A stretch of 64,000 nt of DNA, taken from assembly GCF_030013595.1 (NCBI RefSeq), contig NZ_CP122768.1; one strand, given 5' to 3'. A program made the translations under genes and the position numbers. This document shows, piece after piece, positions 1 to 64,000 of the stretch. Under the pieces are notes generated by a model, which saw only the letters and a list, made by a program, of their open reading frames with translations, made no database searches and had not been told where the DNA came from. Within the stretch, counting starts at the first letter, position 1, and each line of letters opens with the position of its first letter. This DNA is from Escherichia coli. Lineage in GTDB: Bacteria > Pseudomonadota > Gammaproteobacteria > Enterobacterales > Enterobacteriaceae.

Positions 1-253
1 GTTGGTAATGTCCGAGATAGGCGATCAGCTCACCACCGCGCGGTGTCAGCCAACCCAGTTTTACCGGCCAGGTTGGCCATGCGTCTGGGGTGACATCCTG
101 CATCAGTTGCGTGGCCTTGGTTGGTGCACGCACACCATGACGACTGACAATCACCACACTTTCCAGCTTCAGCTCCGGCTCACTCTGAGCGAATGCAGAT
201 TGCGGGGTTAACGGAATCAGAAGAGATAAAAATGGGATCAAGATCGCTTTCAT
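1..253 (-). CDS. appA: acid phosphatase/phytase AppA, 5' part only (gene runs off window start)
   Basis: Minus-strand ATG at 253..251 opens MKAILIPFLSLLIPLTPQSAFAQSEPELKLESVVIVSRHGVRAP..., the AppA signal peptide and N-terminus; lies after appB-appX as in the app operon. Confidence 0.85.
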   Translation of the reverse strand, partial: MKAILIPFLSLLIPLTPQSAFAQSEPELKLESVVIVSRHGVRAPTKATQLMQDVTPDAWPTWPVKLGWLTPRGGELIAYLGHYQ

Positions 254-332
254 CGATATGTTTCCGCTTTTCATATCCGACATTATTGATTGCCTGATAC
301 GACGCTAATGCGCCGCATCAGACTTACGTTCG

Positions 333-425
333 TTAACTTTTCAATCGCGGGTCCAGCCATACCAACACAAGGGTGGAGAGCGAACACATCAACAAAATGC
401 CGACGAACCAAAGTAAATACCACAT
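333..425 (-). CDS. appX: cytochrome bd-II accessory small membrane protein AppX (30 aa)
   Basis: 30-codon minus-strand ORF MWYLLWFVGILLMCSLSTLVLVWLDPRLKS, 12 bp downstream of appB stop; below the 60-aa cutoff of the ORF track. Confidence 0.75.
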   Translation of the reverse strand: MWYLLWFVGILLMCSLSTLVLVWLDPRLKS

Positions 426-437
426 TGTTCCCGCTCC

Positions 438-1574
438 TTAGTACAGCTCGTTTTCGTTACGGCGGAGAGTTTCTGTTGTCATGCGCCCCCACATTTTGTA
501 GTAGCTCCAGAGAGTGTAGAGCAACACAATGGGCAAAAATATCAGCACGATTACCAACATAATGCTCAGCGTCAGCTGGCTGGAAGTGCTGTCCCACAAC
601 GTCAGGCTGGAGATCGGACTCACGCTTGACGGCATGACAAAGGGGAACAGCGTGATGCCTGCCGTGAAAATCACGCCAAATTGCATCAATGACGCCATCA
701 AAAATCCCCAACCCGGGCGACCACGATAAATCGCCATCACCGTCAGTAATGGGCAGAAGAACCCCAGCAGCGGGAAGATCCACAGAACGGGCGATTCGAC
801 GAAATTATTCATCCAGGCACCAGGTAGCACTGCCACCAGTTTCATTAACGGATTGGAAGGACCGTTAGCATCCTGGGCGAGCAGTACAAAGCCATCAATA
901 CCGACCCACAGCCAGTAACCCGCCAGCAAAAAGCACAGCATCACCAGCAGTGCGGCGCGTTTGGTCGCCAGCTGTGAACGCAGATGAATCGCACCAACAG
1001 TTTTTAGTTGTAACCAGACGCCACCTTGCAAAATCACCATCCCAAGGCTGAGCAATCCGCACAATAAAGGGAATGGCGTCAGCAGTTGCCAAAAACTGCC
1101 GAGATATTCCACGCGTAATTGCGGTGTGAAGGCAAACGGCACGCCGAGCAGCAAGTTGCCGAAGGCGATACCGAAGACTACCGGCGGCACCAGACTGCCG
1201 ATGACCAGTCCGGCATCCCACATTTTACGCCAGCGTGCATCGGCGATTTTTCCGCGATAATCAAAGGCCAGCGGGCGGAAGAACAGCGAGCACAGCACCA
1301 GAATCATCGCCACATAAAAGCCGGAAAACGCCGCTGCATACACTCTGGGCCAGGCGGCAAATAATGCGCCACCTGCGAGGATTAACCAGACCTGATTGCC
1401 TTCCCAGTGCGCGCCAACGCTGTTTATCACTATCCGACGTTCATCATCATTACGCGCCACCAGCGGCAGCAGACAGCCGATCCCCATGTCAAATCCATCG
1501 GAGATCATAAAGACTACCAGGATCACGCCAATCAGCAGCCACCAGATGAAGCGCAATGTTTCATAATCAAACAT
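438..1574 (-). CDS. appB: cytochrome bd-II ubiquinol oxidase subunit II
   Basis: 378-aa polytopic membrane ORF recognisable as AppB (CydB family); 11-bp gap after appC. Confidence 0.95.
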
Positions 1575-1585
1575 GATTTTCTCCT

Positions 1586-3130
1586 TTACCCCTGTTGCTG
1601 CGTCGGTTGTTCACTCTGCATCGCGCTCGGCCCCAGACGGGCATATTTCTGCATCAGGTAGACTTCGGCGATTAAGAACAGGGTGTAAAGCCCTACGATC
1701 ATGATCAGTGAGAAAGCCAGTTGTCCTGTGGTTAAAGCGGAGTGCGCGGAGTATGTCGGTAAGATGTCCTGTATCGCCCACGGCTGACGACCAAACTCGG
1801 TCATAAACCACCCGGCTTCAATCGCAATCCACGGCAGCGGCAAACTCCAGAGCGCCATTTTCAGCACCCAGCGATGCTGGTCGATTTTGCCACGCAGCGT
1901 CTGGACAAGCGCAATAAGCATCACCAGTAGCAGCAGGGAACCACAGCCCACCATGATGCGGAAACTCCAGAATACCGGCGCAACCTGAGGTATCGCGCCA
2001 CGCATCGCCGCCTGGTACTGTGCGGCTGTGACATGATTCATATCCGGCGCATAGCGGGAGAGCAACATGCCGTAGCCCAGGTCGCCTTCCAGCTCCCGGA
2101 ATGCCTGCAACATATGCGGCTCTCGATTGCCTTGCGATATTTCCTGCATTAACAGCCAGGCCATACGTCCGCGTTGCAAGCGTGGGTAGGTTTCAGCCAT
2201 CAAATTCTTCAGACCCGGCACGGGTTTATCTAATGAGTGAGTGGCGAGGATCCCTAGCAGCGCGGGAATTTTGATGGCAAAGGCGTTACGCTCTTGATCC
2301 TGTTCCGGCCAGGCAACCACATGGAACGGTGCAGGTGCAGGTTCCGTTTGCCACTCCCCTTCCATCGCCGCCAGTTTTACCGGTTGTACTTGCGCGACTT
2401 CATACGCCGAACTGTCTCCGAGTTGCAGCGTACCGATAATCGCCAGAGTACCGAAGACGGAACCGATGGCAAACGAGCGTAATGCAACATCGCGCTCCCG
2501 TCCGCGCAGTAAATACCAGGCGCTGATCGCCATAATAAACATGGCCCCGGTCACGTAGCCCGCCATTACGGTGTGTACAAATTTCACCTGGCTGACCGGG
2601 TTAAAGACCAGCTCGCTGAAGCTGGTCATTTCCATGCGCAGGGTGTCGATATCAAAATGCGCACCGGTCGGGTATTGCATCCAACCGTTGGCATTCAATA
2701 TCCACAATGCAGAGAGATTTGAACCGAACGCCACCAGCCACGTCACCAGCAGGTGCTGGTATTTATTCAGCCGCTGCCAGCCGAAGAAGAACAGCCCGAC
2801 AAAGGTGGATTCGAGGAAGAAGGCCATTAATGCTTCCATCGCCAGCGGTGCGCCAAAAATATCGCCCACATAGTTGGAATAGAATGACCAGTTAGTACCA
2901 AACTGAAACTCCATGGTCAGGCCGGTAGCCACGCCAAGAGCAAAGTTGATACCGAAGAGCTTACCCCAGAAGCGCGTCATATCGCGGTAGATTGTTTTGC
3001 CGGTGACCACGTAAATGGTTTCCATGATAGCTAGCAAAAAAATCAGCCCCAGGGTAAGGGGTACAAATAAGAAGTGATACAGCGCGGTCAGAGCAAACTG
3101 CCAGCGCGATAAATCAATGACATCCCACAT
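1586..3130 (-). CDS. appC: cytochrome bd-II ubiquinol oxidase subunit I
   Basis: 514-aa ORF beginning [20 protein letters not shown] (second Met of the 516-aa track ORF); CydA-family sequence. Confidence 0.95.
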
Positions 3131-3263
3131 GCGCACTCCTGTAGGCGAAGAGAGAAAAATAACCCGTTAATGGTAGATCTCCCTCTTTATCCTGAAACTC
3201 TACGACCAGAGGTATTCGCCGATTGCGATATTCATAAGCCTGAAAGCGATACTTACCGTCTTT

Positions 3264-4121
3264 TTACGACGGTGCCCCTTCCGCCAGCCACTGACATACC
3301 TCACTAAGCCGCTGCGCAGAGTCGACCAAATCTTCTGGCGCTGCCAGAACCACTTCCGGTATCGGGCAGATTTCATAACTCTCAAGTAACGGGCCTTTTA
3401 AGGTGTCCGTGCAGCGTAAATGCCAGACATGGCGTAACCCCGTGGCGTTGATATAGCTCTCGCCATAGCCAATGGTGCGAATCTGAATATTTCCCGGCCC
3501 ACAGAGACGTGAGAGAAAAAGCCGATCAGCCTCGCTGATAGGTAATTGCGTCAGATTAATGCTGTGCGGCTGCGCGTCAGGATTACGTACATGTGCCAGT
3601 AATTCATGAGCCAACGGTAGGCCATTCATCAGGCCATCGATGGGCGGCGGTAACAGCGAATCTGTCGGCAAGACGTTTTGCGTTGCCGCCTGCCACAATG
3701 CCAGCGGCGCGCAGCCAGCCTCCAGTTTGTCCTCCAGCAACTTGTCGCCGCGACGTCTGCGCACCCGCCATAATCCGCAGAAGATCGCCTCCTGTATTTC
3801 ACTTTCACTGTCGTCAGCCTGCTGTATGCGCACTGACACTTCCCCTTCCCCGAGAAGCGTATTGATAAAGTGACGATCGTCGGCGTTGAGATTTAACAGA
3901 TCGACTGCCAGCACCTCGCCCAACGGCGGCTGGCGTTCGCTTAGTTGATGTTGTAACTCGTTTAACAGCGCAATCACCTGCGGGCTGTGAGCACATTGCT
4001 CCAGGGCCGCCATACTCGGTTCATCATTCACCTGACAGGTGATCGGCAGTGGATTCATGCTGAAACTGTCATCGTTCGGTTGCGTTCCTGGCCCCAGCAG
4101 ATGGAAAAAAGTTTCGCTCAT
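3264..4121 (-). CDS. hyaF: hydrogenase-1 operon protein HyaF
   Basis: 285-aa ORF from [14 protein letters not shown] (internal Met of track ORF 3264..4181); ATGA overlap with hyaE stop. Confidence 0.9.
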
Positions 4122-4516
4122 GAGGCACGCTCCTGTTGTGGTTCGACAAGCCCACGCATCAGGTTTATCAGTTCCGCCCACGGGTGAATACCATTCAGCA
4201 CGCCGCGATAGTTTCCGCCGGTAAACACTAATGTGGCGGGAAAGCGAAAGACGCCAAAGCGATCGCCGATGGCTTCGCTCTGCTCAAGGTCAGCAATCGC
4301 CACCTGCCATGTGTAGTCGGGAAACTCGCGCAGTAATTCGCCAATCATTACCGGATTATCGCTGACCTCTGGCGTGCGTTTCGGGTCACTGCTTAATAAC
4401 ACCACGCCGTCTGGCGCTTGCGTAAGCCAGTCGTCAAGACGGGATTCACTGACCGGCGTCCAGCCGCGCGCCAGCATTCGTTGCCACAACGCATCAAATG
4501 GCGTGTCGTTGCTCAT
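4118..4516 (-). CDS. hyaE: hydrogenase-1 operon protein HyaE
   Basis: 132-aa [22 protein letters not shown]..., operon position between hyaD and hyaF. Confidence 0.9.
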
Positions 4517-5100
4517 CCCTGCTCCTCCAGTGTCATCCGGTACTGGCGCAAGCGAACGCCTTCGTAATTTTCCATCGACAGACAGTCATAATTGAGACAG
4601 CGCGATTCATTAGCCGGTTGCGGCACAATTCCCCATGCAGCCAGCTGCGCCAGCGCCGCCTGTTCCGCTGCGGACAGTTGCTCCCGTGCCAGTTCGCTCA
4701 GGCTGCCGCCGTAGTCGTCGAGCATTGCGGGTTGCAGACCGACGAGGGCAATATGTGCTGGCAAATGACCACGTATATCCGCCAGCGCTAGCACTTCGGA
4801 GAAACTGTTCTGGTGCAGGCTCATTTTCTTCGCGCTGAGATAAGCCGGAATGCGTTCTCCGGCATACGTTCGTAGCGTTCCGGGTTCCAGCCCGTAATCA
4901 ATGGCATCGAGAATCAACAGATGACTGGCGCTTTCGACATACCCCAGCAAGTTCAGTCCTTGGGTGCCGCCATCGACAATCTCCACATACTCGGGCCAGT
5001 GGTAATGGGCATACAGCCGTTCCGCCACCCGCACGCCGAAGCCTTCATCGGCCCACAGCAGGTTACCCAGCCCCATTACCACCACGCGTTGCTCGCTCAT
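4513..5100 (-). CDS. hyaD: hydrogenase-1 maturation endopeptidase HyaD
   Basis: 195-aa [25 protein letters not shown]..., HybD/HyaD protease family; 4-bp overlaps with neighbours. Confidence 0.9.
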
Positions 5101-5804
5101 GAACGCTCCTTGTTACTTATTTTGCCAAATTTGTGGCTACGGTAGCCGTTGACCATAGTGGAGATCACCGTGTCGTCGGACATGATGTCTTCACGCAGCG
5201 CCATGTAGACATGACCGATCACAAACGCGCCAATCAGCCACATCCCCAGCCGATGCCAGCTGTGAATGTCCATTGAGTTGCCACCCGTCCAGTAGAAAAA
5301 TTCCACCACATAACGGAACGGCGCAAAAATAGCGTACTGGCTGTGTTCGCTGTACAGCGCAAAGCCGGTGATGATCATAAAAACTGACATCAGGAAATAG
5401 CCGAACATCGCCGCCTGGGCGATGGGGTTATGGCCTATATCGGCACTCGGACGTTTTGCCAGAAACAGATACCAGCGGATTTCATACCACACGCCCTGCC
5501 ACCAGCTTTTGCGCCATACTGGCACGATGAAAAGCTCGCGTGAGTAGCGATTGCCGACAAAAGCCCAGTAGATCCGCATCAGCAAGACCACGGTAAAAAC
5601 CATCCCGGCGCTGAAGTGAATCAACCTGATATAGCCCATGTAAAACAGATACGTCGCCTCACCGCTGACCGAAGGCAGCGGTTTGCCGATGAAGTAACCG
5701 GTGACCATCAACACCGCCATGCATAACACTGTCAGCCAGTGCCAGATACGGACCGGCGCTTCAAAGACATAATGGCTGACAACGTTGTCACTTTTCTGTT
5801 GCAT
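5097..5804 (-). CDS. hyaC: hydrogenase-1 b-type cytochrome subunit HyaC
   Basis: 235-aa membrane ORF with conserved His-containing helices; operon position. Confidence 0.92.
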
Positions 5805-5822
5805 GATGATTCTCCTTCGCTG

Positions 5823-7616
5823 TTAACGCACCTGCACGGAGATCAGCTCGCTACCGTCGTCGCCCAGCACGTGTGTTGAACAGGCGAGGCACGGGTCAAA
5901 GCTGTGCAGAGTACGCAGGATCTCCAGCGGTTGCTCGGGGATCGCCATTTTGGTGTTCATCAGCGCCGCTTCATAAGCGCCAATTTGCCCTTTAGGATCG
6001 CGCGGGCTGGCGTTCCAGGTGGTCGGCACCACGCACTGATAGAGATCAATCTTGCCATCGCGAATGGCAGCCCAGTGGCCTAACGCCCCGCGCGGCGCTT
6101 CGGTAAAGCCGACGCCACGGCACTCTGTCGGCCAGGTTGTAGGTTCCCATTTTTCAGTGGAAGCAGTGGCGAGATTGCCGTTTTTCAGATTGGTCATCAG
6201 CTTATCGAAGAAATACTGCAACTTACCTGCGGCCCACTGCGCTTCGTGCGCGCGACACAAAATGCGGCCCAACGTTGACTGGATGCCGGAAAGCGGCAGT
6301 TTCAACGCCGACATCATGCGATCGACCGACTCAACGGTCGCAGCATCGCCTTTGTGATAAGCGATTAACGTGCGTGCCAGCGGCCCCACTTCCATCGCGT
6401 TACCGCGCCAGCGTGGCGCTTTAATCCACGAGTAGCGTTCCTGTTCATTCAGCTGCTGAATGTTGGTATCGCTGCCTTTGACATCGCCGGGGTTGTACCA
6501 CGGGTCGGTGATGCCATCGAACGGATGACGCCCGACCTGATCGTTGGGATATCGATACCAGGCGTGGTCGACAAACTCCTGCACCTGCTGCGGATCAACC
6601 AAATCCACTGGCAGCACATTGTTGAAGTCGCCGTTAATCACCGCGCCGCCAGGCATCAGCAGACTTTTCTCGCCAAAGTCGTTGGCGATATCCGGGAACG
6701 CGCCGTAACTGAGAACGCATTTATCAGAAAGACCCGTGCCGATTTCGCTCCACGGTTTGTTGAACTGACCAATGGCTAAGGCGTCGGGGATCATCACGTT
6801 GTTAATGAAATCCGCCGTGCGGGTAATGATTGACTGCACCAGGTTCAGGCGTTCCATATTGACCGCCCCGACCGCGCCGCTTTCGTCAATGTTAATGGCG
6901 CAAGGCATCCCGCCGACAATCCAGTTTGGATGCGGGTTTTTACCGCCAAAGACCGCGTGGATTTTGACAATTTCACGCTGGAAATCGAGAGCTTCGAGAT
7001 AGTGGGCAAAGCCCATCAGGTTGGCTTCTGGCGGCAGTTTGTACTGCGGGTGCCCCCAGTAGCCATTGCGGAAGATCCCCAACTGCCCACCTTCAACGAA
7101 TTTCTTCAGGCGGTTTTGTACGTCGAAGAAATAGCCAGGGGATGATTTCGGCCAAGAGGAGAGACTTTGCGCCAGTTCGGAGGTTTTCCGCGGGTCGGCT
7201 TTCAGCGCATCTAACACATCGATCCAGTCCATCCCGGCAAGCTGATAGAAGTGCACCAGATGATCGTGGCACCAGAGCGTTGCCAGCATAATGTTGCGGA
7301 TGATATTAGCGTTGTCCGGCACTTTAATACCAATGGCATCTTCGATGGCGTAAACCGAAGCCAGAGCGTGTACGCCGGTACAGACGCCGCAGATACGTTC
7401 AACGAACGCCCACGCATCGCGCGGGTCTCGCCCTTGCAGAATGATCTCCAGCCCGCGAAACATGGTGCCGCAGGAGACGGCATTGGTGATCACATTCTGA
7501 TCGTTAATATTCACTTCGCAGCGCATGTGGCCTTCAATGCGCGTAATCGGGTCGACCACCAGGCGGCGTCCGGCATTATTGATGGTGTATCCCTGAGTTT
7601 CGTACTGAGTGCTCAT
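5823..7616 (-). CDS. hyaB: [NiFe] hydrogenase-1 large subunit HyaB
   Basis: 597-aa ORF with N-terminal RxCGxC and C-terminal DPCxxCxxH Ni-binding motifs (...[13 protein letters not shown]...). Confidence 0.95.
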
Positions 7617-8731
7617 GCCTGTTTATCCTCATTGCCTGGCTGATGTTCGGTTTCTGTAGGTTGCTGGTTATGACGTCTGCGCTGGTCAACGGCGCTGGCG
7701 ACTGCGTGCACACCAACAGCCGCTGCCACCACGCCAAGTGCGGTTAAACCGACGGTATCGGCGGTGGAATGAGTACCCATTTGCGGAATATCGACCACGC
7801 GGCTGTAGAACGAACCGCGATCCCAGAAACCATTTTCCGCACAGCCCAGGCAGCCGTGACCAGACTGGATTGGGAAAGAAACGCCATCATTCCAGCGTGT
7901 GGAGGAACAGGCGTTATAGGTGGTAGGTCCTTTGCAACCCATTTTGTACAGGCAGTAACCTTTGCGGGCAGCGTCATCATCCCAACTCTGGACGAACTCT
8001 CCGGCGTCGAAGTGAGCGCGGCGATAACATTTATCGTGGATACGCTGACCATAAAACATCAGTGGACGGCCCATTCTGTCGACATCTGGCAAGCGATCAA
8101 AGGTCACCATGTAAGTAATGATGGCGCTCATCACATCCGGGATCGGCGGGCAGCCAGGTACTTTGATAATAGGTTTGTCGGTGATGACTTTGTCGATAGG
8201 CGTTGCCTGCGTCGGATTGGGTCGCGCGGCCTGCACGCAGCCCCAGGACGCGCAGGTTCCCCAGGCGATAATCGCACTGGCTCCGGCAGCGGCACGTTTG
8301 AGTTTCTCAATAAACGGTCGTCCGCTGCTGATACAGAACATCCCCTGCTCGCCCAGCGGCGGATTACCTTCTACTGCGAGGATATATTTGCCATTGTATT
8401 GCGTGATGATGTCTTCAAAGACTTCTTCCGCCTGGGTTCCGGCGGCAGCCATCAAAGTATCGTCATAATCGAGGGAAATCAGGGAAAGGATGACGTCCTT
8501 CGCCAGCGGGTGAGCGGAGCGGATAAAAGATTCGGTACAGCAGGTGCATTCCAGACCGTGGATCCATACCACCGGAATGCGCGGTTTGTTCTCCAGCGCC
8601 CAGGCAATCTTTGGTGCCATTCCCGCGCCTAAGCCCAGCGACGTGGCAGCCAGACTACAATATTTGAGAAAGCTGCGCCGGGTAACGCCCTGACGCCGCA
8701 TGGCCTGGTAAAATGTTTCCTCGTTATTCAT
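7613..8731 (-). CDS. hyaA: [NiFe] hydrogenase-1 small subunit HyaA (Tat signal peptide)
   Basis: 372-aa ORF from [25 protein letters not shown] (twin-arginine motif); ATG at 8731..8729 inside the longer track ORF. Confidence 0.93.
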
Positions 8732-9116
8732 ATCGCACGTCTCTTCTCCTTGCGACACCGGCAGGACACCGGGCGCTTATGGTCGGCAAGCGACGTCCCT
8801 GTAGCAAGGCAAACCATCGCTTCACGTGAGATGCTGAAAACGAAAGCTCATCCTTCTGCACTGGCGCACGTCGCCAGAAAGTATTGTTAATAAAGCGTAG
8901 TGAAACTTTTGCACAAAACAATACAAACTGTATGGATTTATCTTTTAGCGATAAAAATGGACCTATTTTTCTTTTTGCCGGGCAGTGGGGATGTTTAGCC
9001 GGTTGCTAAACGAGTAAAAGAGAAGGAATTCATGGTGATGAAATGATCAATCTGCTGTTATTTCACGCTATCAATGCACTTTTGTCTGTTTTTCAGGCAA
9101 ACAAACAAATTAGGGG
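8732..9116. promoter_or_regulatory. hyaA upstream control region, divergent from serT
   Basis: 385-bp AT-rich non-coding interval upstream of hyaA start; exact promoter and operator sites not resolved by eye. Confidence 0.4.
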
Positions 9117-9145
9117 TTTACACGCCGCATCGGGATGTTTATAGT
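9117..9145 (+). promoter_or_regulatory. sigma-70 promoter of serT
   Basis: TTTACA (9117..9122), 17-bp spacer, TATAGT (9140..9145), GC-rich discriminator, about 12 bp before the mature tRNA 5' end. Confidence 0.6.
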
Positions 9146-9157
9146 GCGCGTCATTCC

Positions 9158-9245
9158 GGAAGTGTGGCCGAGCGGTTGAAGGCACCGGTCTTGAAAACCG
9201 GCGACCCGAAAGGGTTCCAGAGTTCGAATCTCTGCGCTTCCGCCA
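9158..9245 (+). tRNA. serT: tRNA-Ser (anticodon UGA)
   Basis: 88-nt sequence GGAAGTGTGGCCGAGCGGTTGAAGGCACCGGTCTTGAAAACCGG...GAATCTCTGCGCTTCCGCCA with long variable arm and anticodon loop CTTGAAA; encoded CCA end. Confidence 0.92.
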
Positions 9246-9252
9246 AATAATC

Positions 9253-9286
9253 AAGGGGTTACCAAATGGTAACCCCTTTGCTTTTT
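9253..9286 (+). terminator. rho-independent terminator after serT
   Basis: Perfect hairpin AAGGGGTTACC-AAAT-GGTAACCCCTT followed by TGCTTTTT. Confidence 0.75.
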
Positions 9287-9292
9287 GGGCTC

Positions 9293-9323
9293 TTGGTATA
9301 AACTTGGTATACCAATTGGTATA
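9293..9323. repeat. three phased TTGGTATA repeats including a perfect 16-bp palindrome TATACCAATTGGTATA
   Basis: TTGGTATA at 9293, 9304 and 9316 (11-12 bp phasing); 9308..9323 is its own reverse complement. Confidence 0.7.
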
Positions 9324-9508
9324 TTTTCTGCCAAAAAATTCCTAAAATCCCCTCCAGCACAAACAATCACTTGCTCATTCATACTTTATCAAGAAAATAT
9401 CCTTGCAAGTTATGTTGTTTCTTTCTGCGTCCCGACAGGGTGTCATGGTTCCCCACTTCTCTCGGGATGGACACTTAACGGACGAGAAATTTTCAGGTGT
9501 CATTCAGA

Positions 9509-9547
9509 CGCGCTTCGGCCCCGGATTGGCGAAGCGCGCTTTTTTTC
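9509..9547 (+). terminator. orphan rho-independent terminator between serT and tfa
   Basis: Stem CGCGCTTCG (9509..9517) / CGAAGCGCG (9530..9538) followed by CTTTTTTTCTC. Confidence 0.5.
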
Positions 9548-9693
9548 TCAGATTATTTCGTTTTGCCTGAGTGTTGAATAACGCCACTACAGTTATATAA
9601 GCTGGAAATCATTCAATACTCGCACTATCGAAAGTTCACCAGCCAACCGCAGCACGTACTGCATACGTCGTGTCTGCGGTTTTTCTTTTTCAC

Positions 9694-10278
9694 TTACATT
9701 GTGTCTGGTTCTTCCGGCCACACAATATCCGGTGCTACTGATGTATCAACACGGTTCAGCAACACCCGATACTTTTTCCAGGCTTCCAGCAACGAGTTTT
9801 CTTCCTCCGTTGCGATCTCCAGATCTACAGCATCCTGAAGTGGCGCAATATGCTCACTGGCTACCTGCATCAGGCTGTTTTTTGTTTCTTCCGCCTCCCG
9901 GATCCGGAACAGTTTTTCTGCTTCTGCATCTTTCACCCAGGCTGTGCCGTTCCACTTCTGAAACTCCCCTTCCGGCGATAACCAGGTAACATTTTCCGGT
10001 AACGGACCGAGTTCAGAAATAAATAACGCGTCCCCTGACGCTACGTCATAAACCGTTTTACCCCGATGGTCTTCAACGAGATGCCACGATGTCTCATCAC
10101 TGTTGAAAACAGCCACGAAGCCTGCCGGAATATCTGGCGTTGCAATATCGGTACTGTTTGCTGGCAGACCTGTATGAGGTGGAATGTATGCATCACCTTC
10201 ACCAATAAATTCATTAGTTCCGGCCAGCAGATTATAAATTTTTATGGTCCGTGCTTGTTCACTCATTCTGAATGCCAT
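9694..10278 (-). CDS. tfa: tail fibre assembly protein Tfa
   Basis: 194-aa ORF, same length as lambda Tfa; overlaps stf stop. Confidence 0.9.
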
Positions 10279-12758
10279 TATGCAAGCCTCACAATATAGT
10301 TAAATGCGATGTTTTTGACGGTGTTTTCCGCGTTACCAGCAGCGTTAACGGTGATGGTGTGTCCATGTGAGCCAATCGCAACAGAGTGCGTATGAGCACC
10401 AATACCGACAGTATGTGCGTGAGCACCTGCAGATGCAGCTGTGCCGCTGACACTATGAGTGTGCGCTCCTGCAGCACTTGTATTCACACTGGCCGCAGAC
10501 ACTACCTTATGTACTGACCCATTTTGTGACCACTGGCTGACTGCTGATGCGCCTGTGACACTATGAGTATGGTTTCCGGCACTTGCGGCTGTACCGCTCA
10601 CACTGTGCGTATGCGCCCCGGTGTTATTCGTGGATTTAGTGCCGTAATCAAACGACGATGTGGTTTTCGTCCCCAAATCCGTACTGGATGCGCTGGCGCT
10701 GTGGGTGTGCGATTTAATGCCGTCCTGTTCCTGAGACAATACGGCCCGACCACTGGCAGGTTTGCCCTTAATCGTCCAGCCACGCATATCAGGGATCACG
10801 CCTGACGGATAAGCGGCTGCAAGTTTCGGGTATGCAGATTTGTCAAAAGTCTGCCCCTGCATCAGGGCATAACCAGACGGAACGGTATCTGATGGCCACG
10901 GGATTGGTGCACCGACTGGGTAGCTTTCTGGTGGAAGATTTTTCGAGGTATAAACTTCTGCCCAGTCTTCCTCAAAACCATAACCGTCTCTTGAAGAACG
11001 GTAGAACAGACCACCATTTCTGTAATGCGCCTTCATCTGCAGGGTCCGGCAACTTCCGACTCCGGTATAGAAGTTAACCAGAATATAGCTGTTGCCTGTC
11101 CGGGTGACATTGTATGCACCAGATTTAGCATTCCACGGAACGCCTCCCTCTGACTCTGCGTGCACACCAGACGATCCAAGAGCAAAAGCAGAGACATCTG
11201 CAGCGGACAGCCTGATGTCTGATTTCAATGCCTTACCATTCACCTTACGACCAGATGGAACCCGGTCATTTGCATTATCATTCACCGCTTTCACCGCCAT
11301 TGGTGTTGCCGCCAGCGATTCACTGTCACTGTCCGTGGCACTGCTGAGCTGTACCACCCCCTTTCTCGTCGTGCTCGCATCCTCTAGCGCCACGGCAGAT
11401 GCAATATCCTCTGCCCGTTTTGCTGCTGTCTCGGCACGCGTTGCTGCAGATTCCGACGTACTTTTGCTCTGAGCTGCCGCTGTCGCACTACCAGCTGCCT
11501 CTGTCGCCTTCGTGGATGCCGTCGTGGCACTGACCTTCGCCTCTGACGCCTGTCTTACCGCCTCATCTTTTGAAGCAGACGCCGATGATGCTGATGACGC
11601 CGCCGAACTGGCGGACGATGCGGCTGCCGTTTCTGAGGCTCCTGCGCGGGTTTCCGACGCTTTCGCATTCGTCTCAGATGTCTTCGCTGCGGAAGCAGAA
11701 CTCGCAGCTGCAGTGGCCTGTTCAGTGGCTTCGCCAGCCTTCGTTGTGGCTGTTGAAGCGGACGATGCAGCGCTTTCTGCCGATTTTCCGGCGGCAGCGG
11801 CACTGGCTACAGCCTCCCCTGCCTTCACTGATGCCTCACGGGCCGATGATGCAGCCGCGGTTTCTGAGCCTGCCGCAGCTGAGGCACTCTGTCCCGCTGC
11901 CGTTTCAGAAGACTTAGCGTTTGTCTCAGACGTCTTTGCCGCCTTCGCGGAATTTCCTGCCGCCGTTGCCGAGGAGGCTGCACTACTGGCACTCGAGGCT
12001 GCGCTCGTTTCTGATGATTTTGCCGCCTCTTTTGAAGCCGACGCATCCCTGGCTGAGGAGGCAGCTTCTGACGCTTTCGTGGTCGCGGTGGATGCAGAGG
12101 TGGCTGCTGATTGTTGTGACGCTGCAGCATTCGTTTCAGACGTTTTCGCGGCACCGGCACTGGTGGCCGCCGCGCTTTTTGAGGACTCTGCAGCGGCAGC
12201 ACTTTTTGAGGCTTCAGTGGCCTTTGTTGATGCCGTTCCTGCGCTGGAAGACGCTGACTGAGCCGACGAAGCGGCCTGTCCGGCTGACGTGCTGGCTGCA
12301 CGTGCTGAATCTGCAGCATCAGTCGCATGGGTTGCCGCCTCACGGGCAGATGTGCTGGCATCACTGGCTGACTTCTTCGCGGCTGCCGTGTTCTGTGCCA
12401 CCACGGACGCGTTACGCGCCACCTCTTCCACCATCAGTTCAAAACGGCGCAGTGCCTCCGGACGGGCATCATCCTCCGTCATGGCACCGAGAAAATCATT
12501 CAGCGTACCGGGTTGAGAATCTTCATACACGGTGATGGTCCCGGCATGCGAAGGCGGAAAACCTTCAACCAGCAGGGTGACACTGTACTGACCGTACTCA
12601 ACGTCCATGCTGTAACGCCCGGCTTCATCCGGATTTTCTGAGGCCAGCGTGTTCACCACCACCGTGGTACTGTTACGTTTTGCTTTCAGCTGGATTGTGC
12701 AGTTCTGTACCGGTTTTCCTGTGCCGTCTTTCAGTACACCTGAAATCTTTACTGCCAT
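10278..12758 (-). CDS. stf: side tail fibre protein Stf
   Basis: Starts [26 protein letters not shown] as lambda Stf; long Ala/Ser-rich shaft; C-terminal ...[31 protein letters not shown]. Confidence 0.88.
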
Positions 12759-12822
12759 ATTCACCCCACAAAAAAGCCCGCCTGAACCGGCGGGCTGTCA
12801 TAACACTGTGTTACCTGGCTAA

Positions 12823-13422
12823 TCAGAATTTATAACCGACACCCACGATGAAACCGTCAGTGCGCCAGTCACCACTGCCGGAGCCTTCATAAGCGACATC
12901 AATGGCCACGGATTCGGTCGGGTTAAACTGCACGCCAGCCCCCCACGCCAGAGACGTGTTGCTGTGGCGACCGTCATCACTTCCGGTCAGCACGTCGTGC
13001 GTTTTCCCCTTGTTATCAGTTACGCGGAGATAATCCCCGGAAAAAGTCGACACACGGCTGTAAGCCACACCCGCCATCGCATACGCGCTTAACCATTCAT
13101 TCACGCGCACAGACGGCCCCGCCATCACGCTGAACCAGCGGTTACGCACGGAATCTTCATGCCAGCGGGTATCGCTGTAACGGGTCAGCTGGCGATTCTT
13201 GTCTCCTGCATAGCTGAATGACGTCACCAGCCCCAGTGTGTCCGTAAACTCATAACGGTATTTCACGTTAATCCCGTTCAGATCATCGCTGCCGGGAACG
13301 TTCGTCGAGGTATAAAGATAGCCCGCGCTCAGCGTGGACTGATGTTCAGACGCCCATGCAGGCGCACAGGATGCGGCCAGACAAATGGCTGCGGACAAAA
13401 TGGCGGCATAAAGTTTACGCAT
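12823..13422 (-). CDS. lom: outer membrane protein Lom (Ail/PagC family)
   Basis: 199-aa ORF MRKLYAAILSAAICLAASCAPAWASEHQSTLSAGY..., signal peptide plus beta-barrel pattern, lambda Lom position. Confidence 0.88.
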   Translation of the reverse strand: MRKLYAAILSAAICLAASCAPAWASEHQSTLSAGYLYTSTNVPGSDDLNGINVKYRYEFTDTLGLVTSFSYAGDKNRQLTRYSDTRWHEDSVRNRWFSVMAGPSVRVNEWLSAYAMAGVAYSRVSTFSGDYLRVTDNKGKTHDVLTGSDDGRHSNTSLAWGAGVQFNPTESVAIDVAYEGSGSGDWRTDGFIVGVGYKF

Positions 13423-13491
13423 AATTACCTCTCGCTTTTCTGCAATAAAAAAGGCACCATTTCTGGTGCCCTTATCTGGGTTATAAATATT

Positions 13492-16400
13492 TCAACGGAT
13501 ACTGATACCGGAAGCCGCTTTTTTGGTCACTATCACCGTACAGTCTGTGATGTTACCTGCACCCTGATTGCCTTTCTGGAAAATCCTGAACTCCAGGGTG
13601 ACGTTCCCACCACCACTCGGCATATCAATAACCGCGCTGTAACTCCCGGGAACTGCCCCTCTGGTTTCTCTGGATGCGATTAAGACACCGTTTTTGCGAA
13701 CTTCAAAACCATAACCCGTGTACCTTGTACCTCCCGGGTTATTACCGCTCCCCGGATTGTCATACGCCACACCGTTAAAAATAATGGGCGGAATAATGAT
13801 TTGACGGTCAAAGTTATGATCATCGCTGATGGTGACGGTAACCGTCCCGTCGGGTGTTTCCGTGTTCCCCCACGTACCAGCCCTTTTCGGGAATGGTCTG
13901 GATACCGCTTTAACGAAGTCCCCCCTGACCTGGTTCGCCTCCAGCATGCCCTTAATCGTACAGTTCTCATTTACCGTGACGTTGTTGAGCGTTCCGGCGT
14001 TCGCGTTCACGTTACCGCTGATATCCGCATTTCTCGCCGTCAGCCGACCGTCAGGTGTCAGGGAAAATGCCGGTGGATATCCACCGCTGGTAATGGTGGG
14101 AGCCGTCAGATATTTCAGGAACACTTCATTCATGAATATCTGATCACCCTGACCAACAAACATCGGCTTTGTGTTGCCATTTGCAGGATTAATCATCGCA
14201 ATCCTGTCTGCCGCCAGCAGCACCTGACTCTGCATGCCGTCGGGGGTGTTCTCAATACCGGCACCGATACCCGCGATATAAAGGCGTCCGTCCTGCATCT
14301 GCTGCAGCTTCACAGCCCACATGCTGTTCAGGTTATTACTTGTATCAACCTGAACCTGCTGTATCTGCTGAATTGCTGCACTCTGGTCTTCCAGTTTCTT
14401 ATTGACGGTCTGTGTGATTTCATTGCTGACATCCGTAATGGACGTCCTGATTTCAGCCAGGTCAGGCGCAAGCTGACCGTTATCAATCTGCGTCCACAGC
14501 TCCTGAGCCAGATGGGTTTTCCCTATCTCGCCTTTGAAAAAATCCAGGTAACCTTCCGCATCATCGCTCGCCCGACCGACGGCCTCCACGAATGCCGATT
14601 TGCCAACGGTGTTCACACTGCGGATATAAAAGTAATAATCATGGCCCGGTTTGATATTGATACTGGCGGCTATCCAGTACAGCCCCGTGCCAAGGTAGCG
14701 GGCTGTGGTTTCAACCTGCCTGATATCGGTAATCCGCGTTTCCGAGAACCAGAACTCAAACTGTACCGTCGGATCATAAACCGCAAGATGCGGCGTGGCA
14801 GTTATCTGAAAATAGCCCGGCGTCAGCTCAATCTGTGACGGCGCTGCCGGTGCGGCAATCCGGAACGATACCGATGCCGGATCGCCCTGCTGTCCCCACG
14901 CATTTACCGCCCGGACTGTCAGCCTGTAGTTCCCCAGCGCCAGTTGCCTGAAGCGGTATGTGGTTTCCGCCGTCCGGGCCGTGCTGACCAGCAGCTCACT
15001 GCCGTCATCCGCTGCCACGGTCAGGCGAAGCAGGAAACTCACGCCCTTCACCACCTTCGGCGTGTCCCAGCGCGCCAGCACCTGATATTCCCCGCTGTCT
15101 GCGGTGACTTCGGCGGTCAGGTGCTGCACCGCTGGCGGCGTGACACCATTCACCGTGCCGCTCTGGTCGCCGTCAAAGTGCGCCCCGTTATCCACGATGG
15201 CCTCTTTTTCCGGTACATGCTGCACGGCGGTGATGGCATACGTGCCGTCGTCGTTCTCACGGATACTCACGCAGCGGAACAGGCGCTGGCGCAGCGTCGG
15301 CAGCTTCAGCCCCCACACGCTGTATTCAGCAACGCCGTCAGGAACACGGCTCACTTTCACCTTCACGCCGTCGGTGACGGACTGAACCTCCACGCTGACC
15401 GGATTGCCACTTCCGTCAACCAGGCTTATCAGCGTGGTACCGGAGGATGGCAGAGTGATTTCACGGTCGAGCGTCAGCGTCCGGGTCTGGCTGTTTACCG
15501 CCAGCACGCGCCCGCCGATGCTGATACCCGCATAGTCATCATCGCAGATTTCAATGACATCCCCCGGTACATGGCGAAGCCCTTCCGCACCCACGCTGAA
15601 GTCCACGGTCTGCGTTTCCAGCAGTTCCGTTTTAATCAGCCACAGCCCGGCGCGGTGCGCCTGCCCCCGGCTGGTACAGCCAAAGGCATCCATCTTCGTG
15701 ACGTTACGACCGTAACGGGCAATGGCCTGCGTATCTTCAACAAGCTCTGTCGCCGTCTCCCAGCCGTTGTTCGGGTCAATCCAGTTCACCTCAACGGCAT
15801 TATGGCGGTCCTTCAGGGCGCTGAAGCTGTAGCGGAACGGCGCGCCATCATCCGGCATCACCACATTACTGCGGTTATAGGTCCACACCTTATCTGATGG
15901 TCGGTCCTGCACGAACGTCAGCGTCTGCCCGTTCCATACCGGCATACAGCGCATCGCCGAGCAGAAATCACTGAGCACATCCCACGCCTTGCGCTGTGTG
16001 GTCAGGTACGCATTACAGGTGATGCGCGGCTCCGTGTCGCCAAAGCCGTCCGGCACCGACTGGTCGCAGTACTGGCCGATGACATACAGCGCCCATTTAT
16101 CTACATCCGCTGCACCAAGACGTTTCCCCATGCCGTAGCGCGGATGGGTCAGCATATCCCACATACACCAGGCCATGTTGTTGCTGTATGCCGGTTTAAA
16201 CGTTCCGTCCCAGATACCGCTGTATTGCCGCGTCTGCGGGTTATAATTCGACGGCACCTGCAGAATACGCCCGCGCAGATGATAATTACGGCTCACCTGC
16301 TGGCTGCCGAACTGCTCCGAGTCCACCTGCACGCCGACCAGTGCCGTGTTCGGGTAGCACTGTTTCACATCGATGATTTCGGTGTATGACGACCAGAGCG

Positions 16401-16989
16401 TTTTGTTCTGCAGCTGGTCTGTGGTGCTGTCCGGCGTCATCCTGCGCATCCGTATATTGAACGGGCGCGGCGGCAGGTTACCCACCACCACCGAGGCCAG
16501 ATACTGCGAGGTGGTTTTGCCCTTAATGGTGATGTCTTTTTCCGTCACCCAGCCACCGTTACGCTGTATCTGAACCAGCAGGCGGACTTCCGACGGATTC
16601 CTGTCCCCCTTTGAGGTGGTTTCCACCAGTGCCTGCACGCCGAAGGTAAAACGCAGTCGGTCAATGTTTGCCGACGTGATGGTCCGGGTGATCGGCGTGT
16701 CGTATTTCACTTCCGTACCCAGCACCGTCTCGGAGCCGGAGGATTCAAATCCCTCCGGCGGTGTCTGCTCCTGCTCACCGGCCCGGAACACCACCGTGAC
16801 GCCGGAGATGTTGGTATTCCCCTCACTGTCCAGCACTGGCGTACTGTTCAGCAGCACGCTTTTTAATCCATCCACCGGACCTTCAACCGGCCCTTCGCTG
16901 ATGGCATCAATCACACTCAGCAGCTGCGTGGATTTCAGGTTGTCCTTCGCTTCGCGCGGGGTATGCCCCTTACTGCTGCCTTTACCCAT
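13492..16989 (-). CDS. J: tail tip host-specificity protein J
   Basis: 1165-aa ORF starting [25 protein letters not shown] as lambda J. Confidence 0.92.
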
Positions 16990-17049
16990 TCGTCATGCTC
17001 CATAAACGATAAAACCGCCCGGAGGCGGTTTCACATAAAACGTTTTTCA

Positions 17050-17691
17050 TCAGCGACCAATCACCACAACCTGACCACCATCACCTTCATCTGCTGTGCT
17101 GATCTCCTGAGATACCACACGTGATCCCACGCGCATTTCACCGTACAGAACGGGCAGAACATTGCCCTGGGCAACCATATTATCCAGTGAAGAAAAATAG
17201 GTGTTCTGTTTGCCGTTATCCGTTGTCTGTGTGCGGGGGGTTTTGGGTTTAGGGGCCAGCATCTGTGCAACACCGCCAAGCGTCATACTGGCACCGAGAG
17301 AAAACAGCAGATTACTCGCCATAATTCCTACCCCCGGCATCCATATAGCAACCGCCATAACAGCCGCCCCCAGCACAGCCTGAAACACACCGCCACTTTT
17401 GGCTCCTGCCAGACGCGGCACGATATGGATCACAGCACCATTTGCCAGCGGTTCATTAAGACGGGCTGATAATTCCGTTTCACCTGTATCACGCCCGGCA
17501 ATGCGTACCTGATACCAGCCGTCGCTCAGCTTCTGACGAAACGCCGGGATCTGCATGGCCAGCGCCCGGATAGCTTCGGCCCCCGTTTTCACACGCAGAT
17601 CGATGCGGCGGACAAATCGTTGTAAATCCCCGTAAAGGCAGATGCGCGCCATGACCGGTGACGCCAGAGGGAGTGTGTGCGTCGCTGCCAT
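17050..17691 (-). CDS. I: tail assembly protein I
   Basis: 213-aa ORF MAATHTLPLASPVMARICLYGDLQRF..., lambda gpI; 5' end overlaps K out of frame. Confidence 0.85.
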   Translation of the reverse strand: MAATHTLPLASPVMARICLYGDLQRFVRRIDLRVKTGAEAIRALAMQIPAFRQKLSDGWYQVRIAGRDTGETELSARLNEPLANGAVIHIVPRLAGAKSGGVFQAVLGAAVMAVAIWMPGVGIMASNLLFSLGASMTLGGVAQMLAPKPKTPRTQTTDNGKQNTYFSSLDNMVAQGNVLPVLYGEMRVGSRVVSQEISTADEGDGGQVVVIGR

Positions 17692-18332
17692 TTGTCGGTA
17701 TACCTCTCTCGTTTGCTCAGTTGTTCAGGAATATGGTGCAGCAGCTCGCCATCACCACAGTAAATGGCGGCATGATTCGGCACCGATGAACCAAAACAGC
17801 ACAGCAGCACATCGCCCGGTTGTGCTGATGACAACGGCACCTGATACAGCCCTGTGGCCTCCAGATTATCCAGATAGAGATTCTGACCGTGACGCCACCA
17901 GTCATCCCCGCGATGAAAATCCGGCATCTCAATCCCCGCCAGATGATAAGCATCCCGGAACAGCGTGTAACAGTCCGTCACCCCGTGCTCAAAGCGCCGC
18001 CCGGTGAGATGCGGCACACAGCGGAACTTGTGAATCGCCCCCCGGCAGACCAGCCACCACGGCAAATCACTCTGCACCTGCAGCCGCCGGTCAGCCTCAC
18101 TCAGCCAGGGCAGACCACCGGGATGACTGTGGACCAGTGCCACAATCTCACCCTGCATCTCTGCCTGCAGCCAGTCCTCCGGAGCCATCCGGAAATAATC
18201 CTCCGGCTCACCGGAAATATTCACGCAGGGAAAATATCTTTCCCCCTCCGGCGCTCTCACCACGAAGCCGCACGACTCCGCTGGCGCACATCGCCGGGCG
18301 TGCGCCAGAATCGCTGATTCTGTCTCTGTCAT
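17589..18332 (-). CDS. K: tail tip assembly protein K (JAB/MPN-NlpC/P60-like)
   Basis: Starts MTETESAILAHARRCAPAESCGF... 4 bp after L stop; 103-bp overlap with I as in lambda; lambda reference uses the internal Met at 18188 (199 aa). Confidence 0.8.
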   Translation of the reverse strand: MTETESAILAHARRCAPAESCGFVVRAPEGERYFPCVNISGEPEDYFRMAPEDWLQAEMQGEIVALVHSHPGGLPWLSEADRRLQVQSDLPWWLVCRGAIHKFRCVPHLTGRRFEHGVTDCYTLFRDAYHLAGIEMPDFHRGDDWWRHGQNLYLDNLEATGLYQVPLSSAQPGDVLLCCFGSSVPNHAAIYCGDGELLHHIPEQLSKRERYTDKWQRRTHSLWRHRSWRASAFTGIYNDLSAASICV

Positions 18333-18336
18333 GGGA

Positions 18337-19035
18337 TTACTGCGAAAGTTTGTTAATGGAAAGGAAGCCGCCAAAGTTGCCGACGTTATTGCGAAACTTA
18401 CAGCCGCTCAGGCATTTGCTGCATTTATCCTTCGTGATATCGGACGTCGGCTGGTCATATTCATCCGCGACTGCCGGACCGTGATAACCGCACTCATCAC
18501 CGCGATAGGTCCAGGTGCAGGTGTTGGCCAGCATGATACGTCCCGGAAAAACAGCGCCATCCGTTTCCGTCGGCGTGGACAGTACAAAGGAGGCACTCAC
18601 CGCGCTCAGTTCGCTGCACTGCTCGATGCGCCAGCGGCTGATCACCTCCTGCTCCGGATCGGCGTCACTGTTTCCGTTGACGAAGTTCACCGCATCCAGA
18701 AAACGGGCGTAAACCTTACGCCGGACCACCGTTCCGCCGACCAGACTCTGCAGATCTTCCGCCATCCCGGTGACCATACCGTACAGGTTAGAAACCGTCA
18801 GCGTGGGGCGCGTACTGGTGCCTTTGCCATTCAGTTCAAAACCACTCCCCTGAATGGGATACGGCTGATACTGTCGCCCCTGCCAGGTGACCGGCACACC
18901 TTTTTCGTTCTGCTCATTACAGAAAAAATAACGTTCTCCACCGACCTCTGTCAGGTCGATTTCCCAGAGCACCACGCTGGCCGACTGCTCCGCACGGGTG
19001 CATTCATTCAGTGTTTCCTGCCGGATATCCTGCAT
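18337..19035 (-). CDS. L: tail tip assembly protein L
   Basis: 232-aa ORF MQDIRQETLNECTRAEQSASVVLWEIDL..., lambda gpL. Confidence 0.9.
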   Translation of the reverse strand: MQDIRQETLNECTRAEQSASVVLWEIDLTEVGGERYFFCNEQNEKGVPVTWQGRQYQPYPIQGSGFELNGKGTSTRPTLTVSNLYGMVTGMAEDLQSLVGGTVVRRKVYARFLDAVNFVNGNSDADPEQEVISRWRIEQCSELSAVSASFVLSTPTETDGAVFPGRIMLANTCTWTYRGDECGYHGPAVADEYDQPTSDITKDKCSKCLSGCKFRNNVGNFGGFLSINKLSQ

Positions 19036-19364
19036 CAGTTCACCACCTGTTCAAACTCTGCGCTGAACTCAACACGCAGCATACTGACCCGCGACGACCA
19101 TTTTGCGCAGGTCACCTTTATCTGCCGCCACTCATAAGGCGGCGTCCACAGAAAGGCTTTCCAGCCCCCGTGCTCTTCCAGAAACGACTCCAGTACCGTG
19201 GCCTCCTCACGGGGGACAGAAAGCGTCACGCTGTACGTTTTCAGGTTGGCATTCAGCCCGGCAGGCGCTCGCTGGGAATAGCCATCACCAAAGCGCACCT
19301 TTCTTACAGAAGGGGCCGAAGCCACATCCATACCGGGTTTCACTTTCCAGCGGAAGGTTTTCAT
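19035..19364 (-). CDS. M: minor tail protein M
   Basis: 109-aa ORF MKTFRWKVKPGMDVASAPSVRKVRFGDGYSQ..., lambda gpM. Confidence 0.9.
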   Translation of the reverse strand: MKTFRWKVKPGMDVASAPSVRKVRFGDGYSQRAPAGLNANLKTYSVTLSVPREEATVLESFLEEHGGWKAFLWTPPYEWRQIKVTCAKWSSRVSMLRVEFSAEFEQVVN

Positions 19365-21922
19365 CGTCCACCTCCGGAGAACAGTCCACCATCACGCATC
19401 TGTGTCTGAATTTCATCACGGGCACCCTTGCGGGCCATGTCATACACCGCCTTCAGAGCAGCCGGACCTATCTGCCCGTTCGTGCCGTCGTTGTTAATCA
19501 CCACATGGTTATTCTGCTCAAACGTCCCGGACGCCTGCGACCGGCTGTCAGCCAGACTGCCCGGTGTACCGACATAACCACCGGTGGCATAGCCGCGCAT
19601 CAGCCGGTAGAGATTCCCCACGCCAATCCGGCTGGTTGCCTCCTTTGTGAAGACAAATTCACCACGGTGAACAATCCCCGCTGGCTCATATTTGCCGCCG
19701 GTTCCCGTAAATCCTCCGGTTGCAAAATGGAATTTCGCCGCAGCGGCCTGAATGGCTGTACCGCCTGACGCGGATGCGCCGCCACCAACAGCCCCGCCAA
19801 TAGCGCTGCCGATACTCCCGACAATCCCCACCATTGCCTGCTTAAGCAGAATTTCTGTCATCATGGACAGCACGGAACGGGTGAAGCTGCGCCAGTTCTG
19901 CTCACTGCCGGTCAGCATCGCCGCCATATTCTGTGCAATACCATCAAAGGTCTGCGTGGCTGCACTTTTTACCTGCGACATACTGTCCGTGGCGCTCTCT
20001 TCCCACTCACTCCAGCCGGACTTCAGGCCTGCCATCCAGCTCCCGCGAAGCTGGTCTTCAGCCGCCCAGGTCTTTTTCTGCTCTGACATGACGTTATTCA
20101 GCGCCAGCGGATTATCGCCATACTGTTCCTTCAGGCGCTGTTCCGTGGCTTCCCGTTCTGCCTGCCGGTCAGTCAGCCCCCGGCTTTTCGCATCAATGGC
20201 GGCCCGTTTTGCCCGTTGCTGCTGTGCGAATTTATCCGCCTGCTGCGCCAGCGCGTTCAGGCGCTCCTGATACGTAACCTTGTCGCCAAGTGCAGCCAGC
20301 TGGAGTTTGTACTCCAGCGTCTCATCTTTATGCGCCAGCAGGGATTTCTCCTGTGCAGACAGCTGGCGACGTTGCGCCGCCTCCTCCAGTACCGCGAACT
20401 GACTCTCCGCCTTCCACAAATCCCGGCGCTGCTGGCTGATTTTCTCATTTGCTCCGGCATGCTTCTCCAGCGTCCGGAGTTCAGCCTGAAGCGTCAGCAG
20501 GGCAGCATGAGCACTGTCTTCCTGACGATCGCCCGCAGACACCTTCACGCCGGACTGTTTCGGCTTTTTCAGCGTCGCTTCATAGTCCTTTTTCGCCGCC
20601 GCCATCAGCGTGTTGTAATCTGCCTGCAGAATTTTCCCGTCCTTCAGTGCCTTGTTCAGTTCTTCCTGACGGGCGGTATATTTCTCCAGCGGCGTCTGCA
20701 GCCGTTCGTAAGCTTTCTGCGCCTCTTCGGTATATTTCAGCCGTGACGCTTCAGTATCGCTCTGCTGCTGCGCATTTTTGTCCTGTTGACTCTGCTGTTC
20801 AGCCTTCTTTCTCGCGGCTTCAAGCGCAAGACGGGCCTTTTCACGATCATCCCAGTAACGCGCCCGCGCTTCATCGTTAACAAAATAATCATCCTTGCGC
20901 AGACTCCAGATGTCGTCCGCTTTCTTAAACGCAGCCTCTGCCTTAATCAGCATCTCCTGAGCGGTATCAGGACGACCAATATCCAGCACCGCATCCCACA
21001 TGGATTTGAATGCCCGCGCTGTCCTGTCTGCCCAGGTCTCCAGCGTACCCATGTTCTCTTTCAGGCGGCGGGTCTGGTCATCAAACCCTTTCGTCGCGGC
21101 CTCGTTCGCCGCCTGCAATGCCCCGGCTTCATCGCCGGAACGCTGCAACTGAGCAACATACGCAATCTGCTCCGCCGTCACGTTATGGAACTGGCGTGCC
21201 ATCGCTGTCAGCCCTGACGTCGGGTCTGTGGTCAGCTTCCCGAAGGCTTCAGCGACCTTGTCCACCTCCACGCCGGATGCAGAGGAGAAACGCGCCACAC
21301 TCTGGCTGATGGATGCAATCTGAGCCTCACCGCTTACTCCCGCCTTAACCAGTGCGCTGAGTGACTCGCTGGTCTGGTTAAACGTCAGCCCTGCCGCCTG
21401 CCCGGCTCTGGACAGGACCAGCATACGATCTGCCGTCAGTCCCGCCTGATTGCCGGAAAGGACCAGCGTTTTGTTGAAATCGGACAAGGTTGAGTTGCCC
21501 TGATACCAGGCATACGCCAGCGCACCGGTCGCCACCGCCAGCGAGGTGGCCCCCACCATCGGCAGGGTGATCGCACCGGCAAGCCCCCTGAACATGGGGA
21601 TCATACCGCCGAAGGAGTCCTTAACCTGACCACCCTGTTGCAGCAGGATCAGCCACGGACTTTGCCCGCCTGCAAGCTGCGTGGCCACGTCGGTGAACTG
21701 TGCAGGCAGCATACGCATGGCGGCTTTATACTGCCCGACGGAAATCCCCGCTTTCTGTGCAGCCAGCGCCTGTCGGCTCAGCGACTGTTCAACGACTGCC
21801 GCTGTTTTTTTCGCATCACTTTCCGTACCGGAAAAATGACGCCTGACTCTGGCCATCTGCTCGTCAAATCTGGCCGCATCCAGACTCAAATCAACGACCA
21901 GATCGCCTACCGGTTCAGCCAT
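19361..21922 (-). CDS. H: tail tape measure protein H
   Basis: 853-aa ORF (same length as lambda H) starting MAEPVGDLVVDLSLDAARFDEQMARVRRHF. Confidence 0.92.
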   Translation of the reverse strand: MAEPVGDLVVDLSLDAARFDEQMARVRRHFSGTESDAKKTAAVVEQSLSRQALAAQKAGISVGQYKAAMRMLPAQFTDVATQLAGGQSPWLILLQQGGQVKDSFGGMIPMFRGLAGAITLPMVGATSLAVATGALAYAWYQGNSTLSDFNKTLVLSGNQAGLTADRMLVLSRAGQAAGLTFNQTSESLSALVKAGVSGEAQIASISQSVARFSSASGVEVDKVAEAFGKLTTDPTSGLTAMARQFHNVTAEQIAYVAQLQRSGDEAGALQAANEAATKGFDDQTRRLKENMGTLETWADRTARAFKSMWDAVLDIGRPDTAQEMLIKAEAAFKKADDIWSLRKDDYFVNDEARARYWDDREKARLALEAARKKAEQQSQQDKNAQQQSDTEASRLKYTEEAQKAYERLQTPLEKYTARQEELNKALKDGKILQADYNTLMAAAKKDYEATLKKPKQSGVKVSAGDRQEDSAHAALLTLQAELRTLEKHAGANEKISQQRRDLWKAESQFAVLEEAAQRRQLSAQEKSLLAHKDETLEYKLQLAALGDKVTYQERLNALAQQADKFAQQQRAKRAAIDAKSRGLTDRQAEREATEQRLKEQYGDNPLALNNVMSEQKKTWAAEDQLRGSWMAGLKSGWSEWEESATDSMSQVKSAATQTFDGIAQNMAAMLTGSEQNWRSFTRSVLSMMTEILLKQAMVGIVGSIGSAIGGAVGGGASASGGTAIQAAAAKFHFATGGFTGTGGKYEPAGIVHRGEFVFTKEATSRIGVGNLYRLMRGYATGGYVGTPGSLADSRSQASGTFEQNNHVVINNDGTNGQIGPAALKAVYDMARKGARDEIQTQMRDGGLFSGGGR

Positions 21923-22753
21923 ACCGGACTCCTCCTGCGATCCCTTCTGATACTGTCATCAGCATTACGTCATCCTCCGTCATGTCCGCCACATCCGGGG
22001 AAGTAGGGATAACTTCATTCCCGTCCGGGCCAAAGCGGACACCTCCGGCAAGCCCTGCCGCTTTCTGCATCAGCACATCATCTTCAGGCTCTTCGTCAGC
22101 CTCGCGCCGGTTCAGCAGACTGAAATCCAGCGGATGCATATCCGGATCGCTGAAAAACAGGCTGAGCACGGTGTACGTCAGCCCGGAAAAGTGCATATCC
22201 AGCAGAACATCATGAAAATAATGGGTACTGTAAAAGCGGTGCCAGTCGGCATACTCCGTGGATGACATCCCGGCAAGCATGGCACGCCAGTCGGGTCGCC
22301 CCATCTCACGCGCCAGTTTCAGGGCAAAACTCAGCTCACCGTCGAACACTTTCCCGCAGAAACAGGCTCTGCAGGCCCGGCGTCATCTGCCTGTTCAGGT
22401 GCATCATTCACAACAAACTCAGACATACCGGACAGACGCATTACCACATTTTCAGCCTGAGCAATTGCCTCTGTGGGCCAGGTGGTAAGCACTTCCTGCT
22501 CAATTTGTTTAACGGCTTCATTCATGGATGGCATCTTTGTCTTCTGCGGATGGTTATGCCACAGGGACATCGCCACCAGAAAAGCACCGGTTCTGACGAG
22601 ATCTTCCACGCTCACCTGTCGATTGACACTGGAGCCCGCCTGTTCTGCCTGTCGTTTCAGCAGGGCGAGATGCTCAATACGCTGCAGGGCTGACAGTTCA
22701 GAAAGCGTGACGCTCACACCGTTATATTCAAATGATTCGGTTTTCAGGAACAT
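21915..22753 (-). CDS. T: tail assembly chaperone G-T fusion made by programmed -1 frameshift
   Basis: T reading frame (21915..22349) overlaps the 3' end of G in the -1 frame; slippery GGGAAAG lies at the overlap as in lambda. Confidence 0.8.
22331..22753 (-). CDS. G: tail assembly chaperone G
   Basis: 140-aa ORF MFLKTESFEYNGVSVTLSELSALQRIEHLALLKRQAEQ..., lambda gpG. Confidence 0.9.
   Translation of the reverse strand: MFLKTESFEYNGVSVTLSELSALQRIEHLALLKRQAEQAGSSVNRQVSVEDLVRTGAFLVAMSLWHNHPQKTKMPSMNEAVKQIEQEVLTTWPTEAIAQAENVVMRLSGMSEFVVNDAPEQADDAGPAEPVSAGKCSTVS
22349..22355 (-). other. slippery heptamer G GGA AAG for the G/G-T frameshift
   Basis: Plus strand CTTTCCC at 22349..22355; zero-frame codons GGA AAG are in the G frame, and the -1 frame continues into T. 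Confidence 0.75.
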
Positions 22754-22768
22754 CGCTGACTCTCCGGA

Positions 22769-23509
22769 TTAACTGGCGGTGACGGTGATTTCTGCAACCG
22801 CAGCAAGTTCACCATTACCGGATACAACCGGAATGTTGACCTTGCCTGCAGCAACGCCGTTCACGGTGATGGTCATACCGCTGACCGACACGGTGGCTTT
22901 TGTTTTATCCGCAGACACCGCACGAAAGCTCTTGTCGGTTACGCCCTCCGGCTGGAAGGCCACGGTCAGCGTGGTGCTCTGCCCTTTCACCACCGAGGTG
23001 CTGGCAGGCGTCACGGTCATGCCGGTTGCCGCTGTTACCGTGCTGCGATCTTCTGCCATCGACGGACGTCCCACATTGGTGACTTTCACCGTGCGGGTGA
23101 TCACTTCCTTCGCCGTCACCGCCTTACCGATACTGCTGACCCAGCCACGGAACACATCGACCGTGCCGTTCGGGAAGCGGATTTTATAGGCACGGGTATC
23201 GCCTTCATTAAACCACGCCAGCAGCGCCTGCTGCCCCTGCTCTCCGGGCATCCACGCCAGCGTGAAGCTGGTATCTCCGGCAGATTTCTGCCCCTGCCCG
23301 GTCGCAGTCCAGTCTGCATCTTCATCATCGAGATAGCTGTCGTCATAGGACTCAGCGGTCAGTTCGCCGGGCGTCAGGTCTTTAACTTTTGCCAGACGCG
23401 ACCAGTCAACGTCTGAAAGCGGATTCGCATAAGGGTCACCGCTCCCCTTATAAACCCACAGGGTGGTCCCGGCACCTTTCACCGGCATTACAGGATTTGG
23501 TACAGGCAT
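22769..23509 (-). CDS. V: major tail protein V
   Basis: 246-aa ORF from [22 protein letters not shown] (internal Met of track ORF), lambda gpV with C-terminal Ig-like domain. Confidence 0.9.
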
Positions 23510-23516
23510 AGCGTCC

Positions 23517-23912
23517 TCACATTTCATAGGTAATGACATAAGTCAGATCGGCTGAACTCCACAGGCCCGCATCATCGTCGCGCCGGTAGTCATAGCCGCT
23601 GGCCACCATACTGGTGATCAAATCTGACAGTGCCGGGATATCGCTCATCACCGGATAAATCCGGGACTCCATCCACGCATCCAGCTCTGAATCCGGCACC
23701 TGAGCAGGCAGGAAAACTTCGATATGCAGCTCCGCCTGCCAGGTATCGCTGTCCAGCTCTTCGCCCGTGTATTCAGCGCCGGTGAGATAAACGGCAACTG
23801 CCGGAAAATCCGCCTCATCAAAAACAGCGGGGCGACCATCAAAAAACGTCGCCCCGGTGTCATGCTTCTCCAGTGCATCCAGTACGGCTGCACGGAGTTC
23901 AGTATGTTTCAT
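23517..23912 (-). CDS. U: tail terminator protein U
   Basis: 131-aa [33 protein letters not shown]..., lambda gpU. Confidence 0.9.
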
Positions 23913-24487
23913 CGCTTTATTACCATCCTCAGTTGATGCTGCAGCGCATAGCCCAGCTCTTTCGGAAGACGTTCACGCCGTATCCGCTCAATATTTTGTT
24001 TAAACGCCGTGGTCAGCGGCACCGCCATCGGGATTTTCACCACATCAATGGGGTAACGGTTTTTCCCGGCCACACGCTGCATGACATGCCACCGGCCATT
24101 TTTCAGTTGCTGAATAAACGCGCCGGGAATACGACGGTTACCCACCACAAGCACGCTGCCGCCACCTTTCAGGGATGAACGCTGCCCCTTTTTACGACGC
24201 CTGCGGCGCGAAAGGACAACCCGCGCATTACCCAGCTTGATTACGGGCAAATCCCCCCGGTTAACCTTGATTCTGGCCTGCGGATTTTTGACCGTGGCCC
24301 TTTTCAGCCTGGCCCTTTCCTTTACCAGTTTCCGGCGTACCTTTGTCTCACGGGCAACCTGTGACGCCGACTGCGATATCGCGGATGAAGCAACGCGGTT
24401 AATGGCCATTGCGGCGGCACCGGGCACCGCCGTTCTGCTGATACGGCTGAGGTTTTCAACGGCCTGCTCAAGACCTTTTATGGCCAT
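23909..24487 (-). CDS. Z: tail completion protein Z
   Basis: 192-aa ORF MAIKGLEQAVENLSRISRTAVPGAAAMAINR..., lambda gpZ. Confidence 0.9.
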   Translation of the reverse strand: MAIKGLEQAVENLSRISRTAVPGAAAMAINRVASSAISQSASQVARETKVRRKLVKERARLKRATVKNPQARIKVNRGDLPVIKLGNARVVLSRRRRRKKGQRSSLKGGGSVLVVGNRRIPGAFIQQLKNGRWHVMQRVAGKNRYPIDVVKIPMAVPLTTAFKQNIERIRRERLPKELGYALQHQLRMVIKR

Positions 24488-24498
24488 ACATCCCCCTT

Positions 24499-24852
24499 TC
24501 AGCGGCGACGGTTAACGGCAGGCGGTACGCCCCGCCCAAGCCAGAGATGACAGCTTCCGCCATCATCCGGCGAAATCCGGTCCACCCAGAAGTTTTCCTC
24601 GCCGATGGTCAGTGTGTCTCCACGCCGCAGCTGCCGCACATCATCAGTCCGGACAAACAGGGACGGGCTGGAGCCTTCAACGCGCACCCCCTGTCCGGCA
24701 TAGCTGATATTTTCAGGGTCATCAAAAACACCACGTATCACAGCACCGGACAGCTCACCGGATGTCATGGTGGCTGACGTTCCCATGTACCCGCGTATCG
24801 TTTCATCGGCGCGGGCAATGGCAGCATCGAACAGGTTATCGGAATCAGCCAC
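24499..24852 (-). CDS. FII: head-tail connector protein FII
   Basis: 117-aa ORF MADSDNLFDAAIARADETIRGYMGTSATM..., lambda gpFII. Confidence 0.9.
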   Translation of the reverse strand: MADSDNLFDAAIARADETIRGYMGTSATMTSGELSGAVIRGVFDDPENISYAGQGVRVEGSSPSLFVRTDDVRQLRRGDTLTIGEENFWVDRISPDDGGSCHLWLGRGVPPAVNRRR

Positions 24853-24863
24853 AGCGCCTCCCG

Positions 24864-25262
24864 TTATTGCATTCTGGCCAGGCCATGTTCTGTCATTTCG
24901 GCTGCCACACCGGCAGAGACACGAAACGCCGTTCCCGGCAGCACAAATGCCACAGGCTCATCCCGCGTGGCGTGAAGTGCATCAGTATGCAGCGTCACCA
25001 GTGCCACGACCGTGACCAGAGCAGCCGTATCAATCACGGTATCCGGCTGCGCTGATACCACCTCATTTTCATGCCCGGTCAGCGCATTTTCCGGGCTGAC
25101 AGATGTGTCCTGACCGGCAGCGTCATCCGTGTCATCAAGCTCCTCTTCCAGCTCTGCCACACGGAGTGCCAGTTCTTCTTTCGTCCCCGTCAGGCTGACA
25201 TCACGGTTCAGTTGCTCACCCAGCACCTGAAGACGGGCAATCAGTTCATCTTTCGTCATGGA
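24864..25262 (-). CDS. FI: DNA packaging protein FI
   Basis: 132-aa ORF from MTKDELIARLQVLGEQLNRDVSLTGTKEELALRVAELEEEL (internal Met of track ORF), lambda gpFI. Confidence 0.88.
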   Translation of the reverse strand, partial: SMTKDELIARLQVLGEQLNRDVSLTGTKEELALRVAELEEELDDTDDAAGQDTSVSPENALTGHENEVVSAQPDTVIDTAALVTVVALVTLHTDALHATRDEPVAFVLPGTAFRVSAGVAAEMTEHGLARMQ

Positions 25263-25300
25263 CTCCTCCACAGAGAGAAAATGGCCCCGAAGGGCCATGA

Positions 25301-26326
25301 TTACGCCAGTTGTACGGACACGAACGCATCAGGGTCAGCCAGCAGCATCAGCGGTGCTGACTGAATCATGGTGAACTCACGCGCCGGATCGCCGGTGGTC
25401 ACCCAGTTTTTCGGGTAGCGGGCAGAGGCGTTAATACCTTCGCGCTGTGCGTCCGCATCCTGAATGCAGCCATAGGTGCGCAGACCGCGTGCCTGAGTGT
25501 TCCCCAGCACCATCGTGTTGTCCGGAAGGAAGTTCTTTTTGACGTCGTTTTCCACATACTGTCCGGAATACACGACGATCGCCGTATCGCCATACATCCC
25601 CTTATAGGACACCGCTTCGCCCAGGTCTTTTACCGCTGTCTCCAGCTCGGAATTAGAGCCGCGACGGGTATCCAGCTTCTCCCTGACGGCTTTGAAGGAA
25701 CGGAACAGCGCCCAGCCTTTCGGATCAAACACGATGATATTCACCACACCGCTGGCGTTCAGCGCGTAGGCTTCGATATCGTCGGTCGGGTCATACGTGG
25801 ACTTGTCACGCTTGCTCCACTCCGTACCGCCGGACTGCGTGATGTTGTTCGCCACACTGCGGCCCATATCCACTTCAACCGGATCGAAGGCTTCACCGGT
25901 CATGGTGTATTTGCCCTTAAGCACGGCAGAAACTGCCTGCATCTCTTCGACCTGAGCAATGGCCAGCTCTTCGTCTCGCATGTTCTGCAGGATGATGCGA
26001 CGGCGGCGGTAAGCCGGGTCCGCCAGATTCTGTGGATCTTCATCCGGCAGGCGACGCAGGGTCATCTGCGGATTCACCTCATGCTTGGGTTTGACATATC
26101 CCGGTGTAAATTCAGAGGTGGAGCCGCCACGGGAGCGGATAACCTCACCGGAAACAATCGGCGAAACGTACAGCGCCATGTTTACCAGTCCCGGAATTTG
26201 TGAGAGATAGACTTTCTCCGTGGTGAAGGGATAGCTCTCACGGAAAAAGAGACGCAGAAACAGCGGATCAAACTTAAATTTCTTCTCATTTGCCGCCAGC
26301 AGCTGGGCGGTTGTGTACATCGACAT
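25301..26326 (-). CDS. E: major capsid protein E
   Basis: 341-aa ORF from MSMYTTAQLLAANEKKFKFDPLFLRLFFRESYPF, lambda gpE. Confidence 0.93.
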   Translation of the reverse strand: MSMYTTAQLLAANEKKFKFDPLFLRLFFRESYPFTTEKVYLSQIPGLVNMALYVSPIVSGEVIRSRGGSTSEFTPGYVKPKHEVNPQMTLRRLPDEDPQNLADPAYRRRRIILQNMRDEELAIAQVEEMQAVSAVLKGKYTMTGEAFDPVEVDMGRSVANNITQSGGTEWSKRDKSTYDPTDDIEAYALNASGVVNIIVFDPKGWALFRSFKAVREKLDTRRGSNSELETAVKDLGEAVSYKGMYGDTAIVVYSGQYVENDVKKNFLPDNTMVLGNTQARGLRTYGCIQDADAQREGINASARYPKNWVTTGDPAREFTMIQSAPLMLLADPDAFVSVQLA

Positions 26327-26381
26327 AAAAAAATCCCGTAAAAAAAGCCGCACAGGCGGCCTTTAGTGATGAAGGGTAAGG

Positions 26382-26714
26382 TTAAACGATGCTGATTGCC
26401 GTTCCGGCAAACGCGGTCCGTTTTTTCGTCTCGTCGCTGGCAGCCTCCGGCCAGAGCACATCCTCATAACGGAACGTGCCGGACTTGTAGTACGTCAGCG
26501 TGGTGCTGGTCTGGTCAGCATCAACCGCCAGAATGCCAACGGCAGCACCGTCGGTGGTGCCATCCCACGCAACCAGCTTACGGGTGGAGGTATCCAGCAT
26601 CAGCGGGGTCATTGCAGGCGCTTTCGCACTCAATCCGCCGGGCGCGGTTGCCGTATGTGCCGGGTCACTGTTGCCCAGCGGCTGGTAATGGGTAAAGGTT
26701 TCTTTGCTCGTCAT
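26382..26714 (-). CDS. D: head decoration protein D
   Basis: 110-aa ORF from [33 protein letters not shown], lambda gpD. Confidence 0.92.
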
Positions 26715-26723
26715 AAACATCCC

Positions 26724-27329
26724 TTACACTGGTGTGTTCAGCAAATCGTTAACGGCATCAGATGCCGGGTTACCTGCAGCCAGCGGTGCCGGTGCCCCCT
26801 GCATCAGACGATCCAGCGCAGTGTCACTGCGCGCCTGTGCACTCTGTGGTGCAGCTGCCAGAATGCGGCGGGCCGTTTCCACGGTCATACCGGGGGTTTC
26901 GGCCAGCACGCGTGCCTGTTCTTCACGTCCGTGAGCCTCCTCACAGTTGAGGATCCCCATAATGCGACTGTTTTCTGCCGCAACCGCTGCGGTGATCTGC
27001 GCGTTTACGTCCGGCTGCGCCGCGCTGGCGTTCTCGCCCTCCGTCGCTTGCACCACGCCAGTAACGTCAGCCTGCGAAGCAGTGGCTGAAACAGTTGTTG
27101 ATTGAGTCTCTTTGGTCATTCGCCCTCCTGAGAGACGGGATTTACGTGCATCCAGTGCATCACGCATGACGGTGATCGCATCGGTACTGTTAACAAGTTC
27201 ATCAGCCAGTCCGGCATCAATGGCCTCCTGACCGCTGTACACTGCAGCCTCGGTATCCAGCACAGCCTGCACAGACAGGCCGGTATATGCCGACACCTTC
27301 TGTGCAAACATCCGGCGGGTTGCATCCAT
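26724..27329 (-). CDS. Nu3: capsid scaffolding protein Nu3 (in-frame internal start within C)
   Basis: In-frame ATG at 27329..27327 giving MDATRRMFAQKVSAYTGLSVQ..., 606 nt as lambda Nu3. Confidence 0.7.
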   Translation of the reverse strand: MDATRRMFAQKVSAYTGLSVQAVLDTEAAVYSGQEAIDAGLADELVNSTDAITVMRDALDARKSRLSGGRMTKETQSTTVSATASQADVTGVVQATEGENASAAQPDVNAQITAAVAAENSRIMGILNCEEAHGREEQARVLAETPGMTVETARRILAAAPQSAQARSDTALDRLMQGAPAPLAAGNPASDAVNDLLNTPV

Positions 27330-28023
27330 CCGGGACTGCAGTGTTTCCCGGACATCATCCGGTAGATGGCTGTAGGGGTTGCCATCCACCTTATGGCTGC
27401 CGCTGTAAATCAGCGTGATTTCCACGCCCTGTTTCTCCAGCGCAGCGCCGTAATTACTGTGAGCCATCATGACGCCGATGGAGCCTGTCCGGGCGGTCTG
27501 CGTGACCAGACGCCGGGAGGCGGCACTGGCAAGCAGCTGACCTGCGCTGCAGTTCATGTCATTGGCCAGCGCCCATACCGGCTTTATGTCACGCACACGG
27601 GCGATGATGTCAGCGCAGTCAAATGCCCCCGCCACCATTCCGCCTGGCGTATCCATATCGAGCAGAATGCCGTCCACCATCGGGTCACTGGCAGCCTGTT
27701 GCAGACGGGCGATAATGCCGTTGTAACCGGTCATTCCCGAATACGGCTGCAGCGCCCGCGTCCGACTGACCAGCGTACCGGACACCGGCAGCACGGCGAT
27801 GCCGTTCATGACCTGATAACTGCGGGCCTGTCGTGGTCCGTCATCATCACCGGATAACGCCAGCGCCGCGGGTGCCTCTCCGGCAGTCAGGCTGTCGCCG
27901 GATACTGCATCCGTCAGGCGGCTGATCCCAAGCTGGCCTGCAAGCGCACAAAAGAAAACCCGCGCATAGGCGGGTTCAAGCATCAGCGGCTCATTAAAAG
28001 CCATGCTGGCAATATGCGGGAGA

Positions 28024-28043
<20 letters not shown>
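26724..28043 (-). CDS. C: capsid assembly protease C (GTG start)
   Basis: 1320 nt as in lambda C; starts at GTG giving (M)TAELRNLPHIASMAFNEPLMLEPAYARVF; 20-bp overlap with B as in lambda. Confidence 0.88.
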
Positions 28044-31724
<3,681 letters not shown>

Positions 31725-31750
<26 letters not shown>

Positions 31751-32270
31751 TCAGCAACCCCGGTATCAGTTCATCCAGCGCGGCTGCTTTGTTCATGGCT
31801 TTGATGATATCCCGTTTCAGGAAATCAACATGTCGGTTTTCCAGTTCCGGAAAACGCCGCTGCACCGACAGGGGGATCCCGTCGAGAATACTGGCAATTT
31901 CACCTGCGATCCGCGACAGCACGAAAGTACAGAATGCGGTTTCCACCACTTCAGCTGAGTCTCTGGCATTCTTCAGTTCCTGTGCGTCGGCCTGCGCACG
32001 CGTAAGTCGATGGCGTTCGTACTCAATAGTCCCTGGCTGGAGATCTGCCTCGCTGGCCTGGCGCAGTTCTTCAACCTCCCGGCGCAGCTTTTCGTTCTCA
32101 ATTTCAGCATCCCTTTCGGCATACCATTTTATAACGGCGGCAGAGTCATAAAGCACCTCATTACCCTTGCCACCGCCTCGCAGAACGGGCATTCCCTGTT
32201 CCTGCCAGTTCTGAATGGTACGGATACTCGCACCGAAAATGTCAGCCAGCTGCTTTTTGTTGACTTCCAT
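31725..32270 (-). CDS. Nu1: terminase small subunit Nu1
   Basis: 181-aa ORF MEVNKKQLADIFGASIRTIQNWQEQGMPVLRGGGKGNEV..., lambda Nu1 with N-terminal wHTH; 26-bp overlap with A as in lambda. Confidence 0.92.
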
Positions 32271-32447
32271 TGTTCATTCCACGGCCAAAAACAGAGAAAG
32301 GAAACGACAAAGGCCCAAAAGTTCGTTTTCAGCACCTGTCGTTTCCTTTCTTTTCAGGGGGTATTTTAAATAGAAACATTAAGTTACGACGAAGAAGAAC
32401 GGAAACGCCTTAAACCGGAAAATTTTCATAAATAGCGAAAACCCGCG
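32271..32447 (-). promoter_or_regulatory. cosB region (terminase binding sites) between cosN and Nu1
   Basis: Reverse complement reads GGGCGGCGACCTCGCGGGTTTTCGCTATTTATGAAAATTTTCCGGTTTAAGGCG..., about 95 percent identical to the lambda left-end leader as I recall it. Confidence 0.75.
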
Positions 32448-32459
32448 AGGTCGCCGCCC
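32448..32459 (-). other. cosN 12-nt cohesive-end sequence GGGCGGCGACCT
   Basis: Plus strand AGGTCGCCGCCC at 32448..32459, the reverse complement of the lambda 5' overhang. Confidence 0.85.
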
Positions 32460-32863
32460 CGTGGCAGGCCACCCCACCGGAAGGACCCGCACAAATGAGA
32501 GTGATTATCACCATTGCTGATGAATAAATTGATGAAAATCATTAAAACGCCTTTCAGCAAGATAACGGCGACGGTCGTTGTTGCACTCCGTAACTCTGCG
32601 ACTAAGGTTAAAAGCATGGCCCTCTTTTGCCACCGGCAAATCTTCAATGGATTTCCCCTGCCGGTTTTTTATTTTCGTCGATGCATAACATTGCATTTAC
32701 ATCAATAGCGGCTATTGTCATTAGTATGTTGCATAAATGCATGGGTGGTATTGGCGGTCTTCGCCGGCCGGTTCTGTGTAGCTGGACCGTTTTTTTATTT
32801 CTCACATTACAGCAGCCCCTTAGAGTGAAGGGCTGCTGTAATGCCGCAATCTTTTTTAACATG

Positions 32864-32883
32864 AAAAAGGCCGCAGAGCGGCC
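32864..32883 (-). terminator. candidate rho-independent terminator for the int-cargo transcript
   Basis: Hairpin GGCCGC-AGA-GCGGCC (32869..32883) preceded on the plus strand by AAAAA, i.e. followed by a U-run on the minus strand; about 125 bp after the 146-aa ORF stop. Confidence 0.5.
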
Positions 32884-33008
32884 ATAAACACAAGTAAAAA
32901 TCAATAAGTTATATAATTATCAAAGACTTACAGACACACAAAAACACAGCCAACCACAACAAATAACAGGGATGTGGTCATTTTGTGGATCATATCGCCG
33001 CCATAAAT

Positions 33009-33446
33009 TTACTTAATAACAGTAACCACAGCCACAAGCACGGCCATCGCAGACAGGACAATACCTGTGAGTAACCAAGTCTGATTTGCAAATGATTTCT
33101 GAAGTTCAGTACGATGCTCAGCCATCTCAACTTTCAGAGACTGGCGTAAATCAGCCATCTCAGACTTCAGGGATTGGCGCGATTCTGCCATCTCAAGCCT
33201 CAACCCTTCGCGAATCTCCAGTACATCAGATTTGGTAGCAAAGGATTCGCTTCTTGTGGTGAGAGTAATCAGGTTGTTTTTGATTTCAGTCACATCACTT
33301 TCCAGGCAACTGACCCGCCGTTCAAGGTCGTCATTCATGCCATCACCTCCATCATTACCACTTCCTGTTACTTGGTTGTTGGATACATTATAGGCATTCT
33401 CTTTCTTTTTTCTGAACCGCGAAATATGTGCAACATTCTCTGCCAT
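33009..33446 (-). CDS. hypothetical coiled-coil protein with C-terminal transmembrane anchor
   Basis: ORF ...LEIREGLRLEMAESRQSLKSEMADLRQSLKVEMAEHRTELQKSFANQTWLLTGIVLSAMAVLVAVVTVIK; ATG shares one base with the upstream stop (TGATG); family not recognised. Confidence 0.55.
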   Translation of the reverse strand: MAENVAHISRFRKKKENAYNVSNNQVTGSGNDGGDGMNDDLERRVSCLESDVTEIKNNLITLTTRSESFATKSDVLEIREGLRLEMAESRQSLKSEMADLRQSLKVEMAEHRTELQKSFANQTWLLTGIVLSAMAVLVAVVTVIK

Positions 33447-33808
33447 CACTTCTCATCACCCTGCTTGCCTACCCAGTTCATAAAGGCCCGGGCCGAGTAA
33501 CGATGAACAAACCCACATCTGTTACAGGTAAGTCGGAATTCATAGTTATGGATATTTTCCCGATCATGTCCCTCATATCCCGGATACCCAGTAAATGGAC
33601 CGATGTAATCAAGCATAACAAAAGTGCCTAAATCACACTCCTCAGCAGTTTTCGGCTCAGGCCCCACCTCAACAATATTCGTCAAATACATGTACATATC
33701 CGTATCGCCACACGACAAACATTTTTCATTCGTAGACGACTCATTGAGAAAACGCGCAAAATTATCGAGCGTTGCCATTCTTTTAAGTTCATCTAAATGA
33801 AACTTCAC
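33446..33808 (-). CDS. hypothetical Cys-rich protein (two CxxC pairs), translationally coupled to int
   Basis: 120-aa ORF with CLSCGD and CNRCGF; GTG start 2 nt after the int stop, preceded by AGGAGG inside the int 3' end. Confidence 0.55.
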   Translation of the reverse strand: MKFHLDELKRMATLDNFARFLNESSTNEKCLSCGDTDMYMYLTNIVEVGPEPKTAEECDLGTFVMLDYIGPFTGYPGYEGHDRENIHNYEFRLTCNRCGFVHRYSARAFMNWVGKQGDEK

Positions 33809-33810
33809 TC

Positions 33811-34788
33811 TTAAGCACCTCCTAGTGGATTAAACCTCACCGCATCCTGCAGGTAATCCGGCGCAAGATGGGCATAAATCATCGTTGTCTGAATCTTTGC
33901 GTGCCCCAGAATTTTCTGGAGCGTCAGAATATTGCCGCCGTTCATCATGAAATGACTGGCGAAGGTATGGCGCAGCGCATGAACAGCCTGGCCGTCAGGA
34001 ACATCAGGTGCGACCGTTTTGATGACATCGCGAACCAATGGATAATCCAGCGTCGGAAACACCAGTTTCCCGCCCCGTATTTTGATCTTTTCAAACAGGC
34101 TTTCAGAAATAGGAACGGTACGGTTTTTGCTGTTCTTCGTTTTTGAAAAAGTGATTCGACAATGAAGAACACGGCGCTGCTCTAGTGCCGCTACCTCGCC
34201 CCATCGCGCCCCGGTCGACAGAAGGATTTCGACAGCCAGCCGTTCATCGGGATTTTCAGCCAGTGCATCCAGCAACTGAACACATTCAGACTTACTCAGA
34301 TATCCCATTTCGCGCTCGTTAACCTTCATTCCTTTAAGGCCTTGAACGGGGTTATCGTTAAGAAAATGGCCGGATGAGATGAGTGCGGTAAACATCGCGC
34401 TTAACGCCCCAATCTCTCGATTTATGGTGCTGGGCTGTATCCCCTGCTCTATCCTGGACACACGTAGCTCGGTGAGCATCGTTGTATTAAGTTTATGCAC
34501 GCACGGGTCATCCATTGCCTCACTCAAGCGCAGCAATTTAAGGCGCGTGTTATGCCCTGACTTCATTAGCTGGCCGTGGTATTTCCACCACAAGTCAATA
34601 AGCACTGACAGCGGGCGGCGATCAATGGAGTTTCCTTTCCACTCATTGTTATGCTGTTGCGCCAGCACCCACCGCTCATATAAAACTGCATCCGATTTCG
34701 TTTTAAATTTTTTGCGAATGCGTTTGCCTTTACGCCCCTCAGGACGCATGTCAAGAAGATACCCTCCCGGAATTGATTTTATGCTCAT
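33811..34788 (-). CDS. int: tyrosine integrase, P2 Int family
   Basis: Starts MSIKSIPGGYLLDMRPEGRKGKRIRKKFKTKSDAV (compare P2 Int MAIKKLDDGRYEVDIRPTGRNGKRIRRKF); catalytic ...HALRHTFASH... and ...TTMIYAHL... motifs. Confidence 0.9.
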   Translation of the reverse strand: MSIKSIPGGYLLDMRPEGRKGKRIRKKFKTKSDAVLYERWVLAQQHNNEWKGNSIDRRPLSVLIDLWWKYHGQLMKSGHNTRLKLLRLSEAMDDPCVHKLNTTMLTELRVSRIEQGIQPSTINREIGALSAMFTALISSGHFLNDNPVQGLKGMKVNEREMGYLSKSECVQLLDALAENPDERLAVEILLSTGARWGEVAALEQRRVLHCRITFSKTKNSKNRTVPISESLFEKIKIRGGKLVFPTLDYPLVRDVIKTVAPDVPDGQAVHALRHTFASHFMMNGGNILTLQKILGHAKIQTTMIYAHLAPDYLQDAVRFNPLGGA

Positions 34789-34837
34789 TCGTGAAGCCCC
34801 AGCGTTACAAGACCACCATGCCCCCAGCGTTCCATGA

Positions 34838-35149
34838 TTAGCCGGGCTGTGTGCCAGTCTTGCGGGATTTTTGAGAAGACGATGTGTTTTCTGGCCCATC
34901 AGGGGAGAGAGAAGGACTGATCTGCCCAGCAGCCTCATTTGTTTCGTTACTCATCAACCACGTAGTGTATTTTTTAAATTCCGGGTGCATTGTGATTTTC
35001 AGTAAAACCTCCGTTCCCACACCTCGAATACCAGTCTCGTATTGCTTAACCGTACCAACCGCAATACCTATTGAATCCGCGAACTTTGCCTGACTAAGCC
35101 CCTCAGATTCTCGAATTGCTTTTAGCTTCTTTGATATCTCTATTGACAT
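34838..35149 (-). CDS. C: immunity repressor C (P2 C family HTH)
   Basis: 103-aa ORF MSIEISKKLKAIRESEGLSQAKFADSIGIAVGTVKQYETG...HPEFKKYTTWLMSNE...GQISPSL, resembles P2 C; directly upstream of int on the same strand. Confidence 0.75.
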   Translation of the reverse strand: MSIEISKKLKAIRESEGLSQAKFADSIGIAVGTVKQYETGIRGVGTEVLLKITMHPEFKKYTTWLMSNETNEAAGQISPSLSPDGPENTSSSQKSRKTGTQPG

Positions 35150-35244
35150 GGTGTGCACCTGAATACTATATTGGTTATCAGTTGAGTACCACTTGACACT
35201 ACAAAGAGCCACAAATAGCACCAGATTGAATAGGTTATCACACC
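35150..35244. promoter_or_regulatory. divergent C / cox switch region with direct repeats
   Basis: 95-bp interval between divergent C and cox starts; AT(T/A)GGTTATCA at 35170..35181 and 35230..35241 flank a TTGACA at 35193..35198. Confidence 0.5.
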
Positions 35245-35523
35245 ATGGCAAAAGTCCTTAACACATACGAACAAGCGGATTTTGAGCGTTTGGCGGCGTT
35301 CTACCCATACCGTAATGAACATGGGCTACCGGTACTTGAAGAAAGCCTGGAGGATTATGCGAAACGCACAAATCAAAGCATTCTCGCTGTAAGAAGGCAG
35401 GCTGATAGATCGGTAATTCCCGTTACTCAAGAAGGAAGAAACACAAAACGCAAAGTAAATCTCTTCGCAATTTTCCTGAAAACCATCAGAAACGCAGAGA
35501 AATACGTGCAAATGACAAAATAA
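35245..35523 (+). CDS. cox: Cox/Apl-like excisionase-regulator (putative)
   Basis: 92-aa ORF first in the rightward early operon; central ...YAKRTNQSILAVRRQADRSVIPV... resembles the P2 Cox HTH segment. Confidence 0.55.
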   Translation: MAKVLNTYEQADFERLAAFYPYRNEHGLPVLEESLEDYAKRTNQSILAVRRQADRSVIPVTQEGRNTKRKVNLFAIFLKTIRNAEKYVQMTK

Positions 35524-35537
35524 CGAGGTGTCATTTT

Positions 35538-35876
35538 ATGCTGAAGCAACGCCGTAATTTTTGTACCGGAACAGAACGCCACGCTAACCGTTTCACTACC
35601 AGTGCATCACGCAGCAACATCCGCTACAGCCTGAGTGATACACACGCAACGCCGGATGGCTACCCAGTAAAACAAATCGGCGAGCACGCCTGGCTGATTG
35701 AGAAAGCTGGAATCGTGATCCACAAATGCCCACGCAATCCGTTTACCGGAAACCGCATTTTTGCACTGAGCTGTGGCGACAATCAGTTCGGGCAGGATTT
35801 CACATTATACGAAGCACTTCGCACGGTTGATCGTCTGCTTCGCGGGCAAAGTTTTATTAAACAGGCTGATTTATAA
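35538..35876 (+). CDS. hypothetical early-region protein
   Basis: 112-aa ORF in the early operon after cox; no family recognised. Confidence 0.45.
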   Translation: MLKQRRNFCTGTERHANRFTTSASRSNIRYSLSDTHATPDGYPVKQIGEHAWLIEKAGIVIHKCPRNPFTGNRIFALSCGDNQFGQDFTLYEALRTVDRLLRGQSFIKQADL

Positions 35877-35886
35877 CAGGTGCTTT

Positions 35887-36174
35887 ATGACCAAAGACCA
35901 TGCACAAGGTGTATTTATTCGTTTTATTGATTTTCGCGGTGAACTGTTATTACGTGCATCCGCTATTGACGGAGTGACTCCGGCGGGTAAAAACGGAGCC
36001 GACGAAGCCACTTACGTTTATCTGAACGGCACGCGACTGCTTGTGGAACTTCCGTACCAGACCGTACGAGAAATCATCAGCGAAGCTGAAAAGGCACGCC
36101 AGGTTAATGGCGATGAACCCTATATCGAAATTATTTGTATGGATTCAGAAGCTGAAATACAGAAAGCAGATTAA
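35887..36174 (+). CDS. hypothetical early-region protein
   Basis: 95-aa ORF from ATG 35887 (MTKDHAQGVFIRFIDFRGELLL...), abutting the previous ORF. Confidence 0.45.
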   Translation: MTKDHAQGVFIRFIDFRGELLLRASAIDGVTPAGKNGADEATYVYLNGTRLLVELPYQTVREIISEAEKARQVNGDEPYIEIICMDSEAEIQKAD

Positions 36175-36182
36175 AGGGCGTT

Positions 36183-36428
36183 GTGATGGGCAAAGAATAT
36201 AAAACTCTCATTAACAAAGCACTTGAGCGTTTTTATTTTCGCTTAAGTGCATCAGGCGCTCATGCTGAACGTGCGGCCCGTGACTCATTGACCAGAGCAA
36301 TCCGAAGTCTGTATGACGTGGCTTTTTACGCTGATGATCTGGATGCACTTAACGAACTTTCCGAGCTGATCTGTGCCGCAGAATGCGGGGAACATATTGA
36401 ACCGTATAAGCTGGGAAATATCGCATGA
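36183..36428 (+). CDS. hypothetical early-region protein
   Basis: 81-aa ORF MMGKEYKTLINKALERFYFRL...; stop overlaps the next start (ATGA). Confidence 0.45.
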   Translation: MMGKEYKTLINKALERFYFRLSASGAHAERAARDSLTRAIRSLYDVAFYADDLDALNELSELICAAECGEHIEPYKLGNIA

Positions 36429-36538
36429 GTATATTTATTTCATGGCTTGTTCTGATTATTTCGGTGGCCTGCGCCATTGGGATTATGCGAATTATTAATT
36501 CAGTAAAAAAGATTGAACGCTTTTTCACTGAAGAATAA
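36425..36538 (+). CDS. small hydrophobic peptide (37 aa), putative
   Basis: MSIFISWLVLIISVACAIGIMRIINSVKKIERFFTEE; single predicted TM helix; ATGA coupling to the upstream ORF; below the ORF-track cutoff. Confidence 0.3.
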   Translation: MSIFISWLVLIISVACAIGIMRIINSVKKIERFFTEE

Positions 36539-36624
36539 CCGCGCAAATAAGACCCCAGGTTAAATAAGAAAATGTGAAAACAATCCGCATTCGCGGAGGT
36601 ATTCGCACACGCCAAGGAGGCGTA

Positions 36625-36828
36625 ATGGCAATTAAGCATTTTCCTGTCGTTCGTTTCACCTCCAGAGGACGTGAATACGAAGTTGACGAACGCCTGATTA
36701 CCACAATCGACAAACACCGTTCAGAAAAGGATGCACATCACATCTATCTCACTGACGGCACTTACTTCTGCGCCACCAATGTGGTGCAGGTGAATCTTAT
36801 CAGACAGGTACAGGAGTCACGCAGATGA
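36625..36828 (+). CDS. hypothetical early-region protein
   Basis: 67-aa ORF from ATG 36625 (MAIKHFPVVRFTSRGREYEV...), preceded by AAGGAGG 5 nt upstream. Confidence 0.45.
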   Translation: MAIKHFPVVRFTSRGREYEVDERLITTIDKHRSEKDAHHIYLTDGTYFCATNVVQVNLIRQVQESRR

Positions 36829-37070
36829 CCATTCTGGACTACATCGCTGCCAATCCGGGTTGTAGCAGTGGAGAAATCGCCGCAGCACTGAATACACCAA
36901 CCACAACCATTAATGCGGAGCTACGCCGTCTCTGGCGCAGCGGTTTAGTCACAAGAAAAGAGCGCAAAACAGGCGGTCGCTTTTCTTATCAGGTAAACCC
37001 GATGCCGTTTGGGTGTAGCAACCCACTAACCCAGATGTTCAACCAGCTACTGAGGGAAATCAGAGCATGA
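36825..37070 (+). CDS. small winged-helix-like DNA-binding protein (putative)
   Basis: 81-aa ORF MTILDYIAANPGCSSGEIAAALNTPTTTINAELRRLWRSGLVTRKERK..., MarR/ArsR-like recognition-helix pattern; ATGA overlap with the previous ORF. Confidence 0.5.
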   Translation: MTILDYIAANPGCSSGEIAAALNTPTTTINAELRRLWRSGLVTRKERKTGGRFSYQVNPMPFGCSNPLTQMFNQLLREIRA

Positions 37071-37211
37071 GCACCTCCAACTGCCGGAAACCACGTCGGG
37101 CTTCAGCAGCTCATCCGGCAGCAAAACAAACTCCATTAATTCCTGTTCCGGGCCTTTCCTGCACCTTGCGGCGGGAGGCCTTCGCACATCTGTAACAAGA
37201 GGATTGCCGCA

Positions 37212-37577
37212 ATGATTCTCGCCAACGACTTTCTTGAATACCTGCTCAACACAGAGCGTGATCTTGCCGTTCGCGTGCGTGAACGTTATGACATGTACCT
37301 GAAATCCCTGCCTGTACCGCAGCTCGCTGACGGAAAGATTGTTATTGATGGTCGCTACATGATTGACAGCCACGAGGGAAATTACAGGCTTTACCGCATT
37401 GAAGGTGGCACCCCGTCCGTTATTGGCATTTACCAGCGCCCATCCTCTGCAATCGTCGATGTGATTGCCGACAGCATCCGCATCACACATCGCCATGCCG
37501 ACACAGAAGACACCGTGCTGGAAATTCAGCGGCTGGCTACAGTCTGCCGCGACACCCTGAATGGCATGACGAAGTAA
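37212..37577 (+). CDS. hypothetical early-region protein
   Basis: 121-aa ORF immediately upstream of replication gene A. Confidence 0.45.
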   Translation: MILANDFLEYLLNTERDLAVRVRERYDMYLKSLPVPQLADGKIVIDGRYMIDSHEGNYRLYRIEGGTPSVIGIYQRPSSAIVDVIADSIRITHRHADTEDTVLEIQRLATVCRDTLNGMTK

Positions 37578-37583
37578 ATCACT

Positions 37584-40406
37584 ATGACGGCAAAGTACAT
37601 CAGGGACTGGCAACAACCGCGCCACGCAGTGGGGCGTGAAGGAACGGGGATCCCCGCTCCTGAATCCGCGCTTTCCTCCTGGCTGGATGCCTACCGGGCA
37701 GAGAACGAGCGCCGCCAGGAAATGGCTGATGCGGCGTTCTCCGCCACGCCGCTGGGCAACCTGATTAATAAAAGCCTGGACGCACAGGAAAAACAGGACA
37801 AAACCATCACACTGGCAGGAGACGCCAGAAAACAGGCACGCGGCGCGGTGGATGAAGCCATGGCCTCGCTGCGCCTGCTGCCGTCCTATCTGCGCGATCC
37901 GCTTATTCGCCACCTCTCCTTCCTGCGCAAAAAACAGGAAGCCGATCGTCAGAAAGGAAAAAACGCCAGGCAGGCAGAACGCTATGCGCGTGGGACCCTG
38001 CGCAAAATATTCGAACGTCTGGAGCGCACCGATCACCGCTGGCTGACACCGGGTTATCGCTCCCTTGCCGGACGCGAACGCCTGGACGATTTGCTTTACC
38101 TGCCGCAGCTCAACAAACACCAGATACAGACGCTGGCCACCATGACGGCGGCGATGTTCAGCAGCACCTTCGAAAAACTCTGCGATGGCTTTGGCGCGAC
38201 CGATGGCGAACTGACCATGGATGTAACGCTGAAGGCGTATCAGATGCTGGCCCGCATGGCGTTACACCTGCACATCATGCCTCCACATTATGACGCACTG
38301 ACAACAGACAAAGACCGGAGGAACGAACCGGACACGGAGCTGCTGCCGGGCGCAATCCTTCGCCTGACCTGTGCGGAATGGTGGAAACGCAAACTGTGGC
38401 TGTTACGTTGCGAGTGGCGGGAAGAACAACTCCGCGCCGCCTGTCTGGTTTCCAGAAAAACATCACCCTATCTGAGCCAGGACGCGTTAAGCGAGTTTCG
38501 CGCACACCGCGAGAAAACACGCGATTTCCTGAAAAGTTTCATGCTGGAAAATGAAGACGGGTTCACGATTGATCTCGAGACGGTGTATTACGCGGGAGTA
38601 AGTAACCCGGTTCACCGTAAGGCAGAAATGATGGCCACCATGAAGGGGCTGGAACTTCTGGCCGAAGCCCGTGGCGACAGAGCGGTGTTTCTGACTGTCA
38701 CCTGCCCGTCAAAATACCACGCAACAACGGAGAACGGTCATCCGAATCCCAAATGGAACGGGGCCACCATGCGCGACTCCAGCGATTACCTGGTTAACAC
38801 GTTTTTTGCGACGGTCCGCAAAAAACTGAACCGCGACGGTCTTCGCTGGTATGGCATCCGCACGGTGGAGCCTCACCATGACGGCACTGTGCACTGGCAT
38901 ATGATGGTCTTTGCACATCCGGACGAGATTGAAACCATCGTGTCCCACGTCTGCGATATTGCCATTCAGGAAGACCGCCACGAGCTGGGCGATGATATTA
39001 CTCCGCGTTTTAAAGCGGAGTACGTCGACGGCTCAAAAGGCACGCCAACCAGCTACATCGCCACCTACATCGGAAAGAACCTGGACAGCCGCGCCGTGGA
39101 TGGCATCGCCCCGAAAACGGGCAAGCCACGCGTTGACCACGAAACCGGAAAATCAATGGCCGAGAGCGTGGAGCGCGCCATCGGCTGGGCGCGCCTTCAC
39201 CGGGTCCGCCAGTTCCAGTTCTTTGGCATCCCCTCCCGTCAGGTGTGGCGTGAACTGCGCCGCCTTGCCAGCCAGATGGCACGCAACCCGGAAGGCCCGC
39301 AACGGCTGAAGGATGACGCAATGGATGCAGTGCTCGCTGCCGCTGATGCCGGGTGTTTTGCCTCCTACATTGAAAAACAGGGCGGCGTACTTGTTCCACG
39401 CCAGGACTACCTGATTCGCACCGCCTACGACCTCGCAGATGAGCTGAACGATTACGGCGAACAGAGCGTACAGATTTACGGGATCTGGTCACCACTCATC
39501 GGGGAGTCTTCCCGTGTGTGCACACATCCGGATAACTGGAAGCTGGTAAGACGTAAACCGGAAGCGGAAGACAGCGCCCGCGAAAATGGTTTTGACCTTC
39601 AGGGCGGCCCTGCCGCCCCTTGGACTCGTGGCAATAACTGTCCCCGTGTACAGGAAACGGACAACAACGGGACAGAACAGCCGGAAGAACGGCCAGCACC
39701 GTGGCCGCAGCTCCCTGACGGCGTTGAAGTGAACGAATGGATGCGCTCACTGAAACGGCACGAACGCCGGGCGCTGATGCGTTCGCTTCGTGACAAACAG
39801 GCAAAAAACAGCAGTGATGAAATGCAGAGCTGGACACAGAGCCGCAAACAGCAGCGGCCTTTGCCTGATAACCACGAATTACTCGCTAAAGAATGGCGGG
39901 AGTCTGCTGAATCTCTCGGCCTGCATATCGGTGAACAACAGATGCAGCACCTGTTACGGGGCGGCAGTCTGTACGTTGACGGCAGCATCATTGCACCGCA
40001 GGGATTTGAAATTGTACGCAAACCGGATACCCGCCCGGACAGCCGAATCACGCAGCTCTGGCAGCGCCTGAGCCGTAATCATGGCGTAAGCAGCACGGAG
40101 ATCCGCCATAACCCGGTCGCCAGCTATCTGGCACAGCTGGGGGCATCAGACCCTGAAGCCGCCGCACGCCTGGCATCCACACTTCAGCAGGACCAGAACA
40201 CCATGAAAACACCCGTTACCGTGCTTTCTGACATGCTGCGCGCCATCCGCGACGCAGAGCACGCACAGAGAATCAGTGAAACCACTGAACGCGCCAGCCG
40301 CAAAGCAGACCTGCTGCGGGGTGGCCTGACCAGTGGAAACAAAAAACAGACAGAAACGGGACTCACGAATCCCGCAAATGAGCAAAAAACGCGCAGCGAT
40401 ATATGA
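37584..40406 (+). CDS. A: replication initiation endonuclease, P2 gpA family (rolling-circle, HUH motif)
   Basis: 940-aa ORF with ...WYGIRTVEPHHDGTVHWHMMVF... HxH motif and ...YIATYIGKN... active-site Tyr region typical of P2/186 A proteins. Confidence 0.9.
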   Translation: MTAKYIRDWQQPRHAVGREGTGIPAPESALSSWLDAYRAENERRQEMADAAFSATPLGNLINKSLDAQEKQDKTITLAGDARKQARGAVDEAMASLRLLPSYLRDPLIRHLSFLRKKQEADRQKGKNARQAERYARGTLRKIFERLERTDHRWLTPGYRSLAGRERLDDLLYLPQLNKHQIQTLATMTAAMFSSTFEKLCDGFGATDGELTMDVTLKAYQMLARMALHLHIMPPHYDALTTDKDRRNEPDTELLPGAILRLTCAEWWKRKLWLLRCEWREEQLRAACLVSRKTSPYLSQDALSEFRAHREKTRDFLKSFMLENEDGFTIDLETVYYAGVSNPVHRKAEMMATMKGLELLAEARGDRAVFLTVTCPSKYHATTENGHPNPKWNGATMRDSSDYLVNTFFATVRKKLNRDGLRWYGIRTVEPHHDGTVHWHMMVFAHPDEIETIVSHVCDIAIQEDRHELGDDITPRFKAEYVDGSKGTPTSYIATYIGKNLDSRAVDGIAPKTGKPRVDHETGKSMAESVERAIGWARLHRVRQFQFFGIPSRQVWRELRRLASQMARNPEGPQRLKDDAMDAVLAAADAGCFASYIEKQGGVLVPRQDYLIRTAYDLADELNDYGEQSVQIYGIWSPLIGESSRVCTHPDNWKLVRRKPEAEDSARENGFDLQGGPAAPWTRGNNCPRVQETDNNGTEQPEERPAPWPQLPDGVEVNEWMRSLKRHERRALMRSLRDKQAKNSSDEMQSWTQSRKQQRPLPDNHELLAKEWRESAESLGLHIGEQQMQHLLRGGSLYVDGSIIAPQGFEIVRKPDTRPDSRITQLWQRLSRNHGVSSTEIRHNPVASYLAQLGASDPEAAARLASTLQQDQNTMKTPVTVLSDMLRAIRDAEHAQRISETTERASRKADLLRGGLTSGNKKQTETGLTNPANEQKTRSDI

Positions 40407-40451
40407 AGCGCGCACAAAACAGGCAAAAACGGGATTTCAGAATCCCGTAAA
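40354..40451. repeat. two 25-bp dyad-containing direct repeats straddling the A stop codon, upstream of the parM-like gene
   Basis: AAACGGGACTCACGAATCCCGCAAA (40354..40378) and AAACGGGATTTCAGAATCCCGTAAA (40427..40451); each contains CGGGA-N8-TCCCG; 73-bp centre-to-centre. Confidence 0.6.
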
Positions 40452-40482
40452 CGATTAATTAATCAACATAAGGAAAAGCGAC

Positions 40483-41442
40483 ATGAAAATTTGTATCGAC
40501 GACGGCTCCACCAACATCAAGCTGGCATGGACTGAGAACGGCGAACGCCGCAACGCCATCAGCCCGAACAGCTTCAAGTCGGAATGGTCTGCGCCGTTCG
40601 GCGGCACGCAGCCCGCGAACTACATGCTTGATGGCGTGCGCTATGGTTTTGATCCGGTCAGCGATCGCTTTGTCCAGACGACCGACACGCAATACCAGTA
40701 CAGCGATGTAAATGTCATTGCCATTCATCACGCGCTGGTCAAATCAGGCATCACGCCACAGGAGGTGGATGTGGTTGTCACCCTGCCACTGAGCGAGTAT
40801 TTCGACACAAACGCACAGCCGGACATGGCCAACATCAACCGCAAAAAAGCGAACGTTATGCGCCCGGTGGAGTACCAGAACGGCGAAGCATTCACTATCC
40901 GTAACGTGCGGGTTATGCCTGAATCCATTCCGGCTGGCTTTAAAGCACTGGCTGACATGAGTCCGTTTGAATCCCTGCTGATTGTGGATTTAGGTGGAAC
41001 CACGCTGGATGTGGCAAAGGTTCAGGGACAACTGGCAGGTATCAGCCAGGTGTTTTGCGATCCACACGTAGGCGTTTCCCTGATGGCCGATGCAGTACTG
41101 TCGGTGATGGCCACTAACGGTATGCGTACCAGTCACCACATCGCCAATACCATTATCGAACATCGCCATGATGAAGCCTGGCTGCGCCAGCACATCCACA
41201 ATGACGCGCATTACGCCAGCCTGATGGCGGTTATTCGTGAAAAGGAAGAAACACTGAAACAACGCGTGATCCGCGCGCTGGCGGGTTTTTCGGGTTACGG
41301 GCGGGTGATGGTTGTCGGTGGCGGGGCGGAGATTGTGGCACCCGCTATCCGCGAAGCCTGCGGAGTTAATGCGACTTTCATCGCGGACGGGGTGCCACAG
41401 TTTGCTCTGGTTAATGGGCTGTACGCAATGGACAAGGAGTAA
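40483..41442 (+). CDS. parM: ParM/StbA-family actin-like ATPase
   Basis: 319-aa ORF MKICIDDGSTNIKLAW...NSFKSEW...YSDVNVIAIHHAL...VMPESIPAG...IVDLGGTTLD...VVGGGAE...LVNG, alignable throughout with R1/R100 ParM/StbA. Confidence 0.85.
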   Translation: MKICIDDGSTNIKLAWTENGERRNAISPNSFKSEWSAPFGGTQPANYMLDGVRYGFDPVSDRFVQTTDTQYQYSDVNVIAIHHALVKSGITPQEVDVVVTLPLSEYFDTNAQPDMANINRKKANVMRPVEYQNGEAFTIRNVRVMPESIPAGFKALADMSPFESLLIVDLGGTTLDVAKVQGQLAGISQVFCDPHVGVSLMADAVLSVMATNGMRTSHHIANTIIEHRHDEAWLRQHIHNDAHYASLMAVIREKEETLKQRVIRALAGFSGYGRVMVVGGGAEIVAPAIREACGVNATFIADGVPQFALVNGLYAMDKE

Positions 41443-41446
41443 ACCA

Positions 41447-41758
41447 ATGACGACACCAACCAGACGGATAAGTTTCTATCTGAAGCCCGCCGCCGTCAAG
41501 AACGAAGGCGAAGCATGCGCCTGGCTGGACAGCCTTACACCAGAAGCCCGCAAAAGCGGCCAACGTGTGGCTTTTCTGGCCGGGCTGGCACTTCTGAAAA
41601 TGAATCCGGCAGAGGCTTACCGACTGGCTGCATGGGCTGACGATGAGGCGTTATCAGTGACACAAACCAGGACAGAACGCCCCGCGTCACAGCCAGTACC
41701 AACCACACAGATAACCAGTCGGATGGCCGGAAATATCAGGGCGTTATTTCCCGAATAA
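41447..41758 (+). CDS. parR: ParR/StbB-like adaptor protein (putative ribbon-helix-helix)
   Basis: 103-aa ORF MTTPTRRISFYLKPAAVKNEGEACAWLDSLTPEARKSGQRVAFLAGLALL...; AAGGAG 7 nt upstream, 4 bp after parM stop; N-terminal pattern resembles R1 ParR. Confidence 0.65.
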   Translation: MTTPTRRISFYLKPAAVKNEGEACAWLDSLTPEARKSGQRVAFLAGLALLKMNPAEAYRLAAWADDEALSVTQTRTERPASQPVPTTQITSRMAGNIRALFPE

Positions 41759-41786
41759 CACAACATCAGGGCGCATCCGCCCTGAT
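41735..41786. repeat. ATCAGGGCG direct repeat plus a 9-bp-stem hairpin at the parR 3' end
   Basis: ATCAGGGCG at 41735..41743 and 41765..41773; inverted copy CGCCCTGAT at 41778..41786 forms a hairpin with a CATC loop. Confidence 0.55.
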
Positions 41787-41821
41787 GACTTTAATCCGGG
41801 AACATAAACAAGGGGGACACA

Positions 41822-42154
41822 ATGCAACACATTGACAGAGAAAAAGCGCAGCGACTGATTGAGCGGATGGAAGCGCTGGCGAAAGAAGAAAATGTCAACA
41901 TCCAAAAAATAGCTGAATGTGGCCAGATAGTTCTTCGTCGTGAAAAAGACCTCAAACAACTGATGTCTGGCGAAACCAGCAAAACATGGACTTCAGGCGA
42001 GGAGACGATTTATTGCAGCTTCTGCAATAAATCTCAGTACGAAGTCACAAAGGTGATTGCCGGACCGTCTGTTTACATCTGCAATGAGTGCGTGGATTTG
42101 TGCAATGAAATTATCAGGAGAGAAGTGACAGACAAAAAGGGAAAAAACGCATGA
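41822..42154 (+). CDS. ClpX N-terminal zinc-binding-domain homolog with N-terminal coiled-coil extension
   Basis: 110-aa ORF; C-terminal ...[40 protein letters not shown] is near-identical in pattern to the E. coli ClpX Cys4 zinc-binding domain ([40 protein letters not shown]); AGGGGG RBS. Confidence 0.8.
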
Positions 42155-42489
42155 ACAGAAAACAAAAACAAGAGTTGAAATACTTTTTACGTAAAGAAAT
42201 TGCCAGGCTTGAAGATGCAGAATCACAATCATCAGAAATTCCGTTCGGAATGGATATCAACGACGCCCGTATGCTCCAGGCATACCGCATAGCTCAGGCT
42301 GCACTACAGGCAAAACCGTCAGATGGACTGGTTAGAGCAGTACGATTCTATGAACTGGTAAAGCGTGAGAATCCGCCAGCCGAAACCGGAGCATGGAAAG
42401 ACGCTGTTGACTGGGTACTCAAAGAGGCTTGTCAGGTTGTAAACACTGGCATCAAAGGAGACCTAGCCCAGCCTGCATCAAAGCTATAG
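42151..42489 (+). CDS. hypothetical protein translationally coupled to the ClpX-domain gene
   Basis: 112-aa [29 protein letters not shown]...; ATG overlaps the upstream stop (ATGA); followed by a strong terminator. Confidence 0.55.
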
Positions 42490-42498
42490 AAATGAGCC

Positions 42499-42526
42499 AA
42501 AACGCCCTCTTCCAGGGCGTTTATTT
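42499..42526 (+). terminator. rho-independent terminator closing the accessory island
   Basis: AAAACGCCCT-CTTCC-AGGGCGTTT followed by ATTTC. Confidence 0.75.
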
Positions 42527-42529
42527 CAA

Positions 42530-42669
42530 TGCACAATAGTGCACAAATTTGCACAATTTTTTTGAACGAATTTTTGCCCTTCCGGCCCGCGTGACAGTTG
42601 GATCCGTCAAGGATCCGTGCGTGCACAAAAAAACGCGCTTTTTCTGCGCGCAGGTGACGGGGGAACAGC
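42530..42669. other. candidate cos/packaging region of the P2-like phage
   Basis: Non-coding interval before portal Q where P2 has cos; three TGCACAA repeats at exact 10-bp phasing (42530, 42540, 42550) plus a fourth at 42622; GGATCCGT at 42600 and 42611; palindrome CTGCGCGCAG 42644..42653; GGTGACGGGGGAACAGC (42653..42669) loosely resembles the P2 cohesive end. Confidence 0.4.
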
Positions 42670-42980
42670 CCGCGTTTCAGGGGGTAAATAGCATTCCCTG
42701 AACGATGTCGCAGAGATACAACAGAATGGCTGTATTTCTCACGCTGAGCGTGAAAAAGATGTGAGGGCTTTTGATTTGATGGGGTGAAAGGTAAGGCCGT
42801 CAAAATCGCACTGAGGCGGCGAGAACATACAGTCAACGCGGTAGGATTGCGTAAGAGTCTGACCGTCGATGGTGGCGATAAACTGGAAGGCGTCGTGAAA
42901 TTATCTGATTGATACAGGAGCTGGAGAGTCGGGGCATAAATTTTTTATGCCCCGGCGAAGCAGCAGACAAGCGAAGCGCG

Positions 42981-44027
42981 TCAGGATGTGGGCTGGGTAT
43001 CTAACAGTGCGTAAGGGTTAAAGCGGATCACCTCTTCGCCAAGCCAGTCATTGATGTGCTTCATGGCCTCCATGACGGGCATCAGCTCGTTAATTGCGTA
43101 AACCCGCGCGGCCTTCTCCACATCACCAAACGCACTTTTTTCACCCGGCATCGCTCCCATCAGTTGCGGCGGAACGCGGTGCGCAGCCAGCACATCATCA
43201 CGGGATGCCGCCTTAACATTCATGAACTCATCCTTTGCGGTGATCTGCTGGAACGGCAAAATTTGCACACCTTCTTTGCCCCCGTTGGGCGCATGAATGA
43301 GCACGTTTTTAAATGCACCACCACCACGCGCACCCTGTAACGTTTCTTTCAGGGAGTCCATGCTTTCGCGGTTTACCTGCGCTGCACCGATGTAGATGAT
43401 GCACCCGGCGTGGGATCCGTTGTCGTAATACAGTTTTCTGAACATGTCCGCCGAATGAGACAGGCTGGCCGAGAGTAATGCGCCAAGATATTCCGGCATG
43501 CCGTAAATTTCCTGGTTAATGTCAGGATTCATCAGGTGACACACTTTGCCTGGGCGAAACTGAAACGCATCCTTGCCATCCTGCACATACCACCATGATT
43601 CAAGATCGCTTCCGCGTCGCATGTATTTCGCCAGGGCGTGCCGTAATTTAAGCGGTTCGCCGAGCATATTGCTTCGAAGCTCAAGGAATGCGTTACCGAA
43701 CACAAACCAGTCCAGCGCCAGCGCCGAGAAATCCTGCCGGGAAAGCAGCGGGTGCGGAATATAGCAGCCGAGCAATACATTGCGCTTAAAGTAAAGCGCA
43801 GACTGATGCCAGGACGTTTGCCGGGCAGCTCTTGCCAGACCGTACCAGTCTACCGGGGTTTCATACCACCGCCCGTTATCAGCACAGTACATATTGTCCA
43901 GCAGGTCATGCCCGGTCAGGCGATAAGGACCATCAAATGTGAATGCACTGAGCGATGATTCTTTCCTGAGCGCATCAGCGAGATCAATGCGTGAACTCAT
44001 GCGCACTTTTTTATTTTTTCTGCTCAT
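42981..44027 (-). CDS. Q: portal protein, P2 gpQ family
   Basis: 348-aa ORF, size and sequence pattern of P2 Q; leftward, upstream of terminase P. Confidence 0.9.
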   Translation of the reverse strand: MSRKNKKVRMSSRIDLADALRKESSLSAFTFDGPYRLTGHDLLDNMYCADNGRWYETPVDWYGLARAARQTSWHQSALYFKRNVLLGCYIPHPLLSRQDFSALALDWFVFGNAFLELRSNMLGEPLKLRHALAKYMRRGSDLESWWYVQDGKDAFQFRPGKVCHLMNPDINQEIYGMPEYLGALLSASLSHSADMFRKLYYDNGSHAGCIIYIGAAQVNRESMDSLKETLQGARGGGAFKNVLIHAPNGGKEGVQILPFQQITAKDEFMNVKAASRDDVLAAHRVPPQLMGAMPGEKSAFGDVEKAARVYAINELMPVMEAMKHINDWLGEEVIRFNPYALLDTQPTS

Positions 44028-45778
44028 CAGAACTCCATAACCGTGAAACGCTCGTTTTCTCCTTCGCCGCCAATTGGTTCGTTAATGACAGCAAGCATGG
44101 TTGCCCACGCAAGGTCGCCGTGGCTGATCCCCCTCGCGCGGTCCGTTTCGTAAGTGATAAAGCCGCCCGGTGTTTTCACCTTACGCACGGCGTTAAAGGC
44201 CGCGACCAGCTCGCGTTCGGCGCGATCGTATTCCCACCGTCCGGCACGCATTATTTGCAGCATTTTCAGTACCAGCGACCGTTTGGATGACAGCGTGAAG
44301 GTGTACGGAATAGCAGCAGGGAAAAACCGCTTCACTATCTGATAAACAGCCTCCCCGTTCCCGCCCGTCACATCAATGCCGATGTGTTCCACGTTGTAGC
44401 GACACGTGAACTCTTCAATGACTCTGGCCTGTTCTTCAAACTCCAGCCCCTGAACGCGTCGCGTCTCCACCGTTCGAAAACGGCCACCAGGAACAGCCGG
44501 AGGAACCACCACGGACACAGCGCCGCTGTCGCCGTTGCCACTGCTGCCGTTTGCGTCATACCCAATCCATACCGGACGATTCCCCATCGGGCGGGGAGCA
44601 AAAGGTTTCCAGTCTTTCCAGTCGTCGTATCCGTCAACACCGCAGCCAATCAGGATATTCAGGTTAAATGCCGATTCCCCTTCGCGAACAAACTCACACA
44701 TATAGAGATTGAGGAACTCGTCTTCGGTGTTTTCATCACGGATTTCGTCAATATCGGTGTGTTTCCAGCCGTGATTAACCACATCTTCCAGCGTGACAAT
44801 TTGCCGCCACGTCCGGTCAGGGCAGATAAGCCCGTTATGCAGCGTTTTCCAGTCCACAGAAAAACGCTGGCGTTTATGCGCGGCCTTTTTCTCGTTCCAG
44901 CGGTCGCCGTTCCAGTAGACGTATGCCTCGTGCGTTTCGGTTGATGGCGTGGAGAAGTAGGTGCGCCGCAGTCCGCTGAGGGTTGCCATAGCGCCAGCCA
45001 CCTTGCGCAGTTCAGCAAAGCGACTGACCCAGAAAAATTCATCAAAATAAAAATTGCCTGTGTAGGACTGTGCCGTCGCAGCAGAAGTACCGAGAAAATG
45101 CAGTTCTGCGCCGTTGGAGAGGATGATTTTATCGCCCCCTTTCAGCTCCACATCAACTTCAGCCGCGGCCTTCTGAATAATGCTTTTAAACTGGAACGCC
45201 TGACGACGCGACGCAGACAAAAAAATCTGGTTACGCTGGTAAGGTTGTGCCACATCGTCACGCAGCGCCATCAGCAGTGCTTCCTGTGCAAAATACCAGG
45301 TCGCCCCAATCTGTCGGGATTTCAGGATCATCCTGTTACGTATCCCGGCTTCACTGCAAAGGGTCAGGGAGTCAAACCAGCCCCGCTGATGCCACTCCAG
45401 CCTGCTGATGATTTTTTCCCGCAGTGCGGCAATCTGCTCCGGCGTGAAATGATTTTTAAGTTTTTTCGCCCGGCCTTTCTTTCCTGTGGCCGTCGCATCC
45501 GGCTGGCCATCATGCAGTTTTTTAAGCTGCCGGGTCAGCAGGTCTATTTCCTTAAAGTCACCACCTGTTTTATTCTGTTTTTCAGTAAGCTGGATGAGGC
45601 GCGCATCGATGGACTGCGTGACACGCTGCACGGGTGGCGTTTCATCCCACTGGTCGCGTTTTTTCCACGCATAAATCGTGTTCGGGTTTATTCCCATCAG
45701 ACGTGATATTTCTGCGGGCGGATAACCCTGCCAGTAAAGTTGCCGCGCACGCTGGCGCACAAAAGCGTCCTGAATCAT
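44027..45778 (-). CDS. P: terminase large (ATPase) subunit, P2 gpP family
   Basis: 583-aa ORF with ...LKSRQIGATWYFAQEAL... Walker A-like and nuclease-domain acidic residues. Confidence 0.92.
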   Translation of the reverse strand: MIQDAFVRQRARQLYWQGYPPAEISRLMGINPNTIYAWKKRDQWDETPPVQRVTQSIDARLIQLTEKQNKTGGDFKEIDLLTRQLKKLHDGQPDATATGKKGRAKKLKNHFTPEQIAALREKIISRLEWHQRGWFDSLTLCSEAGIRNRMILKSRQIGATWYFAQEALLMALRDDVAQPYQRNQIFLSASRRQAFQFKSIIQKAAAEVDVELKGGDKIILSNGAELHFLGTSAATAQSYTGNFYFDEFFWVSRFAELRKVAGAMATLSGLRRTYFSTPSTETHEAYVYWNGDRWNEKKAAHKRQRFSVDWKTLHNGLICPDRTWRQIVTLEDVVNHGWKHTDIDEIRDENTEDEFLNLYMCEFVREGESAFNLNILIGCGVDGYDDWKDWKPFAPRPMGNRPVWIGYDANGSSGNGDSGAVSVVVPPAVPGGRFRTVETRRVQGLEFEEQARVIEEFTCRYNVEHIGIDVTGGNGEAVYQIVKRFFPAAIPYTFTLSSKRSLVLKMLQIMRAGRWEYDRAERELVAAFNAVRKVKTPGGFITYETDRARGISHGDLAWATMLAVINEPIGGEGENERFTVMEF

Positions 45779-45932
45779 TGCTCCCCCTGAGTAATTACAG
45801 GAAGATTACCCGCGCGCGAAACCGTTCTCCTTAACCCCCTGTTCTGGCCGTTTTCTTACAACAAAAGCCCTTTGTATCAGCCTGTTACGCTTTGCCATCA
45901 TGACTGAAGAACCAGTCAGAGGGGCAAAAACT
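45779..45932. promoter_or_regulatory. divergent late promoter region between P and O
   Basis: 154-bp interval between divergent P and O starts, the position of the P2 late promoters; activator boxes not resolved by eye. Confidence 0.45.
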
Positions 45933-46769
45933 ATGGCTAATGAAAAAAAGACATCCCGCAAAAAGTTTCGCGTGGCTGTCTCCGGATCAACTGTTGATGG
46001 CCGTGAAATCAGTCCGGTGCATCTGCGTGAAGCCGCCGAGAACTTCAACCCGGATGTTTACGCTGCCCGCGTGAACGTTGAGCACTATCTCTCGCCATGC
46101 CCGTCAAGCGAATTTTCCGCAATGGGCGATGTCACCGCACTGAGTACGGAAGACATTACGGAAGGTCCGCTGGCCGGACGTACTGCGCTGTATGCAGAAA
46201 TCGAACCGACCGAGCGCATGAAGCAGCTTGTCGCGGACGGCAAGAAAATCTATTCCAGTATCGAACTGCACCCGCAGTTCTCCGTTAACGGGCGCGCCTA
46301 TCTGGTCGGGCTGGCGATGACCGACACCCCGGCAAGCCTGGGCACTGAGCGCCTGAAATTCACGGCACAGCAACGTCAGGCGGTGATGACGTTCAACAGT
46401 GTCCAGGGTGAAGCACCGCTCATTTCCGAAGCCATCGAGTCTGAAATCATCGAAATGGCAGAACAACGCCAGGAAGAAGGCACCCAGTGGTTTAACCGCG
46501 TAATGGGGATTATTGGTCGTGGCCGCAAAGCGGATGACGCCAGTTTCTCCCGTATTCAGGAAGCGGTGGAAGGCGTCGCAACGTCACAGGCCGACATTAT
46601 CGACCGTTTTAATGTGCTGGAAACCCGCCATCAGCAGGACCGCCAGAAAATCACGTCACTGACCACAGAGCTGACAGCACTGAAGGAAAAACTGCGCACG
46701 CAGGACGGCGATCCGCAGAACCGCTTCACCGCAACGGGCGCAGCCTCCGACCAGCTGGCTGACTTCTGA
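45933..46769 (+). CDS. O: capsid scaffolding protein, P2 gpO family
   Basis: Start MANEKKTSRKKFRVAVSGSTVDGREISPVHLREAAENF aligns with the P2 O N-terminus; GAGGGG 9 nt upstream. Confidence 0.85.
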   Translation: MANEKKTSRKKFRVAVSGSTVDGREISPVHLREAAENFNPDVYAARVNVEHYLSPCPSSEFSAMGDVTALSTEDITEGPLAGRTALYAEIEPTERMKQLVADGKKIYSSIELHPQFSVNGRAYLVGLAMTDTPASLGTERLKFTAQQRQAVMTFNSVQGEAPLISEAIESEIIEMAEQRQEEGTQWFNRVMGIIGRGRKADDASFSRIQEAVEGVATSQADIIDRFNVLETRHQQDRQKITSLTTELTALKEKLRTQDGDPQNRFTATGAASDQLADF

Positions 46770-46791
46770 TAAGACAAAGGAGCAAATTTTT

Positions 46792-47844
46792 ATGAATCTG
46801 GTGATGTCAGATATTACCCGCAACAAGCTGGGTTGCTATATGGCGCAGCAGGCGTCGCTTAACAATATCCCGGTATCTGCACTGGTATCGCGATTTACCG
46901 TAGAACCCTCGGTGCAGCAGCGTTTTGAAAACGCAGTAAAGGAGAGCACTGAATTTACAAAAAAAATTAACGTGTTCGGTGTGACTGACCAGAAAGGCGA
47001 AAAAATCCTCCTTGACACCACCGGGCCGATTGCGCGCACGAATACCAGTTATGACGGCACAAAACGCCGTAACCCGAATAACGTGGTTGATCTGAAAAAC
47101 CGCAAATACCAGTGCGAACAGGTGAACTACGACACGTTTATTTCGTATCCGCAGCTTGATGCCTGGGCGGCACACCCTGATTTTCAGTCCCGCGTCAGCA
47201 CACAGATTGCCCGGCAGGTGGCGCTTGACCGCATCATGATCGGTTTCAACGGCACGTCTCACGCAGATGAGTCCAACTTCAGCACTAACAAGCTGCTTCA
47301 GGACGTTAACGTGGGATGGCTGGAGCACATCAGAACCGACGCCAGCGAGCGCGTTATGAATGATGTAACGCTGACCTCCCGCAACATGGACAACACCGTG
47401 GCGCACGCGGGTAAATATGCGAACGCTGATGCACTGGTACAGGACGCGCGCTCATCCCTGCTGGATGAATGGCACAAGGAAGCTGACGACCTCGTGGTGA
47501 TTATGGGGCGCAACCTGTTTAACTCGCTGCGTCTGCCCGTGCTGAACAGCATCAGCGGCCAGAATCCCAATGCGGAATTACTTGCCGGACAGCTCATCCT
47601 GTCATCGCGCGCCATTGGCGGGCTGGATGTATTCCTTGCGCCGTTCTTCCCGGATGCAACGATGCTGATCACCTCGTTCAACAACCTGTCAATTTACTGG
47701 CAGAAAGGAACAATGCGTCGCCTGATGAAAGACGAGCCGGAATACAACCGCATCGCCACCTACCAGTCCATCAATGACGCTTATGTCGTTGAAGACTATG
47801 GCAAGTGCGCGATGGTCACTGGCCTGAAGTTCGCCGACAGCTAA
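46792..47844 (+). CDS. N: major capsid protein, P2 gpN family
   Basis: 350-aa ORF; ...FTVEPSV...MIGFNGT...NKLLQDVNVGWL...YVVEDYG... match the P2 N pattern. Confidence 0.92.
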   Translation: MNLVMSDITRNKLGCYMAQQASLNNIPVSALVSRFTVEPSVQQRFENAVKESTEFTKKINVFGVTDQKGEKILLDTTGPIARTNTSYDGTKRRNPNNVVDLKNRKYQCEQVNYDTFISYPQLDAWAAHPDFQSRVSTQIARQVALDRIMIGFNGTSHADESNFSTNKLLQDVNVGWLEHIRTDASERVMNDVTLTSRNMDNTVAHAGKYANADALVQDARSSLLDEWHKEADDLVVIMGRNLFNSLRLPVLNSISGQNPNAELLAGQLILSSRAIGGLDVFLAPFFPDATMLITSFNNLSIYWQKGTMRRLMKDEPEYNRIATYQSINDAYVVEDYGKCAMVTGLKFADS

Positions 47845-47889
47845 TCACCTCACGGCGGGCATCATGCCCGCCTGTAACGGAGAGAAAAA

Positions 47890-48690
47890 ATGATTACTCC
47901 TGCACAGCAACACTGGCAGAACGTGATGGCACAGCGCGCAGGCCGGGCGAATGAAGGCGTGGACCACGCCGCGCGTACCGCGCATGAAGAGGTGCTGTAT
48001 CGTCTGCGTCTGGCACAGGCCCGGCTTAAGGGCGTACAGGCCAGAAGCGCGAAAGCCGCCATCAAAAAAGAGTTATTGCCGGACTTTTCCGGCTGGATTG
48101 AGGGAACGCTGGAGGCTGACGGCGGGCAGCAGGATGAAGTGATTGCCACGCTGATGGTCTGGGCGATTGACTGCGGCGATCTTCCGCTGGCGCTGCGTAT
48201 TGGTGCATATGTGGTCCGTCACAACCTCATCATGCCGGATAACTTTGGACGTACTGCTGCCACGGTACTGACCGAAGAAATCTGTAATCCGGTACTGACG
48301 CAGGCCGGGACGGATGCCGACGCGGATTTGTCCGCCTTTATCGAACCACTGGACACCCTCCGGGAGATTGTCACCGACCAGGACATGCCGGACGAAGTGC
48401 GCGCCAAATTATGCAAAGCGTGCGCCTTTGCCCGCCGTGGCCTGAGTGATACGGACAGCATGGCCCTGTCACTGAAGCTGCTGCGCGAAGCAATGCACCT
48501 GAACCCGAACGCAGGTGTGAAACGCGAGATTGCAACCCTTTCCCGCGCCCTGAAAAAAGCCGATTCCGCAGCCGCACCAGAAGACGCCAGCGCACAGCAG
48601 ACGCAGGACGAAAGCAGCAAAAGTAAAAAGACAACGCGGAAGCCTGCAACACGAAAAACCACCGCGACGCAGAAGGCGAAGCGCGGTTAA
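47890..48690 (+). CDS. M: terminase small (endonuclease) subunit, P2 gpM family
   Basis: 266-aa ORF MITPAQQHWQNVMAQRAGRANEG... with basic C-terminal tail; position after N. Confidence 0.88.
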   Translation: MITPAQQHWQNVMAQRAGRANEGVDHAARTAHEEVLYRLRLAQARLKGVQARSAKAAIKKELLPDFSGWIEGTLEADGGQQDEVIATLMVWAIDCGDLPLALRIGAYVVRHNLIMPDNFGRTAATVLTEEICNPVLTQAGTDADADLSAFIEPLDTLREIVTDQDMPDEVRAKLCKACAFARRGLSDTDSMALSLKLLREAMHLNPNAGVKREIATLSRALKKADSAAAPEDASAQQTQDESSKSKKTTRKPATRKTTATQKAKRG

Positions 48691-48783
48691 CGACTGACCC
48701 CGTCAGCGGGCGGCGTGCGCGGTGTTCCGGTTTGACTCCGTGACCGTTTACACCGCGCACCCACCGCCCGATTTTTTTCAGGA

Positions 48784-49287
48784 GTGAACCCCATGAGTAT
48801 GGTTGCCAGAACTGAACCCAGACCCGCAGAGGACGACATCACCGATACCGATGATGGCGATACCCGCATTTCAGCGGGTGCATTCTGGCCGGATATTGTG
48901 CTGCGCGAGCTGCGTCTGGCGGTACGACTGCCGGGCCGCGTGACCACCTCCCGCCTGCTACATACTGCCACCGGGGCTGTGGCACACGTTACCCGCGAGC
49001 TGGAAGCATGGCAGCAGGAACAGCAGGCAGCTGGCCATCAGACGCTGGCCGATGTTCCGGCACCCGTAATTAACGGAGAAAGCGTCAATCTCTGGCACTG
49101 GCGCAATGCTGTTTATACCGCCACGCGCGCCCTGATTCTGGAGCGTTACCGCGATGCGGACACAACGGATAAGGGCGACCGCCGGGCGGACGCACTGGAT
49201 ATACAGACATCGGATTTGTGGCGCGATGTGAGCTGGGCCATCTCTGACATTCTGCGCCGCCCGCGAATTTTTGCGGAGCTGTGCTGA
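48784..49287 (+). CDS. L: head completion protein, P2 gpL family
   Basis: 167-aa ORF at the P2 L position. Confidence 0.85.
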   Translation: MNPMSMVARTEPRPAEDDITDTDDGDTRISAGAFWPDIVLRELRLAVRLPGRVTTSRLLHTATGAVAHVTRELEAWQQEQQAAGHQTLADVPAPVINGESVNLWHWRNAVYTATRALILERYRDADTTDKGDRRADALDIQTSDLWRDVSWAISDILRRPRIFAELC

Positions 49288-49487
49288 TGAAAGTGAAGGC
49301 ACTGGAAGGCGACACCGTGGATTCGCTCTGTTTCCGGTACTACGGCACGACGCAGGGCGTCACCGAAAAGGTGCTGGATGCCAACCCCGGACTCTGTCAG
49401 CAGGTATTTCTGGACGCCGGGCAGGACGTGGAGATGCCGGAGCCGGAGAAGAAGAAACGAGAAATGATTCAGTTGTGGGGGGAGTAG
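49287..49487 (+). CDS. X: tail protein X, P2 gpX family (LysM-like)
   Basis: 66-aa ORF from ATG 49287 (MKVKALEGDTVDSLCFRYYGTTQGV...) overlapping the L stop (ATGA). Confidence 0.8.
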   Translation: MKVKALEGDTVDSLCFRYYGTTQGVTEKVLDANPGLCQQVFLDAGQDVEMPEPEKKKREMIQLWGE

Positions 49488-49489
49488 CA

Positions 49490-49813
49490 GTGAGCACCAT
49501 TCAAACAGGGATCACAGAGCAGGTTATTGCGTGGCTCTTTGACCACCTGCCAACGGTGTATGCAGTAGGCGCGGCGGTCAGCATTTCCGCGCTGATGAGT
49601 CTTTATGACGGACGAACACTGGTTCAGACCGTAACGGGATCGCTGGCGTGCGGCGTTCTTGCCATGGCCGTGGCCGGGTCGTTGCGCTTCTTCGGGTTTC
49701 CTGAAGATGCCGTGACGTTTATCGGCGCATCAATCGGTTTTATGGGCGCAGAGAAAGCACGCGACAAGGTTATTGCGGCCTTTAATCGCAGGGTGAAGGG
49801 GAAGGACGAATGA
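49490..49813 (+). CDS. holin (putative, GTG start)
   Basis: 107-aa ORF with three hydrophobic segments and charged C-terminus, 2 nt after X stop, GGGGGAG RBS; at the P2 Y position. Confidence 0.65.
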   Translation: MSTIQTGITEQVIAWLFDHLPTVYAVGAAVSISALMSLYDGRTLVQTVTGSLACGVLAMAVAGSLRFFGFPEDAVTFIGASIGFMGAEKARDKVIAAFNRRVKGKDE

Positions 49814-50202
49814 GCAACACATTTAAATTCAGCAGTCGGAGCGAAAAGAATTTGCAGGGCGTAAATCCTGATCTGGTGAAAGTGACCCGACGGGCACTGG
49901 AAATTTCGGAAGTGGATTTTGGTATCACCGAAGGGTTGCGCAGCCGTTACCGCCAGAAGCAACTTGTGGCCACAGGTAAGAGCCAGACCATGAACAGCCG
50001 CCACCTTACGGGACATGCCGTGGATGTTGTGGCTTATATCGGCAGCCAGGTGTCATGGGAATGGCCGCTGTACGAAAAAATCGCAGCAGCATTCAGACAG
50101 GCCAGCCGGGAGCTGAATATTCCGGTGGAATGGGGCGGCGACTGGAAGACCCTGAAAGACGGACCGCATTTTCAGTTACCACACGGAGCCTATCCGGCAT
50201 GA
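49810..50202 (+). CDS. endolysin, peptidase M15-like
   Basis: 130-aa ORF with ...SRHLTGHAVDVV... metal-binding motif typical of M15 phage endopeptidases. Confidence 0.8.
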   Translation: MSNTFKFSSRSEKNLQGVNPDLVKVTRRALEISEVDFGITEGLRSRYRQKQLVATGKSQTMNSRHLTGHAVDVVAYIGSQVSWEWPLYEKIAAAFRQASRELNIPVEWGGDWKTLKDGPHFQLPHGAYPA

Positions 50203-50606
50203 AGCTCTGGCCCACGCTGGGTGTCGCTTTCCTTCTGATTGCCGCATGGGGAACATCCATGCGTCTGTCATGGTCGCTGGGCCGGGAGAACGCCAGAAAC
50301 GAAGCGCAGGCCAGCACCCTGAAACGTACCGCCGACACCCTGAATATCATCAGCGCCGGGGTACAGGATATGCAGCAGGTGCTGGCGCAACTCCGCGTGG
50401 AAAATCAGCAACGCAATCAGGACGGAGAGGTAAGACGTGAACAGCTACGCAACGATATTGCAAAAGATGAATGCGCCCACGCTTTGCCTGACGCTCGTTT
50501 TACTGACAGGCTGCGCAGGCACGCAGAACGCGCCACTGCCAGCGCCGTCAGTCCGGCTTATACCGCAGACGCTGACCATACCGGTAACGCCGCCCCCCTT
50601 CCCTGA
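50199..50606 (+). CDS. i-spanin (Rz/LysB-like inner-membrane spanin)
   Basis: 135-aa ORF from ATG 50199 with N-terminal TM helix (LWPTLGVAFLLIAAWG) then coiled-coil region. Confidence 0.7.
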   Translation: MKLWPTLGVAFLLIAAWGTSMRLSWSLGRENARNEAQASTLKRTADTLNIISAGVQDMQQVLAQLRVENQQRNQDGEVRREQLRNDIAKDECAHALPDARFTDRLRRHAERATASAVSPAYTADADHTGNAAPLP

Positions 50607-50757
50607 TACTCCCACATGGGGAAATCTCGGTATATGGGGCGACCGCCTTCTGGATGCACTGGAAACCTGTAACGCGGATAAACGGGCCATTGAATTACTG
50701 GAACAGCGCAGGCTGCAACGACTGAACAACGAGGACAACAACCATGCTGAAAACTGA
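50437..50757 (+). CDS. o-spanin (Rz1/LysC-like outer-membrane lipoprotein), start uncertain
   Basis: Overlaps the i-spanin in the +1 frame; lipobox LLTGC after a signal peptide; proline-rich mature region. Confidence 0.65.
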   Translation: MNSYATILQKMNAPTLCLTLVLLTGCAGTQNAPLPAPSVRLIPQTLTIPVTPPPFPDTPTWGNLGIWGDRLLDALETCNADKRAIELLEQRRLQRLNNEDNNHAEN

Positions 50758-51211
50758 TTCCCTGCGTGAAGCCATGACCCGTTCATGCCGATGGTGTCAG
50801 GCCAACCCGGAAAAATTCACCATTTTCGTGGAGAGCGGCAACATTGAAACGACCGGAGAAACGCCCTCGTTTGTTTACCGCTATCAGATGGTGATGTTTG
50901 TCATGGATTACGCCGGGGAGCTGGACGACCTCACGCTGCCGCTGCTGGCGTGGTTATCCGAAAATCAGCCACAGTTGTTGCTCAACCCTGAGCGTAATCA
51001 GGACATCAAATTCTCCGCCGTTATCAATGACGATGACAGCGCCGATCTCCTGTTTACGCTCCCCCTGCGGGAACGCGTTCGCATCACGCGCAGCAGTCAG
51101 GGGACACCGCAGGCAGAACACCTGCCGGAGCCAAAACCCCGCCTGCCATCACCCGAAGGCGACTGGTCGCATGTATTCCAGGATGTGACGTGGGGTGAAA
51201 GCGATGGATAA
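50744..51211 (+). CDS. R: tail completion protein, P2 gpR family
   Basis: 155-aa ORF, same length as P2 R, at the expected position. Confidence 0.85.
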   Translation: MLKTDSLREAMTRSCRWCQANPEKFTIFVESGNIETTGETPSFVYRYQMVMFVMDYAGELDDLTLPLLAWLSENQPQLLLNPERNQDIKFSAVINDDDSADLLFTLPLRERVRITRSSQGTPQAEHLPEPKPRLPSPEGDWSHVFQDVTWGESDG

Positions 51212-51839
51212 GGCATTCACCCGCGTGGATGAAACCTTTGAGGCCATCCGCGACAGCCTGAATCAGCAGGCCATCAATAACATCGCCAGAAAGCTGGCAC
51301 AGGATTTACGCCGCGCCCAGCAGGCGCGTATCCGGTCACAGAAAGCGCCGGACGGGACCGCGTGGACACCACGCAGACGCCGCGTAACCCGGATACAGGA
51401 GCGCATTCGCTTTATCTGGAATAACGAAGCACGCACGCTGAAAAACTGGCATCACGACACGGGGAAATACGGGCGAACCATTACCGGGTGGGATGAGGAT
51501 AAAAACAATATCCGCACGTTTTACCGGGATGACATCGACCGTTTTCTGGAAATACGCACCCGGCGCATCAACCAGGACAGCACAAAGCGCGTCCCCATGT
51601 TCGTAAAACTGCGCACCGCCCGCTACCTGAAAGCCCGTGCAGATGCTTCCGGTGTGACGGTGGGTTACAGCGGCGTGGCCGCACGTATTGCCCGCGTTCA
51701 TCAGTTCGGTGAGCGCGATCAGGTTGCGCCGGGCATTTTCACCGATTACCCGGTACGTGAGCTGCTGGGTATCAGCCAGGCAGATGAGCGCCTGATTTAT
51801 AACACGGTGCTGGGCCGGATTGCGGAGGCTGTACGGTGA
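51195..51839 (+). CDS. S: tail completion/virion morphogenesis protein, P2 gpS-like
   Basis: 214-aa ORF between R and V; longer than P2 S, assignment by position. Confidence 0.7.
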   Translation: MKAMDKAFTRVDETFEAIRDSLNQQAINNIARKLAQDLRRAQQARIRSQKAPDGTAWTPRRRRVTRIQERIRFIWNNEARTLKNWHHDTGKYGRTITGWDEDKNNIRTFYRDDIDRFLEIRTRRINQDSTKRVPMFVKLRTARYLKARADASGVTVGYSGVAARIARVHQFGERDQVAPGIFTDYPVRELLGISQADERLIYNTVLGRIAEAVR

Positions 51840-52417
51840 GCGCAGAACTCATGCGACTGCTGAGCAATATCATCCGCACCGGGATCATCTCTGAAGTTGA
51901 TGAGAAGTCCTGGCGCGTGCGCGTTCGCAGCGGCGAACTGGAAACAGGCTGGTTGCGCTGGAACACCACGCGCGCGGGAGCCTTCAATGTATGGCTGCCG
52001 CCATCACCAGGCGAACAGGTGGTAATTGCCTGCATTGGCGGCAACCCGGAAACCGCCATGATAATTGGCAGCCTGTGGAGTGATGCCAGTCCGGCCCCCG
52101 GCAAAAGCCTGAAAGAAATCGTGGTCAGCGCGCCGGATGGCGCGGCGTTCCGCTACGACGCAGACGCTGGCGCACTGAGCGCCAGCGGCATGAAAACAGC
52201 CACCCTGCAGGCATCCGTCAGCGTGACACTGGATACGCCCGTCGTGGAATGCACAAACCTTCTGAGAACAGCGACGCTTGACGTCACAAAAGGGGGAAAG
52301 ATGAGCGGCAATATCACGCACAGCGGCGGCGATTTCACCTCAAACGGCATCACAGTGCATACGCATAAGCACGGTGGCGTTAAAGGTGGCAGCGATTCGA
52401 CAGGAGGCCCGCAGTGA
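51836..52417 (+). CDS. V: baseplate spike protein, P2 gpV family
   Basis: 193-aa ORF with OB-fold-like N-terminus and Gly-rich C-terminal tip region. Confidence 0.88.
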   Translation: MSAELMRLLSNIIRTGIISEVDEKSWRVRVRSGELETGWLRWNTTRAGAFNVWLPPSPGEQVVIACIGGNPETAMIIGSLWSDASPAPGKSLKEIVVSAPDGAAFRYDADAGALSASGMKTATLQASVSVTLDTPVVECTNLLRTATLDVTKGGKMSGNITHSGGDFTSNGITVHTHKHGGVKGGSDSTGGPQ

Positions 52418-52764
52418 CAACCCGCTACACAGGAATGAACCCGGACGGAACGGGAAACCTGAACGATATGGAGCACCTGAAACAGTCAGTCAGGGACATC
52501 CTGACCACCCCGCTGGCCAGCCGGGTTATGCGACGGGAATATGGCAGCCTTGTGCCTGATTTGATTGACGAACCCATGAATAACACCACGCGTCTGCAAT
52601 GCATGAGTGCTGCCGTGATTGCGCTGACACGATGGGAACCCCGCATTGCCCTGGACGCTATCGACGTTGTCTGGAAGGCAGGAGGCCGCGCCGGGGTGAC
52701 GCTGTCGGGCACTGTCATGCAGACCATGCAGAATGTTGAATTAACCATCACGCTGAGGGAGTAA
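52414..52764 (+). CDS. W: baseplate wedge protein, P2 gpW family
   Basis: 116-aa ORF, GPW/gp25 lysozyme-like fold pattern; ATGA overlap with V. Confidence 0.88.
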   Translation: MTTRYTGMNPDGTGNLNDMEHLKQSVRDILTTPLASRVMRREYGSLVPDLIDEPMNNTTRLQCMSAAVIALTRWEPRIALDAIDVVWKAGGRAGVTLSGTVMQTMQNVELTITLRE

Positions 52765-52767
52765 ATC

Positions 52768-53664
52768 ATGCCTGCCGTTGACCTTTCACAGTTACCGGAC
52801 CCCGCCATCATCGCGGAGCCTGACTTTGAGGCAATTCTGGCTGACACAAAGGCCATGATGATTGCGTCCTATCCCGCCGAACAGCGTGAAGCCGTTTCCG
52901 CCGCGCTGGAGCTGGAATCGGAACCCCTTAACGTTATCGCTCAAACCATGTCGTTTCGTGAAATGCTGTTACGCCAGCGGGTCAATGAGGGTGCACGCGC
53001 CTGCATGCTAAGCCACAGCGCCGGGACAGACCTGGACAACCTCGCGGGCAATATGAACACAAAGCGCCTGGTTATCACTCCGGCAACGGATACCACCGAC
53101 GCAGTGATGGAAAGTGACACCTCGCTGAGACTACGGGCGCAACGGGCATATGACGGTCTGAGTGTTGCTGGCCCGTCAGGTGCATACGAGTATTTTGCAC
53201 GCAGCGCCAGCGGTCTGGTACGCGATGCGCGGGCCATCAGCCCGTCTCCGGCCAACGTGACGGTTTCCATCCTGTCCACTGAGGGCGACGGCACAGCAAC
53301 GGAGGCATTGCTTAATACCGTTCGCGCCGTTCTGAATGCAGAGGATACCCGCCCGGTGGCCGACCGCCTGACCGTACAGAGTGCCAGAATCGTGACATGG
53401 CGGCTGAATGCAAAACTGTACTTTTACCCCGGCCCGGAATCCGAACCTATTCTGGCCGCGGCGGAATCGTCGTTCAGGAAGTGGCTGTCTGAGCAGGGGC
53501 TTATCGGTCAGGATGTGGCGTTGTCAGCCATTGCTGCCGCACTGCATGTGCACGGTGTGCAACGCGTGGAGATAATCGAACCCACACAAAATATGGCCAT
53601 CAGCGACATACAGGCGGCGCGCTGTGAGTCATTCACCATCAGCGAAGGTGGGCGTAATGAGTAA
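52768..53664 (+). CDS. J: baseplate protein, P2 gpJ family
   Basis: 298-aa ORF at the P2 J position. Confidence 0.9.
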   Translation: MPAVDLSQLPDPAIIAEPDFEAILADTKAMMIASYPAEQREAVSAALELESEPLNVIAQTMSFREMLLRQRVNEGARACMLSHSAGTDLDNLAGNMNTKRLVITPATDTTDAVMESDTSLRLRAQRAYDGLSVAGPSGAYEYFARSASGLVRDARAISPSPANVTVSILSTEGDGTATEALLNTVRAVLNAEDTRPVADRLTVQSARIVTWRLNAKLYFYPGPESEPILAAAESSFRKWLSEQGLIGQDVALSAIAAALHVHGVQRVEIIEPTQNMAISDIQAARCESFTISEGGRNE

Positions 53665-54187
53665 TTCACTGTTACCGCCATCAGCCAGCAATTTCATGCG
53701 TTGTGCCGAAGCTGTCGGAACGCGCATTACAGACATTCCGGTAGACCTCAACACGCTGTGGTCGCCGGACACCTGCCCGGTGCATCTGCTGCCTTATCTC
53801 GCCTGGGCATTTTCCGTTGACCGCTGGGATCGCAACTGGCCGGAAGAGACAAAGCGACAGGTGATTCGTGATGCATGGCTGATACACCGACACAAAGGGA
53901 CCATCAGCGCACTGCGCCGGGCCATTGAGCCGCTGGGATACCTCATTCGTGTGTCTGAGTGGTGGGAGTTCGGCGGAGAACCGGGAACATTTACCGTTGA
54001 AGTCGGCACGCTGGACAGTGGCGTGACGGAGGAAATGTATCTGGAAATGGAGCGGTTGATTGCTGATGCCCGCCCGGTCAGCCGCCACATGACAGGGCTG
54101 AATATCATTCAGGAGATCCCGGGGGATATTTTCGCGGCGGCAGCAACTTACGACGGTGAAGTCATTACCATTTATCCGGACGATTAA
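53657..54187 (+). CDS. I: baseplate/tail protein, P2 gpI family
   Basis: Start MSNSLLPPSASNF... aligns with the P2 I N-terminus; ...CPVHLLPYLAWAFSVDRWD...ADARPVSRHM...NIIQEIPGDIFAA... conserved. Confidence 0.85.
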   Translation: MSNSLLPPSASNFMRCAEAVGTRITDIPVDLNTLWSPDTCPVHLLPYLAWAFSVDRWDRNWPEETKRQVIRDAWLIHRHKGTISALRRAIEPLGYLIRVSEWWEFGGEPGTFTVEVGTLDSGVTEEMYLEMERLIADARPVSRHMTGLNIIQEIPGDIFAAAATYDGEVITIYPDD

Positions 54188-54189
54188 GC

Positions 54190-56781
54190 ATGAGTACCAC
54201 AACACGAAAATTTAAAACCATTATCACTGATACTGGTGCCAAAAAATTAGCTCAGGCAGCCGCGCCAGATGGTAATCCTGTCCGCCTGACTCACATGGCC
54301 GTGGGCGACGGTGGCGGCACGTTGCCCACACCAGACAGTAAGCAGACCCGTCTGGTGCATGAGGTGTGGCGACATACTGTTAATCGCGTCATCCTGGACG
54401 CAACACATCAGAACCGCATTATTGCGGAGCTGGTTATTCCTCCTGAAACGGGCGGATTCTGGATCCGGGAAATTGGTGTATTTGATGAGCACGGCGATTT
54501 GATCGCGGTGGGCAATACTGCGGAAAGTTACAAGCCAGCCGTTGCCGAAGGATCCGGACGTGTACAAACATTTCGCACCATTCTGACCGTATCCAGCACT
54601 GCCACCGTGGCGCTTACCGTGGATAACACCATGGTTATGGCCACAGTGGATTACGTGAATGACAAACTGAAAGAACATGAACAGTCACGACGTCACCCGG
54701 ACGCCTCGCTGACCGCAAAAGGCTTTGTTCAACTCAGTAGCGCCACCAACAGCACGTCTGAAACACTGGCCGCAACGCCGAAAGCGGTAAAGGCCGCGTA
54801 TGACCTTGCTAACGGGAAATATACCGCACAGGACGCCACCATAGCGCGAAAAGGCCTTGTCCAGCTCAGTAGTGCCACCAACAGCACGTCTGAAACGCTC
54901 GCCGCAACGCCGAAAGCGGTAAAGGCAGCATATGACCTTGCTAACGGGAAATACACTGCACAGGACGCCACCACAACGCGAAAAGGCCTTGTTCAGCTCA
55001 GTAGCGCCACCAACAGTGATTCTGAAACGCTTGCGGCAACGCCAAAGGCGGTAAAGGCAGCATATGACCTTGCTAACGGGAAATACACTGCACAGGACGC
55101 CACCACAGCGCGAAAAGGTCTTGTCCAGCTCAGTAGCGCCACCAACAGCACGTCTGAAGCATTGGCCGCAACACCGAAAGCGGTAAAGGCCGCGTATGAC
55201 CTTGCTAACGGGAAATACACTGCACAGGACGCCACCACAGCGCGAAAAGGTCTTGTCCAGCTCAGTAGCGTCACCAACAGCGATTCTGAAACGCTTGCGG
55301 CAACGCCAAAGGCGGTAAAGGCCGCGTATAACCTTGCTAACGGGAAATACACTGCACAGGATGCCACTACAGCGCGAAAAGGTCTTGTCCAGCTCAGTAG
55401 CGTCACCAACAGTGATTCTGAAACGCTGGCCGCAACATCAAAAGCGGTGAAGTCTGCCTATGACAATGCTGAAAAACGCCTTCAGAAAGATCAGAACGGT
55501 GCGGATATTCCGGGAAAGGATACCTTCACGAAAAATATCGGTGCCTGTCGTGCTTATAGCGGCGCTTTGAGCACTGAAGCCGGAAACTGGACAACCGCTC
55601 AGTTTATTGAATGGCTGGATTCCCGTGGTGCATTTAATCATCCGTACTGGATGTGCAAAGGCTCATGGTCATATGCAAATAACAAAATCATTACGGATAC
55701 CGGATGTGGTGATATCCACCTGGCTGGTTGTGTCGTCGAGGTCATGGGAACTAAATCTGCAATCACTATCCGAGTAACCACGCCGACAACATCAAGTGGT
55801 GGCGGTACAACCAGCGCACAATTCACTTACATTAATCATGGGGGCGGCTACTTCCCCGGCTGGCGTCGTGACTGGAATCGTCAGGGCGACTCAATGACCG
55901 GAACGATTAATCAGGATGGCGGAAGCCAGAATGCCTATATGTCTACGGCCTTATGTTCAGGCACCAGAGGCGGCAAAAAATATCTCAGAAAGTTTCGTGG
56001 TGGAGAAGGAGATACTATCTGGCATGAAACAGTACAGGGCGGGGTAATTCGCTGGGCGACAGGAAACTATGACGCTCAGGAAGAATTATCACTCAGCTCC
56101 GCTTATGGTCTCCGTTCAAGAGGTGAGATTACATCACTCAGTGCTAATGGTCTGCGCATTGCTTATGGCAATTATGGATTCTTTATCAGGAATGATGGCG
56201 GCAGCACATATTTAATGCTGACGGCCTCTGGCGATAAATTTGGGACATGGAACGGCTTAAGACCGCTGACTATCAATAACGCCAATGGCGGAGTGTCAAT
56301 GGGGCATGGCCTGAGTGTTACAGGTGATATTGTCTCAAGTACCAAAGTACGTGCCGGTAGCGGGAAAAAGTTCACGGTCAGCAGCAGCAATACATCCACG
56401 AAGGAAGCCGCATTCAATTTGTGGGGAAACGCAAGTCGTCCGGTGGTGGCTGAATTAGGTGATGATGCAGGCTGGCATTTTTACAGTCAGAGAAATACAG
56501 ATAACAGCATCACTTTTGCTGTTAACGGGCAGGTATCACCATCTAACTATGGCAACTTTGATTCACGCTATGTCCGGGATATTAGACTTGGTGGCGCGTC
56601 ATCCTATAAACCAGCAAATAACGGGACAACATGGACGCATCAGGCTCCATCTGGTTGCGCATATACCGGGATTATCGTTCAGGATACAGGCTCAAACTCT
56701 GCCGATAATATTGGTGGTGTTTATTACAGACCAATTCAAAAAAATATTAATGGTACATGGTATAACGTATCGAGTGTTTGA
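54190..56781 (+). CDS. H: tail fibre protein, P2 gpH-like, with internal tandem repeats
   Basis: 863-aa ORF; N-terminal 170 aa like P2 H; five and a half tandem copies of a 44-aa unit; Gly-rich distal domain. Confidence 0.9.
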   Translation: MSTTTRKFKTIITDTGAKKLAQAAAPDGNPVRLTHMAVGDGGGTLPTPDSKQTRLVHEVWRHTVNRVILDATHQNRIIAELVIPPETGGFWIREIGVFDEHGDLIAVGNTAESYKPAVAEGSGRVQTFRTILTVSSTATVALTVDNTMVMATVDYVNDKLKEHEQSRRHPDASLTAKGFVQLSSATNSTSETLAATPKAVKAAYDLANGKYTAQDATIARKGLVQLSSATNSTSETLAATPKAVKAAYDLANGKYTAQDATTTRKGLVQLSSATNSDSETLAATPKAVKAAYDLANGKYTAQDATTARKGLVQLSSATNSTSEALAATPKAVKAAYDLANGKYTAQDATTARKGLVQLSSVTNSDSETLAATPKAVKAAYNLANGKYTAQDATTARKGLVQLSSVTNSDSETLAATSKAVKSAYDNAEKRLQKDQNGADIPGKDTFTKNIGACRAYSGALSTEAGNWTTAQFIEWLDSRGAFNHPYWMCKGSWSYANNKIITDTGCGDIHLAGCVVEVMGTKSAITIRVTTPTTSSGGGTTSAQFTYINHGGGYFPGWRRDWNRQGDSMTGTINQDGGSQNAYMSTALCSGTRGGKKYLRKFRGGEGDTIWHETVQGGVIRWATGNYDAQEELSLSSAYGLRSRGEITSLSANGLRIAYGNYGFFIRNDGGSTYLMLTASGDKFGTWNGLRPLTINNANGGVSMGHGLSVTGDIVSSTKVRAGSGKKFTVSSSNTSTKEAAFNLWGNASRPVVAELGDDAGWHFYSQRNTDNSITFAVNGQVSPSNYGNFDSRYVRDIRLGGASSYKPANNGTTWTHQAPSGCAYTGIIVQDTGSNSADNIGGVYYRPIQKNINGTWYNVSSV
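54718..55455 (+). repeat. tandem array of a 132-bp (44-codon) unit inside tail fibre gene H
   Basis: Protein repeats KGLVQLSSATNSTSETLAATPKAVKAAYDLANGKYTAQDATTAR x5 plus a diverged partial sixth; nucleotide copies over 90 percent identical. Confidence 0.85.
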
Positions 56782-57317
56782 TTATGATGCATTTAAAAAA
56801 TATAAAACCGGGCAATCCAAAAACAAAAGAACAGTACCTGTTAACTAAAAACTCCGGCGTTGTCTGGTTATTCGCTGAAGATGGTAAAAACTGGTATGAG
56901 GAACAAAAGAACTTTCAGCCAGACACCATAAAGATTGCATATGATGAAAATAATGTCATATGCGACGTGCAAACGGATGTAACTGCAATTTGCCCGGAAG
57001 GAAAAAGTGTTGTCGAGTTGCCTAATATTACAGCAAACCGACGCGCTGATATTTCAGGTAACTGGATGTTTAAAGATGGCTCAGTCATTAAACGTGTGTA
57101 TACCGAAGAAGAGCAACGCTTGCAGGCTGAAAACCAGAAACAAAGGTTATTACAGCAGGCCAGAGAAAAAACGCAGTTCTGGCAGACCCAGCTTGCATTA
57201 GGGATTATCAGTGATTCAGATAAGCAACAACTGATGCGCTGGATGCGGTACGTGCAACAAGTTGAGACCACTGATACCACTGAATTACCCGTTACGTTCC
57301 CTGATCAACCAGAATAA
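56778..57317 (+). CDS. G: tail fibre assembly protein, P2 gpG-like
   Basis: 179-aa ORF overlapping the H stop; C-terminal ...QQLMRWMRYVQQVETTDTTELPVTFPDQP tail fibre chaperone pattern. Confidence 0.85.
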   Translation: MIMMHLKNIKPGNPKTKEQYLLTKNSGVVWLFAEDGKNWYEEQKNFQPDTIKIAYDENNVICDVQTDVTAICPEGKSVVELPNITANRRADISGNWMFKDGSVIKRVYTEEEQRLQAENQKQRLLQQAREKTQFWQTQLALGIISDSDKQQLMRWMRYVQQVETTDTTELPVTFPDQPE

Positions 57318-57320
57318 ACG

Positions 57321-57345
57321 AAAGGCCCGAATATCGGGCCTTATC
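57321..57345. terminator. bidirectional terminator hairpin between convergent G and U
   Basis: AAAGGCCCGA-ATAT-CGGGCCTT with an A-rich 5' flank and T-rich 3' flank. Confidence 0.6.
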
Positions 57346-57385
57346 GTTATTTCTGTTTATCTAACTATTTGTGATTTGCGTTAAA

Positions 57386-57880
57386 TCAGAACAGTCCCTT
57401 AACAGAACTGACCGCACTGTTAAGGGATGACGCCACCTTATCTTTGAAGCCGGACAGCATATCGCTGAACGATGAGGATTGCAGGCGCTCCCGCAAATCC
57501 TCATCACAGCGTTCAAGGGTCAGTGAAAATTCTATCTTTTTCGCCTTACCGTAGCGATCAAACTCGGAACGGGTCGTATTCGTTTCAGTCAGCACATACA
57601 TGCCGTAAATCTGCCCGACACCATCAATCAGAGGCCAGGGGCGTCCTGTATATGCCTGCGTGGTCAGCAACGAAAGCGACACTTCGCCACCTGTAATTTC
57701 AGGATAAAGCACGCCGGAAAGCACAATGCGATCATCACCTGCACCTATATACTGCCAGCTTGCTGAACGGTTAACGCGTTCATTTTTTACATGCCGCCAG
57801 CTTTTGTTTTGCTGTAACTGCTGATGCGGCAGTGTGCGCAGCTCAAAAACAAACATGCCGTAGATCATCATCATGGCCAT
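57386..57880 (-). CDS. U: tail protein, P2 gpU family
   Basis: ...MFVFELRTLPHQQLQQNKSWRHVKNERVNR...WPLIDGVGQIYGMYV... aligns with P2 U (MMVLGLFVFQLRTVPYQQLQQ...). Confidence 0.85.
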   Translation of the reverse strand: MAMMMIYGMFVFELRTLPHQQLQQNKSWRHVKNERVNRSASWQYIGAGDDRIVLSGVLYPEITGGEVSLSLLTTQAYTGRPWPLIDGVGQIYGMYVLTETNTTRSEFDRYGKAKKIEFSLTLERCDEDLRERLQSSSFSDMLSGFKDKVASSLNSAVSSVKGLF

Positions 57881-57886
57881 GACTCC

Positions 57887-60703
57887 TCAATCTTTATCGT
57901 AAAAACTGCCACGTCCGGCACGGGCGCGCCGTTCCATCTCTGCCCTGACCATTTCACCGACCAGTTTCGCCAGTTCGCGGGGATTCTGCGTAACAACGTT
58001 ATGCAGATGAACATGAATTTCACCGCCAAACCCGGAGGCAACAGGCTCCCGGTTACGGAAAGTTGCAGGAACTGATGCCACTGGAGAGCGTATGGCCTCC
58101 GCCACCGGGCGGGAGCTGGCCGCAACAACAGGGACCAGCGCCGGAGGCAGCGGAGCCGGGACCACGGGTGTGATATTAATTGCGGGGGCAGGCTTACTGA
58201 CCTGCGCAATCTTCCGCTCCTGCCACTCCCCACGAACAGCAAGTGCGCGGGGCAGGTTCTTAAAGACAATATCGCCGGGGCCAATGCGTTTTTTCGTCTC
58301 ATCAACCAGCTTACCTGTGTTATCAGCAATTTTGCTGAGTCTGCGTAGCGTACCGGTATTGCTGTCTGTGAGCGGTTTGTTGTCTTTGGGCTTATCACCT
58401 CCGGTGCCATTGCCATTTTCCACAGGCTTCGGCGGATTGATTTTCGCCAGGTCCCCCTGAAGCAAGGCAACCTTGTCCTGAAGAATGGCCGCACGCTGTG
58501 CGTCTTCGATTTTCTTGCGCGCCCTTTCCGCTTCATCCGGAAGCACACCGAGCTTTTCAAGTATCCACGCCAGCGTATCCAGCAACATTTTTGCAGGTGT
58601 CAGAACAAGTTGTAACGCACCGCCAAGAACGTTACCGAATATCTCGCCAGCACTGGTACATTTATCCAGCGTTTCCTTGCTGGACTCCATCGGTGACAGC
58701 AGCGATTTAAACCAGTTAAACACCTGGCTGATCCCGCTTCCGATTGCGTCAAAAACAGGACCAAACCGTTCAAAGGTTTCGCGCAACGGGGTCAGCCTTT
58801 CCATAATCCCGCTGAACACTCCGGCAAAAAATGCCCTGATGGGATCCCAGTATTTCCAGATAAGAACGGCAGCTCCGGCAAGCGCAGCCACAATAAGACC
58901 AACCGGACTGAACAACGCCCCGATAGCGCCTCCCAGTAAAGAAACAGAACCCGTCACCATTCCCCACAGCGCAGGCAACACCCTGACGACATTCATTGAC
59001 CGGGTCAGGATGTCAAAACCAAGACGCAGGGTGGCCAGCTTCCCGTAAAGCACCCCAATAACCAGCGACAACGAGCCAATCGTTGCAGTCATTGCCAGCA
59101 ACGCACCGCCTGCTATCAGTAGCTGGCGCGTCAGTACCGGATGGGCCTGCGCCAGCGAGGTGATTTTTTCAAGCACCCGCGTGAACCACTGCGTGACAAA
59201 ACGCAGCGGACCGTCAACCAGATCACTGATGCGAATACGAAGACCTTCCCATGCGCTGTCGAGATTTTTCAGGTCCCCATCAAGATTATCGGCCATTACT
59301 TTTGCAACGCGATCGGCCTCTCCCCTTGCCCCCTGCAATTCTCTGGTCAGTTTTTGCAGCTCTCCTGAACCAGCCGCCGCAACAAGCGTCTGCAAACCAA
59401 CGAACGCCTCTTCTCCGGCGATGTCCTTGAAGAAGGAGACCTGGTCCACCTGTCCGTATTTTTGTGTCGCCTTATAGAGATCAAGCAGCACATCCTCCAT
59501 CGGGCGCATTTTGCCTCTGGCGTCAGCAACTGACACCCCAAGCTCTTTCAGCGCATCAGCCGCAGCTTTTGGCGGTGATGCAAGGCGGGACAGACTTGCG
59601 CGCATGGCCGTACCAGCATCGCTTCCACGAAGACCATTATTGGCAAGCATCCCGGCCATGGCTGCCGCTTCTTCAAGACTGATACCAAGTTTTGCGGCAA
59701 CCGGACCGGTATACTTCATGGTTTCGCCCAGCGCGCGTAAATCAGTATTGGTCCGGGTGAATGCCGCTGTCAGCGTATCGCCAACCCGGTCCATTTGATC
59801 GGCTGTCAGGTTGAACTGTGTGAGGATATTGGAGCCTATATCAGCCGTCTCGCCGAGTTCGACGCCACCTGCCAGCGCCATATTAAGAACACCGGGCAAT
59901 GCGGCCTGAATGGCCTGCGGAGTAAAACCAGCCATTGCCAGAAAGCTCTGCCCACTGGCGGCATCACTCGCAGTAAACTGTGTTTCAGAGCCAAGTTTTA
60001 ACGCCTGCTCACGCAGCGCCTTAAACTGCGGGCTGTTTTTGTCGATTCGCGTCAGTGCCTGAACGCGGGACATCTCTTTGCCGAACCCGATCGCAGGCTG
60101 CAAAAAACGCCCGGCAGCATAGCCGCCCGCCGCTGCCGCACCAATTGCCAGCGCACCACCTGTTTTCAGTTTTCCCGCTGTTTCCTGCGCGCGCGAATAC
60201 CGCTCACGCGCCCGCGTTACACGCGCAAGCGCCTGCCGTTCGCGTTCAAGCTGGTTGTTGTACTGTTCGGTGCGTCTGATGGCCTGCTGGATGGTGTTAT
60301 CGCTGCCTGTCAGGGAAATGCCGTGGCGTTTCAGCTCTCCGCCAAGCTCCCGCATTTTCTGAATTTCCCGTGTGCGCGATTCATTCAGGCGTTCAAGCCG
60401 GGTGCTTAACTGCTGCATCAGCTTTTGTTGTTTTTCGCTGAGCACTGTACCCGTGCGTTGTAACTGATTAAGGGCGTTAAGCTGGCGTCGTGCTTTCAAT
60501 ATGCCAGCATCCGCTTTACTGACAGCGTCACGGGCGCGCTCAAATGAACGCGCCTGACGCTCGAGATTTTTGATCGCCCCCTGCGTTCGCTGGATGGAGT
60601 CACCAAGCTGCCCCATCAGGCGGCGGGCGTTTTCGGCAGGCCGGGTCAACCTGTCAACGGCGCTGAAAGCGACCCGGATATCAAGAGTCTTCATTATCTG
60701 CAT
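57887..60703 (-). CDS. T: tail tape measure protein, P2 gpT family
   Basis: 938-aa largely alpha-helical ORF with central hydrophobic segments. Confidence 0.9.
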   Translation of the reverse strand: MQIMKTLDIRVAFSAVDRLTRPAENARRLMGQLGDSIQRTQGAIKNLERQARSFERARDAVSKADAGILKARRQLNALNQLQRTGTVLSEKQQKLMQQLSTRLERLNESRTREIQKMRELGGELKRHGISLTGSDNTIQQAIRRTEQYNNQLERERQALARVTRARERYSRAQETAGKLKTGGALAIGAAAAGGYAAGRFLQPAIGFGKEMSRVQALTRIDKNSPQFKALREQALKLGSETQFTASDAASGQSFLAMAGFTPQAIQAALPGVLNMALAGGVELGETADIGSNILTQFNLTADQMDRVGDTLTAAFTRTNTDLRALGETMKYTGPVAAKLGISLEEAAAMAGMLANNGLRGSDAGTAMRASLSRLASPPKAAADALKELGVSVADARGKMRPMEDVLLDLYKATQKYGQVDQVSFFKDIAGEEAFVGLQTLVAAAGSGELQKLTRELQGARGEADRVAKVMADNLDGDLKNLDSAWEGLRIRISDLVDGPLRFVTQWFTRVLEKITSLAQAHPVLTRQLLIAGGALLAMTATIGSLSLVIGVLYGKLATLRLGFDILTRSMNVVRVLPALWGMVTGSVSLLGGAIGALFSPVGLIVAALAGAAVLIWKYWDPIRAFFAGVFSGIMERLTPLRETFERFGPVFDAIGSGISQVFNWFKSLLSPMESSKETLDKCTSAGEIFGNVLGGALQLVLTPAKMLLDTLAWILEKLGVLPDEAERARKKIEDAQRAAILQDKVALLQGDLAKINPPKPVENGNGTGGDKPKDNKPLTDSNTGTLRRLSKIADNTGKLVDETKKRIGPGDIVFKNLPRALAVRGEWQERKIAQVSKPAPAINITPVVPAPLPPALVPVVAASSRPVAEAIRSPVASVPATFRNREPVASGFGGEIHVHLHNVVTQNPRELAKLVGEMVRAEMERRARAGRGSFYDKD

Positions 60704-61219
60704 TCCCGCTGCGAAGTGCCGCCCGCTCGCGCCAGCTAACCACTTCGCCGGGCGTCATCATGAAGATTTCGGCGGGCGACCAGTTAAAAATGGCGGCAAT
60801 ATCCGCCACCAGATCTTCGATGTGCTCAAAGCACACCAGGGTGATTACGCTGCCGTCTCCTGCACGCTCTTCGCGCCAGAGTCTGGCTCGCTCATAAAAT
60901 TTACAGCCACAGCGCACAACTGAATAAAATCGCGTGACGACATTTTTTTAATCATCACTTCATCCAGTCGTGGCGAGGTCACGCGAGGCAACAGCGTGAA
61001 CATGGTATCCGCTTTCAGATTCAGCACATCAGACAGCGACAGACCACGCAGGGATCCAGCCTGCTCAATAGCCCCGGTGATCTCCACATACGTGATTTTT
61101 TCGCCACCACGCTCAATTGGTCGGGTCAGTTTTACGCCACGTTCGACAGCCATATCCTCACCTGCCGTCACATCATCCGCCACGGTGTTATTCCGGGTTT
61201 CAGTATCGATGTCTTTCAT
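60681..61219 (-). CDS. E+E' tail chaperone fusion by programmed -1 frameshift (putative)
   Basis: 78-codon ORF 60681..60917 lies in the -1 frame overlapping the E 3' end and the T start, the conserved P2 E/E' arrangement. Confidence 0.55.
60845..61219 (-). CDS. E: tail assembly chaperone, P2 gpE-like (start uncertain)
   Basis: 124-aa ORF between FII and T. Confidence 0.7.
   Translation of the reverse strand: MKDIDTETRNNTVADDVTAGEDMAVERGVKLTRPIERGGEKITYVEITGAIEQAGSLRGLSLSDVLNLKADTMFTLLPRVTSPRLDEVMIKKMSSRDFIQLCAVAVNFMSEPDSGAKSVQETAA
60943..60949 (-). other. candidate slippery A7 run for the E/E' frameshift
   Basis: Plus-strand TTTTTTT at 60943..60949 (minus-strand AAAAAAA read as ATT AAA AAA ATG); the only homopolymer between the -1-frame stop at 60948..60950 and the E stop. 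Confidence 0.45.
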
Positions 61220-61274
61220 CAGTTGTCTCCTTTTCAGTCAGAGGCGACGCACTGCGCCGCCTGCATATTATTTA

Positions 61275-61787
61275 TCAGCCAAGCCCAAGCGCGGAACGGA
61301 TACGGTCAGGCACAATGTCCTTGCCGTCCTTCCGGTAGATGTGGTTCAACAGGTCGATTTCCCACAGCGGGCGATCGTTAACGCTCAGCTTGTAGTAGGT
61401 GTTTTTGACAGCGTAAGTGTGTGATGTGGCTTCGCCCTGTTTGGCTTCCCCCATATCAATTTCCGTCACACGCCCGCGCATCTCGATTTCATACAGATCA
61501 CTTTCTGCATCGGTGTAGTATTCACCCGCAAAACGCAGCAGCGTGCCGTCAATCGTGCCGCCATATTTAAGGAACAGCGCACGAACAGCTCCCCCCATAA
61601 CAAAACTCGCATCAAGCGCGGAGTCGTCCAGACCGAGATCAATACTTACCGCCCCCATCATGCCACCACCACGATAGCTGTCGGTTTTGCGCGTCAGTTT
61701 GGGCGGCGTGACGGATGTCACTTTACCCACTTCGTTTTCACCATCCACAAACAACGTAAAAAAGCGAAGATGTTTTGGTACAGCCAT
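61275..61787 (-). CDS. FII: tail tube protein, P2 gpFII family
   Basis: 170-aa ORF immediately after the sheath gene. Confidence 0.88.
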   Translation of the reverse strand: MAVPKHLRFFTLFVDGENEVGKVTSVTPPKLTRKTDSYRGGGMMGAVSIDLGLDDSALDASFVMGGAVRALFLKYGGTIDGTLLRFAGEYYTDAESDLYEIEMRGRVTEIDMGEAKQGEATSHTYAVKNTYYKLSVNDRPLWEIDLLNHIYRKDGKDIVPDRIRSALGLG

Positions 61788-62971
61788 CAGACACCTCCCA
61801 GCACCGCAAATGCGGGACCAAAGAATTCATCAGTAAACGTCTGGTAAAGCTCCATGTCTTCCAGTGGCGGAACGGGCGTATATTTGTAGCGAATACGCAC
61901 ACGTCCCTGACGTAAATCCGTGGTGCCGTTATCCACCACGTCATACCAGCACTCCGCACCAATCAGTTTCCCGGCAGTAACCAGCGAATCCAGTTTTGCT
62001 CTGATGGCACTGATAACATCCTTCACGTTCGCAGGCGTCAGTGGACTGTCGATGGTTTCAAACTGCGCTTCCGCAATTGAATCAGCCAGCACCTGTGCGG
62101 TTCGGGTATACACCTCAAAGATGTAGGCGTTCGTTTCCGGTGTGCGGTTGCCCCAGAAGCGGAACCCGTTGCGACGAATAATGGTCGTGATTTCTTTGTT
62201 GTTGAGGCTGTTGGCATCACTGTCTTCAGCCTGCAACGACCAGAACACATGCCTCGACATCCCCAGCACATTTTTAACCGGAACGTTGGACAGCGATTTG
62301 TGCCAGCCCTGCTCATGGTCAATGTACGCACGAAGGCCGCACGCATAGGCAGGCGCGGGGAACGTTTCGTTTTCGCCACTTTTCGGGTTGTAGGCGATGA
62401 AGTCCGGCCACAAGAGCATCACCTCACGTTCGTTGAATTTCTGGCGGTAGGTAATCGCTTCAGCCATCGTGTTACAGCCGTGACATGCGGCATACACAAA
62501 CGCGCGCAGTTTACCCGCAATCACGCACAGGGATTTTGTCACCGCCTCCGTGTCCAGCTCCGGCGCGGCCAGAATACGCGGACGGTATCCGATGCTTTCA
62601 TCCTGCTCTGCAACAAGCAGCGCATACATCCCCGTATAGCTGCCGTCATCCTCAGAACCACCGATAACCAGTTGATCCTGCGTCTTACCGTCTTCTTCTT
62701 TGTGTTCAGCCACGCGAACGACGATCACCTTTGTGCTCACCTGGTCTGCGATGGCCTTAAGCGCACGATAAAGCGTCCCCGTTGTTCCGCATTTTCCCAG
62801 CACGTCATTGACGCGGGTCAGCAGTGTGGGCTTGTTCAGCGGGAACAGCTTCGCGTCCGCATCATCCGCCGTTGCCACGATACCGATAACGCTGGAATCA
62901 ACATCGTTAATCGCTGTTACCAGGTCGGTATTTTCCGTAACACGGGCACCATGAAAACGAGTTTCACTCAT
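61787..62971 (-). CDS. FI: contractile tail sheath protein, P2 gpFI family
   Basis: 394-aa ORF; ...FPLNKPTLLT...KLRAFVYAA...WPDF...GWHKSLSNV...RRNGFRFWGNRT...YTPVPPLE... align with P2 FI. Confidence 0.92.
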   Translation of the reverse strand: MSETRFHGARVTENTDLVTAINDVDSSVIGIVATADDADAKLFPLNKPTLLTRVNDVLGKCGTTGTLYRALKAIADQVSTKVIVVRVAEHKEEDGKTQDQLVIGGSEDDGSYTGMYALLVAEQDESIGYRPRILAAPELDTEAVTKSLCVIAGKLRAFVYAACHGCNTMAEAITYRQKFNEREVMLLWPDFIAYNPKSGENETFPAPAYACGLRAYIDHEQGWHKSLSNVPVKNVLGMSRHVFWSLQAEDSDANSLNNKEITTIIRRNGFRFWGNRTPETNAYIFEVYTRTAQVLADSIAEAQFETIDSPLTPANVKDVISAIRAKLDSLVTAGKLIGAECWYDVVDNGTTDLRQGRVRIRYKYTPVPPLEDMELYQTFTDEFFGPAFAVLGGV

Positions 62972-63128
62972 AGCTTCAGCCCCTTGTATCCGTTAAATGA
63001 TTCGGCAACAATCATCACCCACCACGCGCGTAATCTCACCCCTGCGCCGTTCTCCCGACCCAGCGACAACAAAAAGCAGTAACCCCCTCCGCACGCACAT
63101 GCGACCATGCCGCACAGGGAGGGAACAG
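62972..63128. promoter_or_regulatory. divergent promoter region between sheath gene FI and D
   Basis: 157-bp interval between divergent FI and D starts; must carry promoters for both. Confidence 0.4.
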
Positions 63129-64000
63129 ATGACCGACACCACCATGCAATTGCTCAGTCAGGGCACAGACCCCGTGAAAATGCCGGATTTTGATATTCTT
63201 GCGGAGGGTAAAACGCTGTCAGGCGTGGCAGAGCGCCTGATGAGCCTGTCACTGACCGACAACCGGGGATTTGAGGCGGACCAGCTCACCATCACGCTGG
63301 ATGATGCGGATGGTCAGTTGCAGCTACCGCCACGGGGCGCGCGCCTGACGGTTCTCATTGGCTGGAAAGGAGAACCGCTGACAGAAAAAGGCACTTACAT
63401 TGTTGATGAAATCGCTCACGAAGGACCGCCGGACAGGCTGACAGTTTCAGCCAGAAGCGCAGATTTTCGGGATGAATTTAACGTTAAACGTGAGGTGTCC
63501 TGGCATGATGTGACCGTTGAGCGTGTGGTATCCGCCATCGCTCATCGGTATGGTCTGAAATCGCAAATCAGCGAAATGCTGATGGATATTGAAATCGACC
63601 ACGCCGACCAGACCGAAGAAAGCGACATGTCCTTCCTTACGCGCATGGCGGAAATGCTGGGCGCAATCACTACGGTAAAAAGCGGTAATCTGTTATTCAT
63701 TATGCCAGGCGGTGGCGTGAACGCGCAGGGCCAGCCGTTGCCCTCGTTCGCCATCACACGCAGCAGCGGCGATCGCCATCAGTTCCGCATTGCTGACCGA
63801 GAGGCGTATACGGGGGTACGCGCTTACTGGCTTGATCTTAATTACGGGAAAAAGAAAAAAGTCAGCGTGAAACGCCGTAAACCGCCAAAACCCAAAAAGG
63901 AGAAAAGCAGCAGCCGTGAAGGTGATTATATGGAAGGCGCGGAAGGCAATGTGTTTGTGTTACGCAAGACTTATCAGAACGAGCAGGCAGCAAGACGCGC
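63129..64000 (+). CDS. D: tail protein D (P2 gpD family), 5' 290 codons; runs off window end
   Basis: ATG 63129 after GGGAGGG; open to the end of the window; starts MTDTTMQLLSQGTDPVKMPDFDILAEGKTLSGVAERLMSLSLTDNRGFEADQLTITLDD, the gpD/late-control D pattern. Confidence 0.85.
   Translation, partial: MTDTTMQLLSQGTDPVKMPDFDILAEGKTLSGVAERLMSLSLTDNRGFEADQLTITLDDADGQLQLPPRGARLTVLIGWKGEPLTEKGTYIVDEIAHEGPPDRLTVSARSADFRDEFNVKREVSWHDVTVERVVSAIAHRYGLKSQISEMLMDIEIDHADQTEESDMSFLTRMAEMLGAITTVKSGNLLFIMPGGGVNAQGQPLPSFAITRSSGDRHQFRIADREAYTGVRAYWLDLNYGKKKKVSVKRRKPPKPKKEKSSSREGDYMEGAEGNVFVLRKTYQNEQAARR

Follow-up and report, generated by a model that had tools for sequence, protein, structure and literature searches.

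Three direct copies of TTGGTATA lie downstream of serT in the 64,000-nucleotide stretch of Escherichia coli DNA analysed here (the window). We read these repeats as tandem arm-type sites, equivalent to P'1, P'2 and P'3 of phage lambda, in the attP of a serT-integrating lambdoid phage that has an integrase (Int) of the lambda Int family. From the comparisons described below, we put the probability of this reading at roughly 85%. The repeats at the serT junction are an ordinary and well-understood kind of element and bring nothing new to the lambda paradigm. The TTGGTATA motif, and the fixed geometry of the family, appear to be undescribed in the open-access literature searched; among open-access papers on serT att sites, the motif and Sp4/serT, we found no description of arm sites.

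A repeat array downstream of serT

The window reads from the hya operon, through serT, into the tail-fibre end of a lambdoid prophage. The putative P'1, P'2 and P'3 equivalents occupy positions 9293..9300, 9304..9311 and 9316..9323 of the + strand. This places them at +101, +112 and +124 with respect to the first anticodon base. Read directly, the copies in 9293-9323 start 11 and 12 bp apart. A single inverted copy of the motif is found at 9308. Counting both strands, TTGGTATA matches the window four times and all of the matches are inside the same 31 bp. The expected count is 0.66 +/- 0.78, and four matches were reached in none of 100 dinucleotide shuffles. The array of three TTGGTATA copies is more than chance.

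It is hardly credible, on these data, that the repeats have no function and arose by chance, or by slippage, at the end of the prophage. Four matches within 31 bp, against an expectation of 0.66, argue against such an origin. So does the retention of repeat position, number and orientation while other att-arm sequence diverged between lineages. Finally, the conserved block stops sharply at 9327 across mosaic phages.

A first-pass annotation had described a perfect 16-bp palindrome, TATACCAATTGGTATA, at 9308..9323, with a third half-site upstream, and had placed the first repeat 48 bp from the tRNA 3' end. Direct reading bears out both statements, with serT at 9158-9245. A second perfect palindrome, TTGGTATACCAA, of 12 bp and at 9304-9315, had been missed.

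The host/phage junction is inside serT

The serT gene (9158..9245, + strand), for tRNA-Ser(UGA), was delimited using ARAGORN, Rfam (RF00005) and a four-way alignment. In this alignment, the junction of the window is set against an empty, K-12-like serT-yccA site (L003), the NZ_CM149870 prophage junction on the int side (L002) and the attP of Escherichia phage Evi (L004). A 65-bp identity block (CGGTCTTGAAAACCGG...CCGCCAAATAA; 9186..9250, + strand) is common to the empty site, both prophage junctions and the free-phage attP. The block begins in the 5' strand of the anticodon stem and ends 5 nt beyond the tRNA. To the left of the block, the window is the same as the empty site; to the right, it is the same as Evi attP. 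The int-side junction of NZ_CM149870 is the reciprocal of the window junction, and the four sequences fit the classical attB/attP/attL/attR relationship. Because the identity of the window switches from empty site to Evi attP across the block, strand exchange must, according to the alignment, fall within 9186..9250, inside serT. The gene in the lysogen is a hybrid, with a 5' part from the host and a 3' part inside the identity block. Phage-specific sequence starts at 9251 and the first repeat is 42 bp further in. The earlier proposal that phage DNA begins at the repeats is therefore slightly off.

The attP holds the 3' part of the tRNA, from the anticodon stem on, and serT is intact in the lysogen. 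These are features of the anticodon-loop class of integration, which was reportedly set out by Williams in 2002. The identity block starts at the anticodon stem-loop, CCGGT-CTTGAAA-ACCGG (9185..9201, + strand). By analogy, we infer that this stem-loop provides the core-type Int sites, with the stem as inverted repeat, and the crossover region. In one viral contig (L072; IMG/VR 2657245112_000012), the int-side arm joins unrelated DNA right after CTTCGGTCT, at ~4160-4180. The break point is the start of the anticodon loop. The contig may represent a secondary-site insertion, and the position of the break hints at a crossover at the anticodon loop.

A terminator scan detected a phage-borne intrinsic terminator for the reconstituted serT at 9253..9286 (+ strand). 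This consists of an 11-bp stem (9253-9278) followed by a T-run. The phage and host terminators differ by compensatory changes in the stem (GC..GC versus CC..GG), and the same type is present in Evi attP. Judged from these sequences, the serT terminator in this lysogen is supplied by the phage. Since the host and phage terminators are alike, prophage-free E. coli match the window as far as 9285 and no further. No TTGGTATA array is present downstream of serT in prophage-free E. coli, for example at the K-12-like site. This was the check proposed in the first-pass annotation, and the association of the array with the phage stands.

The sequence TTTT (9324..9327, + strand) ends the conserved att module. 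Matches in O157 and O145 genomes, phage Evi and two IMG/VR contigs (L030 and L073) all stop at ~9327. The sequences diverge from 9328 on, which is a mosaic boundary and the start of the cargo. We take 9327 to be the outer edge of the module because there the sequences of the phages, the window and the O157 and O145 prophages cease to match one another. The att module is compact (9186-9327), and its outer edge is a cargo swap point in serT prophages of pathogenic E. coli; tccP2 in O157:H7 is an example of such swapped cargo. The placement of the junction inside serT, and the phage-supplied terminator, can be used in the annotation of such lysogens.

Both attP arms carry the motif

The other end of the lambdoid prophage, and its integrase, are absent from the 64-kb window, since the lambdoid prophage is broken at ~32.9 kb by the insertion of a P2-like prophage. 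With the window's own integrase lying outside, Int was assigned from the near-identical E. coli sequence NZ_CM149870. The window is collinear with NZ_CM149870 up to ~32.88 kb, and the two are 99.99% identical over window positions 1-11582. The NZ_CM149870 prophage ends with a DUF4224 gene and the gene for a 339-aa tyrosine integrase, followed by yccA.

Apart from L030, L046, L072 and L073, the loci returned by a search with Int were mostly uninformative prophages of 97-100% identity, cut off at the int stop. Contiguous attP sequences were obtained from phage Evi and contigs L030 and L073. In all three, the order is int stop, ~30 bp, one TTGGTATA, ~105 bp, the serT 3' half, the hairpin and the tandem array. 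The array reads TTGGTATA-aac-TTGGTATA-ccaa-TTGGTATA-TTTT. Thus, TTGGTATA occurs in both arms, once at -117 (P) and three times in P', in Evi, L030, L073 and the NZ_CM149870 prophage. A short motif in both arms, unrelated to the core, is what lambda-type arm sites look like. Contig L046 (IMG/VR 2778261065_000020; ~4040-4290) carries CTGGTATA, not TTGGTATA, in both arms. This contig has a single distal copy and its Int is 98% identical.

Residues 1-318 of Int (WP_001396447.1; 339 aa) align to residues 1-339 of lambda Int (phmmer versus PDB, 1z1b, E=1.9e-17). The N-terminal segment MGRPRKN..LPPRV..GYSYVWKP (MGRxR..LPP..Y.Y) corresponds to the lambda arm-binding domain, and lambda is included in the N-terminal alignment of the family. 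The Pfam models for arm-binding domains had no match in Int, where only the catalytic domain (PF00589) was detected. Hence, the homology of the Int N-terminus rests on the PDB and family alignments.

The motif changes with the integrase at fixed offsets

A tblastn search of phage genomes identified Int homologues, of 42-60% identity, in Chris1, 606R7, BUCT708, ST64B, KpF5, ZF40, mEp390 and Fostie. Contigs L140 (66%), L103 and L164 were added from IMG/VR. All attPs were set in the tRNA-sense orientation, and positions were counted from the first anticodon base. The layout comparison covered ten attPs from 8 Int lineages (42-60% identity).

The motif is TTGGTATA in the serT phage, Chris1 and L140, CTTGGAAT in 606R7, CTTAGAATA in BUCT708 and TGAGAAAA in ST64B and KpF5. 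It is TTCGCCAT in mEp390, TTCCTAATAT in ZF40 and TTCATAATA in Fostie. Over the 8 Int lineages, the seven motif classes are found at conserved offsets. A tandem direct array of 2-4 copies is present in all ten attPs. A direct site is at -116/-117 in eight and an inverted site is at -52 to -54 in seven. For members using tRNA-Ser, the array positions are +101/+102, +112/+113 and +124 to +126. The array is further out, from +128 to +137, in three non-tRNA-Ser members. The five-site layout, with an array of 3-4 copies, is seen for Chris1, ST64B, KpF5 and mEp390. In ZF40 the array of this layout has two copies, and the layout is partial in BUCT708 and Fostie. Where the N-domains are most alike, the motifs are the same or nearly so: cTTGGTATA (serT phage, Chris1 and L140), CTTGGAAT (606R7) and CTTAGAATA (BUCT708).

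Arm-type Int sites are expected to keep their geometry and to differ in motif from one integrase to the next; this is the pattern seen, and we favour them on that account. For the same reason, readings of the repeats as an operator, or as excisionase sites, are hard to reconcile with the data. An integrase arm-type site was one of the options given in the first-pass annotation, and it is strongly supported, with the motif found in each attP arm and the geometry conserved. The family rule (direct site at -117, inverted site at -53, array from +101 in tRNA-Ser members, and a motif that changes along with the Int N-domain) could be used to predict which arm sites are recognised by integrases that are as yet uncharacterised.

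In principle, tandem direct repeats might also be sites for an excisionase. The phased repeats would then be bound by the DUF4224 excisionase, a recombination directionality factor (RDF), coating the DNA as a filament in the manner of lambda Xis at X1-X1.5-X2. There is precedent for this, since lambda Xis binds adjacent direct repeats. Furthermore, a DUF4224 protein, encoded just upstream of int, accompanies int and carries an excisionase annotation in ST64B, mEp390, ZF40 and Fostie. We nevertheless consider the idea quite unlikely. The sites for lambda Xis are confined to one arm, and this is not the arm with three tandem Int sites. Conversely, the motif described here is in both arms; with the direct site at -117 and, in relatives, the inverted site at -53, there are five sites in the pattern of lambda Int. 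Sites for an RDF would be expected in one arm, between the Int arm site and the core, whereas this motif is also at the outer end of the P' arm. The motif also tracks the similarity of Int N-domains, as arm-type Int sites would.

Phage BUCT708 (L006; OM816834) was deposited as a Stenotrophomonas phage. Its attP core (2520-2680) is identical to the 3' half of E. coli serT. The arm repeats are CTTAGAATA, and the third of these is inside the 3' end of int.

An IHF-like site between the core and the array

The sequence AATCAAGGGGTTA, at 9249..9261 (+ strand), is an exact match to the IHF consensus WATCAANNNNTTR. Only 6 of 2000 shuffles of the 62-bp spacer gave a match as good. L140 also has an exact match, at the same offset and on the same strand, with the same shuffle result (6/2000). 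Seven other tRNA-Ser members have a match with one mismatch, again with offset and strand conserved, and BUCT708 has two mismatches. The host sequence at the corresponding position, GATAAGGGG, contains no match to the IHF consensus. By analogy with lambda, the sequence at 9249-9261 would be the equivalent of H', between the core and P'1.

The palindrome is confined to one lineage

The arrays with the TTGGTATA motif differ in their spacers. In the E. coli serT phage these are aac and ccaa, and the array is palindromic. The spacers are gac and ctcag at the Salmonella serT junction (L007), where the first copy is TTGGTACA. They are ctg and ttcac in L140, gtg and ttcac in Chris1 and L126, gtg and ttcaa in L103, and gtg and ctcgc in L164; none of these arrays is palindromic. 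Thus, the six spacer variants keep three TTGGTATA copies (one being TTGGTACA in Salmonella) and only the E. coli serT variant has the palindrome. The Salmonella sequence, in which the palindrome is lost, is TTGGTATActcagTTGGTATA. The second spacer is the 4-nt CCAA in the E. coli lineage and 5 nt long in all other lineages. Some of these variants came from a pattern scan of viral contigs for tandem TTGGTATA. The scan returned 120 loci, mostly unrelated low-complexity sequences or other repeat systems. Nine were in a tRNA-att context: L104 (the window lineage), L103, L126/L133/L134, L140, L164, L102 and L127. Four further spacer variants are represented by L103, L126/L133/L134, L140 and L164. 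The arrays in L102 and L127 are differently arranged.

Because the palindrome is found in 1 of the six spacer variants, we take it, on this comparison, to be a side effect, peculiar to one lineage, of a CCAA spacer between two sites of the same orientation; it is not the functional unit. The earlier argument that a perfect palindrome marks the site of a dimeric protein finds no support here; what related phages have in common is a set of three repeats, all in one orientation, whose distance from the tRNA is fixed. The operator and RDF options raised at the same time are disfavoured, given that the motif is in both attP arms and that there is no promoter nearby.

The best case for an operator involves the dimeric host hexuronate repressors UxuR and ExuR, which would put the att arm, or a cargo gene, under sugar-acid control. 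A scan against the UxuR operator identified the palindrome AACTTGGTATACCAATTG at 9301..9318, which comprises site 2, CCAA and the start of site 3. Over its 18 bp, 16 bases match the idealised UxuR operator AAATTGGTATACCAATTT (PMC8092373), and the TGGT-N4-ACCA core is perfect. This is closer than the best K-12 boxes found upstream of uxuA/gntP, uxuR, uxaC/exuT and exuR, which have 4-5 mismatches to AAATTGGTATACCAATTT. The 4-nt CCAA spacer, specific to the E. coli lineage where others have 5 nt, is also consistent with such a role. However, given TTGGTATA, a CCAA spacer alone (1 in 256) creates the match. No promoter-like (sigma-70-like) site is present in 9250-9700 on either strand, and so none overlaps or adjoins the palindrome. 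The downstream content varies between phages. Furthermore, the palindrome is missing from the five other spacer variants that keep three repeats and so is not needed for att function. In comparison with an operator of UxuR/ExuR (GntR family), the sequence at 9301-9318 has no promoter context and no sister-arm conservation, and is inside the arm of a recombination site. Hence, we regard control by UxuR/ExuR as improbable, and the match as probably incidental. It would be a long shot to propose that, in the E. coli serT lineage, CCAA reshaped P'2/P'3 into a near-consensus UxuR/ExuR operator, at which the repressor competes with Int and couples integration and excision to glucuronate, galacturonate and fructuronate in the gut.

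Comparison with known systems

In lambda, P1 is direct (-140) and P2 is inverted (-109); the core follows, and then P'1-P'3, which are direct (+56, +66 and +77). The lambda attP has the same site order and orientations as the arm-type sites of the family, the tandem sites are ~10-13 bp apart and Int is homologous over the full length. The IHF site H' of lambda is between the core and the tandem array, where the window has its IHF-consensus match. There are also differences. The lambda motif is C/AAGTCACTAT rather than TTGGTATA. The lambda core is 15 bp, between gal and bio, whereas here the 3' half of a tRNA gene, with its identity block of 65 bp, forms the core. The tandem array is at +56 to +77 in lambda and at +101 to +124 here, with a transcription terminator in between.

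The P arm is a further point of difference. An inverted P2-like site at -53, which the other seven lineages have, was searched for in the serT/Evi P arm and was not found. The arm does have a degenerate direct sequence, TTGGTGTY, at ~-73. The serT/Evi lineage has P1 and P'1-3 sites, and int abuts the P arm, not the tandem array (P' arm) as in lambda, L140 and other relatives. Since the inverted -53 site is missing and int is on the opposite side of attP, the serT/Evi P arm may work somewhat differently.

Phages ST64B, KpF5, Chris1, mEp390 and ZF40 have Int of the same family (42-60% identity) and a DUF4224 excisionase. As here, their core is a tRNA 3' half from the anticodon stem and they have the direct site at -117. 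The array is at +101 to +126 in the tRNA-Ser relatives and further out in mEp390 and ZF40. Chris1 has the same TTGGTATA motif, whereas most of the relatives have other motifs (TGAGAAAA, TTCGCCAT and TTCCTAATAT). Their tRNAs differ, being of the tRNA-Ser CGA type or a TAA-anticodon tRNA taken for Leu. All five phages have the inverted -53 site, and int adjoining the tandem array, and none has the palindrome.

These comparisons suggest how the site could operate. The window holds a B-O-P' junction, like lambda attL in composition, but at the integrase-distal, tail-fibre end of the prophage. The parts of this junction are the host serT 5' part, the 65-bp block, the IHF-like site, the phage terminator and the array of putative arm sites. 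If Int acts like its lambda homologue, each protomer would contact one TTGGTATA repeat through its small N-terminal domain. The C-terminal domains would bind the core at the anticodon stem-loop, ~100 bp from the repeats. A bend at 9249-9261, probably made by IHF, would fold the arm back so that arm-bound Int could reach the core. Delivery of Int to the core would lead to integration or, together with the DUF4224 excisionase, to excision. Int binding, the role of IHF and the exact position of the crossover are all inferred in this scheme.

Occurrence, cargo and neighbouring elements

The att arm is present in 702 of 5426 complete E. coli genomes (13%), including O157:H7. The match ends at 9327 in nearly all of these carrier genomes. 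Nearly all of 25 sampled matches have no annotated feature under the arm; two overlap a tail-fibre assembly gene. In the window, this gene is at 9694-10278 (- strand) and is separated from the att arm by a 366-bp non-coding stretch (9328-9693). Two GC-rich hairpins with T-runs were seen by eye, at ~9500-9548 and ~9648-9685, and these are not among the results of the terminator scan. A full-length match to Rfam IS009 (RF02111; 223 bits), at 9737-9935 (- strand), overlaps the tail-fibre assembly gene.

The serT prophage of O157:H7 (tccP2 and an espV remnant), which we take to be Sp4/CP-933M, has the same junction and arm up to window position 9327. The cargo differs, consisting of effector genes in O157:H7 and of the non-coding stretch and tail-fibre assembly gene in the window. 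In O157:H7 NZ_CP089032 (L096, 3441-4981), an espV pseudogene and a frameshifted tccP2 are directly past the att arm. In phage Evi (L004, 2888-3070), this position is taken by an espV fragment. Because espV and tccP2 sit directly past it, we identify the att-arm edge (window 9327) as an insertion point for effector cargo.

A decayed attP copy is found beside espO, nleG and espM in the Stx2a phage/PPompW of O157 (LC567818; L005, ~2450-2680). The copy has a mutated serT 3' half and the same hairpin; one of its arms carries TTGGTACA, and the opposite arm TTGGTATA-ccca-TTGGTACA. No integrase was found within this locus. On sequence grounds, the copy resembles the fossil of an att site, at a locus where effectors are exchanged.

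The P2-like prophage (32864-64000) is inserted just past the small-terminase/cos end of the lambdoid prophage. It is read integrase first and runs to the end of the window. A 20-bp stretch, 32864-32883, falls in alignments to both the P2-like and the lambdoid elements, and may be the att core of the P2-like prophage. A direct repeat of 11-12 nt, at 9329 and 54237, was rejected as an att core; it lies in the P2-type tail-fibre gene and is due to chance. ARAGORN also reported a tRNA-Leu(CAG) in the P2-like prophage, at 52123-52212 (- strand). This scores below the Rfam tRNA gathering threshold; it may be a false positive, or else a degenerate att fragment that resembles a tRNA.

Follow-up and report, generated by a model that had tools for sequence, protein, structure and literature searches.

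Why should a strong intrinsic terminator stand without a gene of its own between the tRNA gene serT and the tail genes of a lambdoid prophage, on the strand opposite to those tail genes? The question is raised by a short interval of a 64,000-nucleotide stretch of Escherichia coli DNA, hereafter the window. We propose, with a probability of roughly 0.6, that this terminator, termed T1, is the inward-facing intrinsic terminator of a temperate-coliphage attachment junction and the functional counterpart of lambda tI. Most likely its sequence family, though not annotated before, is of a textbook kind, which makes T1 an ordinary phage feature and probably not a new small-RNA gene.

The window carries hyaB and hyaA on the minus strand and serT on the plus strand, the latter with a promoter at 9117-9145 (+). 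The lambdoid tail genes all lie on the minus strand, namely tfa, stf (10278-12764), lom (12823-13422) and J (13492-16989). Over 9246-9700 the window is 100% identical to chromosomes of porcine ETEC and O139 strains, and in a genome identical there RefSeq annotates nothing within the serT-tfa interval. The interval and its borders contain the following features:

9158-9245, plus strand: serT, tRNA-Ser(UGA), called by ARAGORN
9253-9278, plus strand: serT-type terminator hairpin, found by the terminator scan, -18.8 kcal/mol
9293-9323, plus strand: three direct repeats TTGGTATA at 9293, 9304 and 9316, spaced by 11-12 bp, seen in the sequence
9334-9489, plus strand: conserved non-coding module, 90-94% identical among family 1 prophages
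9470-9501, plus strand: hairpin 1 (GACACUU...AGGUGUC), from RNA folds and sequence comparison
9490-9510, plus strand: near-invariant 21-mer TTTTCAGGTGTCATTCAGACG, from the alignment of relatives
9509-9546, plus strand: intrinsic terminator T1, hairpin 9509-9538 and T7 run 9540-9546
9574-9601, plus strand: degenerate promoter-like site TTGAAT-16-TATAAG, from the alignment with relatives
9601-9690, plus strand: T2 block, hairpin 9601-9643 followed by a terminator hairpin at 9645-9681 with a U-run to 9690
9694-10278, minus strand: tfa (tail fibre assembly), Pfam Caudo_TAP with E = 1.8e-44, the convergent last gene of the late operon

The lambdoid prophage in the window is a late-region remnant that extends from Nu1 (31725-32270) to tfa, with its terminase large subunit split into 29825-30382 and 30422-31750. 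Inspection of the window ORFs together with a domain search revealed neither an early region nor an int gene in this remnant, and no second att copy was found within the window. Directly next to it is a P2-like prophage, which continues past the end of the window and contains int (33811-34938, minus strand), a repressor-like HTH gene (34838-35251) and gpA (37584-40406).

Several other features of the two prophages were recorded. A full-length Rfam match to IS009 (9737-9935, minus strand, 223 bits, E = 6e-56) lies wholly within the tfa coding sequence, and this RNA family appears to be tail-fibre-assembly coding sequence instead of an independent RNA gene. The stf ORF on the minus strand has a long Ala/Ser/Thr-rich low-complexity region that yields several long overlapping ORFs on both strands, such as 11512-12261 (+), which are almost certainly not genes. 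In the P2-like late region, a putative tRNA-Leu(CAG) was called by ARAGORN at 52123-52212 (minus strand), overlapping plus-strand ORFs. Six tandem copies of a 132-nt unit (54585-55544), with 64-92% identity to the reference copy, sit within an 863-aa P2-like tail-fibre ORF (54190-56781).

T1 reads 5'-CGCGCUUCG G CC CCGGAUU GG CGAAGCGCG C UUUUUUU. Its stem consists of nine base pairs between 9509-9517 and 9530-9538, extended after a one-base bulge by two further pairs between 9519-9520 and 9528-9529, which close a loop of 7 nt; a single C separates the stem from the T7 run. The nine-base-pair GC stem and T7 run given in the earlier note match these boundaries to within 1 nt. A simple consensus terminator scan did not call T1, because it permits no bulge. 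RNAfold assigned the hairpin a free energy of -18.2 kcal/mol, and when all runs of at least six T residues on both strands of the 64-kb window were ranked by the stability of the upstream hairpin, T1 came third among 69. A stability of at least -15 kcal/mol was reached at 4 of these 69 sites, compared to a mean of 0.5 in block shuffles (n = 20). T1 lies on the plus strand, opposite to tfa, 262 nt downstream of the hairpin at 9253-9278, and no gene precedes it in the prophage, so that its earlier description as a strong terminator facing away from the tail genes, with no annotated gene, holds. The judgement that the ORF at 9285-9581 is unlikely to be real was likewise borne out: this frame reads through T1, has no family match, contains 1-nt indels among relatives and lacks codon periodicity.

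The T1 core is shared widely among E. coli genomes. The 261-nt segment 9300-9560 is present in 85 of 5426 complete genomes and annotated in none, and a more sensitive search detected the core of about 70 nt (~9490-9560) at 82-86% identity in 943 of the 5426, at 1008 places altogether. T1 is thus an unannotated element of some 17% of the complete genomes, and 27 IMG/VR contigs carry it as well. Neither T1 nor the module was found in 72,556 plasmids or in 50,697 deposited phage genomes, the latter matching only 9601-9700 (the T2 block). A scan with a 20-mer of T1 through one genome from each of 100,044 species gave one real match, on a mis-binned MAG contig, and one chance match in a Bacteroidales gene. 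This near-absence from other species makes T1 an E. coli accessory element.

Comparison of the stem among relatives points to constraint on the hairpin itself. Ten stem variants were collected, all of them foldable (-9 to -21 kcal/mol), with 90.9% of stem cells paired across the set; sliding the 3' partner cuts this pairing to 27-49%. Compensatory changes occur at two stem pairs, one from U-A to C-G and the other from C-G to U-A. The support that this pattern lends to selection on the T1 stem is modest but real. With two compensatory pairs and retention in 943 of 5426 genomes, the sequence comparison indicates that T1 is more than a product of chance.

The genomic position of T1 is constant in orientation. 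At all 13 loci examined it points inward, with the host flank or att site on one side and tail or late genes on the reverse strand on the other. The prophages that carry it are found at ydfJ, potB, ompW, ssrA, uspF and serU, in addition to serT, and the reverse-strand genes facing it are stf/tfa, NleG effectors or gpD of a P2/Mu-like tail module. Sakai Sp10 lacks T1 and has a single T2-like block at its uspF end. In the O157 strain MB41-1, the uspF end of Sp10 contains an insert of ~350 bp, flanked by two T2 blocks and holding a serU-type P' arm fragment, T1 and the promoter-like site, which looks like an exchange between prophages via T2 homology.

Two upstream families precede T1 among its relatives. 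Family 1, which includes the window and prophages at ydfJ, potB, ompW, ssrA and serT, shares the module at 9334-9489. In prophages at four different sites this module begins at the same left boundary. RNAalifold gave no covariation support for a fold of the module, with a covariation term of ~0. Family 2, which includes serU prophages near zinT/yodB (EAEC 042, APEC O1) and the uspF prophages of some O157 strains, has an AT-rich sequence in place of the module; in EAEC 042, T1 occupies 2215107-2215176. The 3' arm of hairpin 1 falls within the 21-mer, and family 2 pairs the same CAGGUG(UC) 3' arm not with GACACUU but with a different 5' arm, forming CACCUG-UUUU-CAGGUG. In three IMG/VR contigs (L037-L039) an IS1 end lies ~20 nt upstream of the corresponding CACCTG-TTTT-CAGGTG hairpin, leaving the terminator element intact.

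The 21-mer is more conserved than the T1 stem, and more so than a terminator would call for, with one substitution seen (in APEC O1), and distant BLAST alignments begin exactly at it. Homology breaks directly upstream of the 21-mer in family 2 and directly downstream of the U-run in two relatives (L002 and L008). Given these breakpoints on both sides of T1, the hairpin and the 21-mer together form the retained unit.

What this unit belongs to becomes clearer from the attachment site. The 3' part of serT, from about 9187, equals the segment that is duplicated at the other prophage end and represents the att core. Strain M9 (NZ_CP010196) harbours a complete 41-kb prophage at 854.2-896.1 kb, between yccA and serT, whose module and T1 are 94% identical to the window; there, the fragment GGTCTTGAAAACCGG...CGCCA is repeated beside int and yccA. 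The native host hairpin GGGGTTAGCTAAATGCTAACCCC of M9 (L045) has been displaced to the int end, beside yccA, and differs from the serT-side hairpin by compensatory stem changes. The earlier note took the hairpin at 9253-9278 for the serT terminator; instead, the comparison indicates that the 3' half of serT and this hairpin were supplied to the window by the phage, with the host version lying at the int end in M9. In the circular phage, the hairpin at 9253-9278 would lie inside attP as the first terminator downstream of int.

Homology with prophage-free genomes stops at 9285, and O157 and O111 serT prophages share sequence with the window up to 9327. The TTGGTATA repeats lie in this stretch and carry the overlapping palindromes TGGTATACCA and ACCAATTGGT. 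In strain M9, three such repeats are located beside serT, and a fourth lies 30 nt after the int stop codon. From their sequence and arrangement, the repeats at 9293-9323 are probably the P'-arm binding sites of arm type for the integrase.

In relatives that retain an integrase gene, T1 lies downstream of int, on the same strand and across attP, as observed in two viral contigs, one tandem prophage and the M9 serT prophage. In the two viral contigs (L018 and L032), overlapping AATATTCCAAG arm repeats come after an ORF of 341 aa that has Phage_integrase domains, and are followed by a tRNA-Ser 3' half that corresponds to the core; beyond the core come an AT-rich stretch, another AATATTCCAAG arm site (AAGAATATTCCAAG), T1 and convergent tail-fibre genes. 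The distance from the int stop codon to T1 is 248 nt in both, and in this serU family T1 is the first terminator predicted after int. In family 2, the sequence upstream of T1 is an arm of attP, whose Int arm-type site lies 22 nt ahead of the element. In a tandem prophage at ompW (L009), the order is xis, int, three TTTTGCAGA repeats, an ompW fragment, a further TTTTGCAGA, the family 1 module and T1. In M9, int is directed at att, and its strand leads into T1 after circularisation. Integration parts T1 from int and leaves it at the tail end, as seen in the window and the 13 examined relatives. Co-orientation with int is expected for nearly any inward-facing element of a lambdoid prophage, and the synteny is thus consistent with, not uniquely diagnostic of, an int-side role.

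These arrangements suggest how T1 might function in the phage cycle. In the circular or vegetative phage, integrase-side transcription would proceed through int, across attP and the P' arm, and end at T1; in family 1 phages, the module at 9334-9489 would then form the distal 3' UTR of this transcript. In a serT-type phage the int transcript would reach the hairpin at 9253-9278 before T1, so that the phage-borne serT terminator would be met before T1 and T2 after it, all of them ahead of the convergent tail-fibre operon. In such a phage T1 is the second terminator, about 270 nt beyond the first, in a row of three (9253, 9509 and 9645), and not "the" tI. Upon integration the unit would be cut at the att core, int going to one prophage end and T1 to the tail-gene end, and in the lysogen T1 would serve only as a backstop against read-through from the neighbouring host DNA, which in the window contains the strongly expressed serT. 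T1 looks orphaned because integration splits the phage transcription unit and the remnant has no int. In the window it is a relic, and at most a backstop for serT read-through. Termination in vivo, an effect on int expression and any lambda-like retroregulation by T1 would be inferences from this arrangement.

The neighbouring T2 block abuts the tfa stop codon and has a fold z-score of -3.7. Of the 5426 E. coli genomes 3062 carry it, compared to 943 for T1, and so do the free phages HK97, HK633, mEp460, phi80 and Stx phages, with two copies in lambda. In HK633 the order is int, attP and T2 facing stf, and in mEp460 it is int, a promoter, a dinI-like gene and T2 facing stf. Between T1 and T2, relatives have a promoter-like sequence TTGAAT-18-TAAAAT, where the window bears an 11-nt deletion; in those relatives this site would give an RNA of about 95 nt. 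T2 may be either a separate small transcription unit or just the terminator that a leftward operon usually has.

Among the alternatives, we regard as unlikely the reading that T1 is the 3' end of an Hfq-type sRNA, transcribed from the P' arm or the module by way of a weak or unconventional promoter, or released by processing of an int-side 3' UTR. The layout does resemble such an RNA, since hairpin 1 leads through the single-stranded linker AUUCAGA to a GC-rich terminator with U7. The two families vary upstream but hardly at all in the 21-mer, each of them pairs its own 5' arm with the common CAGGUG(UC) 3' arm, and a conserved 3' end combined with a variable 5' end is also known from AgvB/AsxR (PMC4104026). 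However, a promoter scan limited to sigma-70-like sites found none on the plus strand over 9146-10271, and by-eye candidates in the P' arm and the module yielded none with acceptable hexamers and spacing. No promoter is common to both upstream families, and in family 2 the sequence upstream is the attP arm, with its Int arm-type site close to the element. A search of 9280-9700 against Rfam 15 with E up to 10 returned noise only, the best match over T1 being ncS54 at 11.6 bits (gathering threshold 43, E = 8.8), and RNAalifold revealed no covariation outside the terminator.

Published prophage sRNAs were also compared with T1. Identity with PasB was rejected, PasB being mapped to the gpI-gpJ gap in EPEC E2348/69, and so was identity with AgvB/AsxR, which lie at the PR' moron site. 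The T1 sequence has no literal match in the searchable literature, and the Hfq-CRAC table of PMC4104026 is uninformative for T1 because Sakai Sp10 lacks it. The earlier suggestion that the interval may encode a small RNA thus found neither a plus-strand promoter, nor an Rfam match, nor the identity of a published prophage sRNA, and an sRNA at T1 is unsupported.

It is similarly doubtful that T1 is unrelated to int and acts purely as an insulator of the late operon against antisense transcription from serT, ssrA, potB, uspF or yodB. In the window, the tRNA gene ahead of T1 is indeed highly expressed, and T1 belongs to a tandem series of three plus-strand terminators (9253, 9509 and 9645); in several relatives a host gene upstream has the same orientation (ssrA, potB, uspF, zinT/yodB). 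Yet the adjoining host gene at ompW and ydfJ has the opposite orientation, and T1 travels with the phage, its place with respect to attP being the same at every host site. The roles of insulator and int-side terminator are compatible, as one terminator would do both.

A more specific possibility, which we consider quite improbable, is that the hairpin, the 21-mer and T1 form the Hfq-binding 3' end of an RNA made only from the circular phage genome. Its promoter would be on the int side and parted from T1 in the prophage. If true, such an RNA, derived from the integrase 3' UTR and made by the excised phage only, would report the excision or infection state to the host or the phage.

Very unlikely is the reading that a cargo (moron) gene once stood between attP and the tail genes and was lost, leaving 9334-9546 as its decayed 3' end and terminator. 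It would fit mEp460, where a promoter and a dinI-like gene separate int from T2, and the DinI-like pseudogene fragment that lies about 110 bp upstream of the module in L002. On the other hand, tblastn with mEp460 DinI found no match in 9200-9700, no frame has a Pfam or PHROGs match, and the left boundary of the module is the same in prophages at four different sites. Finally, the idea in the earlier note that the interval may encode a short peptide is close to excluded: three open frames do exist (9371-9478, 35 aa; 9403-9570, 55 aa; and 9375-9503 on the minus strand, 42 aa), but widespread variants contain 1-nt indels, variable sites are spread 17/16/15 over the codon positions, there is no family match, two frames use TTG starts and one passes through T1, so that no conserved short ORF is left.

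A transcription unit split at att, as proposed for T1, would explain a recurrent puzzle, that is, strong terminators without genes at prophage ends. It also counsels caution against calling sRNA genes from orphan terminators near such ends. Arm-type repeats followed by inward-facing terminators may serve as markers of att junctions, helping to delimit prophages and to reconstruct attP.

Comparison with known systems places T1 nearest to the phage terminators. AgvB/AsxR and PasA-D resemble T1 in being short, non-coding and prophage-borne, with a Rho-independent terminator and a conserved 3' part joined to a variable 5' part; they differ in genomic position, and T1 has no sequence or Rfam match to them and no promoter. 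The 3' ends of Hfq-binding sRNAs share with T1 the same layout of hairpin, A/U-rich linker, terminator and U-tail of at least 6. T2 has the same orientation as T1 and the same presumed role of ending int-side or b-region transcription where the late operon converges, and in HK633 and Sakai Sp10 it comes directly after the attP arm, as T1 does in family 2. The two differ in sequence, and T2 is far more widespread and is found in sequenced free phages.

Sib acts through read-through RNA, which lengthens the tI stem so that an RNase III site arises. Lambda sib retroregulates int (PMC5300877). In a control fold, the lambda tI stem gains 6 pairs from its U-run. The read-through fold of the window gains only unstable outer pairs, which are absent from the centroid, and shows no sib-like long duplex. 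One possible covarying long-range pair was seen at T1 (ACGAGA/UUUCGU versus ACGGGA/UUCCGU), a single event, which is insufficient for a sib-like duplex. Because read-through in the window gains just these unstable pairs, the role that we propose for T1 by analogy is tI-like, and no claim of sib-type retroregulation is made.

With lambda tI itself the correspondence is one of arrangement. The lambda order is int (28882-27812), core (27724-27738), P' sites and then tI, whose hairpin TTAGCGCAAG...CTTGCGCTAA-T6 lies ~187 nt past the core and ~275 nt after int. blastn of 9246-9700 against lambda 20500-29500 matched the T2 block only, with no sequence homology between tI and T1. Both are intrinsic terminators on the int strand, a few hundred nucleotides beyond int and just past the P' arm sites; both are parted from int by integration and come to lie at the tail or b-region end of the prophage; and both have a long loop and nearly the same hairpin stability (-17.9 kcal/mol for tI and -18.2 kcal/mol for T1). 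They differ also in other respects: T1 is joined to a 21-mer that is more conserved than its stem, in serT phages it is preceded by the phage-borne serT terminator, and, unlike tI, it is common to phages with several different integrases and att sites.

Follow-up and report, generated by a model that had tools for sequence, protein, structure and literature searches.

Probable integrase-mediated insertion of a P88-like prophage into a lambdoid prophage of Escherichia coli at a 20-bp terminator-like core near cos

How did a lambdoid and a P2-like prophage come to adjoin one another in the middle of a 64,000-nucleotide stretch of Escherichia coli DNA (contig NZ_CP122768.1; hereafter the window), and where exactly does one end and the other begin? 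The boundary sits between lambdoid head genes (Nu1 and the lambda cos region) and a P2-like int module, in an interval whose AT-richness, remarked on in an earlier sequence-only reading, is borne out by a GC content of 0.46 at 32-34 kb against 0.54-0.60 on either side. Our analysis indicates, with high confidence, that this interval is the int-proximal junction (attL) of a P88-like (P2-family, Xuanwuvirus-like) prophage that Int would have inserted into a resident lambdoid prophage. The explanation as a whole, which takes in Int-driven insertion at a 20-bp core 405 bp from the lambdoid cosN, is in our view very probably correct. The lambdoid side and the junction itself carry the following features:

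31725..32270, minus strand: lambdoid terminase small subunit Nu1 (Pfam Phage_Nu1, 9.2e-101).
32448..32459, minus strand: lambdoid cosN, the reverse complement of GGGCGGCGACCT.
32768..32799, plus strand: terminator-like hairpin with a T-run (CCGG...GG ACCG TTTTTTTATTT), from the terminator scan.
32805..32843, no strand assigned: lambdoid inverted repeat or hairpin with 14-bp arms and an 11-nt loop, from repeat search and folding.
32864..32883, no strand assigned: att core of attL, AAAAAGGCCGCAGAGCGGCC, the overlap of lambdoid and P2-like homology.

The cosN assignment comes from AGGTCGCCGCCC at 32448..32459, which we take to be the complement of the lambda 12-nt cohesive end, and the surrounding segment (32300..32510) matches lambda-family phages at 90-92%, under the annotated 'cos site' in phage DE3.

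Base-by-base comparison showed that the lambdoid and P2-like homology classes overlap on the 20 bp at 32864..32883. In base-level alignments the window follows the ETEC1706 lambdoid prophage up to 32883 and is unrelated to it beyond, and the P2-like end in SE11 is unrelated to the window left of ~32862 and near-identical to it from ~32864 rightward. Megablast against 5,426 complete E. coli genomes returned many that match 32864..33900 at 99.5-99.8%, starting exactly at 32864, together with ETEC1706 and others that match 32640..32883 at 99.6% and end exactly at 32883. The position of the junction and its core are, then, direct observations, and the left attachment site of the P2-like element is located in the interval where it had been expected. 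The region 32809-32883, which had been proposed as a whole to be the attachment-site region, contains the core in its terminator (32864..32883), and the inverted repeat that it also contains lies outside the core. Nor does the core fall between int and the 120-aa ORF, the other location that had been considered.

The core coincides with a predicted intrinsic terminator. As had been claimed for the minus strand, the terminator scan found stem, loop and T-run in place: the stem GGCCGC/GCGGCC at 32869..32883 has six GC pairs and a 3-nt loop (TCT), and is followed directly by TTTTT, the complement of 32864..32868. This hairpin has a folding energy of -12.9 kcal/mol (z -3.7), and its 15-mer occurs once in the window against 0.01 copies expected. 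The same 20 bp are found at both ends of the SE11 prophage (attL and attR), in ETEC1706 where the lambdoid site is uninterrupted, in the attR of five related contigs (L006, L007 and L017-L019) and in the attL of another, L008. If the core hairpins terminate transcription, as their form suggests, the terminator would be re-formed at both junctions after integration because the core is itself the terminator hairpin, and at attL the hairpin, with a T-run supplied by the lambdoid side, would close the phage int-cargo operon on the minus strand. In this reading a terminator hairpin serves as an attB of 20 bp that is portable.

The inverted repeat to the left of the core has the two 10-bp arms first described, ACAGCAGCCC (32809..32818) and GGGCTGCTGT (32830..32839), separated by the 11-nt loop, and its perfect pairing proved to extend further, to 14-bp arms (CATTACAGCAGCCC, 32805-32818, and GGGCTGCTGTAATG, 32830-32843, 11 nt apart). 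It folds as RNA with -25.7 kcal/mol on the plus strand and -29.3 on the minus strand, and with z values of -5.9 and -6.5 and none of 200 shuffles folding as well, the repeat goes beyond chance. With no U-run next to the stem, it fails as an intrinsic terminator on both strands, in agreement with the earlier observation that no U-run is properly placed on it: on the plus strand a T6 run begins at 32852, 8 nt past the stem, on the minus strand TGAGAAATAAAAAAA comes after the stem with no T-run, and the terminator scan left the repeat uncalled. A scan of 32200..33200 with Rfam 15 gave sub-threshold noise only and no family for the repeat, the best overlaps on it being mir-980 (18 bits, gathering 47) and rli40 (17.8 bits, gathering 100), with E values of 0.07-0.9.

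The repeat is found among lambdoid prophages with and without the core. It is identical in the uninterrupted lambdoids L003 and L004, diverged in L002 and L009-L016, and turns up in substituted form in phiSTEC1575-Stx2k, cdtI, phi458 and several prophages. It lies ~350 bp from cosN, just downstream of the plus-strand terminator-like hairpin at 32768..32799, which is kept beside it in other lambdoids. Among the lineages compared, only that of the window has an ihfA-like terminator next to the repeat. A small ORF annotated by PGAP in strain R1 contains stops in the window's version. We also noted that two similar plus-strand terminator-like units (CCGG...CCGG then TTTTTTATTT), at 32632..32674 and 32768..32799, bracket a segment of ~112 bp (32675..32786) that cdtI-type lambdoids, L015 and L016 lack, the first unit there lying directly against the inverted repeat; this gap looks like a small indel between direct repeats.

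Our most likely reading of the repeat, put forward tentatively, is a transcript-level hairpin without a U-tract where the lambdoid late accessory region ends. In several lineages the hairpin is placed directly after the last late-region ORF, and in L009, L010 and L013 an annotated minus-strand ORF stops no more than a few bases away from it. When eight distinct variants are compared, 94% of cells are paired in the stem, against 27-56% in slid controls. Counting against this reading, the hairpin lacks a U-tract and its G-U pairs would favour the plus strand, which is antisense to the late operon. A DNA-level element, either a target bound by a dimeric phage protein or a hotspot of recombination, prone to cruciform formation, that gives rise to a mosaic boundary, is a possible but less probable alternative. 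It would account for the perfect 14-bp dyad and for the recurrence of a ~60-bp block in different contexts, including cdtI and phi458; the sequence directly right of the repeat varies among lambdoid lineages, which marks a mosaic boundary there, and four of its pairs are broken in some variants, several substitutions unpairing the stem without compensation. Against this reading, no candidate binding protein was identified, and the L012/L014 lineage, the only one with compensatory evidence, keeps and even lengthens the stem by changes on both sides while the sequence of the arms changes, which argues for recognition of structure rather than of sequence.

To the right of the core, the P2-like side begins with the following features:

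32884..33008, no strand assigned: int-proximal P' arm of the phage att site, with IHF-consensus and Int arm motifs.
33009..33446, minus strand: 145-aa ORF, coiled-coil-like, last int-side cargo gene; a hypothetical protein in SE11 (phrog_9415, unknown function).
33446..33808, minus strand: 120-aa ORF, int-side cargo (phrog_4293, unknown function).
33811..34788, minus strand: P2-like tyrosine integrase, 325 aa as annotated in relatives, identified with Pfam and PHROG.

The integrase next to the junction was recognised directly (Pfam Int_N 2.7e-28 and Phage_integrase 1e-19; PHROG integrase 5e-72), and its open frame extends to 34938. Beyond int come a minus-strand HTH repressor and then plus-strand P2-type early genes, including a 940-aa replication endonuclease, in an early region sharing 90-98% identity with P88-like phages (P88, P884B11; genus Xuanwuvirus). 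The int module of the window was found in no sequenced phage of the INPHARED collection.

The AT-rich segment 32884..33008, conserved at 99.7% with SE11-type prophages, would be the P' arm of the phage, with predicted Int and IHF sites. It contains IHF-consensus matches at 32899..32911 (AATCAATAAGTTA) and 32918..32930 (TATCAAAGACTTA), which are two of only three matches to WATCAANNNNTTR, the IHF consensus, in the 64-kb window, and two direct repeats of the P2-type Int arm motif, TGTGGTCA (32973..32980) and TGTGGATC (32984..32991), 11 bp apart. On the other side, the ogr-side P arm seen in L017 and SE11 has TGTGGACA and GTGGAAC, likewise 11 bp apart, and the IHF-consensus match AATCAATCGGTTA beside the core. 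P2-type integrases bind direct repeats with the consensus tgTGGaCa on both sides of the core (PMC3448106), and at the level of motifs both arm-type repeats and IHF matches are present on each side here.

The two small ORFs downstream of int had been assigned to the P2-like element, and the assignment held, since homology to prophages at the btuC/ihfA site spans the 120-aa ORF, the 145-aa ORF and int together. The whole of the window from 32864 to its end reads as one P88-like prophage, with the two int-side ORFs as phage cargo. Searches of both ORFs with Pfam and PADLOC yielded no convincing family (Fez1 scored 17.8 bits, the cut-off being 34.4; LmuB had E 0.0075). In L008 a single different gene (4582..5100) stands between attL and int in place of the 145-aa and 120-aa ORFs, next to an int that is 98.7% identical, and the int-proximal slot appears to be a cargo-exchange hotspot.

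Further into the prophage, the block encoding tail sheath, tube, gpE, tape-measure and gpU (57386..62971, minus strand) lies opposite in strand to the other late genes, a layout that SE11 shares; in P2 itself this block is collinear with the other late genes. ARAGORN called a 90-nt tRNA-Leu(cag) at 52123..52212 (minus strand) within the P2-like baseplate/tail block, which overlaps long ORFs and may be a false positive.

The usual chromosomal location of this phage type is evident from its relatives. In SE11 the prophage is found between btuC and ihfA, and the SE11 end compared above is the one beside btuC. Its attL and attR share a 25-bp direct repeat, AAAGAAAAAAGGCCGCAGAGCGGCC, in line with the 25-nt duplication reported for the SE11 prophage PP_SE11-4 (Oshima et al. 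2008, PMC2608844). The att hairpin lies directly downstream of ihfA in SE11, and the primary attB is therefore the ihfA terminator, between ihfA and btuC, with attP and attB identical over 25 bp. The canonical btuC-side attL was present in 304 of the 5,426 complete E. coli genomes. The exact 120-aa protein of the window is indexed in 6,699 collection blocks, and all 10 of the contigs sampled from these place it by btuC; the 145-aa ORF always accompanies int at the btuC site in the sampled contigs. As a separate observation, in two contigs (L025, GCA_031670655.1; L027, GCA_002946735.1) IS elements stand in place of most of the prophage at the btuC site, and all that is left of it is a 45-aa piece of int together with the 120-aa and 145-aa genes. 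These are degraded remnants that keep the cargo.

The target in the window is of another kind. The terminator of the lambdoid lineage, which has 20 bp in common with attP and 23 bp with the ihfA attB, would act as an alternative attB, and we propose that Int accepts it with 20 of the 25 core bp shared. This site was observed directly in its unoccupied state: ETEC1706 equals the window up to 32883 and equals the attR flank of L017 after the core, and in the ETEC1706 lambdoid prophage small ORFs, a GH108 endolysin and holins follow the core. Unoccupied copies were found in 43 of the 5,426 complete genomes, all 43 uninterrupted, which fits a rarely used secondary site. The insertion point appears to be between the lambdoid lysis cassette and the packaging/head genes, and the lambdoid prophage would be interrupted by the insertion rather than truncated at cos.

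The lambdoid prophage is probably defective, because its gpA homologue (terminase large subunit; 29825..31750, minus strand, 641 codons) has an in-frame stop at codon 443 (30422..30424). The gpA copy of ETEC1706 is itself frameshifted and heavily deleted. At the far end of the window's lambdoid prophage, 7077..10430 matches at 98.8% the ETEC1706 sequence running from hyaB and hyaA through tRNA-Ser to lambdoid tail-fibre assembly genes, with tRNA-Ser(tga) at 9158..9245 (plus strand); the tail end of the lambdoid prophage therefore abuts tRNA-Ser beside the hya genes, and E. coli chromosome makes up the initial ~9 kb of the window.

One account of the resemblance between the lambdoid site and the ihfA terminator is that the former is a captured piece of the host ihfA region, kept as a 'landing pad' for recruiting P2-like phages. 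We regard this as unlikely. An exact 23-bp identity to the ihfA terminator region is improbable for random sequence, more than one pairing of phage and lambdoid has made use of the site, and Nakamura et al. show prophage attB copies derived from yecE, ykgJ/ecpE and ompW (PMC8112680). Those published cases, however, keep 81-87% identity over 100-300 bp of flank (PMC8112680), whereas here similarity to ihfA-btuC is restricted to the 23 bp, with none beyond them within +/-300 bp, so that the flanks of the lambdoid site do not trace to the host site. About half of the 23 bp are constrained as a GC hairpin and an A/T run, which makes convergence plausible, and none of the 43 copies found in complete genomes is occupied. 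A bolder proposal, to which we give slightly less credence still, is that this lambdoid lineage carries a functional attB mimic of the ihfA terminator just upstream of cos that P88-like phages hit repeatedly, disabling or holding hostage the competing prophage, or conversely that the site serves as a landing pad that spares the host ihfA. If that were true, the 36-kb insert would come between two parts of the lambdoid genome, with the late promoter and the lysis genes on one side and cos and the head genes on the other, and bring the cos-to-cos distance far above the lambda packaging limit, as a form of inter-phage conflict.

An insertion by Int at the secondary site predicts a reciprocal junction at the other end of the P2-like prophage. 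The sequence-only reading had called for a search for a direct repeat of the core there, and this was found in close relatives: within the 64-kb window the core occurs once, with no second copy, because the far end of the prophage is predicted to lie beyond position 64000, and a repeat at both ends is seen in relatives only (the attR of L017-L019, the single genome that holds L006 and L008, and SE11). We assembled the predicted attR (phage ogr-side arm, core, then TTTATGGTTTATTGAC...) from SE11 and ETEC1706 before searching. An exact scan found it unchanged in the IMG/VR contigs L006 and L007, and attL was found in IMG/VR contig L008, from the same IMG genome as L006. A look-up of contigs encoding the exact tail-sheath protein of the window yielded three more carriers of the predicted attR, L017 (GCA_053639275.1), L018 (GCA_008326365.1) and L019 (a Logan assembly). 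These three are 99.6-99.75% identical to 51787..64000, over the last 8-12 kb of the window, and they run from sheath through gpD, cargo, ogr, hok and the core into lambdoid small ORFs, endolysin, holins and DUF1883. The P2-like prophage has lambdoid sequence as its left neighbour in the window and as its right neighbour in the relatives, the arrangement of a prophage within a prophage.

The five att sequences align exactly as reciprocal site-specific recombination predicts, and reciprocal junctions in relatives, like the empty sites, are matters of direct observation; from these, with the integrase and its arm motifs, we infer that Int catalysed the integration. By comparison with these relatives, the attR of the window itself should lie at ~68.9 kb, ~4.9 kb past the window end, which would give a prophage of ~36 kb. 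Its expected sequence is ...GGTTA(C/T)TGAAAGAAAAAAGGCCGCAGAGCGGCC followed by TTTATGGTTTATTGACAATTG and the lambdoid lysis genes; excision would produce a circle with the attP sequence ...TTGAAAGAAAAAAGGCCGCAGAGCGGCCATAAACAC... and a restored lambdoid site reading ...CATGAAAAAGGCCGCAGAGCGGCCTTTATGG....

The region next to attR has peculiarities of its own. A four-gene cargo between gpD and ogr (L017 5178..8575, also in L018 and L019) encodes HxsD, two radical-SAM proteins and a 211-aa protein; the same slot holds a different, 384-aa gene in SE11 and none in L020, and L017-L019 have a hok/gef toxin gene beside attR.

The lambdoid flank of L008 is ~94% identical to that of the window and its int-side cargo is different, so that at least two separate combinations show the nesting. 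BLAST with both hybrid junctions found a nested attL or attR in none of the 5,426 complete E. coli genomes, and an exact scan for the predicted attR gave no match in species-representative genomes and JGI metagenome contigs, two collections with little E. coli strain diversity. The absence of the junction from complete genomes could suggest that it arose without integrase, by homologous or illegitimate recombination between look-alike terminators or as an assembly chimera, and 20 bp of identity could indeed allow a rare RecA-independent exchange or mislead a short-k assembler. We nevertheless consider such an origin very improbable: both reciprocal junctions are precise and keep the core, they occur in independent assemblies (NCBI, Logan, IMG) and in the two or more phage/lambdoid combinations, and the exchange point is exactly the known att core of the phage, beside integrase and arm sites.

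That the 14-bp inverted repeat instead forms the att core, or that attB needs it, for example as symmetric sites of the core type bound by the integrase, is largely refuted: it is only 21 bp from the junction, tyrosine-recombinase cores are often dyad-symmetric and it adjoins the core in all nested examples found (the window and L008), but it lies wholly on the lambdoid side of the homology break, unchanged from uninterrupted lambdoids, it is absent from the reconstructed attP arms, the canonical ihfA/btuC attB and SE11 attL and attR, the repeat-less canonical site holds the same integrase module in the 304 complete genomes, and strain R1-class lambdoids (L004) have the repeat without the core. 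The repeat is pre-existing lambdoid flank; it does not belong to the att site and would take no part in integration.

Insertion by Int at the core, the reading that we prefer, settles the prophage boundaries in the window, and it alerts annotation pipelines to the clean split that a short core resembling a terminator can make between tandem or nested prophages. By established lambda biology, the composite would remain unpackageable as a lambdoid genome until excision, given 36 kb of insert between cos and the lysis genes. The finding raises no long-standing question, and the mechanism would be conventional tyrosine-integrase recombination at a secondary site.

Such sites have a precedent in P2, for which Barreiro and Haggard-Ljungquist reportedly described secondary sites in 1992, with locI preferred and locH and others showing partial core identity. 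A P2-type integrase there too is reported to act at an incompletely matching core and at low frequency relative to the preferred site; the core and the integrase specificity are different, and the site here is on a prophage instead of the chromosome proper.

The closest relatives are the P88-like phages, by their early region, and PP_SE11-4 at btuC/ihfA (PMC2608844), which resembles the prophage of the window in int, the 120-aa and 145-aa ORFs and the P' arm (99.7% identical), in the att core hairpin and in a size of ~36 kb. PP_SE11-4 differs in its left flank, which is btuC there and a lambdoid prophage here, and in the identity between core and target, 25 bp against 20 bp.

Nesting as such was described in STEC/EPEC by Nakamura, Ogura, Gotoh and Hayashi (2021; PMC8112680), where, as here, a temperate phage uses an attB copy inside a lambdoid prophage, the primary chromosomal site is used elsewhere and the host prophage looks defective. 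In their cases the incoming phages are lambdoid, often Stx phages, whereas here the incoming phage is P2-like; the attB copies are in effector-gene loci near the prophage ends, not between lysis genes and cos; and their flanks keep 81-87% homology to yecE, ykgJ/ecpE or ompW (PMC8112680), compared with 23 bp only for the present site. That study mentions neither P2-like phages nor ihfA (PMC8112680).

Helper-embedded PICIs (Tommasini, Mageeney and Williams 2023; PMC10111431) are likewise nested in a lambdoid late region, and there too late expression and packaging of the helper across the site need prior excision. Those elements, however, are ~11-kb helper-dependent satellites with a dedicated integrase clade and targets in late-gene coding sequence (PMC10111431), whereas the present one appears to be a complete, autonomous 36-kb prophage of the myovirus type, in an intergenic terminator that is a minority target. 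Taken with these systems, the junction would be a fresh case of two phenomena already on record, insertion at a secondary site by a P2-family integrase and the nesting of one prophage in another, and it would add a P2-family example to a kind of nesting so far described for lambdoid phages.

What the first reader, a model, noticed from the sequence alone, without database searches (positions are those of the whole stretch)
33009..33808. Two-gene cargo translationally coupled to the P2-like integrase
Directly after the integrase stop (33811..33813) a 120-aa ORF starts 2 nt later at GTG, with an AGGAGG site inside the integrase 3' end. Its stop overlaps the start of a 146-aa ORF (TGATG), and a terminator follows about 125 bp later. 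The first protein has two CxxC pairs 75 residues apart (possible zinc ribbon); the second is a heptad-repeat coiled coil ending in a single transmembrane helix, resembling small membrane-anchored phage lysis or exclusion factors. P2 has nothing between int and its attachment site, so this is accessory cargo expressed from the lysogenic int transcript, the expression pattern expected for a superinfection-exclusion or abortive-infection module.
Basis: partly seen in the sequence, partly recalled or inferred. Interest (0 to 1): 0.6.

Follow-up and report, generated by a model that had tools for sequence, protein, structure and literature searches.

The report
Conserved two-gene cargo behind prophage integrase
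Two small, tightly coupled genes of unknown function (a zinc-binding protein and a membrane-anchored coiled-coil protein) sit as a swappable cassette between the integrase and the end of a P2-family prophage, a place where such phages carry accessory genes, but nothing yet shows what they do.

Summary
Two real genes follow the integrase on the minus strand: ORF1 (33446..33808, 120 aa) and ORF2 (33009..33446, 145 aa). A hairpin terminator at 32864..32883 is also the prophage's left attachment core. They belong to the P88/P2-like prophage, not to the neighbouring lambdoid one.

- **ORF1** is soluble, with four invariant cysteines (phrog_4293). Its confident AF2 model has no characterised structural relative.
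- **ORF2** is a tail-anchored coiled coil of the DUF1640/CCDC90-like kind (phrog_9415). It has an FATKSD beta-layer motif and a variable number of 11-residue repeats. A conserved internal start with its own GGAGG suggests a second, shorter isoform.
- **The pair** recurs across Enterobacterales with abutting or overlapping stop and start codons, nearly always in the repressor-integrase operon.
- **Cassette behaviour.** About 298 of 5,426 E. coli genomes carry this integrase. Between identical flanks they hold this allele (85), a roughly 25%-identical allele of the same pair (23-39), or an unrelated gene (158).

The integrase-att interval is a published minor defence hotspot of P2-like phages. 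No known defence, toxin-antitoxin or lysis family matches. Accessory, lysogeny-expressed cargo is well supported; an exclusion or abortive-infection role is only an inference from position.

The parts
34838..35149 (-). cI/C-type HTH repressor, first gene of the presumed lysogenic operon
   Evidence: phrog_147 E 1e-33. Annotated as a 103-aa HTH regulator at the equivalent place in STEC1585 (L001 7975..8286).
33811..34788 (-). P2-family tyrosine integrase (325 aa from MSIKSIPGG)
   Evidence: phrog_1 E 8e-72. Annotated as phage integrase in relatives. Present at >=95% identity in about 298 of 5,426 E. coli genomes.
33818..33823 (-). AGGAGG ribosome-binding site for ORF1, inside the integrase 3' end
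   Evidence: Read directly; it lies 9 nt before GTG 33808.
33446..33808 (-). ORF1: soluble 120-aa protein with four invariant cysteines (C30, C33, C95, C98), phrog_4293
   Evidence: invariant C, G99, W112; AF2 pLDDT 81.6, pTM 0.73; dN/dS 0.11; no hydrophobic segment; all five diverged ORF1-like proteins scanned hit phrog_4293.
33009..33446 (-). ORF2: 145-aa tail-anchored coiled-coil protein, phrog_9415, DUF1640/CCDC90-like
33339..33446 (-). ORF2 N-terminal extension (residues 1-36): variable peptide plus Gly-rich linker
   Evidence: Open in all 12 alleles: 0 stops in 430 codons against 19 and 65 in the other two frames. dN/dS 0.23. In the window vs L019 comparison it diverges together with ORF1 (both 28% identical, rest of ORF2 81%).
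33336..33350 (-). Conserved internal start of ORF2: GGAGG (33350..33346), 7 nt, ATG for Met37 (33338..33336). It would give a 109-aa short form.
   Evidence: ATG in 11 of 12 alleles and GTG in the twelfth. GGAGG lies 4-7 nt upstream (7 nt in most) in 8 of the 11 alleles printed; the twelfth, L006, was not printed. Many database annotations start here.
33225..33242 (-). FATKSD beta-layer motif (ORF2 residues 69-74)
   Evidence: K72 and D74 are invariant. Consensus [aliphatic]-A-T-K-[polar]-[DE] from PMC4786415. The AF2 helix breaks at residues 67-71.
33118..33196 (-). 33-bp tandem repeat encoding the hendecad EMAxxRQSLKx; copy number differs between alleles
   Evidence: allele comparison.
33015..33080 (-). 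C-terminal transmembrane anchor of ORF2 (residues about 123-144)
   Evidence: KD19 2.65, one residue after the segment. All 12 homologues have the same layout.
32884..32998 (.). att-proximal arm, conserved whatever the cargo (presumed Int-binding P' arm)
   Evidence: Genomes with other cargo still match window 32864..32998 at 93-97%. In P2 the P' arm overlaps the int 3' end.
32864..32883 (-). Hairpin terminator GGCCGCTCTGCGGCC+T5, which is also the 20-bp attachment core and left end of the P2-like prophage
   Evidence: terminator; the 20 bp are shared by the btuC-side junction and by uninterrupted lambdoid prophages.

Best explanation
The interval holds a mobile two-gene accessory cassette. 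It lies in the integrase-to-attL cargo site of a P88/P2-like prophage.

Shown:
- ORF1 is a soluble protein with four invariant cysteines.
- ORF2 is a tail-anchored membrane protein with a DUF1640-like coiled coil.
- The two genes are always adjacent, with abutting or overlapping stop and start codons.
- Both are under purifying selection.
- Between identical flanks they are exchanged for divergent alleles or for unrelated genes.

Inferred:
- They are transcribed with the repressor and integrase from the lysogenic promoter and terminated at the att-core hairpin, so they are made in lysogens.
- ORF2 forms a trimeric stalk reaching from the inner membrane into the cytoplasm. A glycine hinge and a variable N-terminal peptide sit at its tip.
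- ORF1 binds that tip. ORF1 and the N-terminal peptide diverge together in one recombinant allele.
- A conserved internal start may add a shorter ORF2 that lacks the tip, which would set how many ORF1-binding arms each trimer carries.

Most likely role, by position and allelic diversification only: competition with other phages (superinfection exclusion or abortive infection) acting at the cytoplasmic face of the inner membrane.
For: - Location and cassette behaviour.
- Published context: a 2026 preprint (10.64898/2026.02.27.708500) places 3% of P2 defence systems between int and att. Rousset 2022 (PMC9122126) describes a cI-int hotspot in K139-like phages.
- Pair conservation: directly after int; separated from int by one extra gene; upstream of int in the same operon in Citrobacter; in a myovirus tail cluster without int.
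- Selection.
- Open N-terminal extension.
- Internal start.
- Tail anchor.
- DUF1640 link: with the motif from PMC4786415.
- Four invariant Cys and a confident model.
- Mosaic breakpoint at the glycine linker: window vs L019 is 28% identical in ORF1, 28% in the N-extension and 81% in the rest of ORF2.
- No terminator inside the operon and a strong one at the core.
Against: - There is no functional evidence of any kind.
- PADLOC, NCBIfam and Pfam give nothing significant for the window's two proteins.
- An AF2 run on an ORF1-linker-ORF2 fusion gave no sign of docking: N-extension pLDDT 31-37, pTM 0.35.
- The lysogenic promoter was not located.
- GGAGG in a glycine-rich linker may partly be a by-product of Gly codons.
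- The tight link to int in most lineages could mean a phage-own function rather than defence.
Confidence: 0.45

Rival explanations
1. The pair serves the phage's own lysogeny machinery. It might modulate integration, excision or prophage maintenance at the membrane, and so would not be cargo in the strict sense.
For: In 10 of 12 diverged loci the pair follows int (directly in 9, after one extra gene in L003); it lies directly upstream of int in an eleventh. Start codons overlap or abut the neighbouring stop. It always lies in the repressor-integrase operon of P2-related prophages.
Against: About 158 genomes with a >=95%-identical integrase carry an unrelated 131-aa gene instead. P2 and P88 have no gene there. 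The pair also occurs in a myovirus tail cluster without an integrase. The excisionase-like gene is elsewhere, at 35245..35523.
Confidence: 0.15
2. It is a toxin-antitoxin or addiction-type module. ORF2 would be a membrane-damaging toxin and ORF1 a zinc-ribbon antitoxin, stabilising the prophage or killing infected cells.
For: Two small genes with overlapping stop and start, the soluble one first. ORF2 carries a membrane anchor. There is distant, weak fold resemblance to YgiT/MqsA-type zinc fingers (E 6e-3 to 0.09, TM 0.3-0.4).
Against: No match to any TA family in NCBIfam, Pfam or PADLOC. ORF2's conserved 90-residue coiled coil with a beta-layer is unlike known small membrane toxins. No promoter of its own was found upstream of ORF1.
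Confidence: 0.15
3. It is a lysogenic-conversion factor unrelated to phages. A tail-anchored scaffold would alter host membrane or stress physiology, in the manner of E. coli tail-anchored proteins or mitochondrial MCUR1-type scaffolds.
For: ORF2 is related to the DUF1640/CCDC90-like family. Its eukaryotic members are inner-membrane scaffold proteins (PMC7519068). Another tail-anchored protein with an Flk_N domain sits beside the pair in Citrobacter.
Against: Highly divergent alleles between identical flanks fit an arms race better than housekeeping. No host-physiology domain was detected.
Confidence: 0.15
4. The ORFs are remnants of the neighbouring lambdoid prophage, or chance ORFs.
For: Lambdoid DNA (Nu1, terminase) begins only about 150 bp beyond ORF2.
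Against: Homology to btuC-integrated P2-like prophages starts at 32864 and covers both ORFs. Lambdoid homology stops at 32883. Purifying selection and PHROG membership also speak against it.
Confidence: 0.01

Closest known systems
DUF1640 / CCDC90-like family (Pfam PF07798; MCUR1, CCDC90B and prokaryotic members)
   Same: Single C-terminal membrane anchor. Long coiled-coil stalk with an A-T-K-x-D beta-layer motif. Many close homologues of ORF2 are named DUF1640/CCDC90 or carry PF07798. The best PDB profile hits are beta-layer coiled-coil constructs.
   Different: The window protein itself scores only i-E 0.064 against PF07798. It has no N-terminal head domain; instead it has a glycine hinge and a variable peptide. 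It is prophage-borne, always paired with a zinc-binding partner, and may have a dual start.
Cargo hotspots of P2-like prophages (old, tin, Z/fun loci; the int-att and cI-int intervals)
   Same: A variable cassette between conserved phage flanks. The int-att interval is reported as a minor defence hotspot, and a cI-int hotspot exists in K139-like phages.
   Different: The proteins match no known defence system, and no phenotype is known.
Lysogeny-expressed exclusion genes of temperate phages (K139 glo, HK97 gp15, P22 sieA, lambda sieB/rex) - recalled from my own knowledge; glo is called the K139-family immunity gene in PMC4870250
   Same: Small envelope-associated proteins made from the prophage in the lysogenic state. 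glo lies in the control region next to int of a P2-related phage.
   Different: No sequence or fold similarity. Glo is periplasmic, whereas ORF2's bulk is predicted to be cytoplasmic.
Dual-start membrane proteins of phages (lambda S107/S105 holin-antiholin) - own knowledge
   Same: One reading frame with two conserved starts gives two forms of a membrane protein that differ at the N terminus.
   Different: Here the forms would differ by 36 residues, not 2. The gene is not in a lysis cassette, and the short form is only inferred.
YgiT/MqsA-type zinc-ribbon antitoxin domain
   Same: Four-cysteine zinc ribbon in a small protein encoded upstream of a partner gene.
   Different: Only weak fold hits (TM 0.3-0.4). 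No HTH domain and no MqsR-like partner.

Membership tests
DUF1640 / CCDC90-like (PF07798) | Significant match to the Pfam HMM | tested here: inconclusive
   The window ORF2 scores i-E 0.064. One of 12 family members reaches E<=1e-3 and six reach <=0.1. Many homologues at E 1e-23 to 1e-43 carry precomputed PF07798 or the name DUF1640/CCDC90.
DUF1640 / CCDC90-like (PF07798) | Beta-layer motif [aliphatic]-A-T-K-[polar]-[DE] in the stalk | tested here: met
   FATKSD at residues 69-74, with K72 and D74 invariant. Consensus from PMC4786415. The first residue is aromatic rather than aliphatic. The AF2 helix breaks exactly there.
DUF1640 / CCDC90-like (PF07798) | C-terminal transmembrane anchor | tested here: met
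   one hydrophobic segment with 1-8 residues after it in all 12 homologues.
DUF1640 / CCDC90-like (PF07798) | Homotrimeric coiled coil | not testable with these tools
   Only monomer predictions were available. Trimer formation is inferred from the motif.
P2-like prophage cargo hotspot (int-att) | Lies between the integrase and the attachment site of a P2-family prophage | tested here: met
   P2 and P88 have no gene there.
P2-like prophage cargo hotspot (int-att) | Conserved flanks with different content in related prophages | tested here: met
   The same int (>=95%) and the same 130-nt att arm flank this allele (85 genomes), a divergent allele (23-39) or an unrelated gene (158)..
Anti-phage defence / superinfection exclusion system | Homology to a described defence protein | tested here: not met
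   PADLOC returned nothing for ORF1 and only one weak coiled-coil match (LmuB, E 0.0074) for ORF2. A divergent ORF2 allele gave only coiled-coil matches to ZorA, LmuB and LeoBC.
Anti-phage defence / superinfection exclusion system | Reduces infection by other phages | not testable with these tools
   Needs plating assays.
Type II toxin-antitoxin module | Homology to known toxin or antitoxin families | tested here: not met
   Only weak YgiT-type fold hits.
Zinc ribbon protein | Two CxxC knuckles conserved across the family | tested here: met
   C30, C33, C95 and C98 are invariant in 19 sequences. Metal binding itself was not tested.
XhlA / holin-associated lysis proteins | Pfam XhlA match and location in a lysis cassette | tested here: not met
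   No XhlA hit in the Pfam scans. The gene is in the lysogenic operon, not near lysis genes.

The most novel reading that the evidence does not exclude
The pair is a new, widespread, lysogeny-expressed anti-phage or exclusion system of Enterobacterales prophages. It would be built on a bacterial DUF1640/MCUR1-like tail-anchored trimeric stalk. A cognate zinc-ribbon partner would read out or arm the stalk's variable tip, and a dual start would tune the number of tips per trimer. If so, this would give the first function for prokaryotic DUF1640 proteins.
Probability: 0.25. Interest if true: 0.65.

Novelty: new member of a known kind. Interest (0 to 1): 0.4.

Why it matters
Cargo sites in P2-family prophages have been a productive source of new immune systems. 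This cassette is common: one allele alone is in 85 of 5,426 complete E. coli genomes, with relatives in Salmonella, Klebsiella, Citrobacter and others. Highly divergent alleles sit between identical flanks, and it matches nothing characterised, so it is a reasonable candidate for testing.

It would also give bacterial DUF1640 proteins a genetic context and a partner. Their mitochondrial relatives (MCUR1, CCDC90B) are still poorly understood. As it stands, though, it is one more pair of hypothetical proteins in a known type of hotspot.

Tried and rejected
- **Family libraries.** Pfam, NCBIfam and PADLOC scans of both proteins and of the alternative cargo genes gave nothing significant, only coiled-coil noise such as ZorA, LmuB and apolipoprotein.
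- **tblastn against 50,697 phage records.** One distant ORF1 hit (a Klebsiella P2-like episome) and none for ORF2.
- **PDB sequence profile for ORF1.** Nothing.
- **AF2 on an ORF1-linker-ORF2 fusion with a paired 12-row alignment**, to look for docking of the ORF2 N-terminal peptide. Mean pLDDT was 60.7 and the peptide scored 31-37, so it is uninformative.
- **Fused ORF1-ORF2 protein (phrog_3556 is 276 aa).** None appeared among the best 120 ORF2 homologues; the longest was 236 aa.
- **Internal promoter** (TTCAGA-18-TATAAT, 33416..33387). It is conserved only in the window's own clade, where it coincides with Tyr-Asn codons, so I give it little weight.
- **Lysogenic promoter Pc.** Not found by consensus.
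- **Literature.** A search for the RefSeq accessions found no paper. The K139 control-region paper (PMC93736) is not held.
- **The search for related loci.** With close sequences it returned only near-identical btuC-side prophages.

Full report
**1. What is in the sequence**

On the minus strand the integrase ends with TAA at 33813..33811. AGGAGG lies at 33823..33818, inside its last codons. ORF1 starts at GTG 33808 and runs to 33446 (120 aa). Its TGA shares one base with the ATG of ORF2 at 33446, and ORF2 runs to 33009 (145 aa, or 146 from the GTG at 33449). A hairpin followed by five T (GGCCGCTCTGCGGCC TTTTT, 32883..32864) lies 125 nt after the ORF2 stop. No other convincing terminator is predicted on that strand between the repressor gene and this point.

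**2. Which element the genes belong to**

- Homology to a P2-family prophage begins at window 32864 and covers both ORFs, the integrase, an HTH repressor and the early genes. In other E. coli strains this prophage lies next to btuC.
- The early genes match Xuanwuvirus/P88-type phages.
- Everything to the left of 32864 is a lambdoid prophage: Nu1 at 31725..32270, then terminase, then head and tail genes towards position 1.
- In P2 the Int-binding P' arm overlaps the 3' end of int, with no gene before attP. P88's int ends about 107 nt from the start of its record. The two ORFs are thus extra relative to the type phages.

**3. The genes are real and form a conserved pair**

ORF1 matches phrog_4293 (E 3e-30) and ORF2 matches phrog_9415 (E 1e-42). 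Both families have unknown function.

An exhaustive search found only 16 representative clusters for ORF1. The family alignment has four invariant cysteines, plus G99 and W112.

I collected 12 loci with an ORF1-like gene. In every one it is followed at once by an ORF2-like gene, with stop and start overlapping or abutting.

| Position of the pair | Loci |
|---|---|
| Directly after an integrase of a P2-like prophage, at several different chromosomal sites | 9 |
| After the integrase, with one extra gene in between | 1 (L003) |
| Upstream of the integrase but in the same repressor-integrase operon | 1 (Citrobacter, L020) |
| In a myovirus tail cluster, between the tape-measure gene and a DNA_circ_N gene | 1 (L006) |

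All five diverged ORF1-like proteins I scanned hit phrog_4293. Against a 72%-identical allele, dN/dS is 0.11 for ORF1, 0.23 for the first 36 codons of ORF2 and 0.12 for the rest.

**4. It behaves as an exchangeable cassette**

The integrase occurs at 95% identity or more in about 298 of 5,426 complete E. coli genomes. All of them also keep the 130 nt next to the att core. The interval between holds one of three main contents:

| Content between int and the att arm | Genomes |
|---|---|
| The window's allele | 85 |
| A roughly 25%-identical allele of the same two-gene module (O145, O103 strains) | 23-39 |
| One unrelated 131-aa gene, phrog_14142 (O104:H4, O111, O26 and others) | 158 |

A prophage with a 78%-identical integrase carries two other genes there. 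The breakpoints lie about 16 nt inside the end of int and 10-15 nt after the ORF2 stop.

A 2026 preprint reports the int-att interval of P2-like prophages as a minor defence hotspot, holding 3% of their systems. Rousset et al. describe a cI-int hotspot in K139-like phages.

**5. ORF1**

It has no hydrophobic segment. AF2 with 19 sequences gives pLDDT 81.6 and pTM 0.73: two N-terminal helices, a beta-sheet carrying the two CxxC knuckles, and a C-terminal helix.

- BFVD gives nothing below E 1e-2.
- AFDB50 returns almost only uncharacterised proteins of Enterobacterales and Aeromonas at TM about 0.7. YgiT/MqsA-type zinc fingers appear only as weak distant hits.

ORF1 is a zinc-ribbon-containing domain with no characterised relative.

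**6. ORF2**

All 12 homologues share the same layout:

- a variable N-terminal stretch of 29-46 residues
- a glycine-rich run
- a conserved Met
- a helix of the form LExRVxxLExDV
- the motif (F/L)-(A/S)-T-K-x-D, with K and D invariant
- further coiled coil of variable length
- a single hydrophobic segment with 1-8 residues after it, which makes it a tail-anchored protein whose bulk should stay in the cytoplasm

The motif matches the beta-layer consensus [aliphatic]-A-T-K-[polar]-[DE]. That consensus was described for trimeric coiled coils of the DUF3782 and DUF1640 families (PMC4786415). The family profile's best PDB matches are those beta-layer constructs: 7o92 at E 0.003, Tcar0761 (5apz) at 0.007, and 6h9l at 0.7. 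The AF2 helix breaks exactly at residues 67-71.

The window protein itself is only marginal against PF07798 (i-E 0.064). A profile search, however, finds 193 homologues, and many of them are named DUF1640 or CCDC90 family or carry PF07798. NCBI names the O145 allele DUF1640.

The 33-bp tandem repeat at 33118..33196 encodes the hendecad EMAxxRQSLKx. Alleles have fewer or more copies, so stalk length varies.

**7. A possible second start in ORF2**

The first 36 codons are open in all 12 alleles. There are no stops in 430 codons, against 19 and 65 in the other two frames. The product of the shuffle probabilities is 3e-13, which is overstated because some alleles are related. These codons are also under purifying selection. 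The long form, coupled to ORF1, is therefore translated.

The conserved Met is ATG in 11 alleles and GTG in the twelfth. In 8 of the 11 alleles printed it is preceded by GGAGG 4-7 nt upstream, most often 7 nt. In the window this reads GGAGGTGATGGC-ATG, 33350..33336. Many database entries start there, giving 109 aa.

This suggests, but does not prove, an in-frame short isoform. Glycine codons could produce part of the signal.

**8. ORF1 and the ORF2 tip travel together**

A Salmonella allele (L019) is 81% identical to the window in ORF2 after the glycine run. It is only 28% identical in the N-terminal stretch and 28% in ORF1. The recombination breakpoint is therefore at the linker, and ORF1 plus the ORF2 tip form one inherited unit. 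This is the basis for proposing that ORF1 binds the tip. A fused-chain AF2 run gave no support either way.

**9. Function**

Nothing links either protein to a known defence, toxin-antitoxin, lysis or exclusion family.

Three points favour a role in competition between phages: the position in a known cargo site, the inferred expression with the repressor, and the strongly diverged alleles between identical flanks. I put that at roughly 0.4-0.45.

The rivals are a role in the phage's own lysogeny, a toxin-antitoxin module, and a host-physiology factor. Each keeps real probability. The near-constant linkage to int is the main argument for the first of these. The replacement by unrelated genes and the int-free tail-cluster copy are the main arguments against it.

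**10. Verdict**

The cassette is a new, uncharacterised member of a known kind of locus. Interest is moderate.

Noticed in passing
window 32640..32960 (junction at 32864..32883): The P2-like prophage appears to be integrated inside a lambdoid prophage, between its lysis genes and cos/Nu1. Uninterrupted lambdoid prophages (e.g. ETEC1706, L018 2700..2760) read ...aacatgAAAAAGGCCGCAGAGCGGCCtttatgg. The window has the same 20 bp followed by P2-like DNA, and the same 20 bp form the btuC-side junction in other strains. None of 5,426 complete E. coli genomes has this junction. The right end lies beyond the window, so an assembly join cannot be excluded.
   Followed up: partly
window 30422..30424: The lambdoid large terminase gene (gpA) carries an in-frame stop codon...TLLRVD*AINKTYTRRNGAEMSVSRICWDTGGID. 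The lambdoid prophage is therefore probably defective. The relative in ETEC1706 is annotated as frameshifted.
   Followed up: partly
window 40483..41761: The P2-like prophage carries ParM-like and plasmid partitioning/stability genes after the replication gene, by equivalence with the STEC1585 annotation. A Klebsiella relative carrying the same two-gene module is deposited as a 32-kb 'plasmid'. Some of these phages may persist as episomes.
   Followed up: no
window 35173..35180 and about 35232..35241: A direct repeat, TGATAACC, flanks the region between the repressor start and the cox-like gene. These may be operator sites. A strong rightward promoter-like site (TTGACA-18-TATATT, 35143..35172) overlaps the repressor start, as Pe does in P2.
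   Followed up: no
L008 1128..1523; L009 1361..2501: Alternative cargo at the same int-att site: a 131-aa phrog_14142 protein in 158 E. coli genomes, including O104:H4, and a 257-aa plus 125-aa pair in strain 23CRST011. All are of unknown function and absent from PADLOC.
   Followed up: partly
L020 2502..3131; L003 1494..2111 and 3111..3947; L006 3045..3494: Other membrane or cargo genes accompany the pair in relatives: a tail-anchored Flk_N-domain protein just upstream in Citrobacter, a VasI-domain protein between repressor and int plus a 278-aa membrane protein after int in L003, and a 149-aa membrane protein in the tail-cluster copy.
   Followed up: no
window 33387..33416 (minus strand): A promoter-like site, TTCAGA-18-TATAAT, lies inside the ORF2 N-terminal extension, upstream of the internal start. 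TATAAT is kept only in the three alleles of the window's clade, where it encodes Tyr-Asn.
   Followed up: partly

Follow-up and report, generated by a model that had tools for sequence, protein, structure and literature searches.

Which sequences does the immunity repressor of a P2-like prophage recognize between its own gene and the first gene of the early operon, and from which promoter does that operon start? The locus considered here lies in a 64-kb stretch of Escherichia coli DNA that carries such a prophage (64,000 nucleotides; hereafter, the window). A sequence-only reading of this DNA had described a divergent C/cox-type immunity switch, in which two 12-bp direct repeats 60 bp apart flank a -35 hexamer, TTGACA, in the 95-bp interval between the repressor and cox starts, and had put the repeats forward as candidate operators.

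The genes bear out this description of the locus. The open reading frame (ORF) list places a gene for a 103-aa C-type immunity repressor on the minus strand at 34838..35149, and RefSeq annotates a repressor of the same size at near-identical E. coli loci. In profile searches, its product matched the Pfam HTH_3 family (1e-9) and phrog_147 (5e-34). Its identity is 40% with P2 C and 48% with WPhi C. At the specificity positions of P2 C, which are residues 31, 33, 35, 36, and 41 (PMC2995052), the window protein has V31, T33, K35, Q36, and I41. The C start codon appears as CAT, the complement of 35147-35149, and the ATG of the cox-like gene is at 35245, which confirms the 95-bp interval between them.

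[quoted passage not shown] Profile searches with this protein gave no Pfam match, a strong match to phrog_11533, a family of unknown function (4e-53), and a weak match to the Cox-like phrog_575 (E=0.008). In pairwise comparisons, its similarity to P2 Cox was marginal (25% over 53 aa, E=2e-5), and no similarity to WPhi Cox was found. To the right of the cox-like gene are DUF4761 and DUF4754 genes and a replication endonuclease. A P2-type integrase, identified by Pfam Int_N and Phage_integrase and by the RefSeq annotation of near-identical loci, lies downstream of C in the lysogenic operon (33811..34788, minus strand). The locus thus has a helix-turn-helix C protein of about 100 aa, a divergent cox-like gene, and int beyond C, and it is a member of the known P2-type switch family; the segment 35143-35251 is the transcriptional lysis/lysogeny switch, of the divergent C/cox type, of a P2-like prophage.

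This switch belongs to a common class. The exact C sequence is present on at least 1000 contigs from E. coli, Shigella, and E. albertii, where it bears generic names only. Within INPHARED, the window class matched no phage in the set, the best match being a Klebsiella record at 63% identity, and PhiECO5 of UTI89 (class IX) has a different C, of 113 aa. Judged against INPHARED and PhiECO5, the immunity class is uncharacterized, and it may already carry a number among classes I-X.

We searched for the early promoter, Pe, by consensus and by position weight matrix (PWM). Within 34800-35600, a single promoter-like site was called. Its -35, TTGACA at 35143..35148 (plus strand), overlaps the C start codon and was the best PWM match in the region, and its -10, TATATT at 35167..35172 (plus strand), was found by both the consensus scan and the PWM. 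The two hexamers are separated by an 18-nt spacer and agree with the consensus at 11 of 12 positions. As in other P2-type switches, the -35 is at the C start: it overlaps or abuts this codon in the annotated records of P2 and WPhi, and, of 55 species-representative loci, 42 have TTGACA on or next to it, 33 of these with TAnnnT 16-19 nt downstream. Heteroimmune relatives carry a TAnnnT hexamer at the place equivalent to the Pe -10.

The TTGACA between the repeats (35193..35198, plus strand), previously taken for the -35 of the early promoter, did not survive this comparison. The only -10 available to it is TAGCAC, and together they score 8.1 bits in the PWM scan versus 14.5 bits for Pe; the promoter scan does not call this site. 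Moreover, 35198 is G in most relatives, which therefore read TTGACG, and the hexamer is absent from other classes, whereas Pe is found family-wide. The sequence at 35193..35198 belongs to a third CAnnTGA-like element and to a small leader hairpin. Given the consensus score of Pe, its homologous position in P2 and WPhi, and the lack of a usable -10 for the TTGACA at 35193, we place the Pe start near 35180, with +1 most likely at 35179-35180. With this start, the left repeat would reach from the end of the -10 to +1, with the right repeat at about +51 to +61. Because Pe occupies 35143-48 and 35167-72, the repeats do not flank its -35.

There is a precedent for the arrangement that the sequence-only reading had in mind. 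[quoted passage not shown] If the window worked in the same way, the repeats would be half-sites on either side of the TTGACA at 35193-98. The repeat itself is real, if only modestly non-random, and TTGAC at 35193-97 is conserved within the class. However, the half-sites of P2 Hy dis are 26 bp apart rather than 60, a 60-bp spacing has no counterpart in the family, the right copy is not class-specific, and the hexamer between the repeats lacks an acceptable -10 and is not a promoter. We consider this arrangement very improbable for the window.

The repeat held up at the spacing claimed but not at the length. The left copy, ATTGGTTATCA (35170-35180, plus strand), and the right copy, ATAGGTTATCA (35230-35240, plus strand), are identical at 10 of 11 positions and share the exact core GGTTATCA, with 60 bp from start to start. 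The 12th base is G in one copy and C in the other, so the repeat unit is 11 nt, not 12. Direct 11-mer pairs that agree at 10 or more positions are expected 0.036 times by chance in 95 bp, and the best direct repeat was equalled in 2.7% of region shuffles. By these two measures, the repeat is modestly non-random. The degenerate repeat motif has exact matches at these two places only in the 64-kb window, and the exact 8-mer GGTTATCA occurs there six times, more often than the 1.27 expected.

Repressors of the P2 family do use direct repeats (PMC1904268), as the reading had said of P2 C. The mapped operators are 8-bp repeats 22 bp apart in P2 and 10-bp repeats 34 bp apart in WPhi, and in both phages the Pe spacer holds one of the repeats and the other follows the -10 (PMC1904268). 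Measured against these operators, the two 11-mers qualify as a pair of direct repeats, being 10/11 identical and close to the mapped 8-10 bp in length. Their placement is different. They do not flank the Pe -10 or -35, as the right copy sits on the cox Shine-Dalgarno sequence, and their 60-bp spacing is outside both the 22, 26, and 34 bp of the mapped cases and the clusters that we describe below for the family. Of the two copies, only the left is class-specific.

For an operator with the geometry of the mapped cases, we compared the 18-nt Pe spacer with its best ungapped match 20-36 nt downstream. Applied to P2 and WPhi, this test finds the mapped operators, with 12/18 and an offset of 22 in P2 and 13/18 and an offset of 34 in WPhi. 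Matches of at least 12/18 were obtained in 17 of 41 distinct switch regions versus 0.7% of shuffled controls, and across the 41 regions the offsets cluster at 20-24 and 30-34 bp. In the window, TGGTGTGCACCTGAATAC and TGGTTATCAGTTGAGTAC agree at 12 of 18 positions at offset 23 (P=3.8e-4 per offset, 0.005 over 13 offsets). We propose two operators that contain these sequences: O1, TGGTGTGCACCTGAATACTA (35149..35168), which fills the Pe spacer, and O2, TGGTTATCAGTTGAGTACCA (35172..35191), which covers the predicted Pe +1 and has a weak dyad.

Several observations are consistent with this proposal. Like mapped operators, O1 and O2 flank the Pe -10, are separated by two to three helical turns, are class-specific, and are co-inherited with the C class, including in the mosaic L070 described below. 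A pattern derived from the internal symmetry of O2, when allowed up to two mismatches, matched only O2 and O1 in 64 kb, a result that is not independent of the 12/18 agreement; the same scan found no further O2-like long-range sites in the 64 kb. Together, O1 and O2 cover the Pe spacer, the -10, and the sequence up to about +12. In P2, the footprint consists of four protected patches, from O1 to about +16, that were read as four C monomers (PMC1904263), and the coverage by the predicted operators of the window resembles it. The similarity of O1 to O2 is only 12/18, and O1 is partly constrained by its place in the C ribosome-binding region and by shared ancestry (TTGACATGGTG is also present in P2). 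By anti-Shine-Dalgarno pairing, the minus strand of O1 also carries the C Shine-Dalgarno sequence, AGGTG, at 35160 to 35156.

The left repeat takes in the final 3 nt of the Pe -10 and extends over the left part of O2, and it is very probably the core of that operator (TATTGGTTATC). All relatives with 84-100% identical C carry it unchanged, and it shares TATTGGT with the mapped WPhi half-site TATTGGTGAC (PMC1904268). The suggestion that the repeats are operators is supported for the left copy, which probably lies in O2 and has TATTGGT as in WPhi, and is not supported for the right copy, which is not specific to the repressor class, varies among relatives, and is absent from L070.

The WPhi C repressor and operator were reportedly the subject of a 1999 study by Liu & Haggard-Ljungquist. 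The recognition helix of WPhi (AJ245959 / AY135739), GIALGTVKNYESG, is near-identical to that of the window, GIAVGTVKQYETG. Both switches also have TATATT as the -10, with repeats that flank it. They differ in that WPhi has two perfect 10-mers 34 bp apart, whereas the window has a single TATTGGT and a degenerate second unit 23 bp upstream. The WPhi interval is 152 bp long, with an 82-nt transcript overlap, and the Cox proteins are unrelated. At the specificity positions, the residues are V/T/K/Q/I in the window C and L/T/K/N/H in the WPhi C, and classes with I or L, T or S, K, and K at 31, 33, 35, and 36 carry TGGTTCA-type repeats. This pairing of residues and repeats would fit, we infer, recognition of TGGT plus a variable tail.

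The P2 switch (NC_001895) is laid out in the same way as that of the window. Both have the order int-C / cox, a Pe -35 TTGACA over the C start, and an identical TTGACATGGTG. In both, a first repeat occupies the Pe spacer and a second, in the window a proposed one, follows the -10 at a distance of two helical turns (22 bp for P2 and 23 bp for the window). Pc is weak and convergent in P2, and the window has weak candidates for such a promoter. The details of the sequences differ: the C proteins are only 40% identical, the repeats read GTTTAGAT in P2 and TGGT..CA..TGA.TAC in the window, the interval is 114 nt in P2 versus 95, and the cox-like protein is barely related to P2 Cox (25% over 53 aa). 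The P2 switch was mapped experimentally; that of the window is predicted from sequence.

We considered whether neither repeat is a repressor site. The left module would then be promoter and ribosome-binding sequence, and the repeat would be due to chance or a relic of an old duplication of the cox initiation region. In agreement with this, GGTTATCAGTTGAG (35173-86) matches a distant P2-like cox initiation region, GGTTATCAGATGAG, at 13 of 14 positions; the over-representation of the 8-mer across the window and the imperfect similarity of O1 and O2 point in the same direction. Yet the repressor must act on Pe, and the footprint-like conservation continues past the -10, to +12 or +18. The resemblance of the left copy to a mapped WPhi half-site, combined with near-identical recognition helices, and the fit of the O1/O2 geometry to the family-wide pattern also argue against it. 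We judge it improbable that neither copy is a repressor site.

Related loci provided a separate view of the two copies. We assembled loci from IMG/VR, metagenomes, E. coli genomes, and GTDB species representatives into a graded series. In relatives with C 84-87% identical and the same recognition helix, the left copy is perfect and the right copy reads ACAGGTTATCA or ACAGGTTAACA; positions 35231 and 35238 of the right copy vary among relatives that have the same helix 3. L029 preserves the left module at 54 of 55 positions versus 78% identity for the C gene, and, although its helix 3 is identical, its right copy is degraded to GGTTAACA. In L070, where the C protein is 66% and the C gene 67% identical, 35143-35191 is kept with two substitutions and one insertion. 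Past 35191, L070 switches to a Klebsiella-type cox module, from which the right copy is absent, with GCAGGATAACA in its place.

The complementary pattern was found in two other classes, represented by FDAARGOS_403 and L056, in which C is 68% and 63% identical, respectively. Each has its own strong direct repeats beside Pe, with AGACGACT occurring twice, 32 bp apart, in FDAARGOS_403 and TATAAGTACAC twice, 34 bp apart, in L056. Both share the right-hand interval of the window, including AGGTTATCACA before the cox ATG. Since the repressors are divergent and have their own repeats, yet the right part is shared, there is a module boundary at about 35191-35205, and the right copy is part of the Pc-cox module. 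Variation within the class follows this division: across class variants, two columns vary in 35143-35197 versus 10 in 35198-35244 (Fisher p=0.011). Two of the 11 positions of the right copy are variable, which is the background rate for the rest of the module (8/36), while none vary in the left copy. When we looked for more mosaics, the DNA-pattern scan of GTDB species representatives found none, the viral scan gave no new contigs, and the metagenome scan added three contigs, all of the L070 class.

What, then, is the right copy? It contains the Shine-Dalgarno sequence of the cox-like gene, AGGT at 35232-35235, and the best anti-Shine-Dalgarno pairing within 25 nt upstream of the cox-like ATG falls on AGGUUAUC. 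Of the 55 species-representative loci, 22 have the pattern GG(T/G/A)TAnCA 0-5 nt ahead of the cox ATG, with many different recognition helices among them, and Providencia and Klebsiella michiganensis read GGTTATCAGATG before the cox start. The right copy thus appears to be primarily the Shine-Dalgarno sequence and spacer of the cox-like gene, together with part of a probable Pc core, and older than the immunity class. Its sequence would be ancestral to many P2-like cox genes, and its likeness to O2 largely coincidental. For C, it would provide at most a weak auxiliary site, and we think even this unlikely.

The leftward promoter, Pc, is less distinct than Pe, and the PWM scan yielded only weak candidates. 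One is an extended -10, TGTGATAAC (35242 to 35234, minus strand), and the other a -35-like TTGCCA (35251 to 35246, minus strand) that overlaps the cox start and mirrors Pe. In this region, a TGTGATAACCT block is kept in three classes, and in WPhi the Pc -35 abuts the cox ATG. The shared Pc-cox module starts with the tandem sequences ACAAAGAGC / ACAAATAGC (35204..35222, plus strand), which are 10 bp apart and have a direct-repeat score of 6.5. The FDAARGOS_403 and L056 classes retain their CACAAAnA...CAGA pattern. If the analogy with the cox boxes of P2, which are also repeated, holds, the tandem may contain sites for the Cox-like protein.

The right copy could also be a third operator. As a distal site of this kind, O3, it would place C on the Pc core and on the region where cox translation is initiated; C bound at Pe and O3 would repress Pe and regulate its own promoter Pc, and the intervening 60 bp might be looped. 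When the test was restricted to the operator zone and the 28 nt that surround the cox start, a 10/11 match such as that between the right copy and the O2 core was reached in 0 of 200 shuffles. As the region-wide p is about 0.03, the match is unlikely to have arisen by chance, and to call it a coincidence may be wrong. The right copy also lies within the probable Pc core. P2 C down-regulates its own promoter at high concentration (PMC3448106; PMC1904263), and WPhi C binds a single half-site in vitro (PMC1904263). In addition, L174 (Escherichia sp.) has a 10/11 operator-like copy beside its cox start, and only the 95-100% class has the T at 35231, without which the match would be 9/11 instead of 10/11.

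Other data speak against a third site. The core GGTTATCA is older than the class, since classes whose repressors are divergent have it too, as do the initiation regions of distant cox genes. The right copy is as variable as the background of its module, is degraded in L029 despite the identical helix 3, is absent from L070, and has no partner arm. Across the family, 4 of 50 regions had p<=0.05 versus 2.5 expected, and hence there is no family-wide rule by which the operator recurs at the cox start. We regard O3 as a doubtful, minority reading of these data. A single assembly that spans both promoters, and in so doing shuts the lytic promoter, throttles repressor synthesis, and bridges the promoters, we likewise think rather unlikely. 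If it were true, the three-site layout would be undescribed for any P2-type switch, and L174 may share it.

As a whole, the explanation that we favor, with somewhat more than even confidence, is that Pe lies at the C start, that O1 and O2 form the operator, and that the right copy is mainly the cox ribosome-binding region. The sequence features, conservation, module boundaries, and family geometry described above allow us to infer how binding, transcription starts, repression, and the cox-like protein might fit together. Transcription from Pe would begin at about 35180 and run rightward into the cox-like gene. Pc, weak and leftward, at or just inside the start of the cox-like gene, would transcribe C and int, and its transcript would overlap that of Pe by about 50 nt. 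C dimers on O1 and O2, which are imperfect 18-20-bp direct repeats 23 bp apart, would exclude RNA polymerase from Pe, with O1 filling the Pe spacer and O2 covering the end of the -10 and +1.

Each site would probably hold one dimer, as proposed for P2. The controller protein C.Esp1396I and the helix-turn-helix repressors 434 cI and P22 c2, whose operators are palindromic, have been cited as structural relatives of P2 C (PMC2995052), and in these systems one dimer occupies each of two adjacent repeated sites, which is the arrangement predicted for the window. Repression of Pe would keep the operon of the cox-like gene silent, and superinfecting phages of the same class would be repressed as well. 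For the cox-like protein, we presume a role as repressor of Pc, exerted through the shared module at 35199-35230, which includes ACAAAGAGC and ACAAATAGC.

Additional elements in and near the interval were examined and set aside. A 16-nt inverted repeat, 35140-55 / 35239-54 (CATGGTGTG / CACACCATG, p=0.04), was considered as a functional symmetry or an RNA pairing. It is not conserved, as 35243 is C>T in the 95% relatives and L028 and L029 differ. Both transcript leaders fold no better than shuffled sequences (z=0.46, 0.59), giving no sign of a role at the RNA level, and no Rfam family was found in that part of the window which is prophage. By eye, only partial matches were seen for a DnaA box, for an IHF site (WATCAR-N4-TTR), and for a mini-ORF from the TTG at 35182.

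The assignment of promoter and operator positions concerns a common uncharacterized class in E. coli, Shigella, and E. albertii. The finding itself is of little weight; the assignment is of help in predicting immunity to superinfection and mosaic exchanges of switch modules. Of more general use is the geometry test, which predicts operators for dozens of classes.

Finally, we examined the symmetry of O2. In Klebsiella CP052639, a palindromic O2, TGGTTCATGCTAATGAACCA, occupies the position equivalent to the window O2, and L066 and L165 have the same form, TGGT-N12-ACCA. The window O2 does not qualify as a true palindrome of this type, with 7 of 10 pairs (p=0.38), and we kept it as a weak dyad. 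In this it differs from the operators of repressors that bind palindromes, as the dyad is not significant. Across the family, a significant 20-22-bp palindrome was present at the O2 position in 14 of 45 distinct switch regions, 11 of them at p<=0.01 versus 0.45 expected; the same test found no significant palindrome at this position in P2, WPhi, or the window. As palindromes occur in about one-third of the switches, direct repeats of palindromic dimer sites seem to be common in the family. Their frequency tempers the published generalization that C reads non-palindromic direct repeats (PMC2995052), and a palindromic O2 bears on the long-standing puzzle of how a symmetric P2 C dimer reads direct repeats that are not palindromic.

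We searched 41 switch regions (the window, the L001-L076 classes of related P2-like loci, and L165-L220) for a second copy of the 18-nt spacer of the early promoter Pe, located 20-36 nt downstream and matching at 12/18 positions or more. The spacer was repeated at this threshold in 41% of the regions, compared to 0.7% of shuffles, and the offsets fell into two clusters, 20-24 and 30-34 bp. This geometry test recovered the mapped operators of P2 and WPhi, and for many immunity classes that have not been studied it yields predicted operators.

We also examined the position of O2, the downstream member of the proposed C repressor operator pair (O1, 35149-35168; O2, 35172-35191 in the window). At this position, 31-35 nt past the Pe -35 element, 14 of 45 distinct P2-type switch regions contain a significant palindrome of 20-22 bp, such as ATGGAGCTAATTAGCTCCAT and GGTGTACTTATAAGTACACC; at p ≤ 0.01, 11 regions were observed versus 0.45 expected. 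The loci listed for these palindromes are L056, L075, L076, L167, L174, L185, L066, L165, L004 (Klebsiella CP052639), and L002 (FDAARGOS_403). In most cases, O1 is a direct copy of the O2 palindrome. In the same test, P2 and WPhi were not palindromic. The "non-palindromic direct repeat" rule therefore seems to describe a special case.

Within the window's O2, directly past the Pe -10 element, the segment at 35173-35186 (GGTTATCAGTTGAG) matches at 13/14 positions the cox translation-initiation region (GGTTATCAGATGAG) of two distant P2-like prophages, Providencia stuartii L190 and Klebsiella michiganensis L201. The single mismatch changes ATG to TTG. This likeness may be a relic, or it may have arisen by convergence or by chance. 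L174 (Escherichia sp. MOD1-EC7003) is, after the window's own, a second class with a repeat of operator-like sequence beside the cox start: its palindromic O2 contains CTGGAACCTAT, which agrees with CTGGATCCTAT at 10/11 positions, a level that none of 200 shuffles reached. Separately, the 8-mer GGTTATCA occurs six times in the window (18482, 29552, 35173, 35233, 39866, and 53070), where 1.27 copies are expected and none of 100 shuffles reached six; the next base is C after four of the six copies.

The starts of the two divergent genes are related by a 16-nt inverted repeat, 88% complementary, at 35140-35155 and 35239-35254. One arm, TTGACATGGTGTG, places the Pe -35 element over the C start; its mirror image, TTGCCATGGTGTG, covers the cox start on the minus strand, so that C and cox both start CACACCATG. 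The inverted repeat is not conserved in the 95% relatives, which have a C>T change at 35243.

A mosaic boundary at 35191-35205 separates a module containing C, Pe, and the operators from one containing Pc, the predicted leftward promoter, and cox. Repressors of three or more different classes are combined with this one Pc-cox module, and in the L070 class (L070, L221-L223) the window's left module is joined to a cox of Klebsiella type. On the cox side, ACAAAGAGC and ACAAATAGC lie in tandem, 10 bp apart, at 35204-35222. The CACAAA...CAGA pattern is kept in the other classes that have the same cox-like gene, and the protein encoded by that gene may bind the tandem elements.

The inferred Pe transcript is predicted to carry a small 5′-terminal hairpin, GUUGAGU-ACC-ACUUGAC, at 35181-35197. 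The TTGAC that the sequence-only reading took as part of the early-promoter -35 hexamer forms part of this hairpin. Folding of the whole Pe leader was no better than that of shuffles.

Elsewhere, comparison of the window with L232 and L001 shows that otherwise near-identical prophages carry different small ORFs in the stretch from int to the prophage end (33009-33808 in the window). The window has two there, of 146 and 120 aa, and strain 2015C-3121 has one of 131 aa beside btuC. These int-proximal ORFs look like variable cargo. To the left of the prophage are a tRNA gene (9158-9242) and a member of the IS009 sRNA family (RF02111; 9737-9935).
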